DNA of 64,000 nt from Raillietiella orientalis. Lineage: Eukaryota. The notes beneath the pieces are model-generated. The model worked only from the letters and a program-made list of their open reading frames with translations, had not been told where the DNA came from and did no database searches. This document shows positions 1 to 64,000 of the stretch, piece after piece (position 1 is the stretch's first letter; every line of letters starts with the position of its first letter). Both the position numbers and the translations under genes were made by a program. The stretch spans positions 10,850,001-10,914,000 of the forward strand of contig JAYWIR010000001.1 in the NCBI GenBank assembly GCA_036172245.1, written 5' to 3'.

Positions 1-3000
1 AGGAAAGAGAAGGAAGAAGGGGAGGAAGAGAATGATGATGAAGAAGATGAGAAGGAATGGGAATGGACGATATAACGAGGAGGAATGGGGGAAGGATGAA
101 AGGGCGACCATGAAGGTCAAGAAAGAAACTGCTGCTGCTGTATCATCCATCAAACATCATTCGCACCTCCGTTTGCTTGTGTGGGGTCAAAGGTGGCCGA
201 GCAGGGCGGGAGAAGCCGTCTGGCTGTGAGCTCGCTGGGGTGGCGACCACCGGAACGCACGCCCACACCTCGGTATTTCCGAGCGCGGCGGCGGCGGCCG
301 CAGCAGCGATCTTGGCGAGGAGCCGCTGCTCTCGTTCGTCCTTTGAGGAATCCCGGCGGCCGTCTTGACTACGGAAGTGCCATTGCAGCTCACCACCCTT
401 CTTCCGCCGGCACTGGAGAAGCCCGCTGCTGCTGAGGCTGCTGGGCATCTCCAGGAGGAGAGGAGACATGGGATCCGGAAGGAACTTGGCCCTCCTCCGA
501 AAAGTACTCTCCTCCCGCTTCCTGTCCAGTCGTTTGCCGGCGGCTCGTGCCCTCTTGTAGCCACGTCTCCCTACGAAGTTCACCGGAGGAAGGGATGGAC
601 GACGACGAGGAGGAATTGAGAGTTGAAAAAGGAGAGAAGAAGTGTAGAAGAAAGATAGGAAGAAAAGTAGAAGTCCTTCTAAAGAGAGTGGAAGAGGGAT
701 AGAAGAGTAGAAGAAATCTCTTTGTAAGGAGAGTAGGAGATGATAGGAGGAGAGCAGAAGGAGAGAGCTGGCCTCATTTCCTAGTAGATGAGGCTGACTG
801 GAGACGCTTGTGACGGTTGTGAAGGTGGGCAGTACACATCCCTCATTTGCCGATGCGATCACTCCTCAGCTCTCTGGACTGGTACTGAAAGACACTGCCG
901 AGCAGCTTTCCATGGCGGCATCCATTTCTGATACGAAAGACGTCATCTGCACGGTCAAAAGCTAATTTATTTCCCGAATAAAGAGCAAAAAGACGTAGAG
1001 GTACAGGCAGAAGAATACTGCAGGGGTCGGATTAATCCAAAATTAACCGGCTATCTTCAGAAAAGCCAATAAAATTTCGTGATTTGACTGGATTCTTTAG
1101 ATCTGCGTTTCTCGCTTCCGTTTTCTTTTTCTTCCTTTTCTAAGCTTGTCAAGGTACAAATTCGTTGATCTATTTTTGGCTACCCTCTGAGATCAAAGTA
1201 AATGACGTCATTAAGCTCGGTGACGTGCAGGAAGGAATAACCACAGTTCCAAAGCCAGCATAATGAAAGCCTTCTGGAACTTCCACCTGGTCCAGTCAAG
1301 TGGAAAACCAGCGTCGTATCTCTCGCGTTCCAGAAGAGATGAAGATGCTTTTGTCGTTTTCCTCGAGTTTGAATCCCACACCTGTCTCGAAGTGTCCACA
1401 CGGCGTAATGCACACCACCACGTTCCTTGCATACTGAAATGCAACCGGATTTGACGCGTAGGGAGGCACACTGCTAGGCGTGGGCAAAGCATGGCTTCCC
1501 TCTCCTGAGGTTGATGAACAGGAAATTTAGCATCACTTCGCTAGTCCCCTGAACAGCTTCCAGATCTCCTTCTTCTACTCTCCTTAGAAGGAGACTTCTA
1601 TTCTCCTCCATCTTTCGTCTTCTCCTTCTATCCTTGGGTAGAACCTGCGGTTGTCTTATTCGACACGTGGCAGTCAGCTCAAAGTGAAGTCTACGTATCT
1701 TCAGCGATTGTGGCTAAATCGAAAACTGTCCGGGCCTGATATGTAAGCAGTGGTCCGCCTGACGCTGCCTGCGTCCAGCAGCTCGAAAGCAAAGCATCGA
1801 CAGCTCCATCTCGTATTAGGGAGATTCCCGTTGGCTTTCGTCGACCAGTGGAGTCGAACCTTCTGATTTGGTTCAGTCATTTCCCCAAGCCACCGTTTGC
1901 TCTGCCAGCCGATAGCCGAAATTCGGCCCAGCAGGTTCCTCTTCTACGAAGGTCGCCGCTCATCCGGCACACCGATCGGCTTGGTTGCATCTCGGTGTAC
2001 AGAAGGAACCCTTAGAACTGCAACGGGAATCCCAGGGAAAGTTCGGTGGAATCCCAAATGAGTCACTGGAGTAGGACGTCAAGCAAATCTCAGAGGGGGA
2101 GGCAACTAAGGCCGGAGTCCTCCTGATCATTATCTTCGAGCTTAAATAAGAACCTGTTATTGACCATCTGACATGCCACCTGTCCAGAGACTAGTATATT
2201 ACGCTACTCCTCTCCTGTCGCAGCTTGAACCGTCGTGGCAGCACCCTCGGACTAGGTCCCCCTTCACGGGAGGACCTTCACGCAAATGCAAAGTAAGATT
2301 CACATCCCGTCCTCTTCCCAAAATAAGTTTTAATACACTGACCGTCGGATGGGTAGGGCATCAGTTGTCAAGCTCATGAGGACAGGTTCCCTTTGACAGA
2401 AAACGATAAGAACAAGTAAAACAGAATCCAGGAGGCCTCTGCAGCATCTTTCTCTTCTGATCATACAATAAGCGGCAGGGAGAGGAGCAGGCCCCAAGCA
2501 TCCCGTGCATGGAGACGCGCTCATACAGGGCTGGGCATGAGCCTCCCCATGCCAAAAGAAAGCTCTCGTGGGAGCATGGTGCCTGCGGAACAGAGGAGAG
2601 CACTGGAAACGTCCACGGGCACACTTTGTGGAGCAACAGCATCTTGTCAGTGCAAGCTTCAGGATATTATCCTACTTTGCGAAACTGCATTGCTTTGGTC
2701 ACTTTCCGCGGAGCTGACCACCTGCGATCTCGCTTTTTCGAGGGTGAGGCCAGCGTATGAGCGGTGCGTGCCCAGCTGAGCAGCATGTCGGTGCTCTTTC
2801 GATGAGTCCTTACGCGTACGCTAACTGTCCGGCGGCCACCTGGAGTGTGATAGATGCCACGAGCTGCACACTCCTGGAATCTTTGCTCATCGCGGGCTCC
2901 GTTGGACTGTGCCTAATATTAGTCGTCCGTTTCATAGCGCTCCCCATGACTAACTCGTTGGTCTTGAATCGCTCACAACTCACATCTATTATTAAGACCT

Positions 3001-4750
3001 TAATTTCGTTCTGGTTGCGGAATTAGCCTCATAGGAAGCGCATTATTTTCAATCAGAAAACACACACACACAAAAAAAAACATATCTTTTTGAATAAAAA
3101 CACGAAGCACGCATTTGATTTCTTCTGAAATTTCTTCTAAAACTGAATACATGTCTTTACTGAGTGTGTGCCTAGGACGCCGCTCTCCCGCTTCCCAAAC
3201 ATCGCCTATCGCTGGTGGGGTGCGTAAGCGCTGTGCACCCCCAGCTCACCCCTGCAGGGTCGACAGGCAAAAAGACCTGCATGAAGGAGCTGACGCGGGA
3301 TGCCCGCGCATCTCCTGGGTGATCTTCGGTCGGCTATCTCAGTCCGTGCCCGGACGACGCTTGCCGCGGGCTCGGTTCCCTTGGATACGTGAAGTAGCCA
3401 GAGGACCAGGAGAGAGAAATCGCAGGTGCGAAGGAAGTAAAACTCCCAGGGACTCGGAGAGTGAGGAAGGGGAGACGGAGGGGTAAGGAGTAAGGAAAGG
3501 GGAGAATACGGCCGTCGCAGCCTGGTCACAACGGCGGCTGCCATCGATCTCGGCAGAAGCGGATCGACGATCCCCTCCTCGTCCGAGGGGGAGGCTGTTT
3601 CCTCCCTTTCAAAATCTCGGGAACGGAAGGGGGAGGGGGGGAGAGAGTGGACGAACGGACCTTCGGAGAGACCCCGGAGGAAGGTGCGAATCGGACCAGT
3701 CCTCCTACTCAAAGGCCGTCCCGTGCCTTTGGGCGGGTGGGAGCTGCACCGCTAGGTCCGTTCCAAGCTTGCTCTTGGCACGGCCGGCCGGAAGAAGGAA
3801 AGCACAAAACCAGGACGCGCACACGAAGACCAGTGACTCTGCCGTACATATGACTGCGCCTCGAGCCCTTTTCGGTCGTTTTCGGTTGCTCGTGTTTGAC
3901 CCGTTCTTCCCTACTTTCCCTTTTTTCTCGTTTGCTGCTAGGGCGTCGCTGCCTCCCGGCGGAGGAAATTAGCCTTCTCCTTCCTCCGCAAGGGCCAAGG
4001 GTCGTACGAAAGCACGAGTCCATCTCTTCTTCCTCTCCCACCGCTGCTGCCGGTTCTGTAAGGAGGCTTTTTTTTTTTTTTTCCAGCCGAGTGCCCGGAG
4101 GGCGCCTGGGGTTCCACGTACGCCTCCATGCACGGGCAGAGAGCGTTCAGCGCGCGTTCATTTCCTGCAGGAACTTTCCTTCCTTTCGAGGTCTCTGCCC
4201 TGGGAAGAGCAGCAATCCGTTTCCAAGCAACCGAAGGGTTGGGAGACCGCCACCAGCGAGCTGCCAGCCTGAATAGAAGGCGGCCAGACTGCTCCCCTTC
4301 CTCCTCTCTGGAGGGCAAGGGGCGATGCTACACCCACGACATCACTCCCGAGGAAGCTCTGCCTCCTGGAGAGTTTCCCGGCAGCTCAAGCCACCCTCCC
4401 AATGGCGAGGAGGCGAAGAATGGAAGCGGCACGTCCCAGGTCGCTGCCGCCGCCGTTGTCCAGAAGAGGACCTTCCGCCTCGGGTCCGTGACACAGCGAC
4501 TGCCGGATGCGTGCCCCGGCGGTCAGCGCTCCTCCCACGTCGTGTCGTTGTCCGTCCGTGCCTCCGTCCCGGACTGCCCGACCTCCTCGAGCGAAAGATA
4601 CTAAGTGAAGATGCCACGCTGAGGGAAGGGGATCTCTTCGTGCCCAGCATCTCTTCGGATTTGCGTCCTCCTCCCAAAAAGTCCTCCCTCTTCCTCTTTC
4701 CCTTCAATGCCACCCGCATCTGTTGCCTTGGTTGGCTGAGGGATCTGCTG

Positions 4751-5360
4751 TGATTCTCACCCGGGAACTCCGGAGCATTTATTTATAGATTAAATAAACG
4801 ATTACAATTTCTGTGGTTGGACTAGTGATTCAACCACGTCCTTTTTCGATCGAATCTGCCGCGCTACCAGTTCGCAGACCGGTGTGAGATCCACCACGGC
4901 GTGGGAGGGGAGGAGGCAAGCAAAAAAGAAAAAGAAACAGCATAAAATAAACGCTTTTGGGGTCTGGATGTGGGGTGAGGGAAGGGATCACTGTCTGCCG
5001 GGGGCGGCCCTCTGCATTCCTTGGAGAGTGCCCACAAGCTGCACACAGTCCTTCAGGTGGAGCCATCTCGTTGCCATCCTCATGAAGCGGATGGCGAAGT
5101 GGATGTGGCACCCCTACCGCTCCGTCCTCCCCTTGAGTAGCTCCAGGCAGAGACGACGATCCCACATAAGCAGCAGAGGGCTGCGTGCCGAAGGGCGTCG
5201 CGAACGGGGAGGGGTTTCGGAACGTTCCTGGAGTTTGCCGCCGGGGGTTCCTAGGGTAGCGGCGAAGCGTTTCCAGAGGGGCCGGGAAGTATCCTAGACA
5301 AGGAAGAGCAAGAACGGATGCATTGCAGGTCAGCAGGCACAGGCTCTCCTCCTTAGAAAA
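4751..5360 (-). mobile_element. 5'-truncated, frameshifted L1/Tx1-like non-LTR retrotransposon (ORF2 C-terminus and 3' UTR)
   Basis: The minus strand gives PLWKRFAATLGTPGG, AALCCLCGIVVSAWSYSRGGR and RWLHLKDCVQLVGTLQGMQR*. These match the copies at 47100-47860, 50850-51110 and 52330-52610. TGATCCCTTCC follows the stop, as in the copies at 46879-48170, and the 33-nt terminal cassette lies at 4751-4783. Confidence 0.75.
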
Positions 5361-8300
5361 AGAGTGGAAGAAGAAGTAGAAAAAGAGACCACTTCTCCTC
5401 CTTTTTCTATTCTTTTTATACCTTCCTGGTAACACAATCCCACAAGCGATGGGGTGGAGGAGGGATTCGCGCTCCCCGCAACTGCCACAGTTTGGAATCT
5501 GCTGGTGCTGCAGTAAAGCGAAGGTGGTCTTTGTGCAGTTGTTTGGTGATTTCGCTGTTGCTATTGGCGGCGATAGCTGCTGACGGTGTCAGTAGCGGAG
5601 GCGGTGACATTGCTGTCGCCGCCGGTGGCAGCCGTGGTGGCAGCGCGCGGCTGCTCTTGGTTCCGGAGGAGGCCACGAGGACGAGGCGGAAGGTTCGACT
5701 CCGCGCCAGAGCGCGGAGAGGACGGCGTCGCTCCGGGCGACGACGCCGGCGCTCCCGGAGAGGCAGCGGTCGTCGTCGCAAAAGCAGGAAAAACCACAGA
5801 GCCTCCACCGCGGAGCGGTTCGGGAAGGGGGGGGGGGGATCCGCGGTGTCCAGTGCCTCGCTCGAGATCGCGCTCCAGTCGCTCTGCGAAGCGGCTTCTC
5901 CGGGATGCGCCAGCGGGAAAATCGAGGGAAGAGAGAGCTCTTGCTCCCGGGTGGGAAGCGGAGGGGGAGGGAGTTGGGAGGAGAGCTCCTGCGGGCGCTA
6001 CGGAAAGAATGTCTCTTCCGGTTTCCCGGGGTAACTGCGTGCTTGATCTTCCGGAGAGACAGAGAGAGAGAAATGCGCACGAAGGAATTTTTCCGCGCGA
6101 ATTCGAGCGGCCAGGGAGGGAGAAGACCTTGGGGTATGGGGTCCTCTCCATGGAAGGAGTGTGCTCTTCGGCGCAGGCGCGCGGGGAGAAGTGCGAGAGA
6201 TTGCGCGCGCGCTCCAGACTGGCTCGTCTCAGGGCCAAAGGCGCGCCTCTCGCTTTACTGCGGCTTCTTAGGGGAGGGGGGAGCAGGGGGAGGGAGGAGA
6301 GGGGTGGCGGTCCGCGGAAGGACGGGGGGGGGGATCTTTAGCGCCGTGCCGTCCTGCGCATGGCGAACGCGCGCGTGCGTGCAGCTGGTTTTTCCCCTGC
6401 GCGCTCCGCTCGCCCGCGCGCGCGTCTCCGTCGGTCTGGTGGCGTCTCGGCCGCATCGGAAGGCGACCTCTCGGCAGCTATTTTTAACCTAGGAGAGTTC
6501 AGCTAGTCAGCGACCTCCCCCCGTTGAGAGATTCTGGTAGCCTGAGCGATGCGTGCGACTCTCGGGGAGTCTGGAACCCCCGTAACGGCGCTTCAGAAAA
6601 AATGGGACCGACTATTCGGATTGAATGCCCCTGTCTAGCTTCAAGCGATTCCCAAAATAGGTCAGTTTTAACCGAGAGTGATTCTCACTGGGGCACTAGA
6701 GGTGGAGGCCGCGCGCGACGGCGTGCCACGGCAGCAGCGGACAGCGTGGTGTGCTTTCCGGAACGCTTCCGACGCGGAGCGATCCCTCGGGGCCGACCCC
6801 TTTCGCGGCGTAAGCGCCCGGGTTCGGTGGTCAGGTTCGTGTCTTCGGCAACTCTGAGCGTGTCCAGCGAGTGGGCGGGGAGGGGGGATGCTGCGGCGCG
6901 CACGCTCTCCTCTTGGGCTCGAAGAAAAACATCCGCCTGCGCGTGCGGATGCACGCTCGCGACACTTGGTGACCTGCATCCTTAACTCGCGGGTAAGGGG
7001 GGGGGGGGGCGTCGAGAACTTTTGGTTGACTTTTGGTGCCTACACTGAAATGTGGTGGCACTTGGCTGCAAGCCGTTCCACCGCGCCGCGTGCGCTTGCG
7101 CGGCTCGCTCGAACGGCGCGCCTCGACTAATTACTGCAGCAATTAACACTTCCATCGGTGCGTGTGGGTCGCTGGGATGCACCGGCTTGCTTAAGAATGG
7201 GCGGAATTTTCCTGGAGCGGAGGGACCCCTTGACGCACCCCAGTCGCTTCTAGATCCTTCCTAGAATTCAGAAAATGCGGAAGCTGCACTTTTTTCCACT
7301 CTGAAAAGCCAGGTCACACTGTGTCTGTTCGGGGGGAACCACGCGCTAACGGCCGTTTTTCCGGAACCACTTTTTCCAGCACAGTCGGATCTTCTCCCAA
7401 AAGCCAAACGAGCGCAGCCGAATTCGAAACGTGGAAGAAACGTCGCGTTAGCAACTGCACAGCCCACGCTGGAATCTGGAGCTGCGTCGCTTCGGAGCTT
7501 CTCTCGCCTCGTTCTGGTTTCATCATCGTCGTTTCGAGATTCAAATCCTTCAGCAGCCGTGGATCTTCCGGGCGTTCTTAGATTACAGAAGACTGCGATC
7601 GCGGAGCACGTAAACATGGCGCGGTCTACGGGGCGATGAGAGACTCCCGCAGCCGAGTGGTTAAGTGCGCTTTTGAGCGCTTCGCCTCTTGTTTCGCGAA
7701 GAGCCCGTATTTTAAGGGCAGAGGAATTCGCCGAATTGCAAGCAGTCTAATTTAATTATTATCATTACTACCACGTTGATGGCGTCTCATCTGAGAACTT
7801 CGGACAAGCTGAGGTCATCCTTTTCCGATGAGAGATTTTTGAACTGGCTCGATAATTGCCAAGACATGATCCGAAGCCTTTTCGGCTAATCAGCGTCTCC
7901 CGTGGGACCCTTACACGTGGATTCCGACGTACAGAATGCTCCTTGTAGAAGCCTCGTTTTCTCGCGGAGTCTAACGGAAAGAGATCTCGGTGCTTTAAAT
8001 TCATAAGGGCGTTCAGCTTATCAAACATCAAGGGGCGAAAGCCCGTTTATCCTCGAGTTTATCTCCGGTTTTCCATTCCATTTCCATCCCATACATTTAT
8101 GGAAAATTCTGCACACGACACGCCGCCATATTGCTCACACACATCATCGGTGCTTGCCACCTTGTTAGCACACTCTAATCGGCACAAGCTAAACCAGGTT
8201 TCATAAGGGTGCTCGGAAAATGGGGCGCAGATAAAATGGAATGAAGTTGGAAGGAGGAGGAGAGCATTTCAGAGATCCAAAACGCTGCTTTTTGTTTTCA

Positions 8301-9065
8301 AGTGTTGTTGGTAACCAATTTGCCTGAGTGAGCAGCTACCGGAATACTTGAACGCAATGGAGAATGCTCGGTGGGTGTTCAAATTCCACACAGAAACACG
8401 GAGGACAGAATTTCTTTTATGCCTTTGTCTACGCCTGGAATTAACTGTCCTCCATTACCACCCAAGGAAAATTGCAGCCCTTAAACCGTTCACAAATCGC
8501 TTCATTGCATTTTGGATATTTTCCTTTTTTGTCGATATTAGCCATATGAAGTGTGTCGTTCTAACAGACGTTATATTGTATAATTTGAGTAATTGCATAC
8601 GTATGTCCTTGAGTTTTGTGTTATGGCATGAGAAAATCAAATTGGGATCTACGCAGGCATCAGATGCAATTATTACCGCCCGAATCCTGGACTAGGGATA
8701 TGGAATGGAACTTCCCAGCATCACGTTTCTTATCACAGCAGTTTTCCTTATAACAACTTGGGGAGTTTTCCTGCCTGTCGCGATAGCACCTTAAACTCCA
8801 AAACAAACATGCGAGCAAAAAAAAGAAAAAGAAAAAAAAAGACTTCAGTAGTTTTTAGCAATTAAATTTTATTGTCGGAAAAATGCTTCGACTCTTCTAT
8901 CACACTTCGCCGAAGACATGCAACATCTAAGCCTTTGAAGATGGCGCCCTACGTACTGAAATAAGGTCCCTACATACGGCCCTTCAATAGCATGGGAAGA
9001 GTTCAATTTAAATTTCTGCAAGGACGTCGAAGAAGCGAAAAAAAACTGCAGATCAAATGCATGTA

Positions 9066-9108
9066 TGTGTGTGTGTGTGTATATATGTATATATATATAT
9101 ATATATAT
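9066..9108. repeat. (TG)n/(TA)n microsatellite
   Basis: Directly visible dinucleotide runs. Confidence 0.9.
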
Positions 9109-10322
9109 ACATGTATTTCCCCCTACCCTCTTTCCACACTCGGGTGACGAAGACGAATCAAATTGCAATTCGGCACGGTGGTGTGTTTATGAACAGCCCT
9201 TCTGATTTATCTGACACCAGCAGCACAAGAAAAAAGGGGTCCACCACCGTCCACCGCCTGCTTACTCTTCTGCCCACTGTGTACACAGCGTACAATGCAA
9301 CGCGAACAACCGACTTGCTACGTAAACATGGATTTGTTGTACTCTGCACATTTCGCTTTCAAATGGAGCGACAGCGAAATATGATCCCAAAAGAGTGAGT
9401 TGCTCCACAAACTGCAAAGGTTTGGTCAGCAACGTCTTCATGACCAAATTTCGCACATATCGAGCTAGACGATTTTAAAAGCCGTCGCTTTTTAGCAGGT
9501 TACACACTAACTCCTAAATGATTTCAGGCATTCTGCAATATATGTAAGTATCATTTCAACAATATTTTGAATTCATAAAATATATCGGTGACTTTTTGAG
9601 TGATAGAATCCTTTTGTTACCTCCTTTGGTGGGATCACTTGAGTTTCTTTTGGACTTGTGCTGTTTTTTTTGCCAGCCGTGAAAATCTTATGTAACATTA
9701 TGATTGTGTGCTTGTTTTGTTGATACCAAATCGTGGTGGATAGATTCAGCACATTAGGTTTTCAGCTCATCTTCGTGGGTTCGAACGGACTCGGTCGTTA
9801 CATTTGGCGGATTGGAGATTTCTTCCGCCTCTGCTCTGAAGTGAGAGTATAACCAAGATATTGAGTCCCTTTCATTGTTTTGCTGTGATGCAATTTGGGG
9901 CTCACAGAAGCCTAAATCAGGCTGAAATGTCTGAGGAGATAACTAATGGTACCACAAACACGAGAAAAGCACAGTTTTGGATTCTCAAAAATGCTTAGAT
10001 GCCTTGATGGAAGTAACATTTTCAACCTCCAAGTGTCAAGTACATTTGTCATTATGACCATACATATGGACTTGCTGCTACCATCCAATCAAAACGTGCT
10101 CATTTTGCAGAAATAGAACTAAGAAAGAAAATATGCCAGCAGATTCAATGAATGTATTCTATGCTTTATACGTTTCAACATATTCTTGTCTGTCACTGCT
10201 ATTTTGATAGTTTAGTGTATGCAGGCATTGTCATATGTGATTCAAAATCAGGGCATTGGAACAGTAGTAAGGCACCATTTTGATGTTGGCAGGAAAAAAA
10301 AGTCCTGCTGCTGCACTACATT

Positions 10323-11506
10323 CTAGCTGAGTTTCTTTGTTCCATTGCAATAACTTGGAGCACCTGCATGGCCATTAGCCACATGGTTTTCTATGGATTC
10401 ATGTTTATGGGAAGGAGGCTGGCAAGAGAACCATTACTGCCTGACAAACACACCAACTCACCTTGAGACTGTGGGATAAGTATGTCTTCTTGTAAAAATC
10501 TGTAAAAAGAAAATAAAACAGAATGGCATGGCCACCAATCCACCAGCAAAACGCCTTGGGATAATTACAATCCACAAACAACAGTTGGAAAGCATGCACA
10601 AAAATGGCCACAAATTGCACCATTTGCAGGGAGGTCATGTACTTTTTCCACCAAAGGAACTTGCGGTAGGTAGGTCCCAGGGCAGCCAGCATGTAATAAA
10701 AGTACATAAATATGTGTACAAAGGTGTTGAGGAATCCAAAAAAAGTGCTGTGACCACCTGCAATTCCCATGATTTCCATGTCTGATAAGTTATTTGTCAC
10801 CTGGAGTGAACTTCACACCAAACCACACACTCAGTGGCATCACACCATGATGAATGACATGCAATGGAGTCACTTGTTCTTGTTTCTTCCGGAGCACGAA
10901 AAATATCTGCAAAAAGGTTCTTTGGCACAAGCATTCGCCTGATGCTCTTACCGTGTCTGCAAACTCAGTGAATTTTGAAAAGTAATACCACCATGACAAG
11001 TGAACCATCTAGTATATGTAGTTATTAAGGTACATAAGTCAATGTTACCTCAATTGCACGTGGATCATCAGAGTAATCGACTGGCTGGCATTTCCAATTG
11101 TAATGGCCACTGAGCCATCCCACGGCAGCAAGCTGCATGCATACTTTGTTTAAAGGGGTTACTCATTGTACTTACTTTGCTGAACAAGTATGTGCTGAAC
11201 AGCACCTGCAGAAAGTTGTACACCACCAGCATGGATTTCAGCTCGAATGGAGGGCGGTTCTTCATAAAGTGTGGCCCCAGTATTTCTACTGTGTACACAT
11301 AAATAGCACATATAATGATGGTAGGAAGAGGGCTGCTCATAAATAGCCATCCGTCCACCCGAGGATCTGTAAACAAAACATAATGGACTCCAGGAAAATT
11401 TAGGTGGAAGAATTGTTAATTAGACTTGCAGGTGAATGAAAGAACCTCTTAATTCAATCATAAGATGATTGTAATGATTCACAATCGGTTGCAAATAAGA
11501 AGCCAT
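10323..11506 (-). CDS. ELOVL: Elongation of very long chain fatty acids protein (ELO family, ELOVL1/7-like), 7 coding exons
   Basis: Exons 11506-11446, 11366-11176, 11132-11049, 11008-10952, 10906-10801, 10757-10462 and 10418-10323 join in frame via GT-AG introns of 79, 43, 40, 45, 43 and 43 bp. Motifs: [18 protein letters not shown], histidine box [29 protein letters not shown], and C-terminal KKLS* (dilysine ER-retrieval type). Confidence 0.95.
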
Positions 11507-11518
11507 TTTACCAGCAAT

Positions 11519-11620
11519 CTGAAAAACAGTCAATTCATTAGCACGTTTACCGGTCGCACGCTCTACAGGGTAAACATTCGTGGAATTCATCGCCCCCGGT
11601 GCTAGGTTACCACCACTCAC
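11519..11620 (-). other. Probable 5'-UTR intron of the ELOVL gene
   Basis: Acceptor TTTTTCAG lies 12 nt before the ATG, and a consensus donor TAG|GTGAGT lies at 11620. Other upstream first exons are possible. Confidence 0.5.
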
Positions 11621-12089
11621 CTAACAATCGTTTATTCCAACAAACGCAAATCCCCCGCAGTGCGTGGCTAATCGTAACATCTGGTCCTCACGCTGCGGTT
11701 TCGGTGGGATCATCCTTGCTAAAGTCCTGTAAACTGGGGGAGAGAACGAACCACGGTGACGGGGAGTGCTAACAATCAATACGTCTCTTCAGCCGGGATA
11801 GCGGCGGGGGTTAAACTTGCAGCAGCAGCACACCGAGATGGATAGATGTAGACTGCATGTAAATCGCATGAATCACGGAATTATGCTCATCCCGGGGACG
11901 TGCGATTCCGGGTCACGTAACTTTAAAGCACTCTCGGCAGCACTTGGAGTTTGTGGTCTGAAATGGTAGCGGCATGGCAGCGGCTGCACGTTCATTTCCG
12001 CAACACTCCGCCGCCGGTTTTTCTCTAAAATAAAATTTGCGGGCGGTGGAAGTCTATATAGCGGTTAAAGCCAAGGACGGGGATTGGAT

Positions 12090-12300
12090 AAGAGGAAGAA
12101 GAAGAGGAAGAGGCAGAAGGGAGGAGGAGGAAGGAGAAGGGGAGGGGGGGAAGAAGAAGAAGAAGAAGAGGAGGGGGAGAGAGAGAGAGAGAGAGAGAGG
12201 AAAAAAAAAAAAAAAAAAAAAAACAGACCTGGCAGGAGAGAGGATAGGAACAAAAAAAAAAAAAAAAAGAGAACCGAAAGAGTCGAAGCCATGCAGCGGT

Positions 12301-12338
<38 letters not shown>

Positions 12339-12700
12339 GTTGCAAGAGCGAGTTCGAAAAGATGCGCGGGGAGGAGGAGGAAGAAAAACAAAATCTCGTT
12401 GTACCGTAGCAGTTCGTACTGCCTGGCTCTGGTTGGCGGTGTTCGAACACCACGGACGCGCGCTACCCGCAAATAGCTCTCGGTGTCTGCCGGAATGCCC
12501 GTACAGCGAGCGAGAGTGGGCGTGCCGATTCGCGTACGTATATATCATTGCGAAAATCGTATTATTTCTTTCCGTGGCGACGACGACGACGAGGAAAGAA
12601 GAAAAAAAAAAAAAAAAAAAAAAAACGGAGGGAGGGGGGGAGAGGGGGCAAACGAAAAAGGGGGGGAGGGAAAAAAAAAAGAAAAAAACAAAAAACCCTT
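12090..12700. repeat. Low-complexity purine-rich block: (GAA)n, (GA)n, poly(A), (AGC)n at 12301-12335
   Basis: Directly visible simple repeats. They generate the poly-K/F/S/A ORFs in the track. Confidence 0.9.
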
Positions 12701-15700
12701 TCGTCACGAATTATCATCACTGCTTGGTCCAGTTCGTGCGTTTTCGTCACGTGCCTATCGCATCCGAAATGATACGTGCGGCTCGCGGTCACGGTGTCCT
12801 CGCGACCATTCCGGCAGTTGGCCTGTGCTTGTTTTGGTCACACTCGCGTTGCAGGGAAACGTCCTCCATCCTCCTTTTGTCTTCCGCCCGGATCGAAGTC
12901 TCTGCGTCCGCGCATGGCCGTTGAGTCGCGCCGTTATGGATGCCGCGTTTTTCCTCCTTCCGATCTTCACATCTCGGCGCCCCGGCGAATGCCACGCGAG
13001 TGCCTCCTCCTCCTCCTCCTCCTCCTCCTCCTTGCCATCAAGGTGTGCCCGCGCCTCCCGCGGAACGTCCGTTCCGAGGTGCGGTCTTCCTTTGGATCAG
13101 ATCGCACGGAAGAAATGCCATTTCCATGCGTGAAGGGGTTGTGCGGGAGGAGCTTCGAGAAGTGCATGTGCTTTCGTCGCTCCTAGGAGAGATCTCTTCC
13201 GCCACAGTTGAAGGAACAGATGCGCGTACGAAGAGAGAGAGAGAGAGAGAGAGTTGTACACGTTTTTTTCTTCCCCCCCCCCCCTCTCTCTCTCGCCCGC
13301 CGCCGCGCTCGGATCCGTTGCGTCTGAGCAAATTTTCCACACGAAAAGACGGCTGCCGGTCATTTCCACCGTCGGCGTCGAAAGGAAGCTCCGCGCAGCT
13401 ATCCGAGGCGGCGTGTGTGCGTGCTGCCATTTTTTTTTTTTTTTTTTTTCTTTTCCTTTCCTCTCTCTTTCCCCTGGCGAGGCAACATGGCGTGCTTGTC
13501 AGGGGGAGGAATTCCTGACCATGCGGCGAACCGCAAGGTCCGTTCTGGAGCACGGCTGCAAACGAGACTTCCGGCGAGCGGGAAAAGTTTGTCCGCTGGA
13601 AGGTGCACCCCGAGCGACCGGTGCTTTGTGATTTTCCTGGTGCACCACAGGCAGGAGGAACGCCGCCTTCTTCGTTCCACCTAAGTCTCTCGTACTCTTC
13701 TGCGGGGACATCGAAGGCGCCGAGTGATGATCCCGTGCGTGATTGCTCAGCAGAGCGATCCCATAGGAACGGTTTCCTGGCAGTCATCATCCAACGACGT
13801 TGCCACAAGCGTCTGCGAAGTAAACCCCGTTCGGTTGTGGAATTCCGTCGGGCGCGCTAGGTCGGCGCGATTCGCCTATTTTTGACCGAGCGTACTACGA
13901 GGATGCGAGTTGGAGCGTGCGGATGTGGAGGCTGCAGCATCCGGGCGTTCCGTCTGAAAGGCGAAACTTCGCGCATCGCGGAGCTCCCGAGTTTTTTATT
14001 TATTGTTATTATGTGTTTTTTTTTTTTTTTTTTTTTTTTTGGGGGGGGGGGGGGAGGGGTGCGCTGATCTGCGCAAGGTTTTCGTCCGCCGAGATTTCGG
14101 GAACAGAAGAAGGCGGGAGGGTTGAAGGAAAAAAGGCAAGCAGCAGCAGCAGCATCAGACGCGGCGGCGGAGGTGCCGGAGCCTCTTCTGCGCGCGGCGT
14201 GGCCGACCCCGCTGCATCCGACGCGGAGATCCTTTTTTTTTCCGGTCTTTTCCCTGCGCGCGTACACAACTTGGCTCGGTTAGCTTGAGGGAGGGGGGAG
14301 GGAGCGCGCTGCGCCGGCTCCGTCATCCATCCTTCCGTCCTTGCCGCCTTTGCGCACCACTTCCCGCTGTTTCCTCGTATGAAGCTTCGCGCGGCGTTTC
14401 CGGGGAGGCACCAGGCGAACCTCGGGTGGCATGGCTACCGGCGGATGCGTCCAACGTTCCACGAGATGCGACGGGACGCTTCGAAATTCGGAAAACAAAC
14501 GGAGAGAAAGGAAATTGCAGAACGCTCGGGAGCCGAAAATAGAAGGCGCATCCACGGAGTGGGCGGCGTATTGCTAAATCGAATCGGAAAGATCTTCTCC
14601 GTTTATTCGTAACTTTTACCTCTTAGCAACGCCGTGCACACGTCCGCCTTTGCCCCGTCGACTCGTCCCGTGTTCGTTTCGAAACCGCCGCGCTGCTTTC
14701 GGAAAGCGTTCGGTTCGCATTCCGCTCGCCATCGTCCGGACTTTGTCGTCGCATCCTCCGAAACCCCAAAGTCTCGTTTTTTTTCTTTTTCTTTTTTTTT
14801 TTCAAGCGTGCAAGAAGCCAAGCCCCTCACCGCCCACCCCCCCCTCCCTTCCCTCCTCCTGCCCTCTCTCCCCCCTCCAGCATCCTTACCTTTCCCTTTC
14901 GACGTTCGCAAAATTCGCCGCCGAGCAAGGCTCCTTTCCAATACTGTGGTTGTGGTGGTTGCCAGGTGTGGTGCGGTGAAGCTGCCTCGCCCAGGGCCTC
15001 GTGGCCTGCCCTCCCTCCCCCTTCCCTCTCCCCCAGCATTCGATTGGCCTTTTCTCATTTTCGCCTCCCTCCCCCGCCCCCCCCCAAAGCAGCTCCGTCG
15101 AATTTCGCAAGCAGCAGCGGTGAAGGCAGACCGACGACGACGAGGAGGAAAAAGATTTACTGTCTCTACCATCTCATCCGTGTTGCAGAGGCACCTGTCC
15201 AACTGGGAACCTTCCGGCTAATTCGAAACTGTGACATGGAAAAGAAATGCCTGATGTCACTCGCTCCTAGGTTTCCTCGATGCTCCTTTCCTCGCGTGTT
15301 TGCACCATTCTCCCGCGAGTCTGATTTGAATATTCCACAAAGTGAATGCCCACGCGAGCATTTCGGAATTCCAGACAACCAGCATCGGAGGAGGAGGACT
15401 TTTGTAAACACCGGTTGTCTTTTAGCATTCTGCCTCTTTTTTTTTTTTTTTTTGTTTTGTTTTGCTTTGCTTTGCTTTGCTTTTGGGTCTGCTTGCTTTT
15501 GAAACAAGACCGGCGAAATGTCATCGTGTGCGTGCCCGAAGGATCCGTCTTGCCCGTCTCGTTCCCCATTGCTGCTGACGCTGTGTTTCTTTCATTCTTC
15601 CGATGTGACCGTTACCGGGCATCTGCCAAGTGGTGCGTGCGTAACACTTTGATATCCACGCATTTCGCTGCCGGATTCCTCGAACTCCACGGTGATCCGA

Positions 15701-16724
15701 GTGTGCATCTGCGTGCCTGTGTTCTCCTCCTCCTCTCCCCCGCCCCCTGGGGGGGGGGGGGAGGGAAGGGAGAAAGGTGGATGGCTGGCCTTCGACTTCT
15801 TTCGATCGGTGGCCTGCCCTCAGCCACGCTGTTGGCCCACCGTCCGTCCTTTCCTCCTCATTTGTCGTCCGAAAATCGTCTCCATCTGCTCCCTCGGCAG
15901 CAGCCGCAGCAACCAGCCGCTTGTAACACCGTCCGTTGGCGATCTCGCTGGCCGCGCTAGACGTCCAGCGAAGCGAACGCGTGCGCGTGCGCGCTCAGCC
16001 CTCCGCCGGTTCACCCAAGCGCTGCCGTGCCCTCTCAGACAACTAACTGGCGGTCGGTCGCACCGAGACCCCTGTTATCCGAACGTCTCAGGCACACATC
16101 CTCGTGTCGCTCCACCCCTGACCTAGAAGGTATTTATTATCCATTCATTTCCCAGCATGCTCTCCTCTATCGTGGGTTCAGGGAAAGCGAAACGAAATGG
16201 CCCCGCATACCCCGAGAGGTGCACGTCGTAGCTCCCGCTCCTGGTCCGTCTCGGCAGCGGCGTCGCCCTCGCGCGCCTCCTGGCGCGTCCGCCGCAACTT
16301 GAACTTCACCTCGCGCGCGTGGTGCTTTCACGTGTTTTTTGCCCCGCACCCGGAAACGGATTCCAGCGCCGCCGCCTCGTCGTCGGTAGCGCCGAACACA
16401 TTCCGGAAAACAAATCTGTTGCGCGGAAACAATGGCGCGGGCCCCGCAGCCGAGTCGCGAGGCACGGCTGGCGCGGGGCGGTCGTCGCCTCCTCCTGCCT
16501 TCAGCTCCAGGTGTGGACTCTGGACGGAAGCTCTCTCTCTCACTCGCTGCGTTCCTCCGGTGGTCGGCGGTGCACCCGGGTCCCGGCTCTCGCGGCTTGC
16601 ACTCCCGGCCTCTTGTCGGCTTTCGGGACCGCAAACTTCCGGGTGCTTTCCGCTCCGGCCCTGTTCCTGTCTCGCGCGGCGGCGGCGGAGGCCGTCGGAG
16701 TATCCGCTCGCGATCGGATCGCCG

Positions 16725-16725
<1 letters not shown>

Positions 16726-16774
<49 letters not shown>
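16726..16774. repeat. (CA)n microsatellite
   Basis: Uninterrupted CA run. Confidence 0.95.
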
Positions 16775-16777
<3 letters not shown>

Positions 16778-17060
16778 GGAGGTGTCGGCGTTCGAAGCTT
16801 CGCCGTTGCCTCGGCTGCCACTTCCACCCTTCGCCCCGGGTCTTCCAGGGGAAACAACCAAGCAGACGCGCGGAGGGGGGAGGGGAAGAAGGGAGGAGAC
16901 ATCCCTGCATCCAACCTTCTTGGATTTTTGCGATTTTCGACTTCTCACGGGGTTCGCCATTGGCGTTGCTGGTCGGCGCTTTTCTTCCAAGATCGTCGTG
17001 ATGAAAGGGACAGAGAAAATGAGCTGCTTTGCTGCTCTTTCTTTTTTTTCTTTCTTTCTT

Positions 17061-17094
<34 letters not shown>

Positions 17095-19017
17095 ACAGGA
17101 AATCTCCAAGTTCGGCACCTATTTTTCAAGAGGTCGGCCATGTCGACCGCGTGACCGCCAAAGGAAGCCCGTGCGCCTTCTGCAAAAAGCAAGGGGGCTC
17201 CCTGCCAGTTGCTGTGGTTGTTGCTGTTGGTGGTTTACCCACAGTTTCTGTGCGTGGGCTCTGCGTGCACGCGCCATCGCACTCGCACGCGCGGAAGCAG
17301 CGGCTCGGGGCGCATGCGCTCGTTCGTTGGCATCTCCAGAATTCCATTGGAGCTCGCCGCGCGCGCGAGGTGTGAGCCCTTGATCGCCGCGCGCGCGCGC
17401 ACATCAACGTGGTGCAACGTGTGACCTCCCCTCTCCTGACGAGGTGGTGGTGATTCTGCGCGCCGATCGTGCGTGCAGGGAAGGTGCATCCTGTCTGATG
17501 CGAAAGGCAGCTTCTCTCTCTCTGAGAGAGAGAGAGAGAGAGAGAAAGAGATCTTTCCCTCCCACCGCGCAGGGAGCGAGAGCGGCCCCTCTGGCACTGC
17601 GGTTTTTGGCGTCGTCTGCGCCTCCTTTTTTTAGATTGTCTTCGCCCTCTCGCTGCTCCGCGGAAGGTCGCGAATTCTTCGCGCGCAGCTCTGGGTTTCC
17701 CCGCTCTGCGTATACGGCTGGCATCCGCCCCCGTGCTCGGACGCTTTGCCTCGCGAGTGGTGGCGCGCGCGCGTCCTCACGCGGTGGTCTGCCCGCAGGG
17801 TAGGAGGAAGGGGAAAGACGCGAGGCGTCGAGCGCGCGCGATGCTCCCGGGAGGAGGGGGGTCCCCAGAGTTTTTCCTGGTTCTACTTCCGTTGGCGGCG
17901 GCGCTTCTCGCGAGCGCAGTGGCGTTCCCGGCTTCGCCGTTGCCTCAGCTGCCATTTCCGTCTTTCTTTTTCAAGTCTTCCAGGGTAAGAGAGGGGGTAA
18001 GCATCGCTGCCGCTCGCTCTTTGTCCCTTCCTCTACTTTTGCCGGTTTTCTCAGCATCCGCGATCTCGAGAGCGTCGGATCCGCCTTGGCCTCCCTCCCC
18101 TTTCTCTGGCCTTCGATGTCTGATACTCCCGTGACGCTTCCGTGACGTTGGCCCGGCCATGCTGAGGTCAGCACGCTTGCGCCCCTCCGAAGCGCCTGAC
18201 GGAAAGCGGGCGGGATGGTCGTCAGCTAGCTCACCTGCCTTCCATCCCCGAGGGCGTGGCCGCTGCCTTAGCTTCGAGTCGGTTGCGTTGGAGCGCGCGC
18301 ATCTCGAACGCTCTCGGCGGCGCCTGCGCTTCCCGAGCTGGGCGTGCGCGTTCCTCGCGACGGGCGGGGTATTCCGGGGGCGTTTCCGGAGCGGTCGCCT
18401 CGCTCCGCGAGCCTTTCCGCCACCGCCCCCGCTGCCGGAAGCTTTCGCACTCTCTCACGCCGCGCTGATTCCGTAGGTGGCGCGCGCGGAGGACGGCCCG
18501 AATGCTCACTGGCGGCAGGCACCAAAAGGTCCCAGGCCGCGCGGCGGATTTTAGCCGTTCAGGCTCCCTCACCCCCCTCCCATCGAGTGTGGTTGATGTG
18601 CGGGGAGGGAGGAAGAGGGGGGAGGGATGCTGGCCCACCACTTTGCCGTCCGCATCCGGGTTTCGGACTCCGTGTTTCGCCGCGATCCCTGCCTAGTCTA
18701 CATCCCTGTCCGCACGCTCCTGCTCACTGGAGTGGGGTATGTGAGGGGGTGGGGTGGAGGAGAGCGCTGAAGAAGTCTCCAGAATCTATGCCGAAAGGAG
18801 CGGCAGAAGCCCCGAAGAGAGGCGAAGCTAGCTTTTGTCTTCAGGATCCCCGGAAACCTCTTCCGAGGTTGCGGGAAAGACGAGCTGAGGAGCTTCCTCT
18901 TCTGGATCATGGTCTTCCTTTTTGGGGATTGAACCTCGCCCCTTCTTAATCCCCTGCCATTTCTTCGATGGACTGGGTCGACTTTGCGGAGCCGAACCGG
19001 TTTCCTGGCGCGTCTCC

Positions 19018-19260
19018 ATCTCCTCTTCCTCCTCTTCCTTCTTTCACTTCTCTTCCTCCTCCTCTTCCTCTTTCCTTTATCCCCTTCTTCCTCTTTCACT
19101 TTACGTGTTCCTCCTACTCTTTTCTTCTTCTACCCCTTCGTCCTCTTCCTCTTTTCTCCATTCCTCCTCTTCCCTCCATCCTCTTCCTCTTTTACTTTAT
19201 GTCCTCCTCCTCCTCCTCCTCTTTCTCTTGCTCGTCCCTCTCTGGTTTTATTCTTTCCTT
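19018..19260. repeat. Polypyrimidine (CT-rich) low-complexity tract
   Basis: About 240 nt of almost only C/T on the plus strand. Confidence 0.85.
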
Positions 19261-21049
19261 TTGTTTCCCTCGTTCTCTCCCCCGAGCAGCAGGAGGTCTT
19301 CGGAAGCCGCCGCTTGCCCTCGCCGCCCAAGGCGACGTGGCGACGCCATCTCCCGCCCGTCTTCAGCGCCGCCTCGCCGCCCCTTCCTCTGCTCTGGTCC
19401 GGCGGCAGCGCTTCCCTCCCTCGCTCAGCTTGCCCCCCCCCCCCCCCCCACTTCCACCCTCTTCTCAAAGAGACCGGGTGAGACCGCCGTAGGGCTCTTC
19501 CGCGCGCTCCGGGGACGCCTGGACTCCTCTGCCTCCGAACCAGGCGGGCGACCTTCCCTTTCTCTTCCCTCTCCTCCTCCCCGCGTCTCCGGGTATGCGC
19601 AGGAGCCGCACGCTATCGAACCGGAGGTGGCGGGGAGCTCAGCTACCTTGACCCCCTCCTCCTTGCGTGCACCTCCGGTGGTCGAGGCCGGTCACATTCC
19701 TTTCTTCTACGGCGGGGGCGCTGCTGGCGCACCCCAGAATCGGCGGACAGCCTCGAGAGGCCTGCGCAGCGCTGGCCTCGGTGCTTCGAGGTGCTCTCTC
19801 GAGGAAGACGAAAACGAGGCGGGAGATTGGCGTCCCTTCCCTTCTCCCGCCTCTCTCCTCCGCTTCCTCCTGGCACTCCCACTACCCCCCCTTCTTTACG
19901 GAGGGGCGAAGCCAACTCGACCCACCTAGCACTCCCTTCCCCCCCCTACTTCGCTCCCACCCTTTCGGGTCTCTCGCTTCCTCTTCCCAAAAGGCCGCTG
20001 GCTTGCCTGAGGACAGTCGCCCTGCCGTTCGAAGAGGGACGCCATTCCTTCCTCGGTGCCCTTCCCTTTGTCGCGGCGCAGCGCCTTTCATCGGGAACGG
20101 AAAGAGGGAAGCGTGTCGTACGGGAAGGAAGGGAACGCAGGTCGTGGGGAGCGCCCCTTCGGGTGCAGGAAAAAAAACAGCGCCCAAATGCTGGCACGCG
20201 TGACGCAAAGATGGTCGCCGGGAATCTCGGAGAATGCCGACTGCTGAGGAGAGGGTAGGCATCCCTCCCTTCTCGCGCCGCTCCTCCTCCAAATCTCCTT
20301 CGAGCCGTCTCCCCTGAAACGGGCCCTCGTATCTTCCTGCTTCTCCCTGGGAGCGGAAGGATGGGGGTGAGGGGTTACATTCGGCTCGGAGTTCTCAGCA
20401 TCCCGACCTTCCCCGTCTCCTTTTTCGTCTCCTCATTCCCCCTCGTGAGCTCCCAAAGGATCCGCGCCAGTAGGTCGAAGGTGCGCCATCTCGGCACGCG
20501 AGGAAATCGTGGGGAGAGGATGGGGGGCGGGAGTCCCGCGCTGTCGGGCGATTCTTGTGTGAGGCCTCCATCGAACTTTCTGTCCTGCTCCCCCCCTGCC
20601 CCCGTCGGACCCGGAAAGCACTCACCCGACCACAGGCACCAAGTCCTGCCTTCCGGCGCCGCCACGCTTTCACGAAAAGAAAAAAAAAAAAGCCCTTCGA
20701 CGGCGACTCTCCCCTTCCCTCTCCTGACGCACCCCGAAGGCGACGGCAAACTGCGAGACGGGTAAGAGCTCCAGGGCAGCGCCATCGCTCTTTGACTCTT
20801 CCCCCAACACATTCCGTCTTCACGGTGCAGCCGGGCATGCGGCGGCGCAGGTCGCTCCGGCTCGCCTCAGAAGCTGGAGAGGAGGTCCTGGATTCCTGCT
20901 GCCCATGGGGGCAGCAGCACGGCCGCTCTCCCGGAGGAAGCGGCGGTCAGTGCGCGCGCCCTCGGCCTGTGACCCGCCTCCGCCCCCGCTGAAGGGAGCG
21001 GGAGGACGTGTTCCAGCGCAGCCTGGAGGCAGAACCCGGAAGCATCGAG

Positions 21050-24000
21050 CGGCGGACGCCGCATCGTGCCGGAGGGTGCCGAAGAGCAGTCAGAGGGGGG
21101 AGGAGGATGTCCGTCCGATTCCTCCGTACTGCAAGGGGACGACCTCCGAGGAAGGCGGGTGCTGCCGCTGCCCTTCCCGGCAAACGATCGGTATCACTCC
21201 GTGGCAAGGGGATCCGAGAGATCCCCTTCTCCTCCCTCGCGAGGGATTCCTCGCATGCAGGAAGACGGCAGCATCTCTGGACCGTGCGGAAGCCTTGTTT
21301 CTCCCCGCACCCGGAATAAAAACTGCCCCCTCCCCATAGGGAAGGATCTCCTCTTTTTCACCGTTGCATTCGTGTGCTCGAGTCCGCGGTCTGCAAAACG
21401 CGGACGGCGCCGAGATCAAGTGACCTCTTGACCTAGCCAGGTTCCGCAACCCCAAGAGGAAAACGCCCCAGGCGATTTGTTTTCTCCTTTTTCTCCCAGC
21501 AAATCGCGCGCGCTCTCAGCAGGTTCGAGCCATCGCGGAGGCGGCTGAGGCGCCAGGATCGACATCTCTCTACCTTGGCGACGACGGCTCTTGCCGTCAT
21601 CGAGGGCAGCTGTGCCAGGTCTGTCCTTGGGCGCCGGTTCATTCGGCGGCGGCGATCTGACTGGATGCAGCCTCTCCCAGGTTCTCCATTCCTCTATCTC
21701 CGCCGCCACCAGCGGGTTCCCCCTCGAGGTGGTCCAGGATGCCCCTCCCTCCAGGCCTTCCTGCCACTTCTTTTTCGGGGTTCTTCGTTCGCCTCTTCGT
21801 TGCCGGAAGTTCATCCTCGCCTCACCCTCGTTCAGAAGTAGGAGGGGAGAGCTGTGGGGTTCGCGGCGCCCTTCCCGTCTGTTGGCATCCGACCTCGGGT
21901 GCTCGTCACCCATCCTTCCCCTTCCTACTCCCTTTCCCCGCTCCGCCAATGGCAACCGGCTCCTCCAGGTTGCCATGCGCGGCCGAGCCCTTGGCCGACT
22001 GGGACCCCGTCATTCCTGGAAGCCGCAGAGGGAACCGACGGCGAGGTCCCGCGGGACGAGTTGTGGAGGTGGAGGGGCAAAGGGTCGGTCATTCCCAGGT
22101 CCCCATCCGCGAGACGTGGCATCCAGGGGGAGCGGCGGCGCAGTGACCGTGACCATGGGAACCGGATGGTGAGTCAACTGCCTGGAATCTGGGTTGGGGT
22201 CAACATCGGAATCTCCCGTCCTCTACCCGGAGGACGGGAGCCCGACCGCTCGTGCCAGGAGGCAAAGCGGGCGGGAGGAGGTGGTATCTCGAGCACAGCC
22301 GGTGGAAGCGGCCGCTCCTGGCGGTTGGCTGAGGGAGCACCTCCTTCCGCGCCCGCAGCTTGGGCGGGTCCTGTCCGCTCCCGGAGGTCCGGCCGGCGAG
22401 TGGCTGCTTCGGGCGGCGCCCTCTCCCGTCCCTCCGAACGCCCGGAAGGGAGGGGGAGGAGTGCCAGACGGGAGGCGCGCCGGCGCGGGAGGAAGGGAGC
22501 AGATCCTCCTGCGGAACGAGGTCGCACGTCTTCGGGGGCGGAGGTGCCCGAGGGAGGATGAGGGACATGGACGGATGGTCATTGTCGTCGTCGTCGTCAG
22601 CGAGGTCTCTGGCCTTCGCACTCTCGCAGCACAGCCGTGGACCTACCGCGGGGCGTAGCGGACGCTGCCCCCACCCTCCCTCGCAAACACGCCTCCGGGC
22701 CGGCGGCTCATCTTCAAGATCAGGAATTTGAGGCAGGTGGCCCTCCTGCGGACGTCCACAGGGGCGCATCCATCTCTTCCTGGAGGCCATCGGGGAAAAG
22801 CCGTCCACGAGGTCCAGGCGCAGACCCCTTCCGCCGGCTGGTGGCTGCGGTGTCCCGCATCTCTCGCTGGCTCGTCTCCAGTCGAGGACTGGAGGGCGGT
22901 GTCCCCTCCTTACCCACTCGCTCCTTTCGTCCTCCGGAAGGATGCTGGGCCGTTCCTGCAACCCGTCGAGGTCCCCCCCCTCCAATCTGCAACGGGAGGG
23001 GGAGGAGGAGGAGCCAAGACGTCCCGTCCCGGTTCCCAGTGGGGGAGGCTCCGGACCGAGAATGGCAGCGCCGTTCGTGCTTGCGTGGTCCTCTAGGTGC
23101 GCTGCAGTCGCAGGCCCGCAGTCGCATCCCGCTGGGGCGTCGCTTGAAGACGAGGCGGAGACCCTTCATAACTCCAAGGTCACGACGGAAAGCTCGCCTT
23201 CCTCTTCCTTCTCGGAGCTCCAGGTGGCTCCGTCGCGGAGTCACCTGGCGCTTAGAGACGAGCGCGGAGGAGGGACGGGCGTGCTCCTCTCGCGGAACTG
23301 CAAGCGAACCGGTCAGCGTATGGAGTGCGGGGATTGCCGGAGGGGATGCTGTCAGGACGACGCATTTCGAGCCTTCCAGGAGAGAGCCCCTGAGATCGGC
23401 AGAAGAGGAAGCTGACCTCCGGTGGCTCCAGGGAGGGCGAACGACTCTGTTGGCGCCGCCGTCTCCGTGGCGACGCGTGAGGGAAGCCCTCAGGTTGGTG
23501 AGCGGCGGCGACCCTTCGTGGACTCCGCGCACGCGTGCTCTCCTTGCCTGTAGGCGTCGTCTTGCGCTCTCCCGCGGTGGTGATGGATCTCCCCAGGGGG
23601 TGAAATTTCACTTCTCCCTGAGGGCGAAGAGGACGCGCGCGCGCGAGCTGTGCATTCCGTGATGCTTGCGCAAGACGCGACCACCCCGCCTTAGGGATTT
23701 CGTCTTCCCCGGTGTCAGCTCCTCTCCTCGTGGGCGGCAGCCGCTCGAGGCTTCTCTCGGGCAGTCGCGTGTGCCGGCGCACCCGTCGGTGACACCCTGA
23801 CGTCGTCGGCCCGCCACGTGCGTCACCTTCCGACCACTGCAGCATTCGGACCGTATGCTGCTCGCTGTGGTCTGCAGCCTCCTTCGCTGTCCTTGAGAAG
23901 AGCGCCAGGGCGGTGCCATCGCTCTTCGGCTTTTCTTCCACCTTCTGATCTCGGCACGATGGGAGGATCTCCTCGCACAGATTCCGGCAGAGTTAGAGGA

Positions 24001-24150
24001 GGAGGAGGAATAAAGTGGGGTTCTTGCTGGCGCGACGATCGACAGCTACAATTCCGCGGCCGCCATGTTGTGGCGGCCTGCCAGCCGAAGAGGGTGGGGA
24101 GCCAGTCTTCTCGGGACGCATCCTCTGAGCGGGAGGCAAATCGCTATGGA
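21050..24150 (-). mobile_element. Heavily decayed non-LTR (L1/Tx1-like) ORF2 remnant, endonuclease to RT to zinc finger
   Basis: Frameshifted fragments occur in the expected order: QQEPHFI (~24030, LQETH-like), SDGTALALF (~23910), KGSAPGP/DGF...KRW (~22800, RT start), KTCDLVPQEDLL (~22520, KAFD-like), RCSLS..AVLE (~22330), PKDRPGTAALD (~21620, GGLG-like). Each motif alone is weak, and the boundaries are approximate. Confidence 0.45.
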
Positions 24151-25092
24151 AACTCAGGCCAGAAAAGAACCCTCGGGCTTTCCCCGTATTTATTCTCCCA
24201 CTCAGTTCTTTCGAGAGCGACTTCCAGGATGGCCTGCGGGCTCGGTTCGGGCCGGACCGAAAAAAGCGAGCAGAAAGGGGATCGCCTCTTTCTGTCCCCG
24301 CTGGGACGCCAATAGCTGACTGTCGGAAGCGACCCCGGCGGAGAGGATCGCCTCAGAAATGGGCGAGCACGTCCTCATTCGTTCGGCAACTGTGCCTTTC
24401 CATCGCATCCTCGATGGTGCGGGAACCAAGACACGAGGCGGCGACACCACTGGGAGAGAGAATCGGGACCGAGGAAGGGTAGCGCCAAGCGGGGACGGCA
24501 CCTTCTCTTCTGCGCAGCAAAGTGACCCGCGCGGACCCGAGAAGGTCGTCACTCGGACGAACGGTCAGGGGTCACCACTCGCTCGCCGCCTCGTTGCGCA
24601 ACGGAGAGAAAGGGAACGCCTCATGGAGATAGGGAATACGGAGGAAGTCCACGTGGCGGCTGCGGTAGGAAGAGGACCCGGAAGCGATTCCGTCCTCATG
24701 TCTTCACCGCCTCCACTCACCTTCCCTTCCTTCATCAATCACCAATCTCCACCAGCATCCAAGCATCCCGTTCTCCTCATTCTCTTTCCCCTCCACGATT
24801 GCCTCTACCATCGCCAGCTTCCAGTGACGCCTTCCCCCATTCTCTCTCCCTCAACCAGCAGCTTCCACCAGCAGCTCCCACCACCTCCGTACTTGTTATC
24901 TTATTCCTTTCCTCACCTGCCCCCACAGCCATCCCTTCCTCCCTCCTCCCCCACTTCCACTCTAGCAGCGGGTGCGCAGCAAAGGAAGGGTGAGCGTGGG
25001 GTAAGAGCTCGCCCCCCATTGCAGGTTGCTGCCTCTGGAAGACTGAAAGGGTGGGAAGCCCCTCTCTCCCCTGCGAGTTGTGACCAGCGTCT

Positions 25093-28000
25093 TTAATACT
25101 TGACCACTTCCGCGGGACGAGCGCGGTCGGGAGGATCTTCTCCCGGCAGCGAGATCTCCAGGCTTCCTTTCCTCCTCCTCCTCCTGCCGTAAGTGGCTAG
25201 CAGGGTCGGAAGAAACAGGAGCGCGTGGGCGGCGCCCAGAACGATCATCCCCATGTACATCCGGAAGTAGAAGACCTGGAAGATGGGCGTCCGTGCGAGA
25301 GCGAGCACGACGAACCCTGCCAGCTTCGTGAGGGTGATGCCGACGAAGACCTGCGGGGCGGGGGGTGCGCGCGTGTGGTTCAGCCTTTTTTCTCCCGGGT
25401 CCCTTCCCCCTCTCACCGACACGCCCACGTTCTCCAGAGCTTCCCTCGCCCTATGGACTGGGTCGTCCGCCGCGCTCCTCATGAAGGCCAGAGTCATGTG
25501 GCTGCAGAACTCGACAGCTATCCCTACGGCGACCACCAGGTTGACCAGTGACACGGGGTTCAGGCTGATGCCCCACAGGAACATCACACCCAGCAGGTCC
25601 ACGAGGATCATGGCCACCGAGACCTCGATCACCAGGGCGGCCCAGAAATCCATCCCGGAAACCAGGTAGCACACGACGAAGACGCAGGCCAGGGGTATCA
25701 GCAGGGAAGGTATGGTGGTGTTCCAGATGCTCAGGTACACCTCGTAGTAGATGTAGAATATGCTGAGGGAGGGAGGGAGAGGACAAGCTCCAAGTGTGGC
25801 GCGGGCGGGAGCGAAGGGAAGCTACCTGTACGGGAACACAGGCGCACCGACGGACGCGGAGGCCTCTTCGCTCAGTCTCCGCGCCGACGACAGGGCCCCG
25901 TAGTAGTCGGCGGACGTCTTCAGCACGCTGTGGTAAGCCATGAAGCTGGCAGTCTGCACGCCCGTCCTCCCATCGAGGACCACGGAGTCGTGGTAGGCCG
26001 CGTGGCCCGCTTTGGGGCAATCCATGCTGGGGTTCTCCTCGAGGAAGTACGGCAGGTACTTGCGGAACGTGTCCGCGTCAGGACGCAGGCTCCCTTTCAG
26101 GCAGATGGAGCAACTCGAGCTACCTGAGGGAAGGAAGGGGAGACAGGAAGAACCCGGTGGGGGATCAAGCCTTCCCGCTCCCTTGCATCCCCTCTCCCTC
26201 GATCCGAAAAAAAGCGAAAAAAAGACTCAACGGGACGGATGTGAGGACGGGCAGTAGGTCCCGTTGGCGAACTTCCTGCAGCATCCTGTGGAGCCGCCGT
26301 CGAAACGGAGCCAGTCGAAGTAGTCGTCGATCCAGGAGTTGGCCGGAGTCTGGATGAGCGATTTCCGGGGGCTTTTGCTGCTCCTGAATATCCGCGAGAG
26401 CAGGGAGTCCGCACTGCAGTTGAAGGAGGAGCAGACTCGGTTCTGGACGCCCGCGTCGGACCAATTCAGGCCCTCACCGACGACGAAGTAGACCGGCGGC
26501 CCCACGGACAAGTACTCCTGCATGTTCTGGCGGGAAACGGGACGTCCGGTAGAGAGGACGGCTTCTCGCCGCTCTCCCACCTGGTAGTAATTTTGGAGGT
26601 AGGAGTCCCGGGGGAAAGCCAGCCGCTGATCCAGTCCCGTGGGAATCCTCCAGGAGCACGCCAAACACGCCCAAAAGACCGCCACGAAGGCGACGACCAC
26701 CAGGTGGCGCACGAGGCCCATCGACAGCAGGGAGGAGCACGCGGCCCGGAAGCACTTCCTCACGGGGTTGTCTTCCACTCCCACGCCGCCCTGCGCCACC
26801 TCCTCGGGAGAGAAGACGGCGGAGGCGCCGCCGCGGCAGCAGCACGACCGGCGCCACTGCTGCTCCGTCCGCGACGACGCGAGGTTGTCGCCGTGAGTTC
26901 ACCGCTGCCGGAGAGGACGCCGCCCCTCCTCCTCCCTCGTGCGTGCGCGCTTACTTCCCGGTACCCACCTGCCTCCTCCGGGAGTCCAGACTCATCAAGG
27001 CGACGAAGCAGGAGACCTGGAGCAGGAAGTTGGTCAGCACGGCCATCCCCGCGTACAGGCCGAAGGCCTTCACCGCGGGCATGTCGGCCAGAGAACCTGC
27101 TCGGAAAAGGGGAGCGAGTTCGGATCGGAAGGAATTCCCTCCCCCCCCCTCCCTTCCCTCCCAACTCCCATCTTCTCCCATCCTACCCCTTCCTACCCAG
27201 GAAGAAGCAGCAGGTCTCCGCGGTTGTCGAGAGCAGCATCGAAGGACCGACCTCCTCCAGGACCTGGACCAGGTGCTCCTGGGTTGGCGCCTCGTGCTTG
27301 GACGTCGTCCTCTTCCGGAGGATCCTCCTCTCCGCGTGCACTAGGAGGAAGATGTTATCCACTCCCACGGCGAGGATCAGGAAAGGAATGACCTGCGAGA
27401 GAAGCGAAAGAGTGTGGAGCACGTCCGGAAATTAAGGGGACGGGGCGCGGCGGGGGAGGAATCTCCTCTCTTCCCCTTCCTCCTCCTCCCCTTTACCTCC
27501 ACGACCAGGAGCGTCGAGGGCAGGCCGACAAATCCCCAGAATCCTAGGGACGACAGGACGGAAAGCATCACCACACCGACGCCTCCCATCCCCAGCAGGA
27601 TCTTCGAGTTGTGCTGCAAAGAAAAGGTGGAAACAGGTCACCGCCGTGTGGACTCTCTCTTCCCACTCTTGACCTTCCTCCCCCTTCCTGTCGCCGCTCT
27701 CACCAGCAGCGTCCGGCACTCGGACGCATCCCCTAGAGCCAGAGCCACGTACGTGAACATGATAAGGTAGCTGATGAAGACGGTCAGGACGTCCGACCGG
27801 GATCCCCTGTCCAACTCATCCTGGTTGGAGCGCTCGGAAAAGTATGCCACCTCCATTCCGTCCTTCTGAATCCTCTCTACCTTGCTCAGGAATTCCAGGA
27901 ACCTTCTCGTGGACGTATGGCGGCGATGAAGGAAGAGAGTTACCCCTTTCCAGCTCACCCGCTCTCCCAGGCCATCGCTTCCCTCAGCTTGGCCGGGTCC

Positions 28001-31000
28001 TTGGGGTTGTTTAGGACGAAAGTCACGACCAGAGCCTTCGCTCTGTTGTAGCTGGGGGAGGTATCGCCTTGGGAACTTCCGAAGCCTCCGAAGACCAGGT
28101 ACGGGAAGACGGGACCTCCGAAATCTGCCAGGCAGGGGAAATTCGCGTCCACGTCCATCGGGTTCCTGTGGAGGGTGCCGAAGAGCCAAGGATGGAAGAT
28201 GAGCCCCTCCCTTTTCCCTGAGGGTATCCCTCAGGCACCTCATGCAGTCCCATAAGTGCTCCAGGTAGTGGTCATTCAGGTTTTCCTGCCGGTTCTGGAA
28301 GTAGCTGAGGGTGCTCTGGATGGCGCACTTGGGGTTGTCCGGGTGCAGCGGCTGGAAGCAGACGTCCTGGAGCAGCACGCGCCTGCCGTCCACCGTTCCG
28401 GACACCTGAGGAGGCGCGGGGGTGGAGAGAAGCGAGGAGCGGCGACGGGGGGAGGGGGACCCACGTTCTCTGCGACGAAGTTCTGCAGCTCCAGGATCCG
28501 CTCCAGGAACACCTTCCGGAAGACCGGACCGAACCGGATGGACTCCCCGGAGATGTTGTAGGAGAACTGGAAGGGGCAGGGGAGAATGCGGAGGCTGGGG
28601 AGGAGCCACTAGTCTCTCTCACCTCCGTTTTGTCCTCCGGTGTGATGATAAGCTGGTTGGTGCGGAAGAAGGCGCCGAAGTGCTTCTCAAAGAACTGCTT
28701 CTCCTGCCTGGAGCGGCTCTCCGGTGCGGACCACAGGTCCACTGGGTCCGTCAGCATTCTGGTCCAGAGGTTCCCCATGCTCAGCGCACTGGAGATCAGG
28801 ACCCCGGAGAGCAGGACCTTCCAAGGATGGAAGACGGCGACTGCAAAGAAGATAGGAGGGCGGGCGGATGCGCGGTTGCTTCCCGCTGCTTTTCGCGAGT
28901 GCTTCCCGCCCTCAAGAGGAAGGAAGTTGGAGAGCCCTGGAAAGATCCCCAAGGAAAGCTCCTGTTCACGGGAAGACGCAACTCTACGAGGGGGGTATCA
29001 ACCACCTCCTTGGTCTTTGGAAGGACCCCGGAAGGGTCAGCTTTCAATCCCTGGGAGGTCCAGCCAACGGGAGCATCCGGAGTTTCTGGCTTCCACCAGT
29101 GCCGTCACGCCCAGAATATAGGCCGGCCAGTGCCATCTTTCGAGGGGCTCTCGAAACCCACGAAGCATCCTTCATTTCTCGGCATCAACCCTCCCTTCTT
29201 CCGGTGGAATCCGAACCCTGGACTGTCGGTGCCACGTTCGGAGACCACACGGCCGCCGACTCGGGCGAATGGTGACTACGACCGTAACTTCCGCGGTTCC
29301 CTACGCTGCTCCAGCGAGCGCCAATCACAGAGCCACCCTCCTTCTTCCTGAGAGAGACACAGGGTCACCTCCCTTGAGGAATTTCCGGCGTATGGCATTT
29401 CCGGAGGCTTCCCGAAGGGCGCGCTACCGCAGTCTGAGGTCGGTGGCGCTCGTTCCCGCTCACGCGGAGGAAAAAGATAGGCACACCTTGAGGTGAGTCC
29501 GGTCCTGCGTCCTCTTTCCTCAGTCCGAGGTCCAAGGACACACGGGTCAGAGAGACACCCCTCAGTAGCTTTGTGCGCCGCGTGGGAGAATTTCCAGGGA
29601 GATGCGACCCGACTCAGCAGGTATGAGTCCGGTGCGCGCAACCCTCTTTCTCTCCCTACCCTCTTTCCCCCACTCCTGAAAAGGGGAGGAACGGGTCGTC
29701 TCTGCACGACCCAGGGAAAGCACCGCATCTTGCTGACCTACCTCTCCCTATCCAGCCGAAAGCACTTCTGAGATGGTTTCTTGGTGAGCAGCTCGGCATC
29801 TTCCGCGGCTTCACATCTGAAAAGTCGCAGTATTCTCGTTAACCACGTTGGACGAGCCCATGGAAACCCCCTGGGGGAGGAAGGGCCTTTTGAGATTGCT
29901 GAAGCGCGTAGAAGACGCGAGAAGGAAGAAAAGCAGCCGAAGCCAAGGGGTCTCTTCGAAGCGACTTCCTCTCGGATCGATCGAAGAGAAGAGTAACACC
30001 CCTCCCCTGCTTCGTCCCCTGCTTCGTCACACGGAGCCTCCTCATTGCGCAGCCTTGCTGGTGGAAACTCAAGCGTCTGTCGTGCATCAGCATCCACTTG
30101 AGTGTGGCACGCTTGCGGCATGCCACCACTTGGTCCACGCTGGAGTGTGACGTGTCGGTTGCTAATCACACATCAGCGCCATGCTCTCGCGGCGTGCCAA
30201 GCGTCGGGGGCGTCACACGTTGGACTTTCGTCACACGCTGGGGTGCTATGCGCTTTCGGACTTTCCTGAGGTCGCAGTGGCCACGCCTCGGTGGTCTGCT
30301 GCCTCAGGCTGGAGCTTCACGAGTTCATGGTCCAAGCAACGCTCTAGGGAACGCTTCCTAAAAGATCACGGAAGAACGAGAGCCGCTCGAGAAGGTGGTG
30401 AATCGGGCAGGAGAAGTCGTCAGGAAGAAGGGGATCTCTGGAGCACGCGGATGTGAAGACTCGTGAGATGGTGCTCGGGAGGGAAGGGGGAAGGCGAGGT
30501 ACCCCCGCATCGCCCCGCTGTCCTCATTCGAGGGTCAGGTTTTGGGAGGAGGGAGATTCCAAAGGAAAGCTCTCATTCCCAGGGAGGCGCGTCTCTGGAG
30601 AGGCAACTCTACGGAGTTGATATCAGCCCCATGAGTGCCACGAGCGAGAGTGCCGATCTGCCCGGCAGGCGCAAGTCCACACCGGCAGCCTCGGGATCCA
30701 AAGAGGGGGAACAAGCATTCATGCTCCTTCCTCACCCCTGCCGACCGGGATGGGGACGCCCCGTAGCGAAGCAGAGGCCTGGAGTTCCGCAAGGTAGGAT
30801 GGGTAACCTTCCGGTTGAGAACAGGCGCGATGAAGCCCATCAGTGGGTCTTGGGAGACTGCGCGAAGTGGGACCGCGCACGCCAGCATCCCATGCGAAAG
30901 AACGGGAGGCAAAGATTCCTGAAGAAAACGTCTCTCTCAAACAGCGAGGCCGACGCGGCACCGGAAGCGTGCCCCAGGAACCCTGAGGACGCGTCCCCTC

Positions 31001-34000
31001 TCCGTGTAAGGACGTGAGCTTTCGTTGGATCTGAAGTAGCGGCTGGAGGACGGGACCGCAGGTTGTCGGCCCCATAAGGAACCCTGCTGGTGCGGTCTCT
31101 GGGAGAAGCGGGGGGCATGTGGTAGTCCCGGCAAAGAACTGTTGCCAAGAATCTCGTGGTCGACGAGAAGATCTACAGGAGGTCAGCGGTTGCTTCAAGG
31201 CCCGAAGCGTCCAGGAATGAACACCAGCAGCCAAGGGATGGGTGATCCGCGCTGTTTTGCAAACTCGCTGCCGGGGGACGAACTCATCCGGAAGGGCAGG
31301 AGGCATCAGAACGGGGACAGCCTCACCAGGGGCGGAGACGACGATGGGTGGGATCGGACGAGTGGCAGGCAGCGCTGCGGGTCCAATAAGTCCACCGAGG
31401 ATCGCGGGAAGCATCCGGCCAATGCCAGAAGTCAGGGAGTCATCGGAGCTTCTACCACATCTCCCTCGGAGTATCCGCAAGGGCTGCGTCCGTTCGGACC
31501 CCTTCGGTCGCTGGTCAGACCCCCCTTCCCCCTTCCCTGAGAGCCCTGCGGAGTGATTCCTCGTTCCGTGTGGAACGTTCTGGAATGACGGCCTGTCCCG
31601 GCCTGGGTGATTCGCGGGGATTGTTGCCGACTCCCGTGCTGGAATCGCTGGGGATCTTTGCGGCGTCTTCTCTGCAGCCACTCCAAGGCTGCGTGGGGCT
31701 GTCAGCGTGGACCTGCTCCAGCCGGGAAGGTTGGCTAGCACGCTCTCGCAACGGGGTGTCCGGGAGGGTACCCGCGGGAAAGCCGCGAAAGCTTGACCAA
31801 GAAGGACGGGGTGGAAGACACTCACTGTGCGCAGCTCTAGACGCAGACTCTGACCTTCTTCTCAGCCGGGAGGCAACGGTCATGAGCAAAAGGGACGCCA
31901 AGAAGCCGAGGATGGACGCCAGCTCCATGGCATCCAGCGTGAGCACCAGGGAAAATGGCGTCGTCCGTGGTTCCTCTTCCGGGGGCGGGCAGGACTCCTC
32001 GCAGTCGACGCAGCTGCATGCCGCTTGCTGGATGCGGGGCGGAGAGGAGGGAAACGTGGGTGGTGTCAGGGAGGCTGGACGACCTTCTTTACCTCGAGGG
32101 CCGGCTTGCTGCAGCTGACCGTGCCGTAATGCAGAGGGCGGAGGGAAGAGGACTCGGAGCTGGAGAAGATGAAGTTGATGGGAAACGGGGACAGGCTGGA
32201 TCCCAGATACTCGAGCCACCGCTCGGGAGAACAGCCCTCCACTCCGTAGGTGCCGCACATGCTGGCCAGGACCTTCTGGTTGGCCGAGGGCATCATGACG
32301 CTCCTGCACGAGTTGTAGATGCCTCCTGCCGTGTCCGAGTTTATGAAGAAGTTGATCCCCGCCACTGCAGCTGCAAGAACGGAAGAAAGACGTTGACACG
32401 CTGTCCAGGAGGATCGAGGGAAAGAAGGGGGGGGGGGAAGAGAGAGAGGCAGAGATGCTGGATCGCCTCGGTTCTCTGTCTTTTCTTCTCACCCGCGTCC
32501 CTTCCGGGAACCCCGGGGAAGGGTCAAGGCAAGTCGTCCCCAGGACTCTTCCCCTATCCCTCCGCCCATCCAAAGGAAACTCGGCGTCACGTCCAAAACC
32601 CGCCGCGCGGGCGACAGGGAGGAAAGCGAGGCAGGCAGTGCATCGCTGCCCGAAGGAGTGCGGAAGACCACGCTCTTCCACTGTTCCTTCTCTCCATCCC
32701 CTTCCATCTGACCCTGCCCTTCTTCCCTGCAACGAGGTCTCCTCCGCCCTTTGACCACTCTCGTTTCCTCCCTCGCCTCCCTTTCATCTCCCTGGAAAGG
32801 CGAGAGCGATCTACACGCACATCGAATTATTCCGCACTCATCAACTCACTGCAGTCTCCTCCTGCTCCCTTCCTCCCTCTCTCCTCCTCCTCCTTCCTCT
32901 CTTCCTCCTCCCGTTCCGATGGCTGGGGTCCCCCCTCAGCGGCGCCTCTCGTAGACAAGAGGCGCCGCTTCCCACCTGGGTGCCGCTTTTCCCTCGCAAA
33001 CTGGTCGCGAGGTAGGGGGCGGTGGCCTCTTCCGCACCCTGGGCTCCCTTTTTTTTCGTTCCACTGCGGGGGGCGTGTCTCCTTCCCTCTTATTCCCATT
33101 TGACGCTCCGAGGAAGGGAGGGAGGAAGGAGATCAACTTACTGCGGTTGCGCACGAGGACGGTCTGGATCGTCTGCAAGAAGGCGCTCTGGTTGGCGGCG
33201 CAAGTCATGAAGCAGAAGATCTGGCGGAAGTTCTTCCAGCAGGAAGGGCACCTGGCCAGCATGACCTTGCCGAGTTTCAGACTGTCCAGGAGGGTCTTCG
33301 CCTGCATCGAGTCGCAGCAGAGTTGAAGCGGCGAGCCTGCCGGTCCTCCCTCGTACGCCTCCAATAGCTCCCGGCACTCCTCTTCAAACCCGTCCACGTG
33401 GTGCTCGAAAGGGACGGCAGGTCCCTGGTAGTCGCAGTTCAGATCACCCATCCTGGGCGAGGAGCACTGTCCGTACCAGATGCAGTGGGGCTCTCCACCG
33501 TCTTCTTCCTGAAACACACAGCAAAAGAGAGATTCCCCCTTCATCCTCCTTCGTCCAGGAAGGGCAGCATCGCATCGGGATCGACTGTATGGCCACAACG
33601 CAAGGTCATCCTGTCCTGTGACTTTGGGCTATCTCTCGTTCCAGATAACAAGCAGAACTGGATTTCTTCGGGGTGAGGCGATGCGCCGTCAGCGGCGACA
33701 CCTTGCGCCCTCCGCACGAATCCCTCCAGCAGGTACCGGGTCGAAAAGGAAGCTTGGTCTTTTTCCGGAAGGAACGAGGAGCCCGTGCTCTCCTCGTGGG
33801 AAGAGGGCCGCGGGCGTTACAAGCTTCGATCCGGCATTTCCGGGTCATCGGGAAGCAGCTCCAGAGGTCTGCGACCTCCTCTTTGCATTCGCGTCCGTAA
33901 CCCTCTTCCGGTTCGGGAGCAGCGAGTCTTCCGGGAACCGTCGGATACGCCCCGAGGATGTTGACGGCCGCGCCTGCACGAAGATTCACCCTCGACAAAC

Positions 34001-34258
34001 AGGCAGCGTGGCGCAGGCGTCGACCGGAAAGGAACGCCAGCCCCCAGCAGGGCATTTCCATCCGCTCGATCAAAAAGAAAGAACGGAAGGAAAAAAAACA
34101 CGCCTCAGGGGAGGAAGGGGGGGAACCCATCTACAAATTCGTTCGCAGCGGAGGAATAGGGCACGTTTCAAGAAGAGGAGGAGGAGGAGGAAATTCACCT
34201 TGTAGGGGTTCACCCCTTGCAGCACCAGCAATGCTCCAATGATGGCGGCAACGTCCAT
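25093..34258 (-). CDS. NPC1: NPC1/NPC1L1-family sterol transporter, GC-rich paralog, 18 coding exons
   Basis: Signal-peptide exon 34258-34199 (GCACCATGG; MDVAAIIGALLVLQGVNPYK). NTD motifs CIWYGQC, CCDSMQ and RCPSCWKNF, then CSCVDCEESCP. An isolated 75-bp exon at 29816-29742 reads LRSAFGWIGR. Further motifs: TDPVDLWSAPESRSRQEK, the [70 protein letters not shown]. All 17 GT-AG introns join in frame, but the acceptor near 26860 and the final exon are less certain. Confidence 0.92.
29950..30460 (+). mobile_element. Possible decayed L1/Tx1-like ORF2 C-terminal fragment inside the 2-kb NPC1 intron (29817-31825)
   Basis: PLECGTLAACHHLVHAG followed by AKRRGRHTLDF.HTLGCYALSDF resembles PLKWQESALLLQHCG (~50710) and CKRCGEVETLPHLLLDCGALQGL (~59650). 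The match is weak. Confidence 0.3.
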
Positions 34259-37200
34259 GGTGCCCCTCGGTGCGGAACCGTTCGGGATTTTCCTGCAAGA
34301 GAAACTGTTATTTGGACGCTCTGCGTTCGACAAAGGGGACACCGAAGCTCGCGGCCCTCTGGGGGAGCAGGGGCTCGGGTGGGCGAGCAAGGTGGCGGTC
34401 GCGTTTGCGAACCTTCACTCTCCACATTCGGGAAAGCTCCGCCTCTTTTGCCCTCGCGAGTGCAAAGGGTGAGGAACGCTTCCCGTTTCCACGGACGACG
34501 GAAAAGGATCATCGCAGGTCGGAACGCTCGAGATCCACACGACACCGTTTCCTTTTTTTTTTTTTTTTTTTTGAAAGCGGACTCTTTCTTCTGGTGGTCA
34601 CGAGCTCATGAGTGTCATCTAATCGAGCATGTCAAGAAGACGAGAGTTTATCGTTGAGCACATACTGTTGAGTGCATGCCAGCACAGGAGCATCAATCTG
34701 TTCTCAGTACTTGTGAGCACTCTGGAAAGAGCGCGTTGTTGCTCGCGGGCTCCTTTATCGAGGATGGCAGGCAGGTCAATAGACCTGTGCGTAGGAATTC
34801 AGGAGATCCCCTCGCTCAGCAATGATAGCAACGGTTTCTGCTGCAGCATCCGGTCGATCGCGTGTCTTATCGGCACCGCTCTGATAAATGCGCGCGGCAA
34901 CTTCCACGAAAGTGCTAGACCGTGGTCATGGCAACGGGAGGATTCCACGCTCGTCTCACGCGGCCTTACCGAACTGCGTCGAGTGTAAAGCTAGTGTACA
35001 CCACCCTTGTGGGATTGGAGAAAATCGAGTGTACGGCGCCGCAAGCTGGGAGGAGAAGAGAGGGGATCCCAGTCGACTGGCGCGCGCAAGAAGGCGTGTT
35101 GCATTCGCGGGATCCTGCCGTCTTGTCGACCCAGGTCAAGTGAAAACGGACCTGGCGCCAAGGAGCGCAACGAAGCAGACATGAAGTTTTGGTGGACCGC
35201 ATTTGAGCCTTTTCTTTCTTTCTCTCTCTCTCTTGTTTCTTTTTGAATCGGCAGTCTTTTGCCTGCACGAACTCCTCATCGAGAAGGGCGCGCAGAATCT
35301 CCGTAGTTTCAAGGATTTCCAGCCCAATAAAAAAAAAGAAAGAATGCAACGCTTTGAGATGGCAAGGGAAGAATCTTCCAGACCCTAAGAGGAATAGGAA
35401 ATTCGATTCCACCCTTCCTCCTTTTTCTTCCCCCCCTTTAGTGTGAGGGCAGTGGCAAGCAGAAAAATCTCTTCGGTGAAAGCAATAAATGACGCGCGTC
35501 CCCCCCCCCTCTCCCTCGTGGCCTCTGCCTAGCACTGGCGAGATGCTAACGACATTACTTTGATTGCTGCATTGAAAAAGTGCAAAACGGCACCGTCCAA
35601 GAATTCCGATCAAAAGCGCGGCGGCGTCATGAACCGTACTTACTGTTAGCGTAATTCCGTAATCTCAATGGCACTATTAGTAATGATCCCGATTATGGAA
35701 AACATCCAAAAACCCAGGCAGCAAACTGAAGATGGTGTAGACGATAAAAGGCACTCTCTTTCAGAGATAAGAGACTCTGATATGATAGCAGTCGATTAAC
35801 ACCTCTCGTAGCACCTGCTAACGATATGATGCGCGTTTCCATATCATTTCTTCGTATCTCCAGGAAAAAACTGCTCCATTCCTGTCCCCTCGTTTTTCTT
35901 CTTCACCATGGAATCCTGGTTCGTGCTTCAACTTTATGCTTGACGAAAACTTCTCAGCCCCTAGTCGCGCGAGAGTTTCCGTATATCTTACCACTACATT
36001 GCCGTCTTCATCCTCTGAGTCATGAACCTCTGGTAAATAGGCTCCACAGAGTTGATCCAGGAGAGCTTGAATAGAACCACTTCCAACTGTTTCCGTGAAA
36101 GGGAGAAGCGGTTAGAAGCAAAAGTCGTTAGAAGCAAAAGTCGCTATAGACAAGAACATCTCTTCTTGCTTGAAAATGCATTCAGTTCAGGAAGCAGTCT
36201 TTCAAGACGCTGCCCTAAATCGCTTCGTTTCAAGAGAGAAGATGACAAACGGGAAGCCTTGGAGCACTTCACGAAAGGATGCTGTCTTCTTGATTTCGAA
36301 TCAGGAAGAGCTTCTCGTTTGTTTGAGCTGAGATGACCATCACCATGAGCGCAGGGGTGCAGAAGATGATCATGAAAACCGTCACCAATCCAGGAGAGTT
36401 TTCTCGGAATGGGAGATTGACAGGTGCACACTGAGGAAGTTCTATCGACTGCTACCTTTGGGTTATGGAACGTTGCAGAGAGTCTCTGCGAAGTGTATTT
36501 CAAGTTTACATGGCTTGACTACTTGCCAGTTGAGATGCCAAGGATACATATGTCTCGCTTGTGCTGTCTTCTAATCTTCGAAAGATTTCCGCTCGTTCAT
36601 TTACCATCAGACGTCTGTAGCCATTTTTCTTGTTATTATGGAGCTCAGAATCGGGAGTAATAAAACACTGCATTAGTTGCTCAACTGGTATCACTTGTGA
36701 TGGTATATCCTTGAACTCAATCAAGAAAGATCTGTGCTTATAATATGAATATTAGATCCTTAATATTCGACATTCATATGTTTTCACGAGTTGATCGAAA
36801 CTCATCAAAGACTTCAACGTTCAGAGTTTCCAAATGTAGTGATTGCATCCATGAATGAAAGTAAGGTGGCTTCACTTAAACACTCGATTTCAAATGTTCT
36901 TTCTTGGTGATTCCAATTTCTGGAAAAACCATGTTTGAGTTCAAACTGATTGTGAAGGTAAGAGTCCATGGCATGTCATTAGTTCATTTTCAGGACAGAG
37001 CATACATCTTGATAGGGAACTTATGCTTTCTTTTTTTTTTTTTTAAAAAAAAAAAGACTATCAGCATCAAGAGGTTTCTGCAGCAGAAGTGTTAGATAGA
37101 ATGGTAGAGCATGAAACTATGTTGAAGATGAGTTCATTTGAATTCCTAGAGAAAAGGCGGATGAAAGCAATGGATTTGATTTTTTCAATTTTTGGCAATA

Positions 37201-39125
37201 GAATATTCCCGGGAGGGCATTCAGCTTTGGATGATCCTGAAAAGTGCTCTCTGAAAATCAAGAAAACACCCGCATAGATCTCAAAAAAAGTTCTCAATAC
37301 CCTCTTCAGACGTCTTGAGAGTAGATAACGGTCATGTGCTTTGTTTATTTGTTTGTTTTTATTTGTAATAAATATCCTTAATATATGTGCATGCGTTCAG
37401 TAGAATGCAAAAGATGCGTGTTTGATGTTACGCGAACAATTTCCATCTGAGAGCATTCAATCGTCAGCTTTTCCATTTTTCATTTTTCTAATTTTCAAGA
37501 TTCGTCAGATTTCTTCTGAAAGTCAAAATCACGTTGTGATAATGTAATGACGAATTTCAGATAATACCTGATGAAAAATAGAAGTTTAGGCAAATCATTC
37601 GGCGCATACCTGTTTTAAAGAACATGATCAATTCAAATCATTTGCAGAATAAAAGCATTCAGAAGTAAAACCCCTGCAGAACATAATGAATAGGAGGAAT
37701 AGGGCTGCTTGCATTAGGGAACGGCAGATGGCAACATAGTCATTCTAGTGTTGAAAAAAGGCGATGGGATTAAAGGATTTTGTATCCACTGAAAGAAATA
37801 TATGAAAGAATGTATTAGAAACCTTTTGGAAGATCATCACGAACTAATCTATCTCTTTTACAGTAACAACACGAAATACTCTTGACAAGGAAGCATCAAC
37901 AGTTAATAGTTGCAGAATGAGTCATTGATAAATCATTAGGTAGGTAAATATCACTTCCACATAAAGTGAATCTGCGAAATGGAAAAAGAATAAAGCTGAG
38001 TGGGAAGGGGGGGGGGGGGGAAGAACAAATGAGGAATGAATAGTAATTAATAAGGAGAAACTGTTTTGGTTAGTGAGTACTTGAAAGGAAAGTCAGTGAG
38101 ATATTTTCAAACTATTTCATTTCAAACCAAGGGAATGCCAGTTGAAATTGCTCATCGCGGAAACAGTGATCAAAGAATATCATGAGGTGGGAGAAAAGAA
38201 AATGAAACTGTGAGTGTTGGATTTGGTTAAGACAGCAGGCTGAAGACCTCATGGTTTCGGTCAGAAGGGGAACCGCCGCAACCTCGCAGTTCAGAGTGCT
38301 GCAGTAAAAAAATAAATAAATAAATCTGCCGGCCACTTATGTTCATCTTAATGTGTTTCTTTTTCGTTTCGAGTGATATTTGATTTCCCTGTGCGTTACC
38401 ACAGATTTCCTACTTTCAATTTCGCGTAAGGTTGGGAATGACCTCCGAAAAACATCCGATTTTGTTAATCGGAAGGTATGCCGAGGCCCTATTCGTGTCA
38501 AGACCTACATGGGAAAAATAATTTCAGTATCCATTCTCGAAATTGTCACAGGGTTTCTACATGTTAAAGTGCATGAAAAACGTACTTTGTTTCACTAAAC
38601 TCTTCGTTTCAGAAGCATTCGACTGGGGAATTTCTGCAAAAGTGCTGCGTAAAAAAATTATCCACACAAACACCTGTACTATCGAATACTGTGTGATGGT
38701 CGGAATCGATCGGCCCCCTTCGTTCAAAAAGATTCAGCAATTTTCAATTTATCGGTTATTAATCACTGATTAGTTACAGGACTTACACTTTTCTCAAAGA
38801 TGGCGTTATTCGAGTAATTTTTCGAAGCGCCTGTAGTCGTTGGAACTTTCAAGTGTATTCCAAAAGACCAATCCCCGCTACAGGGAAATTCGTGAGTAAT
38901 TTCATTAAATAGTGGAAAACACATTTGTGATTGACAACCCCACAGTTGTACCAAGAGATTTGAATGACGTTTTTACAACGTAACGATGAATTGTGAACTT
39001 ACCTTGAAATTTCTTGTTTCTAACCATTCATTGAGTCGATATGTGTTTAGTGTGTGCACAGCCTTATTTTCAGTAAGACAGTTTTCTTTGTTTTAGATTC
39101 CGGGATCCTTTTTTATGATGCAACT

Positions 39126-42100
39126 ATGAGGGAACTTTTTACATGTATAGTTTTAGCGTCGATAACTGTAAGTACATACAAGGTTAAATTATGCCAGTCT
39201 GAAAGTTCTTGCAATGCATTGAGTATTATTAATTTCCATTGGTAGTATTCCTCAAGTTTGAGTAAATGTAGGTTTCCTTTCCTTGAATCCTTTCATATTG
39301 TCAGTTTTTTTTATTTGCAATCAATGGTGAATACAGGGCAAATATCTGAGTATGATTTTAATGTGCATGTGAATGTTTTTATCGGAATTATAACATTGTG
39401 TTAATATTTGGGGCGTCTTTGTTTCAGATTGTCAATTCTCATTGTGTCTGGTATGATATATGCCAAGATGCACAGGGGAAAAAATTACCATGCCCATACA
39501 GTGGGGAGGCAAAAGTGCTCACTGATTCAAATGCTATAGCCAAATTATACAGTACTTGTCAAGAGCTCTTTCCAAGTCTAAAGGGTATTCTAAAGTGCAC
39601 TATGTTTGGTTTTTGGGATTTCATTTTCTAGATGGTGAAAACATTAAAACATGCTGTAGCTCAGGTCAAATCAGTGATCTTTCAACTAATCTCCAGCTTC
39701 CCAAGCTGCTTCTTGATAGATGTCCTTCATGCTGGACCAATTTTAGGCAGAATTTTTGTTGGCTTACATGTTCAGCAAATCAAAGTGATTTCATGGAAAT
39801 CACAAACACTACAAAAGTTAATAGCACACGTAAGGTATCCCATGTTGAATGTTTGCAGCATGAAGATGTTTTAGATGAGGGTATTACCAGATTAAATTAT
39901 TATGTTTCTCGGAGTTATGCTGAGGGAACTTATGATTCGTGCAAAAATATTGTTCTTCCATCAACAAACTCAAAAGTGATGAATGTATTATGTGGTCCAT
40001 ATGGAGCAGATGACTGTTCAGCAGACAAATTATTTTCGTATTTAGGATCCACTAGCAATGGGGTTTCCCCTTTTGATATTGTTTACAATTTTCTTCCCAA
40101 GACCTCAGAATCAATAAGACCTATGAATTTTTCTGCATATTCTTGTGCAGAGGCACCAGAAGGGGTAAACTTTAACACTTGTTTGTGCATGTGGTAGAAG
40201 TTATGTGCTTTTTCAGTTCAAACCTTGTAGTTGTCAGGATTGTGAACAAGCATGTCCTAGTCCGCCAGTTCTTCCACCTGATGAAACTGGTTTCAGTTTT
40301 GGACCATTGTCTTTTATGCAGTTATTAGCTCTGCTAGGCTGTACTGTAAGTGTTCTTGCAGCATTGTTGTGGACCACTTGTCAACACAAAAAAGATTTTG
40401 CAGAAGGTATAAATCATGTCTTTATTTCCTTTTATTTCATTTTCAATATTAAATTATTCAATTTTTAACCAACTGATGCACAATTGCATTCATATGCTTT
40501 CTTATTATTTCTACAGAGACAGGAATGGAACATCTATTAGAGCCAACTGTTTTGGAAAGACTAGGCAATCAATTCGATATTCATCTTCATGTGTTTTTCT
40601 TTCGCTGGGGGAAAAGTCAGTTTTGCAACTTTGGCTGCTGCCCATTTTAACTGAGTTTTAGTGTGTGCCACGTATCCTGTGTTTGTGCTGTGTGTTACCC
40701 TTGCATTAGCTGCAGCATGCAGCTGTGGCATCTTTTATCTACAAGTTACCACAGACCCAATTGAGCTGTGGTCTGCTGAAAGCAGTCGGGCTCGCCAAGA
40801 AAAGCAGTACTTTGATGAACATTTTTCCCCCTTTTACCGCACAGCGCAAGTGATTATTAAAGCTGAGAACCTTTCTTCTGTGAGTTGACACTAGTATTTG
40901 TAGAGTAGAGGTTGTGTATAGTTTATCCATGAAACAGCAAAGGGTAATATGACATTTGGTCCTATATTCCATCAGCAGTTCCTATTGAAATTCTTGGCAT
41001 TCCAAAAACAGATTACAGAAGAAGTAAAGTAATTTGAGGTCTTTTGAGATGATAGATGCTTTGCAGGTATATGGTGATCTTCAAGGAGAGCAAGTTTTTC
41101 TCAAAGATATTTGTTTTCAACCTATGTCACCGGAAAATACCAACTGTACAGTTATGAGTGTGCTGAATTATTATCAGAATGACGTTAGTCAGCTGCAGAA
41201 ATCATCCTATTTAGATCACTTCTTATTTTGTATGCGGTGAGTAATTGTCGCACTGATGTGCGCTAAGTATTTAGCAGGAATCCTACAGCTCCCAAAGATG
41301 ACATAGATGAGTCTCCTTGCATGTCCACATTTGGTGGGCCTGTTTTTCCATTTGTTGCTCTAGGTGGTTTTTTGCCTCCAAATACTAATGTAGATGATGG
41401 CAAGAATTACACTCAAGCAGAAGCTCTCGTTCTCACCTTGCTTCTGAATAATGATAGTGAAGAGCAACAGAAGAAAGCACTAGCTTGGGAGAAAGCATTT
41501 TTGTTATTTGTGGAGAATTACAATAAATTTCAAGCCACAACTTCTAATATGAGCATAGCATATATGGCTGAACGCTCCATACAAGATGAATTAGTGCGTC
41601 AGTCAGAGTCCGATGTGCCTACTGTGCTTATTAGCTATCTCATTATGTTTGTGTATATTGCTATCACACTGGGACAAGCACGAAGTTTCTCCCGTCTTCT
41701 GGTATATAAGTTAACTTTGCATGGATATTATCCAACGAATATTTTCTAGATTGATAGCAAAATTACTCTTGGACTTGGTGGAGTACTTATAGTGTTGTTT
41801 TCTGTTGCTTGTTCAGTTGGAATATGGGGATATGCAGGAATACCAGCTACACTTATTGTCATTGAAGTATGGTTCTGCTAAATCTCAAAATAAATTTTAT
41901 TGCCTTTTATAGGTGATTCCCTTTTTAGTGTTAGCTGTTGGTGTAGACAACATCTTCATTTTGGTTCAGAGATTCCAAGGAACACCACGCCTCCCTTTAG
42001 AAAGCCGGACAGAACATATTGGACGTGCTGTTGGTGAAGTAGCACCATCCATGCTGCTTTCCAGTTTGGCTGAATCCTGTTGTTTTTTTTTGGGTGCGTT

Positions 42101-44045
42101 TTGTTGTGGCAAATTGAAGTTTTATATGCTTGAAATTTTAGGAGCACTGTCCAATATGCCAGCAGTGCGTGCTTTTGCCCTCTATGCTGCAGTTGCTCTT
42201 TTGGTTGATTTTCTCCTGCAGATGACGTGTTTTATTGCACTTCTTTCATTAGATACGTGGAGGCAAGAAAGCAATCACTTAGATGTCTGTTGTTGCATTC
42301 AAGGATCTAAGCTGGATCAATATAAGGAGCAAGAAGGTCTTCTATACAAAATCTTCAAGAACGCATATGTTCCTTTTATTTTAAATCATTATGTTTCAAT
42401 GATAATCTTGGTCATGTTTCTGGTGTGGTTTTGGATAAGTTTCTCATGGCTCTCTGATATCAGTGTTGGTTTGGAAAAGTCCTTATCCATGCCTGAAGAC
42501 TCATATTTACAGAAATATCTTGAGGTAAGATTATTCTTTTTTGGAATTTTGCTTGCAACAGTTTTGTTGTAGTATCTAGCAACATATGTATCGGTTGGAC
42601 CTCCTGTGTATTTTGTTGTAAAGCATGGCCTAAATTTATCCAATGCAAGCATTCAGAACAAGCTGTGTGCTACTTTTGAATGCAACAATAACTCCCTAGT
42701 ATCAGAGCTTTCTGCCTATAGCCATCTAAGCAATCGTACCTATATAGCACATCCAACCAATTCTTGGATAGATGACTATTTTGACTGGTTGCGCATCACT
42801 GATGATATAGGTTCTGTGCATTGTTGTCGAAAGTATCCCAACGGCACTTTCTGCCCATACACAGATCCTGATGGTAAGGCATTAAATAGAAACAATCCTG
42901 TTTCAAAGTGTTATGTCAGCAATTGATTGTGAAGTGTGTGTATCAGCCCCTGATATCCGTCCAGATAAAGAAAAATTTTCGTTATACATTGAAGGGTTTT
43001 TAAAAGATAATCCACGAGAAAGTTGTCCTAAGGGAGGCCATGCTGCATATGGGCAGGTAAAGTTGTTTCTAAGATGCAATGCAGTTTCACTGTTTTTCAG
43101 GCTGTTGAACTGATTCCTCAACAGTCATCCACTGCATTTGATGTAGGAGCCAACTATTTCATGACATTTCACACAATTCTTAGGACATCGGAAGATTTTA
43201 TTAATGCTTTAAAGTGGTCACGGAGAATCAGCTCTCAGATGGAAGAGATTATGGATGAAGGCGCAGACCGAGTATTTCCCTATAGTGTGTTCTATGTTTT
43301 CTATGAACAGTACTTGACCATAGGGACTGATGCCACGCTCAGTCTAACAATCTCTATTGCTGCAGTTTTCATAGTCACCTTTGTTTTGTTGGGCTGTGAT
43401 TTTATCAGTGCCCTAATTATCCTTGTTACCATCCTTATGATTTTGGTGGACTTGGGTGGTGCAATGTATCTTTGGGGAATTTCCCTTAATGCTGTGTCAT
43501 TGGTAAATCTAGTAATGACGGTGGGCATCTCTGTGGAGTTCTGTAATCATGTCACCCGAGCATTTGCACAGTCAATTAAGCCAACTCAGAAAGAGCGGAG
43601 TAAGGAGGCCATGGTCAAAATGGGCTGTTCAGTAAGCTTTAAATTTGACTGATGCTATGTCTAATCATGTTTAGGTGCTCTCTGGAATAACCTTAACTAA
43701 ATTTGGTGGTATCCTAGTATTAGCTTTTGCCAAAAGTCAGATATTCCAAGTATTTTACTTCCGCATGTACCTATGTATGGTACTTATAGGTGCAGCTCAT
43801 GGACTAATATTCCTGCCTATAGCTCTTATGTTCTTTGGTAAGATCAGAGAAAATTAGTTGAATCTTTCATGTTTTGTTGCCTGTTTGCAGGACCTCGAAT
43901 AAATCAAGCACGAAAACTGTTACGTGGGCTCCACACAGGATCAAAAGATTTAGAAGGAGAACAATCTTCAGCTGCAGTGAGTATACCATATCGAGCCAGT
44001 TACTTGAAAAATAAAGAATTCGTTTATTCAATTCTTTGGTGCTAG
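39126..44045 (+). CDS. NPC1: NPC intracellular cholesterol transporter 1, AT-rich paralog, 18 coding exons
   Basis: [132 protein letters not shown]. There are 17 in-frame GT-AG introns, 15 of them 41-53 bp. The stop is at 44043-44045, or 44143-44145 if one further intron is used. Confidence 0.96.
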
Positions 44046-44250
44046 AATGGTTTTTATGTGGCATGCCCTTGCGATAGTTTGTTTAGCAAGTCTCATTGTA
44101 GTAAAGGTTGTCTTCAAATTGATTTCTTTCCAGTTCCTGCCATGAGTCCTGTGGCTTTTGCATCCAAATGAAATTATTTTTGTGGAGCTGCATCATGTAT
44201 CATCAGGCATACCATTCTTATTAATTGTTGCAAACATAAAGAACTTTTAT

Positions 44251-45473
44251 TTATTTCTTTTTTTTGGGAATGGGGGTGCTACTCATCTTGAAGACTGTAC
44301 TAAAAATGGGAGGACACATCATTAAATGTCTGGGATAATGTGTGTAATTACTTACTGGCATGTTGAACAAATTGGACTAAACTTGCAAAATACTAAAATA
44401 ATTTTCTATCTGTAAAAGCATTTCATCTTTGAAACATTCTTACCAGATAGGCATACAGAACAAGCATATCCTACATCTAGCAGCTGATGATGACAAAAGC
44501 AAGCTGCTCTGTTATCAATTTTTTCTACAATTGGCCACACTAATTGGTTTCTTTTCTCTGGAGTTATCAAAAATAACCACTGCAATTAGCATATTAATGG
44601 TTTAACTTCTCAATCACTGATACCAGAAGATAGTGAAGTAAGACTTTTAAATGGGGCACATGGTAATATAAACCCTCAGTGATACTTGCACCCTGCTGGA
44701 GAAGTGTGCAAGTTCCATCCACTTCGCACACATCAATACATAGTCCCTAATAAAGAAATAATAAATGAGGCACATCCATGTGACTCACTTGTCTTTGAGC
44801 ACTGAAGAATACATTCATGAAATGCATGTATTGGCAATTGAAACTGCTATTGCTGGAAGAAATGATGAGAATACGAGACTGCTTTTTATTGATTGAAACC
44901 ATGTCTTGCTCCAGTCTACTGCAAGAATGTAGGCAATATGAATTTTAGCACAATACCTGTGATTGTAGCATAATATTTTTGCTAATCCTCCAGCAATGAG
45001 GGATTCATCTGACACCAGCTTAGCTTTGTTTACCTTACCCAAAAACTGATTTAGATTTTTTTGAACATGCTCATCGAGAAGCTTTAGGTGTTCATGGGGA
45101 CCATCTCCAGTAAAATTCTTTTCTGTACTTGCAGGATATGGGAATATCATCTCCCTTGAAAAGAAAAACAAGCATTTTTGTTTGTTCAACAAGTCAACAT
45201 GCAAAAACAAATGTTTCCTACGAATTTGTTCCTAAGTGTTGTAAGAACCAAATTAAGAACTCAATCTTACGCTGCATTTGGATGACAAGCTGTCAGGGTG
45301 ATTTGATGGTCAGAGTCAATACTTAGGTATGAATTTATAAATGCAACAATACAGTTAAAGTACAGATTCATGGTATCTTTGATATTGGTGTCACAGTTTC
45401 CTGGCCCATAGTTCTTGATTGCTTTCTGAATAACAGAGGGCCCGACATCAACGAGTATGTGAAGAGTTTTCAT
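44251..45473 (-). CDS. GTF2H3: General transcription factor IIH subunit 3 (p34/Tfb4), 7 coding exons
   Basis: The spliced translation includes [93 protein letters not shown] and PKKKK*. The ATG at 45473 directly follows an acceptor, so a short upstream coding exon cannot be excluded. Confidence 0.93.
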
Positions 45474-46704
45474 CTGCAGGGCATAAAGGAGAATAAAATA
45501 CTGGATATTTTCATTACACCAACACATTCAATAGATACAGCATGGTTTTCAAATTGCAATACAAACTAATTAATTCCCCATTCCGTTCACTGTGAAGACA
45601 ACTAAACATAAAACTTTTCATGTTCAGGGGTTCAACATGGGCGGCTGGCAATTTAGGTTTGCATTTTTATCAATTGCCACATATATAATACAGTTTCCGG
45701 TTACACATGTGGGCATCCGCGGTGCCCATGCTTACTTTCGGTAAGGCCCGACTTTTATCTCATTTGGCAATCATCAAAACCACTCCGGGAACGTTGCATC
45801 GTTCTTCCTTGGGTCAAGCTGAGCGCCGAGGATCATCGGCTTCCTTTCGACTCCGTAAGCTTTCCCGTCCAAAACTGCCGGGGAACTTCTGCGTTCCTGC
45901 TGCCGGACCAGCCAGCCAAACTGGTTACCCCTATGCTGCTTCCAAGGAGGCTGTTTTGGAGACAGTCTTACGTCACCTCGGGCAATCGAGTGCCCCACGT
46001 GTGACCACGCAAAGCATCACGAGGAGAGGTGAGCGCGAGGCACAGCATCAACTCTTGCATGGATGGTGCGACGCCTCCCCAGCGGGACCATCCCGAGAAC
46101 GTGCTCTCTATCACTTTCAAAAAAGCTATTTTCTCTGGCATCGTGCAAATGGACAAAAGAAAAAAAAAAGAAAACGCGCACCCCGATGTCGTCTCAGCGT
46201 GTTTTCGAATCGACAAGATTGTTCAAGAGCACAAATCCAGCAAACAGAATGTTCTCGGGAACGTTCGTTTAGAAACGTAAGAGAATCGCTTTCCTTCGTC
46301 TCCTCACGACTTGCCTATCTAGGTGGATTTTCAAACTGAAACGGAAACCCCCTGATTGAATTGCTAATTTTTGAGTAGACTGGTTATGCAGACAAGAGTA
46401 AGACGAAAGAGCAAACGTGTCCAATTTTTCGATTATAAATTTGATTTTGGAATATTACACGACGCTGCAATTTTCTAACTCTATCGATAGCTTGCTTTTG
46501 AACCGAAACATTCTGTGTTCCATCCGTGATTTCTCCATTCCTTCGAACCAGCAATCGGAATCCTTGCATTTCCTCCAGAGAAAACAAAACTTTGAGATCC
46601 GTTGGTTCCATCAGAGAACAACCTACGCAAATGAATATCAACTGTAAGCGTGAAAACACCAAAGAGCTAAGGATCCAAAAAACAAGAGGCTTTGAATGAA
46701 GAAA

Positions 46705-48170
46705 TGTTTCTCACCGGTTATGCCCGGGGCAATTATTATGTTAGTAATAAAAATACATTTTTGTGGTAACCCTAACCACGCGCCTGGTACGCTTGCGCAA
46801 CGTGAGGGAAGAGGAAGCAAAACACAAAGAAAAAATAAACAAACCAACAGGAGAGGGGAATTTATACACGGGGAGGAGTGCTTATCACCCGGGTGGGCCG
46901 GGTCCTTTATTTTAAAAACAGACAAACGTGTAGGACCATCGGCCCTACAACGTCCTAGACAGTTCGGAAACTGACGAGTAACCGGCATGCAGGTCGGCAA
47001 GGTTCGTCTCGGTAGCGGAGGGAGATTGGACAATGAAAACAAAAACACTATTTACAAAAAAATTGGAGGGCCAGGGAAGGGATCACATTCCGCTGGAGGG
47101 CGTCGTCCTCTGCATCCTATTTAGGATGTTGGCAAGTTCCATCCGAGTATGAATCCAGGCGACGCCGTCCGCAGGAAAAGCAGGGCGAAGCAGATGGCCA
47201 GATGGCGTCCCTATCGCGCCGTCCACCTCTCACGCAGCTCAAGACCGCCACAATCCCACATAGGCAGCAACGAGCTGCCAGGGATGAGGCAGGCGAAAGG
47301 GCATTGAGCACGAGGAGGCACTCCTTTATTTTAAAAACAGACAAACGTGTAGGACCATCGGCCCTACAACGTCCTAGACAGTTCGGAAACTGACGAGTAA
47401 CCGGCATGCAGGTCGGCAAGGTTCGTCTCGGTAGCGGAGGGAGATTGGACAATGAAAACAAAAACACTATTTACAAAAAAATTGGAGGGCCAGGGAAGGG
47501 ATCACATTCCGCTGGAGGGCGTCGTCCTCTGCATCCTATTTAGGATGTTGGCAAGTTCCATCCGAGTATGAATCCAGGCGACGCCGTCCGCAGGAAAAGC
47601 AGGGCGAAGCAGATGGCCAGATGGCGTCCCTATCGCGCCGTCCACCTCTCACGCAGCTCAAGACCGCCACAATCCCACATAGGCAGCAACGAGCTGCCAG
47701 GGATGAGGCAGGCGAAAGGGCATTGAGCACGAGGAGGCACTTCATCACGTCCCTGGGATTCCCTGTCGGTGCACCAAGGGCCGTTGCATATTGCATCACA
47801 AGAATCGGAGGGCAACACAGTCAATAAGCAGGTGAGAGAGGGACTCCCGTTTCCCGCACCTATGGGGAGGGGGGAGGGAATCGAGGAAGGGATCACGGTA
47901 CGTTGCCAGGCGTCTCCGGCATCCTGTTCAGGATGCTGGCAAGTTCTGTCCGGATAGTGCCCAGGTGGGGGCACCTCCAGGAGGTCCTCAGGAAGATTCG
48001 CGCCCAGGGAATGGCAGAGACGATGCAGATGACGATCAGATGCAGAGACGTCGGGGGTTTACGACGGCTGTATTCCAGTGACGTCTCCACCAACGGAACC
48101 ACCTATGGACAGCGCACTTTTCAGAAAGTGGCCCACATGGAATCCACATGGAATCATTTCAGGTCGAACG
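46705..48170 (-). mobile_element. Head-to-tail stack of four 3'-end fragments of the L1/Tx1-like family
   Basis: Fragment 48170-47865 has PHLGTIRTELASILNRM, a stop and a short UTR. Fragment 47862-47322 starts at the zinc finger RCGKRESLSHLLIDC. Fragment 47321-46879 is a duplicate carrying the terminal cassette. Fragment 46878-46705 is UTR only, has the terminal cassette and resembles 52695-52780. Confidence 0.8.
46903..47740. repeat. Tandem duplication, 2 x 419 bp (46903-47321 and 47322-47740)
   Basis: The two units look identical by eye, and the ORF track shows duplicated peptides. Confidence 0.95.
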
Positions 48171-50399
48171 GTCTCCCGTAAGAACTGGGTGTAGCGAATT
48201 ATGCCGTGTCAGTGACCGTGACCACACCGAACCACGTGCTTTGTCACCACCGTATTTATTTTTCCGATGTCATAACTCGAACAGAGCTCGGATGCGATTC
48301 AGGGTTTCTCTCAAGCAGCTGCTTCACGTTACGATGGTAAACTGTCCTCTTCCGATTATTAGGATAGGCGAAATCCTCTATCCCCTCTATCTCACCTGTT
48401 AATTCATAAGCAAGGCTGCTGAGAATTTGATGAGATGGAAGATGGCCGCGCCTATATATGACCATCAGCAATCGAGTCCTCGGATACCTGGAACGCACAT
48501 CACCAAATCTGCCGGATTATGAAGGCAAGTTGGAACCTTGGGCTACTTTGTGCCAGGCAGCAGGCCTTCCTTACCTAAGCATTCACCCCATCGAACAGGC
48601 CAGAGAAATGTGTCCGTCCGTCGTCATGGAACGCTGCTCGGACCGTGCTATCCGGTAACCGATACTTGGCTGGAGGAACCCGTGCACCGGTTGCCACTTT
48701 TTGTCGGGCAGCCTCCCCAAGTTGGAACCAGCAGCCCAACTGGTGGTCCACAAGGCGACAGATCAAGGTTGTAAAGGAGACTTTTCTCACGAGAAGAATG
48801 CTCCTGCCCTGAGCAAACGGTAAGGAAGCACAAATCCTCCGAGAGGAACTCTGACATTTTGTCAGGCTTCATGGTTGGGGTGATATCATTCTTCAGGAGG
48901 GGAGGGGGGGGGGGGGAAGGGAAGAGGAGATCACATTTTGGAAACGATAGTTGGCGTGGAAGTGGCTACATCACTAATGAGGATGCTCCTTCGAAGTGTA
49001 CTCGACTTGGCGATGCGTGGGAGCGCGAAGCGTGCGAGGCGATATGCGTGGGTGTTTCCTCTTGAATGTTCACTCTTGGAAGGTGCGAACATGAGGTTAA
49101 GAGCTGCAACCACGTGTGATCAGCGGGCGCATTGCGTGAGTTGAAGGAATTCCATTTTCTGCTAAAAAAAGAAAGTCATAGTTTCCCCAAAGCTCACTCC
49201 AACTTGGGCAAACACACGCCCACGAAAGATATTACGCACCCATCGTTCTGGGGACGACATACGTGGCCGCTATGAATGCACATCACGTGATCGGTAAATC
49301 GGATGTTATTGAATGCTCTGATCTGATCTCCGATATACAATATAATGTGTACAGTAATATGCTTGAGACATGCAGCAAGCCGCATGGATTTACGCATTCC
49401 TTCCGTGTTCGGGAATTCAGTAGTAAGGAAAATTGATGCCAGGCAACAAAAAGGAAAAAAAAAGTGTCTGCTGGTGTCTGCGCGTTTGCATTCTGATCGA
49501 TGATGGAGCTCATATTTGCGAGATGCACAGAAAGGATTCAAAAACCGCGTCAGGTGGGCAATAACTGGGTTGCGTTTGAGGTCGCTCGGAGCAACGGTTT
49601 GCAAGAAGTTCATTTTTCATGCCGTGCTTGGCGTGTTGGCAGCTGAAAAGCATTTCTTCTATGCTTCCACGAGCCTTTCGTATTCGTTCCTCCGTACGGA
49701 AACGCAGCGACTAATTCCATCAGAAGCTTTCGTTTACAGCAAAGCCGATGTTTTTTCATGGAGAGGTCACTAATATGACCGAAGCAAGTGCATTCCATTT
49801 CATATCTGCCCATGGTTCGGCTGTTACAATTTGCACATGTCCTGTGTCCTTAGCCTATGCAGCCCCATACATACGAATTTTGAGAGGTTTGATGGTACCA
49901 ACTGTCCTTCATGTTCCTCAGGAGAATGCTTTGGCTGGCGTCCACTGCGGAGTGTGATTGAGTGCCAGCAGTTGCGGGTCCATGCCTAAGAGTTGAGCTC
50001 GCGTTGATTTCAATGGGTTTTGCGAGTACGTATTATGAAAAGTCAAGTTGGTGAAGTACGGTACGATGCTCCGGTGTAGGCAATGAAGAACTCAGCAACT
50101 CAGCTTTTGACGGGTTGTGAGCCCTTGTTTAGATTATCTGTAAGCGATTTTCTCAATGAAGGGAGCTTGGAGCCACCGGGAAGATGGGACTCACGTCCTT
50201 TCTTGCACTCCATCGCAGCCGCATCAACCGATGTGGGCTCCAGCTGCGTAAGGGTGGCTGCCTTGGTTCGGAAAAATCCAGGATGGATCACCTGTCGCCC
50301 TGCAAACGGTAGTGTTTAATTGCAGGAAACCGTTCGCACGTGGGACAGTGCGGCATGCAACGCACACAACAGGAACGACGGTTCCTGTTTGGGTACTTC

Positions 50400-51150
50400 T
50401 GAAGTAGCACGCTCCGAGAGATCCTGGAGGATCCGAAGAAGCGAGCGTGGTCAGGAAGAACCCCCCTCGCTGCTGCGCTGGCCTCCCTAGTGGAAGATCA
50501 GGACAGCGATGTTGCGGCGAAGTGGGAGGTTAAAGCAACCATCTCCGGAAAGGAGAAGAAGATTGGAGAGTGTTAGACGGGCCAGCTAACAGACGCTGCC
50601 ACCCCGAGTACGCCTCCCAATGGACTTGTGCGCTGGGGCGCGCTGCTCGATGTTCCCATGGAACATCTGAAGTGGCTCCCGGTGCTCATGAACAACTCCA
50701 CCCTCCCCTTAAAATGGCAGGAGTCGGCTCTACTATTGCAGCACTGCGGACTCCCCTGCAACGCCCACCGACACCACTGGACCTGGAGAGCGGTCGATCC
50801 CAACTGTGTGAGGTGAAGGGAACGGGAGTCCCTCCCCCACCTCTTAGTGAATCGTGTTGCCTTTCGGCCCATTTGCTTCCTCTTTGCCGCGGCCATCGGT
50901 ATCCCCTGTGGCAACCCCAGGGACGCATTGAAAGCCCTCTTCGTTGCCGAAGTCCTTCAGCCAGCGGCCTCGATAGCAGCATTGTGCTGCCTTCGCGGGA
51001 TCGTCGCCGCATGGAGCACGGCTACGGGAGGACCACGCGATAAAGATGCCATCCAGGACGCCGCCCAATTCCTGAGGAGGGCGTCGCGGAGGCCCCACCT
51101 GGATCCGTAAATGGAAGAACGAGCCCAGGTCGTCAGGCGAACAGGGAGAA
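50400..51150 (+). mobile_element. Decayed L1/Tx1-like ORF2 C-terminal fragment
   Basis: LPLKWQESALLLQHCGLPCNAHRHHW, DPNCVR, AAAIGIPCGNPRDALK and AALCCLRGIVAAWS...FLRRASRRPHL, with stops and frameshifts. Confidence 0.7.
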
Positions 51151-51419
51151 GTCGTCATTGGCACCGGTCGATGAGACGTGGAACGTGGATGGTCGGACTG
51201 CATCTACCTGTGAATCTCCACGTGCTGGTACTTCAGGTACCTTCGCGTTCCGTTGGTGGACTTCCGCATAGCAGAAGTCCGGTCCGTCCTTCTCGAAAAA
51301 GTACAGATGGCGGTCGGCCCGTTCCCACACGGCAGCTTTTGCTCGCCGCGACTGGCCGAGATGTGAAACTCGCTGGAAGCCGCCCTCCTCCGCTCCCTGC
51401 TTGTAGTTTGCCTCGCTCC

Positions 51420-52780
51420 TCCTGACAGACAGAGAGGGGCCGAGGATCTTTTGAGGGAAGCCCTGTGGAAACAGAGTCCAACTCAAAGACTCAAAGACTT
51501 GTGTGCTCCGCGTAAGGATGGTGGACTGGGCCTCCTTTCGCTGGACAGGATGGAGAGTCAGAACCAGTTCATAAGACCTGGCCTCGCGGCGAGAGCGTGG
51601 ACCGCGCTGTAATGCGCAAAAACACAGCTCCTCGCAAAGATTGCAATCAGCTGCGAGGGACTCACCTCCCTCCTCGTCGCTCGCGAGAGATTGCTCAGGC
51701 GTTGCGGATACCAACTTTGCCAGATGGTTGCCCTGGTGAAGAAAACCTGCATCTTCTGTCTCTCCGCAAACTGCACCACCTGCCTTCAGGAATCGGTCTT
51801 CGCCTGGGGAAAGATCCGTGGCGCGAGGAAGACGAAGTACACCTGCCTGCAACGAGGCATAGACGTCCTCGACCCGCAGAAGAAGATGGACCTCATCCAC
51901 TCCGCTTGACACAGTGCTGCCCTTTCTAAGGGACGCAAGGGACAGTACAATTTTGGCAAGGTGTTGGTAAGAGATTTGCTGCGTGGAAGCAAAGAAGAAA
52001 CTATCGTTGGCATGGACAACTCGGGAAGGGACAGAAGCGGCGGTCTCAAGTGTTCCACTCCAAAGACTTCTACGCTGGGGAGAGCTGCTCGGCATCTTCC
52101 CGGAGAAGTGGAATTGGCATCCAGCATGTGGGAACAGTGGCACTCTTCCCTCAAGTGGCTGGAGTGGGCGTTGCTGGTGGCGTATGGGGGAATCCTGTGC
52201 AAAGCGCGCCTTTGCCACTGGACGCAAGGGGAGGATGGGTGCTCAGTAGGTCAGGTGCAGGAAGAAGGAGACTCTCTCGGACCTGCTGTTAGACTGTGTT
52301 GCCCTCCGATCATTTTGAGATCGCTTCGCGACTATCCTAGGAATCCTGGTGGGTGACCCCTGACATTTGCTGCCTTATCTTCGCGCGTACAGCGCAGCCT
52401 CCACCCGCGTCCCTGGACGTGCTCTGCTGTCCTCGCGGGATCACGGCGGCTTAGAACGCCGGTAGAAGATACCGAAATGGCAGGCGCTCCATCCACTGAG
52501 CGTGAATCTTCCCGAAGACCGCCTCGAGATGGCCCCACCTGGGCGAGGCACGAACGGAACTTGCCAGCATCCTGAACAGGATGCAGAGGAGGAGGTCTAG
52601 CAGCGTACACTGATTTCTTCCTCCATCCTCCCCCTCCGTTCCTCGAAGCAGATTTCTCCAGAACCTACGAACTGATCTTCGGAAGGTTCGTTGCAAGTGG
52701 TGGAACCTAGAGTTCCACCACACCAATGTATTTTTATTGTTTTATCTAATAAATGACTTGGCATAACCGGTTGTTCATCA
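51420..52780 (+). mobile_element. Decayed L1/Tx1-like ORF2 3' part plus 3' UTR
   Basis: RKDGGLGLLSLDRME, SLKWLEWALLVAYGGILCKARLCHW, VLCCPRGITAA and RWPHLGEARTELASILNRMQ. There is a UTR hairpin GTGGTGGAAC...GTTCCACCAC and a terminal cassette at 52748-52780. Confidence 0.75.
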
Positions 52781-53471
52781 TCCTAGGCCAATGGTGACGG
52801 TGACTTCTGAGGTCGTTACTGGCCTTAAAAAAAAGAAAAGAAAGGGGAGAGACGGATCTCGGGAACGGGAGTGCCTCCGCAGATCAACGGGTTTCTCACG
52901 AACGCGCTATGAGGGACAAACAACGGACGTGTCGGTCACAAGAACAGTTTTTTCGACACTGCTTAGCGGTGCTTGCGTTGCTGGCGGTGTTCCCTGGAAT
53001 GTGTCGGACTCCCGGCAGTGCGCACGACCACGAATCCTCTGTCTGAAAACCAAACGTCGGTTCCTCGACCTTGTGCGGCAGTCTGGAAAATGTCGGAGGT
53101 CGACGGAATGGGGGATCCCTTTCCTTCCATGGACCATCATTTTGTGCACCATCCGGTTGCAGGAAGCTGACTGCGTATGAGGTCAACCTGCGGCCGTCGC
53201 CTGACTGTGTCGCGCGCTTCGAGTGAGCCGACAATGGCAGAATCCCTCCTAAGGGTACAGCGAGTTGATCTCGGACTAGCGAGGATTGCCTGAGGTCGGT
53301 AAGCGAGCATCTGCATGCTGACGTGTGGTGGCGGAAAACCCAACCAACCCATGGCTGCTTTGATCAAAATCAACGGAAAGATTCTTCTCAAATTTGGCGT
53401 CGCCACGAAGAAAAGCACACAATAATAGCACATCCAAATGTATTACTGCTGATGAAAATGACACAAAGTGC

Positions 53472-55360
53472 TCAGTTGGCCAAAGTCACTTTCCCCTCGT
53501 TGCCACTAGAGAGCTCCAATTTTATAAGAAGCTTTCTTATGAGTTCCACTCCAATGGTCCAGTGTGACTCGGTCTCTTTTCGAAGCCCGTGGTTGAAAAG
53601 CAGGTAGCAGACATTGCTTCCCGGATAGGCCTGCCGAAGAAACAATGACATAAAAATAATACGGAATGAATGATTCCTCCTTTCAGTCTTGTCAGTTGGT
53701 CAGCCGAGAATAGCCTCAAGCGATTCCCGGCAGACAAGCATCCTCTGACTGCTTGAAGCAGCCAAAGGCTGCGAAACGTTTTGTTCTCTGAGCTGTCCTC
53801 AGAGAACACGATGTCTTCTTGCGCGAGAGAAAGGAGAGAGTAAAGAAGAGACGTTCCGCGCATGCAAGCAGATGCAGGAGCTGCCACCCTACCGATCGGA
53901 ATTTTTGCTCACCGGGATTGAGTACTCCATGACGTTAAGAGAAACTTGCACTCCGTTGCCGAACGAGTAGGTCACGTCCTTTTGTTTCTCAGGATCGCGG
54001 CTGTCGCAAGACATCTATGCGTGGCAAGTGATCATCAAGGCCACGGCCATCGGCGAAGCACCAACCTTGTACAGACGGTTGAACGGCGGGGAGGGTGTCG
54101 CGGGAATGAACTCCAGCAACCATTGCATGAAGTCTTCGGGTACTTCCATAAAGTTCAAGCCAGTGTCGATCACGGCGCTTGTTTCGTCGCCTATTCCGAA
54201 AGACTCACCTCCATAGGAAATCCTGCAAGTCAGAAATTGGGGAAGGGATCGTTTGGTGTAAGGGTGCGTTTTTCAGACGGATGCTGGGAAGGAACGAAAT
54301 TTCCCCCGAAGGTCCAAACTTCACGCGACGCGGTTTGCAAACTCGGGGGTGGCTCCCTGCACGCCACCGTCTCTGGTAAGCGCGCAGGGTCCGTCGCTTG
54401 GGACACCCTCACGAGCTGAAGGGGTGCTTCCTTACCCTTCTAAAGAGAACGAGGCCATATTGGGCCACTTCTTCCCACTCCGATCCAGGAGTGGTTTCGA
54501 CACGGACTGCCGGACTTTCTTCCAATCTTCGGAGTCGACTCCACCAAAGGTCACTTTGGAACCGAAATCCCTGGTTGGAGGAGAGGCAAAGCGCTATTCC
54601 CGGAATTCACATCTCTCCTTACTCTCCAAGGGAGAATCCGTAAATCTTGGGTTCGGCAGCAACCACTTGCAGACTCAGCAGATCCAATCCAAGCATCCCA
54701 TCTCCGACCATGAACTGATGCAGATACGAGCTGTTGGTTTCCAGGGTGAACAACTCCATGAGCGACTCTCGCTCTTCGAATGCGAGCGTCGTATCGATAT
54801 TTCGAACCTAAAAGGTCGGAGTGCCGGAACTCTGAGAGTAGCACCTACCTTGATGTTGTCCGCACCCTCTCTTGTGCTTAAGTACACTCCCAAGTACCAT
54901 CTCGAAAGGCTCTTTCTCCTATCCCTCCATGTGGAAGACTTAGAAGGGTCGAATCGCTTGTGCGTTTCTAGAAGAAGATCACATCACATTGAAGAGGCAC
55001 CGCTATTCATCCAGACGTGTCGCTTACTGCACCAAGGCGTTTCGCATTGAATGTCCGGAACCCAGAGACCACTGAACGTGCTGTCCACGTTGACAGCGAA
55101 TTCTTCCTCCTCAGAGCCTGCCTCGACGACGGTGTACCACTGACGCTGAAAAGTGGGGTTTGGGGTCGCCTCGGGCGTAGTCAGGTAGCGCGGTTCTCAC
55201 CAGTACTTCGTGGAATCCCAAATGGAGGGTGTGGACCGGCTGGTCAGTACTCACGCGGGCAACCCTGGAGAAAGAACGTGAACGAGCCACAGTCTTGCAA
55301 AGTAAAGACCTGAAGATCTTACCCTGACAGGGCCACACAGACAAGGAGGACGGCGAACAT
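53472..55360 (-). CDS. Secreted pepsin-family (A1) aspartic peptidase homolog, 9 exons, 358 aa, non-canonical first catalytic motif
   Basis: Exons 55360-55323, 55264-55201, 55145-55028, 54967-54849, 54807-54623, 54570-54436, 54222-54066, 54014-53913 and 53630-53472 total 1077 nt, are all GT-AG and in frame. Motifs: signal peptide MFAVLLVCVALSG, FAVNVDSTFSGLWVP..C....C, HKRFDPSKSST, DGMLGL, VTFGGVD, AVIDTG, WTIG. Confidence 0.9.
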
Positions 55361-55420
55361 GCTGGAGGCGGATGCTGAGCGATTCCTCTTCTGTGGAGGA
55401 ATCCCGACTCGCTCCTGCTC

Positions 55421-55428
55421 CTATATAG
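55421..55428 (-). promoter_or_regulatory. TATA-like box of the aspartic peptidase-like gene
   Basis: TATATAG lies about 60 nt upstream of the ATG in otherwise GC-balanced sequence. Confidence 0.55.
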
Positions 55429-58400
55429 CAGGAAAACGAAACGGGTGTTCCGAACATCTTTCTTTCGGAGTCCGCCAATTGGCGGGCCTGCAGTATCAGG
55501 TGATGCCTTCATCTCGCACGTATGGGTTGCCGCGAGAGAGAGCAGGCTTCGAATGAAACTTTTTCTTAATCGACGCGTACAGAATGCACGTGGGAGGAGG
55601 AGGATGCCCCGTATACAGAGTGTAGGCAAGGTATGCTCCTTCCATGTCTGGTGAGAGAGCGTTTTCCCGCTGCCACTCGCGACCACTCTATTGAACTGGG
55701 AAACGGACGTGACTTCGCGTCAGGGGGTTCGCTCCCTGCTTCGCGCCAGCGACAAGAGCCAGCGGCAAGCACTTCGACTGCCGAGCCGAAGGCCGCTCAC
55801 TTACCCCGTCAGCTGATTTCCGGGGTCCCTTGTGAATCGCGACAGACGGTTGCGAGATGAAAACGACGGGCTCATCCTTTCGTGGCGAGGTGAGCGTCTT
55901 GAGCCCAGGTCCAGGGCTCCACCACCAGGCCTGCCGTCGCGAAAGGCTGACCATCCGATCGGAGGAGGCGAGCTGCGCCCCACGAGGAGCCGCTCCGGAC
56001 AGCGGCCGTAGCGCATTCTCAAGACAGGCTGACTGCGGACCGTCCGAAAAACCGAGGAGCCAAACGGCGTGACCCGAAACGGAGGAACCGTCGCCCCTGC
56101 CGGAAAAGAGTCCTTTTTCCCGGAGCGGGTGCTCGTTTCTGCATCGGCTAGACGAACGGCCATCTTGAATCCAGGACCCAAGCTTGCGGAGTCCTGCTCC
56201 AGCTGATGAACTCGAGAAGGGCGCCATCGGCTACGGATACCCACCTGTACCGCACCGCCGCACCCACGAGAGGCGGAGGATCCCTGCTGCTGGAAAAATT
56301 CCTTCAAGCACGAGTGAACAAAGAGAAGCTCAGTTCCTCTTATTCATTCGCGGTGGGTCGTCGCCTGCCTCGCACATTCGATAGGAAAGGTGTGCGACGC
56401 AGGACATGGGGGGATTCTCCCGATTCCTGGCAGGGGGGAAAAAATTCAGGTTTCAATCGAGATTCTCGAAGGCTTGGGTGCGATCCTGCGTGTCTGATGA
56501 TTGCTCAGGAAAGAGCAAAGGATGAGAATCGCGACTCTCCCATGGCTGCATCAGCGAAGTGTTTTGCGTGTGGTCTGTTGCATTCCGAGCCCAACTGTTT
56601 TGCTGTTCACGAAAGTGCGTGCAACGCGATCAGTGATGGTTGATTTGGCGTGGGGGGTCTGCTCTTCCGAGATATCTTCGCTGAGAAACATCGCGTGCGG
56701 AACATTACGATTCTCATGTTGATTTTCCCGCAGCATCCCAGCACGCGAACCGAGATCATCGTTCTGACTGCGGAAAGCTAGATCGCAAGCGGAGAACCAG
56801 AGGTTGCTCAAGACTCAACCTGCCGTTGTTAAGCAAAGCACGAGTCGTTCAGACGGGTTGAACGATCCGCTGCATCCACACGGAGGACTGTGACGTTTTT
56901 CTGTCTCCCTGTCTGCAGTCAGCTGAGATTTGACGCTGCCCGACACTTGCCATATGCTCAGCTGCGTCATCGCAGCTGAGCATATGGCGTCCTCATATTT
57001 ACGCAGGAAGAGTTCCGCCAATGCCATCTTGTCCTGCTGCCTTCAGTGCTTGGAACCGTGGAACCTGTGCAGTTCTCCTTGGCTCCCTTCCACCTGTTCC
57101 TGCTCGCTCCCCCTCTTCAATTCTTATCCTTGTCGCTCGCTCCTAGCAAGCTCCCGGCTACCTCTTCACTACGGTTGGTTCCCGCGGGTTGCCCTTCGCT
57201 TTAGGCTTGAGCGCTGACTGAGAGTCCACGGCTCCATGCGTGGATTTCTCCAAGCGTGCGCATGAGGCTGCTGTTCCCCCCGCTCCCATTCGCGCCCTCT
57301 GTGTGCGCAAATGAAGCCGTGCGCTGCGCCGCTCGTCTAGCCTTGCTGGAAGTGACCAGCAGGACCGTGGATCGCAAGACGTCGGAAGCAACCGCTCCCG
57401 AGACTGGACTGAACGGCGTTTGGTTGCTTGACTGACAACGAGGGTTGCTCGAGTGTTTCCAAGCGTGCCTAAGACCGAGGTCTTGGGCCGTGTGCCACAA
57501 ACCCGAAGTTTCTGAAGGTGAGGCTGTCCCTTGCCTCGTCGTTGTCCTTCCTGGTGTTCCGTGCCTATCTCAAAGCCGTATGCGAGACTCGAGCTCAAAC
57601 AGGAGTTCGTTGAGGGTTCGAATCCCCGCGTGGAGGATGGACGCCGAGAGATTAGGTGCCCCATGGGTTCCGAGTCCCACGGAGATATCAGCGAGGAACA
57701 CAAAACATACGCCTGCGAGGTAGGAAGTGCCAGCCGGGGTCACATTTCTTCATCGGGAAAACTCTCCAAGCAAAGAATCCAGCACGTTCCATTCCGACCT
57801 TGCCGCATCCTCGAGCAAATCTTCGGCTTTCTCGTTTTGCCAGTCTACAGCCCACACATTGTTGACATCTTCGGGTTTCCCTGTCCTGTGACCCGGGAGT
57901 TTCGAGTGTCGAAGTACCGTCCACCGGTGTTCAAATGGACGCTCGGATTCCGGATAAAGAATGCGGGGCAGCAGCTGCTCAGAACCAGCTCTCCCCTTTT
58001 TCCTCGGACCGAAAGGCCGTCGCCGGGGTTTTTCTCCGAATGGACGGACGGCAGATGCGACAGCTAGGAATGCGATTGGATTTTCTGTGCTGCAGGGGAA
58101 GATCCAGTCGAGGTGCTGCAGACCAAACGGCTTCTTTTCGAGCACCGCTTCCCGCCCGAAGGTCCTCCCGTGCTTCGGCTGCCGTGAAAGACTCTTTTCT
58201 CAACACGGAGATGCTGGCCGAGTGCAGCATGGATGCGTGCTAGGAGACGCTTCATCCGGATGATCCATTCCTATTTCTTAAGAAGGTATCCGGTCCTTTC
58301 CTGTCGGTAGGCGTTCAGGAGCTTGGCGAGGTCAAAGTTCAGTGGGCTTCCTTTGGAGTTGCAGCAGTGGCAGCTGCGGTTCTTACCCCACAGCAGCCCT

Positions 58401-58789
58401 GCTGGCATGTCCTCGTCACTCCACGGTCCAGGAAGATGCTTCTCGTCCTCGGAGATCCCATCGTACCTGACTTTTACTTCCTTGCAACCCAGAAAGGTTT
58501 CGTCTCACGCTACGGCTTCACGTAAACGCCCGAATCAATTGCTCCAGTGACTCATGCCGTTAGCTCACGCATACCTGTTTGCTAGGGGCAAAAATAGTGA
58601 AAAAGGGAGATGGGAGGAAGAAACCCACACAAATGAAAGAAGGAAAAACAAATGTACACAGGAGGGATGAGGAGATCACGTGAGAGATCACTGCACGAGG
58701 TGCGCCCGTTTGCACGCGGCCCGACTCGGCCCGGCCCGGTAGGCACACCTTCCTTGCCCCCCTCTTGCGCCCCCTGTTTTTTGTTTTCC

Positions 58790-60222
58790 CGCCCCCCCAC
58801 TCGGCCAAGCTCCAAGCGCACAGCCTGTTGAGGAACGCTCTGTGGGGACCTGCGAGGTCCAGGATCCGCCTCAAAGACTTGGCGGCTCCGCGGCGGGATG
58901 CTGGCTTAGGCATCCTGACGCTGGAGAGAATCGAGCTGCAGGTGCAGCTTCGAATGTTGGCCCTGTGCGCCAACCTTTGGTCCACTCCGTGGTGCGCTCC
59001 CGCGCGCCTGCTCCTGCGGCGCTGCACCGGCAGCGATGGACTTCTGTCGCTGCGGCCGCATACGGAGCGCGCCACGAGAAGCTTCGGTTTCCCGTTGAAG
59101 CCCCTCTGCCGGCTCCTGGCAGCCCAGGAATGGATCTCCTGCCGCCCAACGAACTTTGAATCCTGGCGGCAGGAGGCGTTGCATGCCTGGGCAAAGCACC
59201 AGGATGTTTCCCTTCTGGAACTCCGTTGCGCTCACCTCTCCCCGTACTGCACGGTGGATGAGGTGTGCAACAGCCAGGAGAAGCGGACTCGCCTGGCCGT
59301 CACCCCCCTCGCCGACGCGCTGTCAGCCCTCAGGGCAAGAGATGACAGGTGCCAACCGGCGAGGTGGGAGGTCGTCTGCACCATCGCAGGAGGAACACGA
59401 CCCATAGGAGGCTGGAGGACTTGCGAGCTGGCAGACGCCGCCACGCCTCGCCACATCCCGAAGGGACTCCTTCGGTGGAGTGAACACTTGAGTGTGCCCC
59501 CCGAAGAACTTGTGGTCCCTCCCTCCTGTTTGAACACTTCCGTGTTCCCTTTAACTTGGAAACAGGACGTCACCATGCTGGTGCATTGGGGTTTTCACTC
59601 CAACCAGCGGACGAACCGTGTTTCCGGGGGAGCTGTCTCCCCAAACTGTAAGCGGTGCGGGGAAGTGGAAACGCTCCCGCACCTGCTCCTGGACTGCGGT
59701 GCCCTCCAAGGACTGTGGCGGAGGCTGCCCTCGGCTCTCCTGCACCAGGGGGACACCGCGAGAGACTTGATGCGCCGCTTCTTCACGCCAGGCGGCCTGT
59801 CTTTAGGTGCTGTCGTCGCAACCGTGTGTTGCACCCGCGCCATCGACAAGGCCCACCGAGAGTTGGAGAAGCTGGCCATCCTTCGTCAGCCCACCGGATT
59901 AGCCAGCGCGAACATGTCGTCGGCTGCCAAGTGGGCCCATCTACCGGAGGGCGTGAGGAGAGAGATCGCCGGCATCCATCGCCGGTTCTGAAAGGAAGGA
60001 ACGGCCGTACCAAAGACCCCTGTCCCCTACCCTCCCCATATCTTTATTTTTATCTTTTATACTAGTGTATTTGTGGTCCCCTCCCTCGCGTTCCGGACTT
60101 TTTGTATACCGACCTGCGTGTCGGGGATCCCACCCCCTTCGTCTCTTCTGTATCGTTTGTCCGGGAATTCTGTTCCCGGATAGTTTTTCAATAAACGCCC
60201 CGGCGCACCCGGGTGATAAACA
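58790..60222 (+). mobile_element. 5'-truncated L1/Tx1-like non-LTR retrotransposon, best-preserved copy
   Basis: The frame is uninterrupted to 59991 and contains APRRDAGLGILTL and the zf-RVT-type CKRCGEVETLPHLLLDC. The 3' UTR is pyrimidine-rich, and the terminal cassette is at 60190-60222. Confidence 0.85.
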
Positions 60223-61610
60223 ACCGACCCCCCGCGATCGTTTCGATCTCCTGGACGTCTCCTGCGGGGATCACGTGGATCTCCTGCAGAAGCGCCAGGT
60301 CGAAGTCACGCAGGGTGGCGGCTGTGTGTGTCGCGCAGCCCGTTGACGTTCCAACAGACCACGCGGATCCGACGGCGACAGGCGAGTCCAGGTGTTATGC
60401 CTGGGAACCTGGCGGTGGGGGTCCCGCCACCTGTTGGGGCGGGTCGCTGGACGGGGTTGGCGTCTCGCCCACCAACTCCCCATCCTTCTTAGGTGCCGAC
60501 GTGTCCGGCTCCTCATGAGAAGGCGGTGTTCTGCCTACCTGTACGCCCACCTCCATGGGTGCGGGATGTTCAGGTTGGACGGATGTAGGGGGCATTGCTC
60601 TCCCCTGGGCACCCTCCTCCATTGGAGTCGCCTGGTCGTCGGCTTCCGAACGTGGGAGATGCCCGTCTTGGGCTCCCACGCTGCCGTCCACCACACCTTT
60701 CCCCATTGCATCTCCCTCGCTCGGAGGCGGAATGCACCTTCGGGATTTCTGGGACTTTCGTCCCGATTTTCGTGGAGGTGCTTCCGCGGAGGAGGATGCA
60801 CTTCCGGCCTCCCGGTCGGACTCGCCTGCGGGGGCCATTTTCGCCGGTGCCGGCCTTCGCAGTCCCTTCCGCGAGGGGTTCTCGCTCTCTGCGAGCGTTG
60901 CCGCAAGCTCCTCCGCGGCCTTCTCGAAGGCGGCGTCCTCGCTGTCGGCGAGCTTGTCGCGCGGCTGACCCTCTGCTTGCGCAGAGGTGCGCCTTCGCGC
61001 GCATCGATCGCGCCGGGAACGGCGGTTGAAGGCGTATCGCCTCGGGTGGTGTCGGCAGGAACGTTAATGCGCTCCAGCGTCACCGTGCACTCACGGAGAG
61101 TTTTTACGCGCGGCACGGATTTCGCTTTTGCTCCGGTCGCGTTTTTCTCCGTTTTTTTCGGGACACTTCTGTCCCTTTTTACTTTTTTGGCTTTGACAAG
61201 CTGCCAGCCCTCTTCTCCCTCTACGGTTTCGGGGACCTTGTCCTCCGACGCCGGTTTTGGGGATTGGGGTAATGGCAGCTGATCTCGGCCAATTTCCCGC
61301 AATTGCACTTTTTCTTTCCCCGCGCGTTTCCCTTGCTCGTTTTTGGCGGCCGGGGGAATCGGGGTGGGGCGTTTCGGGCACACACGACGGACGTGGCCCT
61401 TCTCCTCGCACATGTAGCACTCGATGTTCGGGCACCTCTTTCGGAGGTGACCTACTGCATCGCAGTAGCCACAATACCGTGGCTTCCCCACACACCACAG
61501 GTCAACCGACTCGCTTGCGACCTCTAGTTTGTGGGGGAGTTTCGCATTTTCTTTCGGGGTGACTCGCGCTGCGGCCATGCCCCCGAAGAGGCGTCCGTAG
61601 CCCTCAAATA
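60223..61610 (-). mobile_element. L1/Tx1-like element: ORF1 (two CCHC zinc knuckles) and start of the ORF2 AP endonuclease
   Basis: GKPRYCGYCDAVGHLRKRCPNIECYMCEEKGHVRRVCP and EGWQLVKAKK, then IRVVCWNVNGLRD and DLALLQEIH (60370-60270). It is cut off by the plus-strand copy. Confidence 0.85.
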
Positions 61611-64000
61611 TGTGCACTGTGGGAGTAGTTCCACTGAATGCCAAGTCTCTTCGAGGCTTTCCGGACACCGGACCAAAAGTCTGCAGGAACCCTTGTTTGG
61701 TGATGTAGGGGTGGAGCGCGGTCCCCGCTCAGATATGCCGAGGAGAATTGTGCATCTGGCTGTTGTCGCTCTTTTGCCCGGATGGCCTCATTCAGGGAGT
61801 CTCTGGCGAACTGACGAATAACCGCGTCAGGACACGTTAAGAGTTTAAACGCGGAGTCGGTGGCCACGATATCAGCCTCCTCCACCAGGATCAGCATGCC
61901 CAGGAGGGATCCTCGGGCCACACAGCCGTACAGATACTCCGTCGAGGAGGCTTTTGCGTCAGCGGAAGGATCTCTTGGAGCGCTTTCTTGAGAATGTTGT
62001 CAATCTCACTCCAGAAAGTCATGGATTTAGAGCCCATTCGAAGGGAATGGACAAAGGAGAGGAAGACAAATGTCTTCAGGGCATCGATCTCCTGCCACAA
62101 TGCCAGTGGCGCATCGAAAACTGTGTCCACATCGTCCAGTATGTCGGTGTAGAGCGCATGGCTCCGAATAGCATCGAAGTCCACAGGCTTTCCGAGATAG
62201 TTGCATGTGCGAGCGTCTTTGAGAGCGGGTGTGGGATCGCCAGCGATCTCAAAAGACATCTGTCTGACTGTTCTGGGAGTGGACACGTCGTAGTGGAATG
62301 AGGCACGTTTTCTGGCATTTATCGACAGCCCTAAACTCTAGAGATACAGCGCGTGTACTTGCAAGCTCTCGGCGTCCTTTGTTAAGACAACCAGGTCATC
62401 CGCATAAGCTAGCAGTGTCACTCCGGACACTTTTGTCTTGATGCCCTGGCATGTGGGTTTTATGGCTACTTCGAACAGTAGTCCAGAGAGAGTGCGGCCC
62501 TGCTTTACCTCACTAGAGATGTACATGGGCGGAGAGAGCCCGGTAGAGGTCAAAACCTAGGTAGGTGGTGTTGTCTGTGTACATGTCGCAAATCAGTTCC
62601 ACAGAAGTGTTGCCTGTTCCGGCACAGTGGAACGCACAAGGAAGCTGTGAATGGGGGATCGAGGCAAAAGCGTCCTCTAGATCCATCCACGCCGCACAGA
62701 GTGTGAGATGCTGCCTCCGGCTATAGTCCATGAGATGCGCAAGCACAAAGTTATGCTCTCGCACCCCCCATCGAAGGGAAAAAAAAATCCCCTTTCATGA
62801 GGACCTATAACCGCGTTCCAGTGAATCCAATCTCGCATGCGCCTGGCCATGCATTTGGTAAAAATCTTGGTCAGCAGCTATGCCGAAGTCCCAAGGGAAC
62901 GGCTGAAGGCAGGAGATGCACCGAAGAACTTGGAGAGGGTGCGTATGGATGCTTGCGGGGCCGACCCTGTGGGTATCCCGTTGAGGACAAGTCGAATCGC
63001 ACGTCTCCGATTCCTGCTATGTAGGCGCTGAATAGCCCTTGGGGTTGGATGGCAATCGATTGAAGCGAGAAGGAACGGAGGCGAAGAGCGTGTCGAATGG
63101 TCGTGTAGATGGAGAAGAGAGTTCGCACAGCCAGCCTCAACTGTCAATGGTCGGAGGACGCTGAGCTAAGTCATCTCGAGTTTGGGTAGCCTCGTCAAGG
63201 AATGCCACGGGACTCAGCGCATTGCGGGCTATCAAACAACGTTGTCCTCGACGGCGCCCTTGCACGCGTGCTCGTCCAAGGATGACTCGGAGCTACATTC
63301 TCCTAGGGGTGAGGCTCGCTTGCATCAACGAGCAGGACGAATCTGGATCCAGAGGACGGGCGGTGATCCTTGCCTCTGTTCAGATTCCCCGCTCTGAGGG
63401 TGGCGGGTCCGAGTACGCGTGGCCTGTGGATGGTTAGCATTGAGCGGCATTCGGCGGCTACGTGCTCGCACTGTTTGCCACTCCTGCTCAAGAGGCGGGC
63501 GGGGGCCGGCGGGACAGGCGGTTGCGCACGCTCAGATCTTGGTAGAAGAACCGTGTCTGGAGCGTCGCGCGACCCCTTCCGTGGGTCTGCTGGCCTACCT
63601 GTGCGAGGCCGCAGGTGGCCGCGCGCGACATCCTCACGGTAGTCTGACCGAGGCCGCGTGGCTCTATCAGCGCTGGGAGGCAACGTTGGCTGGCCGCCGC
63701 GGATGCGTGGTTGTTGATGCCGGCGTTCCTGTCTGCCCGGAGCATCATGCCATCATGCTACGGTGGTTGGAAAGCGCCTTCTGGTTATGGAATCGTTGGC
63801 CGCAGTTGGCAGCTGGGCAGACAAGTGGAGGAGGCAGAGCAAAGGGTCGAAGAGGTCTGGGGCCACAACGATGCCTCCACAGAGGAGGAGTTGAGTGCTT
63901 GTCGCACTGCCTGCAGATAAAGTAGGTTCCGTTGTTATCGGAATCCCGTGCGCGGTATGAATGTGTCGCCGGAGCGATCCTAGGACGCGTTTGGATTCCA
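61611..64000 (-). mobile_element. Degenerate early-branching (RLE-type; NeSL/Utopia/R2-like) non-LTR retrotransposon RT region
   Basis: KGF..GVREHNF, AWMDLEDAFASIPH, VKQGRTLSGLLF, LLAYADDLV, YLGKPV, APLALWQEIDALKTF and DSAFKLLTCPD, with Cys/His-rich remnants near 63900. There are many frameshifts, and the C-terminal nuclease is missing. Confidence 0.8.

Follow-up and report, generated by a model that had tools for sequence, protein, structure and literature searches.

L1-like copies in the window

The window, that is, the whole 64-kb stretch of DNA analysed, contains five independent elements, all truncated or decayed, and in each of them (5/5) a 33-nt cassette closes an L1-like ORF2 C-terminal tail and its 3' UTR. 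These five elements of a single window constitute the sample. Together with the fragments F and H, they are located as follows:

Copy A: 4751..5496, minus strand, 746 bp long, with a 5' truncation immediately ahead of the CCHC motif (PNCGSCGERESLLH)
B: 46705..46878, minus strand, 3' part of the 3' UTR of copy F, cut off from F by the insertion of C
Copy C: 46879..47866, minus strand, truncated at the 5' end within the CCHC motif and located inside the 3' UTR of copy F, into which it inserted
F: 47867..48020, minus strand, end of ORF2 (..RTELASILNRM..), stop codon and first ~30 nt of the UTR; 5' limit uncertain
H: 50236..51109, plus strand, another fragment of this type of ORF2 tail, which extends to its stop codon; no UTR or cassette preserved
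Copy D: 51115..52780, plus strand, 5'-truncated near the end of the RT (5' limit approximate), with frameshifts and stops
Copy E: 58745..60222, plus strand, 5'-truncated, with an ORF2 tail that is open over 435 codons (58684-59988) and a 3' UTR of 231 nt

Residues 435-588 of the database protein P0001 align to positions 58744-59205 of copy E at 50% identity. The 5' end of this copy was placed at 58745 by loose ends from sequencing run X1, whose in-frame consensus reads VLPERATIW, as in P0001. Copy D could be aligned both with P0001 (aa 378-591 to 51196-51831, 42.5%) and with E (aa 21-435 of E to 51367-52583, 28-38%), and fragment H with aa 190-387 of E (37% identity). Copy C contains a perfect 420-bp tandem duplication. 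Fragment F is 77.7% identical to D over 148 nt, while the UTR of B resembles that of A. The UTR part of F and B together amount to about 204 nt, within the 168-240 nt found for the 3' UTRs of the other copies, and the 3' UTRs are pyrimidine-rich. A preliminary description of this DNA had listed five diverged retrotransposon copies. They are indeed five independent elements, but B is the 3' remainder of copy F, split by C, and not a separate short copy.

The 3'-terminal cassette

The five cassettes, written in the orientation of the element, are:

Cassette A: 4783-4751, minus strand, AATAAA TGC TCCGG AGTTC CCGGG TGAGAATCA
Cassette B: 46737-46705, minus strand, AATAAT TGC CCCGG GCATA ACCGG TGAGAAACA, stem register shifted by 1 nt
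Cassette C: 46911-46879, minus strand, AATAAA GGA CCCGG CCCAC CCGGG TGATAAGCA
Cassette D: 52748-52780, plus strand, AATAAA TGA CTTGG CATAA CCGGT TGTTCATCA, decayed
Cassette E: 60190-60222, plus strand, AATAAA CGC CCCGG CGCAC CCGGG TGATAAACA

Coordinates and letters were all exact in the preliminary description, and the fixed length and spacing that it reported were confirmed by MAFFT, which needed no gap to align the terminal 40 nt of all five copies. AATAAA is invariant in four of the five cassettes (AATAAT in B), and the distance from AAUAAA (AAUAAU in B) to the terminal CA is 25 nt in every copy. This is the canonical layout of a cleavage and polyadenylation site, in which AAUAAA stands 10-30 nt upstream of CA (5/5 copies). 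When B was compared with D, its 5' arm was found to be longer by one base and its tail shorter by one; the extra base is thus offset, and the length from AATAA to CA stays at 33 nt. Cassette D bears two C-to-U changes, with G.U pairs retained.

The exact pattern AATAAA-N6-GG-N5-CCGG-N-TG occurs four times in the window (A, C, D and E) and in none of 100 dinucleotide shuffles. With up to two mismatches the same four matches were obtained, against 0.48 expected, and one shuffle in 100 reached four. The 3' half, CCGG-N5-CCGGGTGANAANCA, searched with up to three mismatches, recovered A, B, C and E (0.81 expected; four reached by 2/100 shuffles). An unfiltered covariance-model search of the window returned only the five cassettes, whose recovery is by construction as the model was built from them, and a truncated duplicate at 47337-47305 (E = 5.1); no free-standing cassette was found in the window by this search. 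Near position 58590 the minus strand shows, by eye, a vague likeness to a sixth, decayed cassette, which was rejected, the model giving no match there at E values up to 10. The exact pattern had no match in three public contig collections (metagenome, genome and viral); this is expected for a eukaryote-specific repeat, and the result therefore counts only as a specificity control.

Conservation relative to the upstream sequence

Mean pairwise identity among the five copies is 0.70 in the cassette, 0.50 in the segment from -93 to -33 and 0.48 in that from -193 to -93, where shuffled controls gave 0.47 and 0.49, respectively. The ORF tails are 28-47% identical as protein. The strong divergence of UTRs and ORFs noted earlier is borne out by these values, the UTR identity being at shuffle level, and the 3' tail is conserved among otherwise diverged lineages, as in LINEs of the stringent type.

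Similarity falls sharply to chance level just 5' of AATAAA. Such an abrupt border, together with the position of four of the five copies within 14 kb, would also be expected if the likeness were due to exchange and not to selection, either because recombination or template switching had carried a short module from one L1 lineage to another, or because neighbouring copies underwent gene conversion. We consider this very unlikely, since the cassettes are themselves diverged (pairwise identity 55-88%), their variants follow the UTR subtype, and 42 kb separate copy A from the closest of the others. Sequencing run X1 (DNA), in which the family of E is multi-copy (short contigs), also argues against exchange. 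One of its contigs aligns piecewise to E, and after skipping 462 nt of UTR its last piece, 31 letters long, begins exactly at 60190, so this diverged copy, too, aligns from the first base of the cassette.

3' termini and target-site duplication

None of the five termini has an A run after the terminal CA (0/5). The 3' flanks begin with CAGCAG, TTTCTT, CTCCTC, TCCTAG and ACCGAC and are mutually unrelated. The absence of an A tail claimed for all copies is therefore correct, and the poly(A) that follows AATAAA in relaxed, mammalian-type L1 elements is found in none of them (0/5). Target-site duplications (TSDs) were mapped relative to the terminal CA, a check proposed in the preliminary description, and copy A gave the following pair:

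5' TSD of copy A: 5497..5504, minus strand, CAGCAGAT
3' TSD of copy A: 4743..4750, minus strand, CAGCAGAT, directly after the terminal CA

This TSD is perfect over 8 bp, starts right after CA and ends 1 nt before the start of homology. The flank search gave nothing convincing for D, E and F/B. In copy C, a candidate TSD (CTCC..ATA, 10/16 matches) is imperfect and lies in low-complexity sequence; it was excluded from the evidence.

Since the cassettes are attached to ORF2 tails, and the TSD of A comes after CA, the cassette belongs to the element and not to the target site. The GGCATAACCGG variant is restricted to B and D, which also have the upstream AATGTATTTTTATT in common. Both the confinement of this variant to two copies of one UTR subtype and the element-encoded nature of the signal had been claimed from the first inspection, and both claims stand: all five cassettes follow an ORF2 tail and UTR, the flanks differ, and the variant tracks the UTR subtype. 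Some Tx1-group LINEs are described as target-specific (PMC3747384), and the cassette could accordingly be read as the genomic target site, or part of it, of a site-specific element, or else as a chance or low-complexity match. This reading is largely refuted, and we regard it as extremely improbable. Insertion of the site-specific Tx1 type would leave the same flank at every site, whereas no relationship is seen among the five 3' flanks, and the cassette does not include the TSD of A (CAGCAGAT). No cassette is present at the 5' junctions of A, C and E, and the exact pattern is missing from 100 shuffles and from the three contig collections. Cassettes at element-free sites or duplicated at 5' junctions, which the preliminary description held to speak for a target site, were not seen within the window.

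Predicted hairpins at the 3' end

The arms of the cassette can form a 5-bp stem (CCCGG/CCGGG, hairpin 2), in which 22 of 25 cells are paired across the five copies. The three one-sided changes are all C-to-U and keep G.U pairs on the sense strand. When the partner arm was slid by one column, pairing fell to 60-64%, and the same helix was predicted by RNAalifold. None of the five pairs is changed on both sides in the test of stem covariation, so what is conserved in the arms could be the primary sequence, or a feature of the DNA, and not an RNA helix. Of the "structured" terminus proposed earlier, the ability of the stem to pair has thus been upheld, while compensatory change has not been found. 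A hairpin formed by the cassette in RNA is plausible on the basis of these folds.

A second hairpin (hairpin 1) was seen upstream of AATAAA in all five minimum-free-energy folds:

Hairpin 1 of A: 4813..4837, minus strand, GTGGTTG / CAACCAC, 7 bp
Hairpin 1 of B: 46763..46779, minus strand, GTGGT / ACCAC, 5 bp; alone no better than shuffles
Hairpin 1 of C: 46925..46954, minus strand, GTAGGGCC / GGTCCTAC with an outer extension
Hairpin 1 of D: 52697..52721, plus strand, GTGGTGGAAC / GTTCCACCAC, 10 bp
Hairpin 1 of E: 60158..60182, plus strand, 11-12 bp stem with loop UCU, 7 nt upstream of AATAAA; 11/2000 shuffles as good

In the best-stem test against 2000 dinucleotide shuffles, the p values for A to E were 0.28, 0.97, 0.10, 0.04 and 0.006 (Fisher 0.008), the stems of A and B being individually no better than shuffles. 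One compensatory pair was found within the subtype A/B/D; the stems of C and E are unrelated in sequence, and the distance from hairpin 1 to AATAAA varies from 6 to 26 nt. Pairing of the U-rich tract with the UGAUAAAC tail appeared only in the minimum-free-energy fold of E and was absent from the consensus fold; it was not retained.

A terminus made of a stem-loop followed by 9 nt ending in CA, with an A tail in no insertion, recalls RNA ends that are produced without polyadenylation. The RNA could be cleaved after CA, a few bases beyond the stem-loop, in the manner of histone mRNAs, or be trimmed back to a protein-bound hairpin, and the tail-less RNA would be the template. We find this distinctly improbable. 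At gathering score, neither the histone 3' stem-loop nor any other Rfam family is matched in the window; the stem is only 5 bp long with a variable 5-nt loop, and the invariant upstream AAUAAA suggests the ordinary poly(A) machinery. Around E, Rfam gave only a chance-level sRNA match (E = 0.23), and a tRNA scan found nothing.

Relationship to the L1 clade

A Pfam scan of the stop-to-stop ORFs of the window detected no RT or endonuclease domain of this family, whose copies are all 5'-truncated. The clade was therefore assigned indirectly, through P0001, which matches aa 21-175 of E (E = 7e-39, 50% identity) and carries RVT_1. The RT of P0001 is closest to human L1 ORF2p (7e-40 to 5e-39, against 7e-17 for R2) in a comparison in which CR1, Jockey, RTE and I have no solved structure. 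Long relatives of P0001 combine PF03372 (APE), PF00078 (RVT_1) and PF13966 (zf-RVT), and PF03372 is present in most of the best of them, at only ~30% identity.

A C-terminal Cys-His motif of the CCHC, zf-RVT-like kind (C-x2-C-x7-H-x4-C) is present in E and C, with decayed forms in A, D and H. The zf-RVT match of copy E in Pfam is weak (E = 0.009) and, with 17.1 bits, does not reach the cut-off of 27.5 bits. The zf-RVT protein P0004 aligns with E at 1e-10, and zf-RVT occurs in 46% and 24% of the members of the atlas look-alikes. Taken together, these similarities support, by way of the proxy protein, the earlier proposal of an L1/Tx1-like family, which would be of the L1 clade and APE type.

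A search of protein representatives with E gave four matches, two of which look low-complexity or chimeric. The protein search yielded no homologues of the ORF of E at near or longer lengths, an absence of little weight. Seven loci related to P0001 were found in metagenome contigs, all of them distant (22-35% identity, with one 28-residue piece at 61%), and none contains the cassette.

Proposed function of the cassette

We propose, with a probability of about 0.6, that the cassette is the element-encoded 3' terminus of a diverged, probably animal, L1-clade lineage, and that it is a two-in-one 3' module of the stringent type. AAUAAA and the CA exactly 25 nt after its last base would set the RNA end, and the RNA would thus stop at the element boundary. 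The 5-bp CCCGG/CCGGG hairpin and the single-stranded UGAKAANCA tail would be bound by the ORF2 protein of the element, possibly assisted by the upstream hairpin of variable sequence. Target-primed reverse transcription would then begin at the terminal CA, and not on poly(A), as in the stringent-type L2, R2 and SART1. The hairpin end suggests that copying of this L1-like family starts from an RNA end that is defined and structured, a strategy known in other LINEs and unusual for L1 relatives.

The invariant AAUAAA and the CA 25 nt downstream would also be accounted for by polyadenylation alone. The cassette might then be a cleavage and polyadenylation module only, with a hairpin that tunes the spacing and without specific recognition by the RT; the A tails would be missing through priming at the last templated bases, or because the tails were very short. 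Besides the presence of AATAAA in four of five copies (AATAAT in B) and its fixed distance to CA, this is favoured by the vertebrate L1s, in all of which AATAAA and then poly(A) are described at the 3' end, and whose UTRs are pyrimidine-rich as well (PMC5381506). It also suits an animal-like host, as indicated by the similarity of an NPC1 exon to mammalian NPC1L1 (1e-54, against 4e-20 for yeast NCR1). Nevertheless, the CCCGG/CCGGG arms and UGAKAA are not needed for polyadenylation and yet are conserved between lineages with randomised UTRs. Moreover, L1-type poly(A) priming leaves A tails, which were seen in 0/5 copies, and the usual downstream element would fall outside the element. We therefore judge a pure polyadenylation module to be unlikely.

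Only tentatively can the two-in-one module be specified further. In an animal L1-clade lineage, target-primed reverse transcription may begin at precisely the base where the host cleaves the RNA (AAUAAA...CA), and the ORF2 protein would read the terminal hairpin and not poly(A). The family would then be a naturally occurring stringent L1 that lacks an A tail, and its template might be RNA that is non-adenylated or has been de-adenylated.

Comparison with known LINEs

L1 is the textbook relaxed LINE and primes on poly(A), and so it also copies Alu elements and mRNAs. Most other LINEs work in the stringent mode, reading a hairpin, and the relation between the two modes is described as still debated (PMC3472496, PMC4176376). 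The preliminary description had opposed the 3' stem-loops of L2-type LINEs to the poly(A) of mammalian L1. This contrast is too sharp: the L1 clade is already known to include both stringent LINEs with a conserved hairpin at the 3' end and members that lack poly(A) (Ohshima 2012, PMC3472496).

In the monocot LINE1-1_ZM ('monocot 1a') and the Chlamydomonas L1-1_CR, the last ~45 nt are conserved (divergence of 0.144, against 0.570 for the whole element) and fold into a hairpin whose flanking bases are conserved; this tail is interpreted as the signal recognised for reverse transcription (PMC3472496). The family described here resembles them as a probable L1-clade family with a conserved 3' tail that can form a hairpin. 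The two known elements, however, end in poly(A), show compensatory changes in the stem and have a conserved loop and flank (PMC3472496), whereas the present family has no poly(A), a conserved stem sequence, a variable loop and AATAAA inside the conserved block. Of 15 green-algal L1-clade LINEs, eight end in (CATA)n, (CA)n, (CAA)n or (TAA)n and five end without a repeat (PMC3472496, Table 1). These families share with ours a terminus other than (A)n and, by analogy, our terminal CA could represent a single unit of an algal-type repeat end. The present family differs in its seemingly animal host and its non-repeat terminus, and no hairpin cassette is reported for the algal families in the main text of that study (PMC3472496).

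UnaL2, ZfL2-1 and ZfL2-2 likewise have a 3'-terminal stem-loop and no poly(A), and the L2 stem-loop is bound by the cognate ORF2 protein (PMC4176376). In the zebrafish L2 LINEs, this protein is reported to recognise the stem generally and the loop specifically (PMC4176376), which fits the conserved stem with lineage-specific loops of the present family. The L2 elements belong to another clade, carry tandem repeats for template slippage, such as (TGTAA)n, and have no AAUAAA in the tail as described there (PMC4176376). With the vertebrate L1s described in PMC5381506, the present family has in common a (proxy) RT closest to L1 ORF2p, a pyrimidine-rich 3' UTR and a canonical AATAAA near the end; all species examined there have poly(A) after AATAAA, while in the present copies a fixed stretch of 27 nt comes next and the tail is missing. 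For R2 and SART1 (R1 clade), a precise start of reverse transcription through the structure of the 3' UTR is cited in PMC3472496 and PMC4176376, and a similar start is proposed here; both are, according to the same sources, site-specific members of other clades, and SART1 retains its poly(A), on which it depends. Full-text literature searches revealed no published AATAAA-hairpin-CA terminus; a Repbase entry for the family may already exist.

An L1-like lineage with AATAAA and a pyrimidine-rich UTR, yet with a hairpin end and no A tail, would be a useful intermediate for understanding template choice. If the interpretation is true, a stringent animal L1 would allow a direct test of the gain or loss of poly(A) dependence among L1 relatives. 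Such a family should give rise to few processed pseudogenes, and SINEs sharing its tail could exist; within the window the model search yielded only the five LINE tails and no partner SINE. For the annotation of these elements, the cassette provides a sharp marker of the 3' boundary.

A conserved cassette at the 3' ends of five retrotransposon copies

Five L1-like retrotransposon copies (A, C, D, E and F/B, where B is the 3' remainder of F) end in a 33-nt cassette made up of AATAAA (AATAAT in B), three further nucleotides, a short hairpin (hairpin 2) and a tail ending in CA. The sequences and coordinates of the cassettes, listed below, are identical to those of the preliminary description.

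Cassettes
4783-4751, - strand, cassette A, AATAAATGCTCCGGAGTTCCCGGGTGAGAATCA
46737-46705, - strand, cassette B, AATAATTGCCCCGGGCATAACCGGTGAGAAACA
46911-46879, - strand, cassette C, AATAAAGGACCCGGCCCACCCGGGTGATAAGCA
52748-52780, + strand, cassette D, AATAAATGACTTGGCATAACCGGTTGTTCATCA
60190-60222, + strand, cassette E, AATAAACGCCCCGGCGCACCCGGGTGATAAACA

The evidence base comprises the 64-kb window and related sequences. Within the window, the exact IUPAC pattern gave four matches (A, C, D and E) versus none in 100 dinucleotide shuffles, and two looser patterns each found 4, versus 0.48 and 0.81 expected. A chance origin of the set is thus excluded. An unfiltered covariance model built from the five copies recovered, in the window, only the same five and a truncated C duplicate (E = 5.1). 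Exact searches with a stricter A/C/E pattern found nothing in the metagenome, prokaryote-genome and viral collections.

The length and spacing of the cassette are fixed, as previously claimed: over their terminal 40 nt, all five copies could be aligned without gaps. The 5' arm is shifted by one base between B and D, and one tail base offsets this shift, so that the distance from AATAA to CA is equal in both. None of the five termini precedes an A run, in agreement with the reported lack of an A tail. The strong divergence described for the upstream regions is also apparent: ORF tails share about 30-47% protein identity and UTRs are at noise level, whereas the cassette and its exact length are kept.

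Pairwise identity among copies
Cassette: mean 0.70 (range 0.55-0.88); shuffled control 0.46 (global-alignment identity 0.73)
Region -93 to -33: mean 0.50; shuffled control 0.47
Region -193 to -93: mean 0.48; shuffled control 0.49

A diverged contig from X1, a DNA sequencing run, aligned to E piecewise, skipping 462 nt of UTR and resuming exactly at 60190 for 31 letters, which lends independent support to cassette conservation.

Identity of the elements

Each cassette is preceded by a pyrimidine-rich 3' UTR of 168-240 nt and, further 5', by sequence for the C-terminal portion of a LINE ORF2, which contains a C-x2-C-x7-H-x4-C motif.

Element copies
58745-60222, copy E, open frame of 435 codons retained
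about 51115-52780, copy D, 28-38% protein identity to E
47866-46879, copy C, 47% identity to E across the motif
5496-4751, copy A, alignable to E over the motif only
50236-51109, additional fragment H, 37% identity to E, end lost

F consists of an ORF end, a stop and about 30 nt of UTR reaching 47867, where C starts abruptly within the CCHC motif; C terminates at 46879, and the UTR picks up again as B. These breaks indicate that C was inserted into the UTR of F/B. B is therefore part of F/B and no separate short copy, and the independent elements are five.

Pfam searches of stop-to-stop ORFs from the relevant window regions detected no RT or endonuclease of these copies, and only a sub-threshold zf-RVT in E. 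Among 1.84 billion representative proteins, the ORF of E had one good match, P0001 (E = 7e-39; 50% identity over E residues 21-175), which also matched D (42.5% over 214 residues). The 5' end of E was placed at 58745, where the X1 contigs diverge; the in-frame X1 consensus there reads VLPERATIW, matching LPERAAVWN of P0001. P0001 carries RVT_1. It matched human L1 ORF2p at about 1e-39 and R2 proteins at 7e-17. Its longer relatives (about 30% identity) mostly combine APE endonuclease, RVT_1 and zf-RVT in about 1100 aa, and feature look-alikes of E carry zf-RVT. Through this proxy protein, the data support the L1/Tx1-like assignment proposed earlier.

The cassette as a probable element end

The 8-mer CAGCAGAT directly follows the terminal CA of A (4750-4743, strand of A) and occurs again at 5504-5497, one base ahead of the start of homology (PNCGSCGERESLLH). 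Chance alone should make an 8-mer recur somewhere in 9 kb; recurrence so close to a boundary that was defined independently, only a few bases away, has a chance of roughly 4e-4 (a rough estimate). With CAGCAGAT at both boundaries, A is an insertion of 746 bp that is truncated at its 5' end and flanked by an 8-bp target site duplication (TSD), the 3' copy of which starts immediately after CA; its exact 3' end is ...GAATCA, without an A tail. For this one copy, the question of whether the cassette is an element end or a target site is settled.

A genomic target site is disfavoured because the sequences 3' of the five cassettes are mutually unrelated, the 5' junctions examined (A, C and E) carry no cassette, and the arm/loop variant GGCATAACCGG, common to B and D, follows the UTR subtype, these two also sharing AATGTATTTTTATT. 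Together with the TSD of A lying outside the cassette, these observations bear out the view that the cassette is element-encoded. No TSD was found in the flanks of D, E and F/B. For C, the similarity between its two flanks (CTCC...ATA; 10/16 matches) was discounted because the sequence is of low complexity.

Predicted hairpins

Hairpin 2 (CCCGG N5 CCGGG) was predicted in all five single-sequence folds and by RNAalifold. Standard pairs occupied 22 of 25 cells, versus 60-64% when the partner was slid by one column. The three one-sided changes are all C-to-U and keep G.U on the sense strand of the element; on the opposite strand they would be A-C mismatches. No pair was changed on both sides in the five copies. 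The data are compatible with an RNA helix, short of proof; of the structured terminus described earlier, the predicted stem stands and the structure is unproven.

In all five copies, single-sequence folds also placed a stem-loop of variable sequence (hairpin 1) upstream of AATAAA, at a distance of 6-26 nt.

Hairpin 1 stems
A: GTGGTTG / CAACCAC
B: GTGGT / ACCAC
D: GTGGTGGAAC / GTTCCACCAC
C: GTAGGGCC / GGTCCTAC
E: TCCGGGAA / TTCCCGGA

Best-stem tests of the five copies against 2000 dinucleotide shuffles gave p = 0.28, 0.97, 0.10, 0.04 and 0.006 (combined 0.008), and A, B and D contain one compensatory pair, U-A to G-C.

Possible mechanism and known systems

Poly(A)-primed L1 elements leave A tails. 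As none is present here, this mode is disfavoured. The geometry of the cassette (AAUAAA, 25 nt, CA) fits a metazoan cleavage/polyadenylation site, in which case RNA cleavage would be at the last base of the element. Polyadenylation does not explain the conserved arms and UGAKAANCA. A stringent-type tail is the most economical reading. AAUAAA and CA would stop a transcript entering flanking DNA; the ORF2 protein would bind the terminal hairpin and single-stranded end, and begin cDNA synthesis at CA. For zebrafish L2 elements, stem recognition is assigned to a conserved region of the ORF2 protein and loop recognition to a variable region (PMC4176376), a scheme that the conserved stem and lineage-specific loops (AGUUC, CCCAC, CGCAC, CAUAA) fit.

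Precedents are described in PMC3472496 (Ohshima 2012): a monocot L1 lineage with its last 45 nt conserved (divergence 0.144 versus 0.570) and a tail hairpin with compensatory changes, a tail common to a Chlamydomonas L1 and a SINE, and 13 of 15 green-algal L1-clade families not ending in (A)n. A specific structured 3' end in an L1-clade LINE is thus a known principle. In the vertebrate species covered by PMC5381506, all L1s terminate in AATAAA plus poly(A). What appears new to us is the combination of AATAAA inside the conserved block, conserved stem and variable loop, fixed 33 nt, CA end and no tail, probably in an animal; no description of this cassette was met in the literature searched. 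The observation of the preliminary description is confirmed and its interpretation supported; its structural claim is unproven and its novelty is lower than assumed.

Other features of the window

The stop-codon context GTGATCCCTTCC is common to A, C and F (stops of F, C and A at 47893, 47084 and 4990, element strand) and is followed by a C/T-rich tract; it is decayed in D, and E differs. The 5' truncation points of A (5496) and C (47866), independent and from different subfamilies, differ by only 13 nt in their position with respect to the CCHC motif (PNCxxCGxxESLxH), which may reflect a truncation hotspot or coincidence. The otherwise decayed C contains a 100% identical 420-bp tandem duplication (46903-47322 / 47322-47741), either very recent or an assembly artefact; on the element strand, its junction lies within the cassette directly after AATAAAGGA, and what follows there is again ORF-tail sequence.

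Another L1-like element, on the opposite strand to E, was apparently interrupted when E inserted (60223-62556 and 58590-58744, - strand). It includes an RVT_1 fragment (62341-62556) and a CCHC-containing ORF (60538-61728), and its UTR-like piece (58744-58590, -) has the family stop context and lacks the cassette. In X1, 718 contigs were placed on 46000-62000; many short ones, mostly 80-95% alike, cover 58745-60417 (E and the adjoining element), so both families are multi-copy in the X1 organism.

Host genes
10408-11415, - strand, fatty-acid elongase (ELO) gene, three exons, short introns
27641-32783, - strand, NPC1-like gene, NPC1_MLD 3e-13, weak NPC1_N match, in about 60% GC DNA
39526-43649, + strand, NPC1-like gene, surrounding DNA 37-40% GC
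44818-45231, - strand, Tfb4-like exon, host gene piece
54987-55196, - strand, aspartyl-protease exon, amid retrotransposon debris

The host is probably an animal: an NPC1 exon of the window matched NPC1L1/NPC1 of mammals with E-values of 1e-54 to 1e-48, against 4e-20 for yeast NCR1. About 7 kb separates the two NPC1-like genes, which are opposite in base composition.
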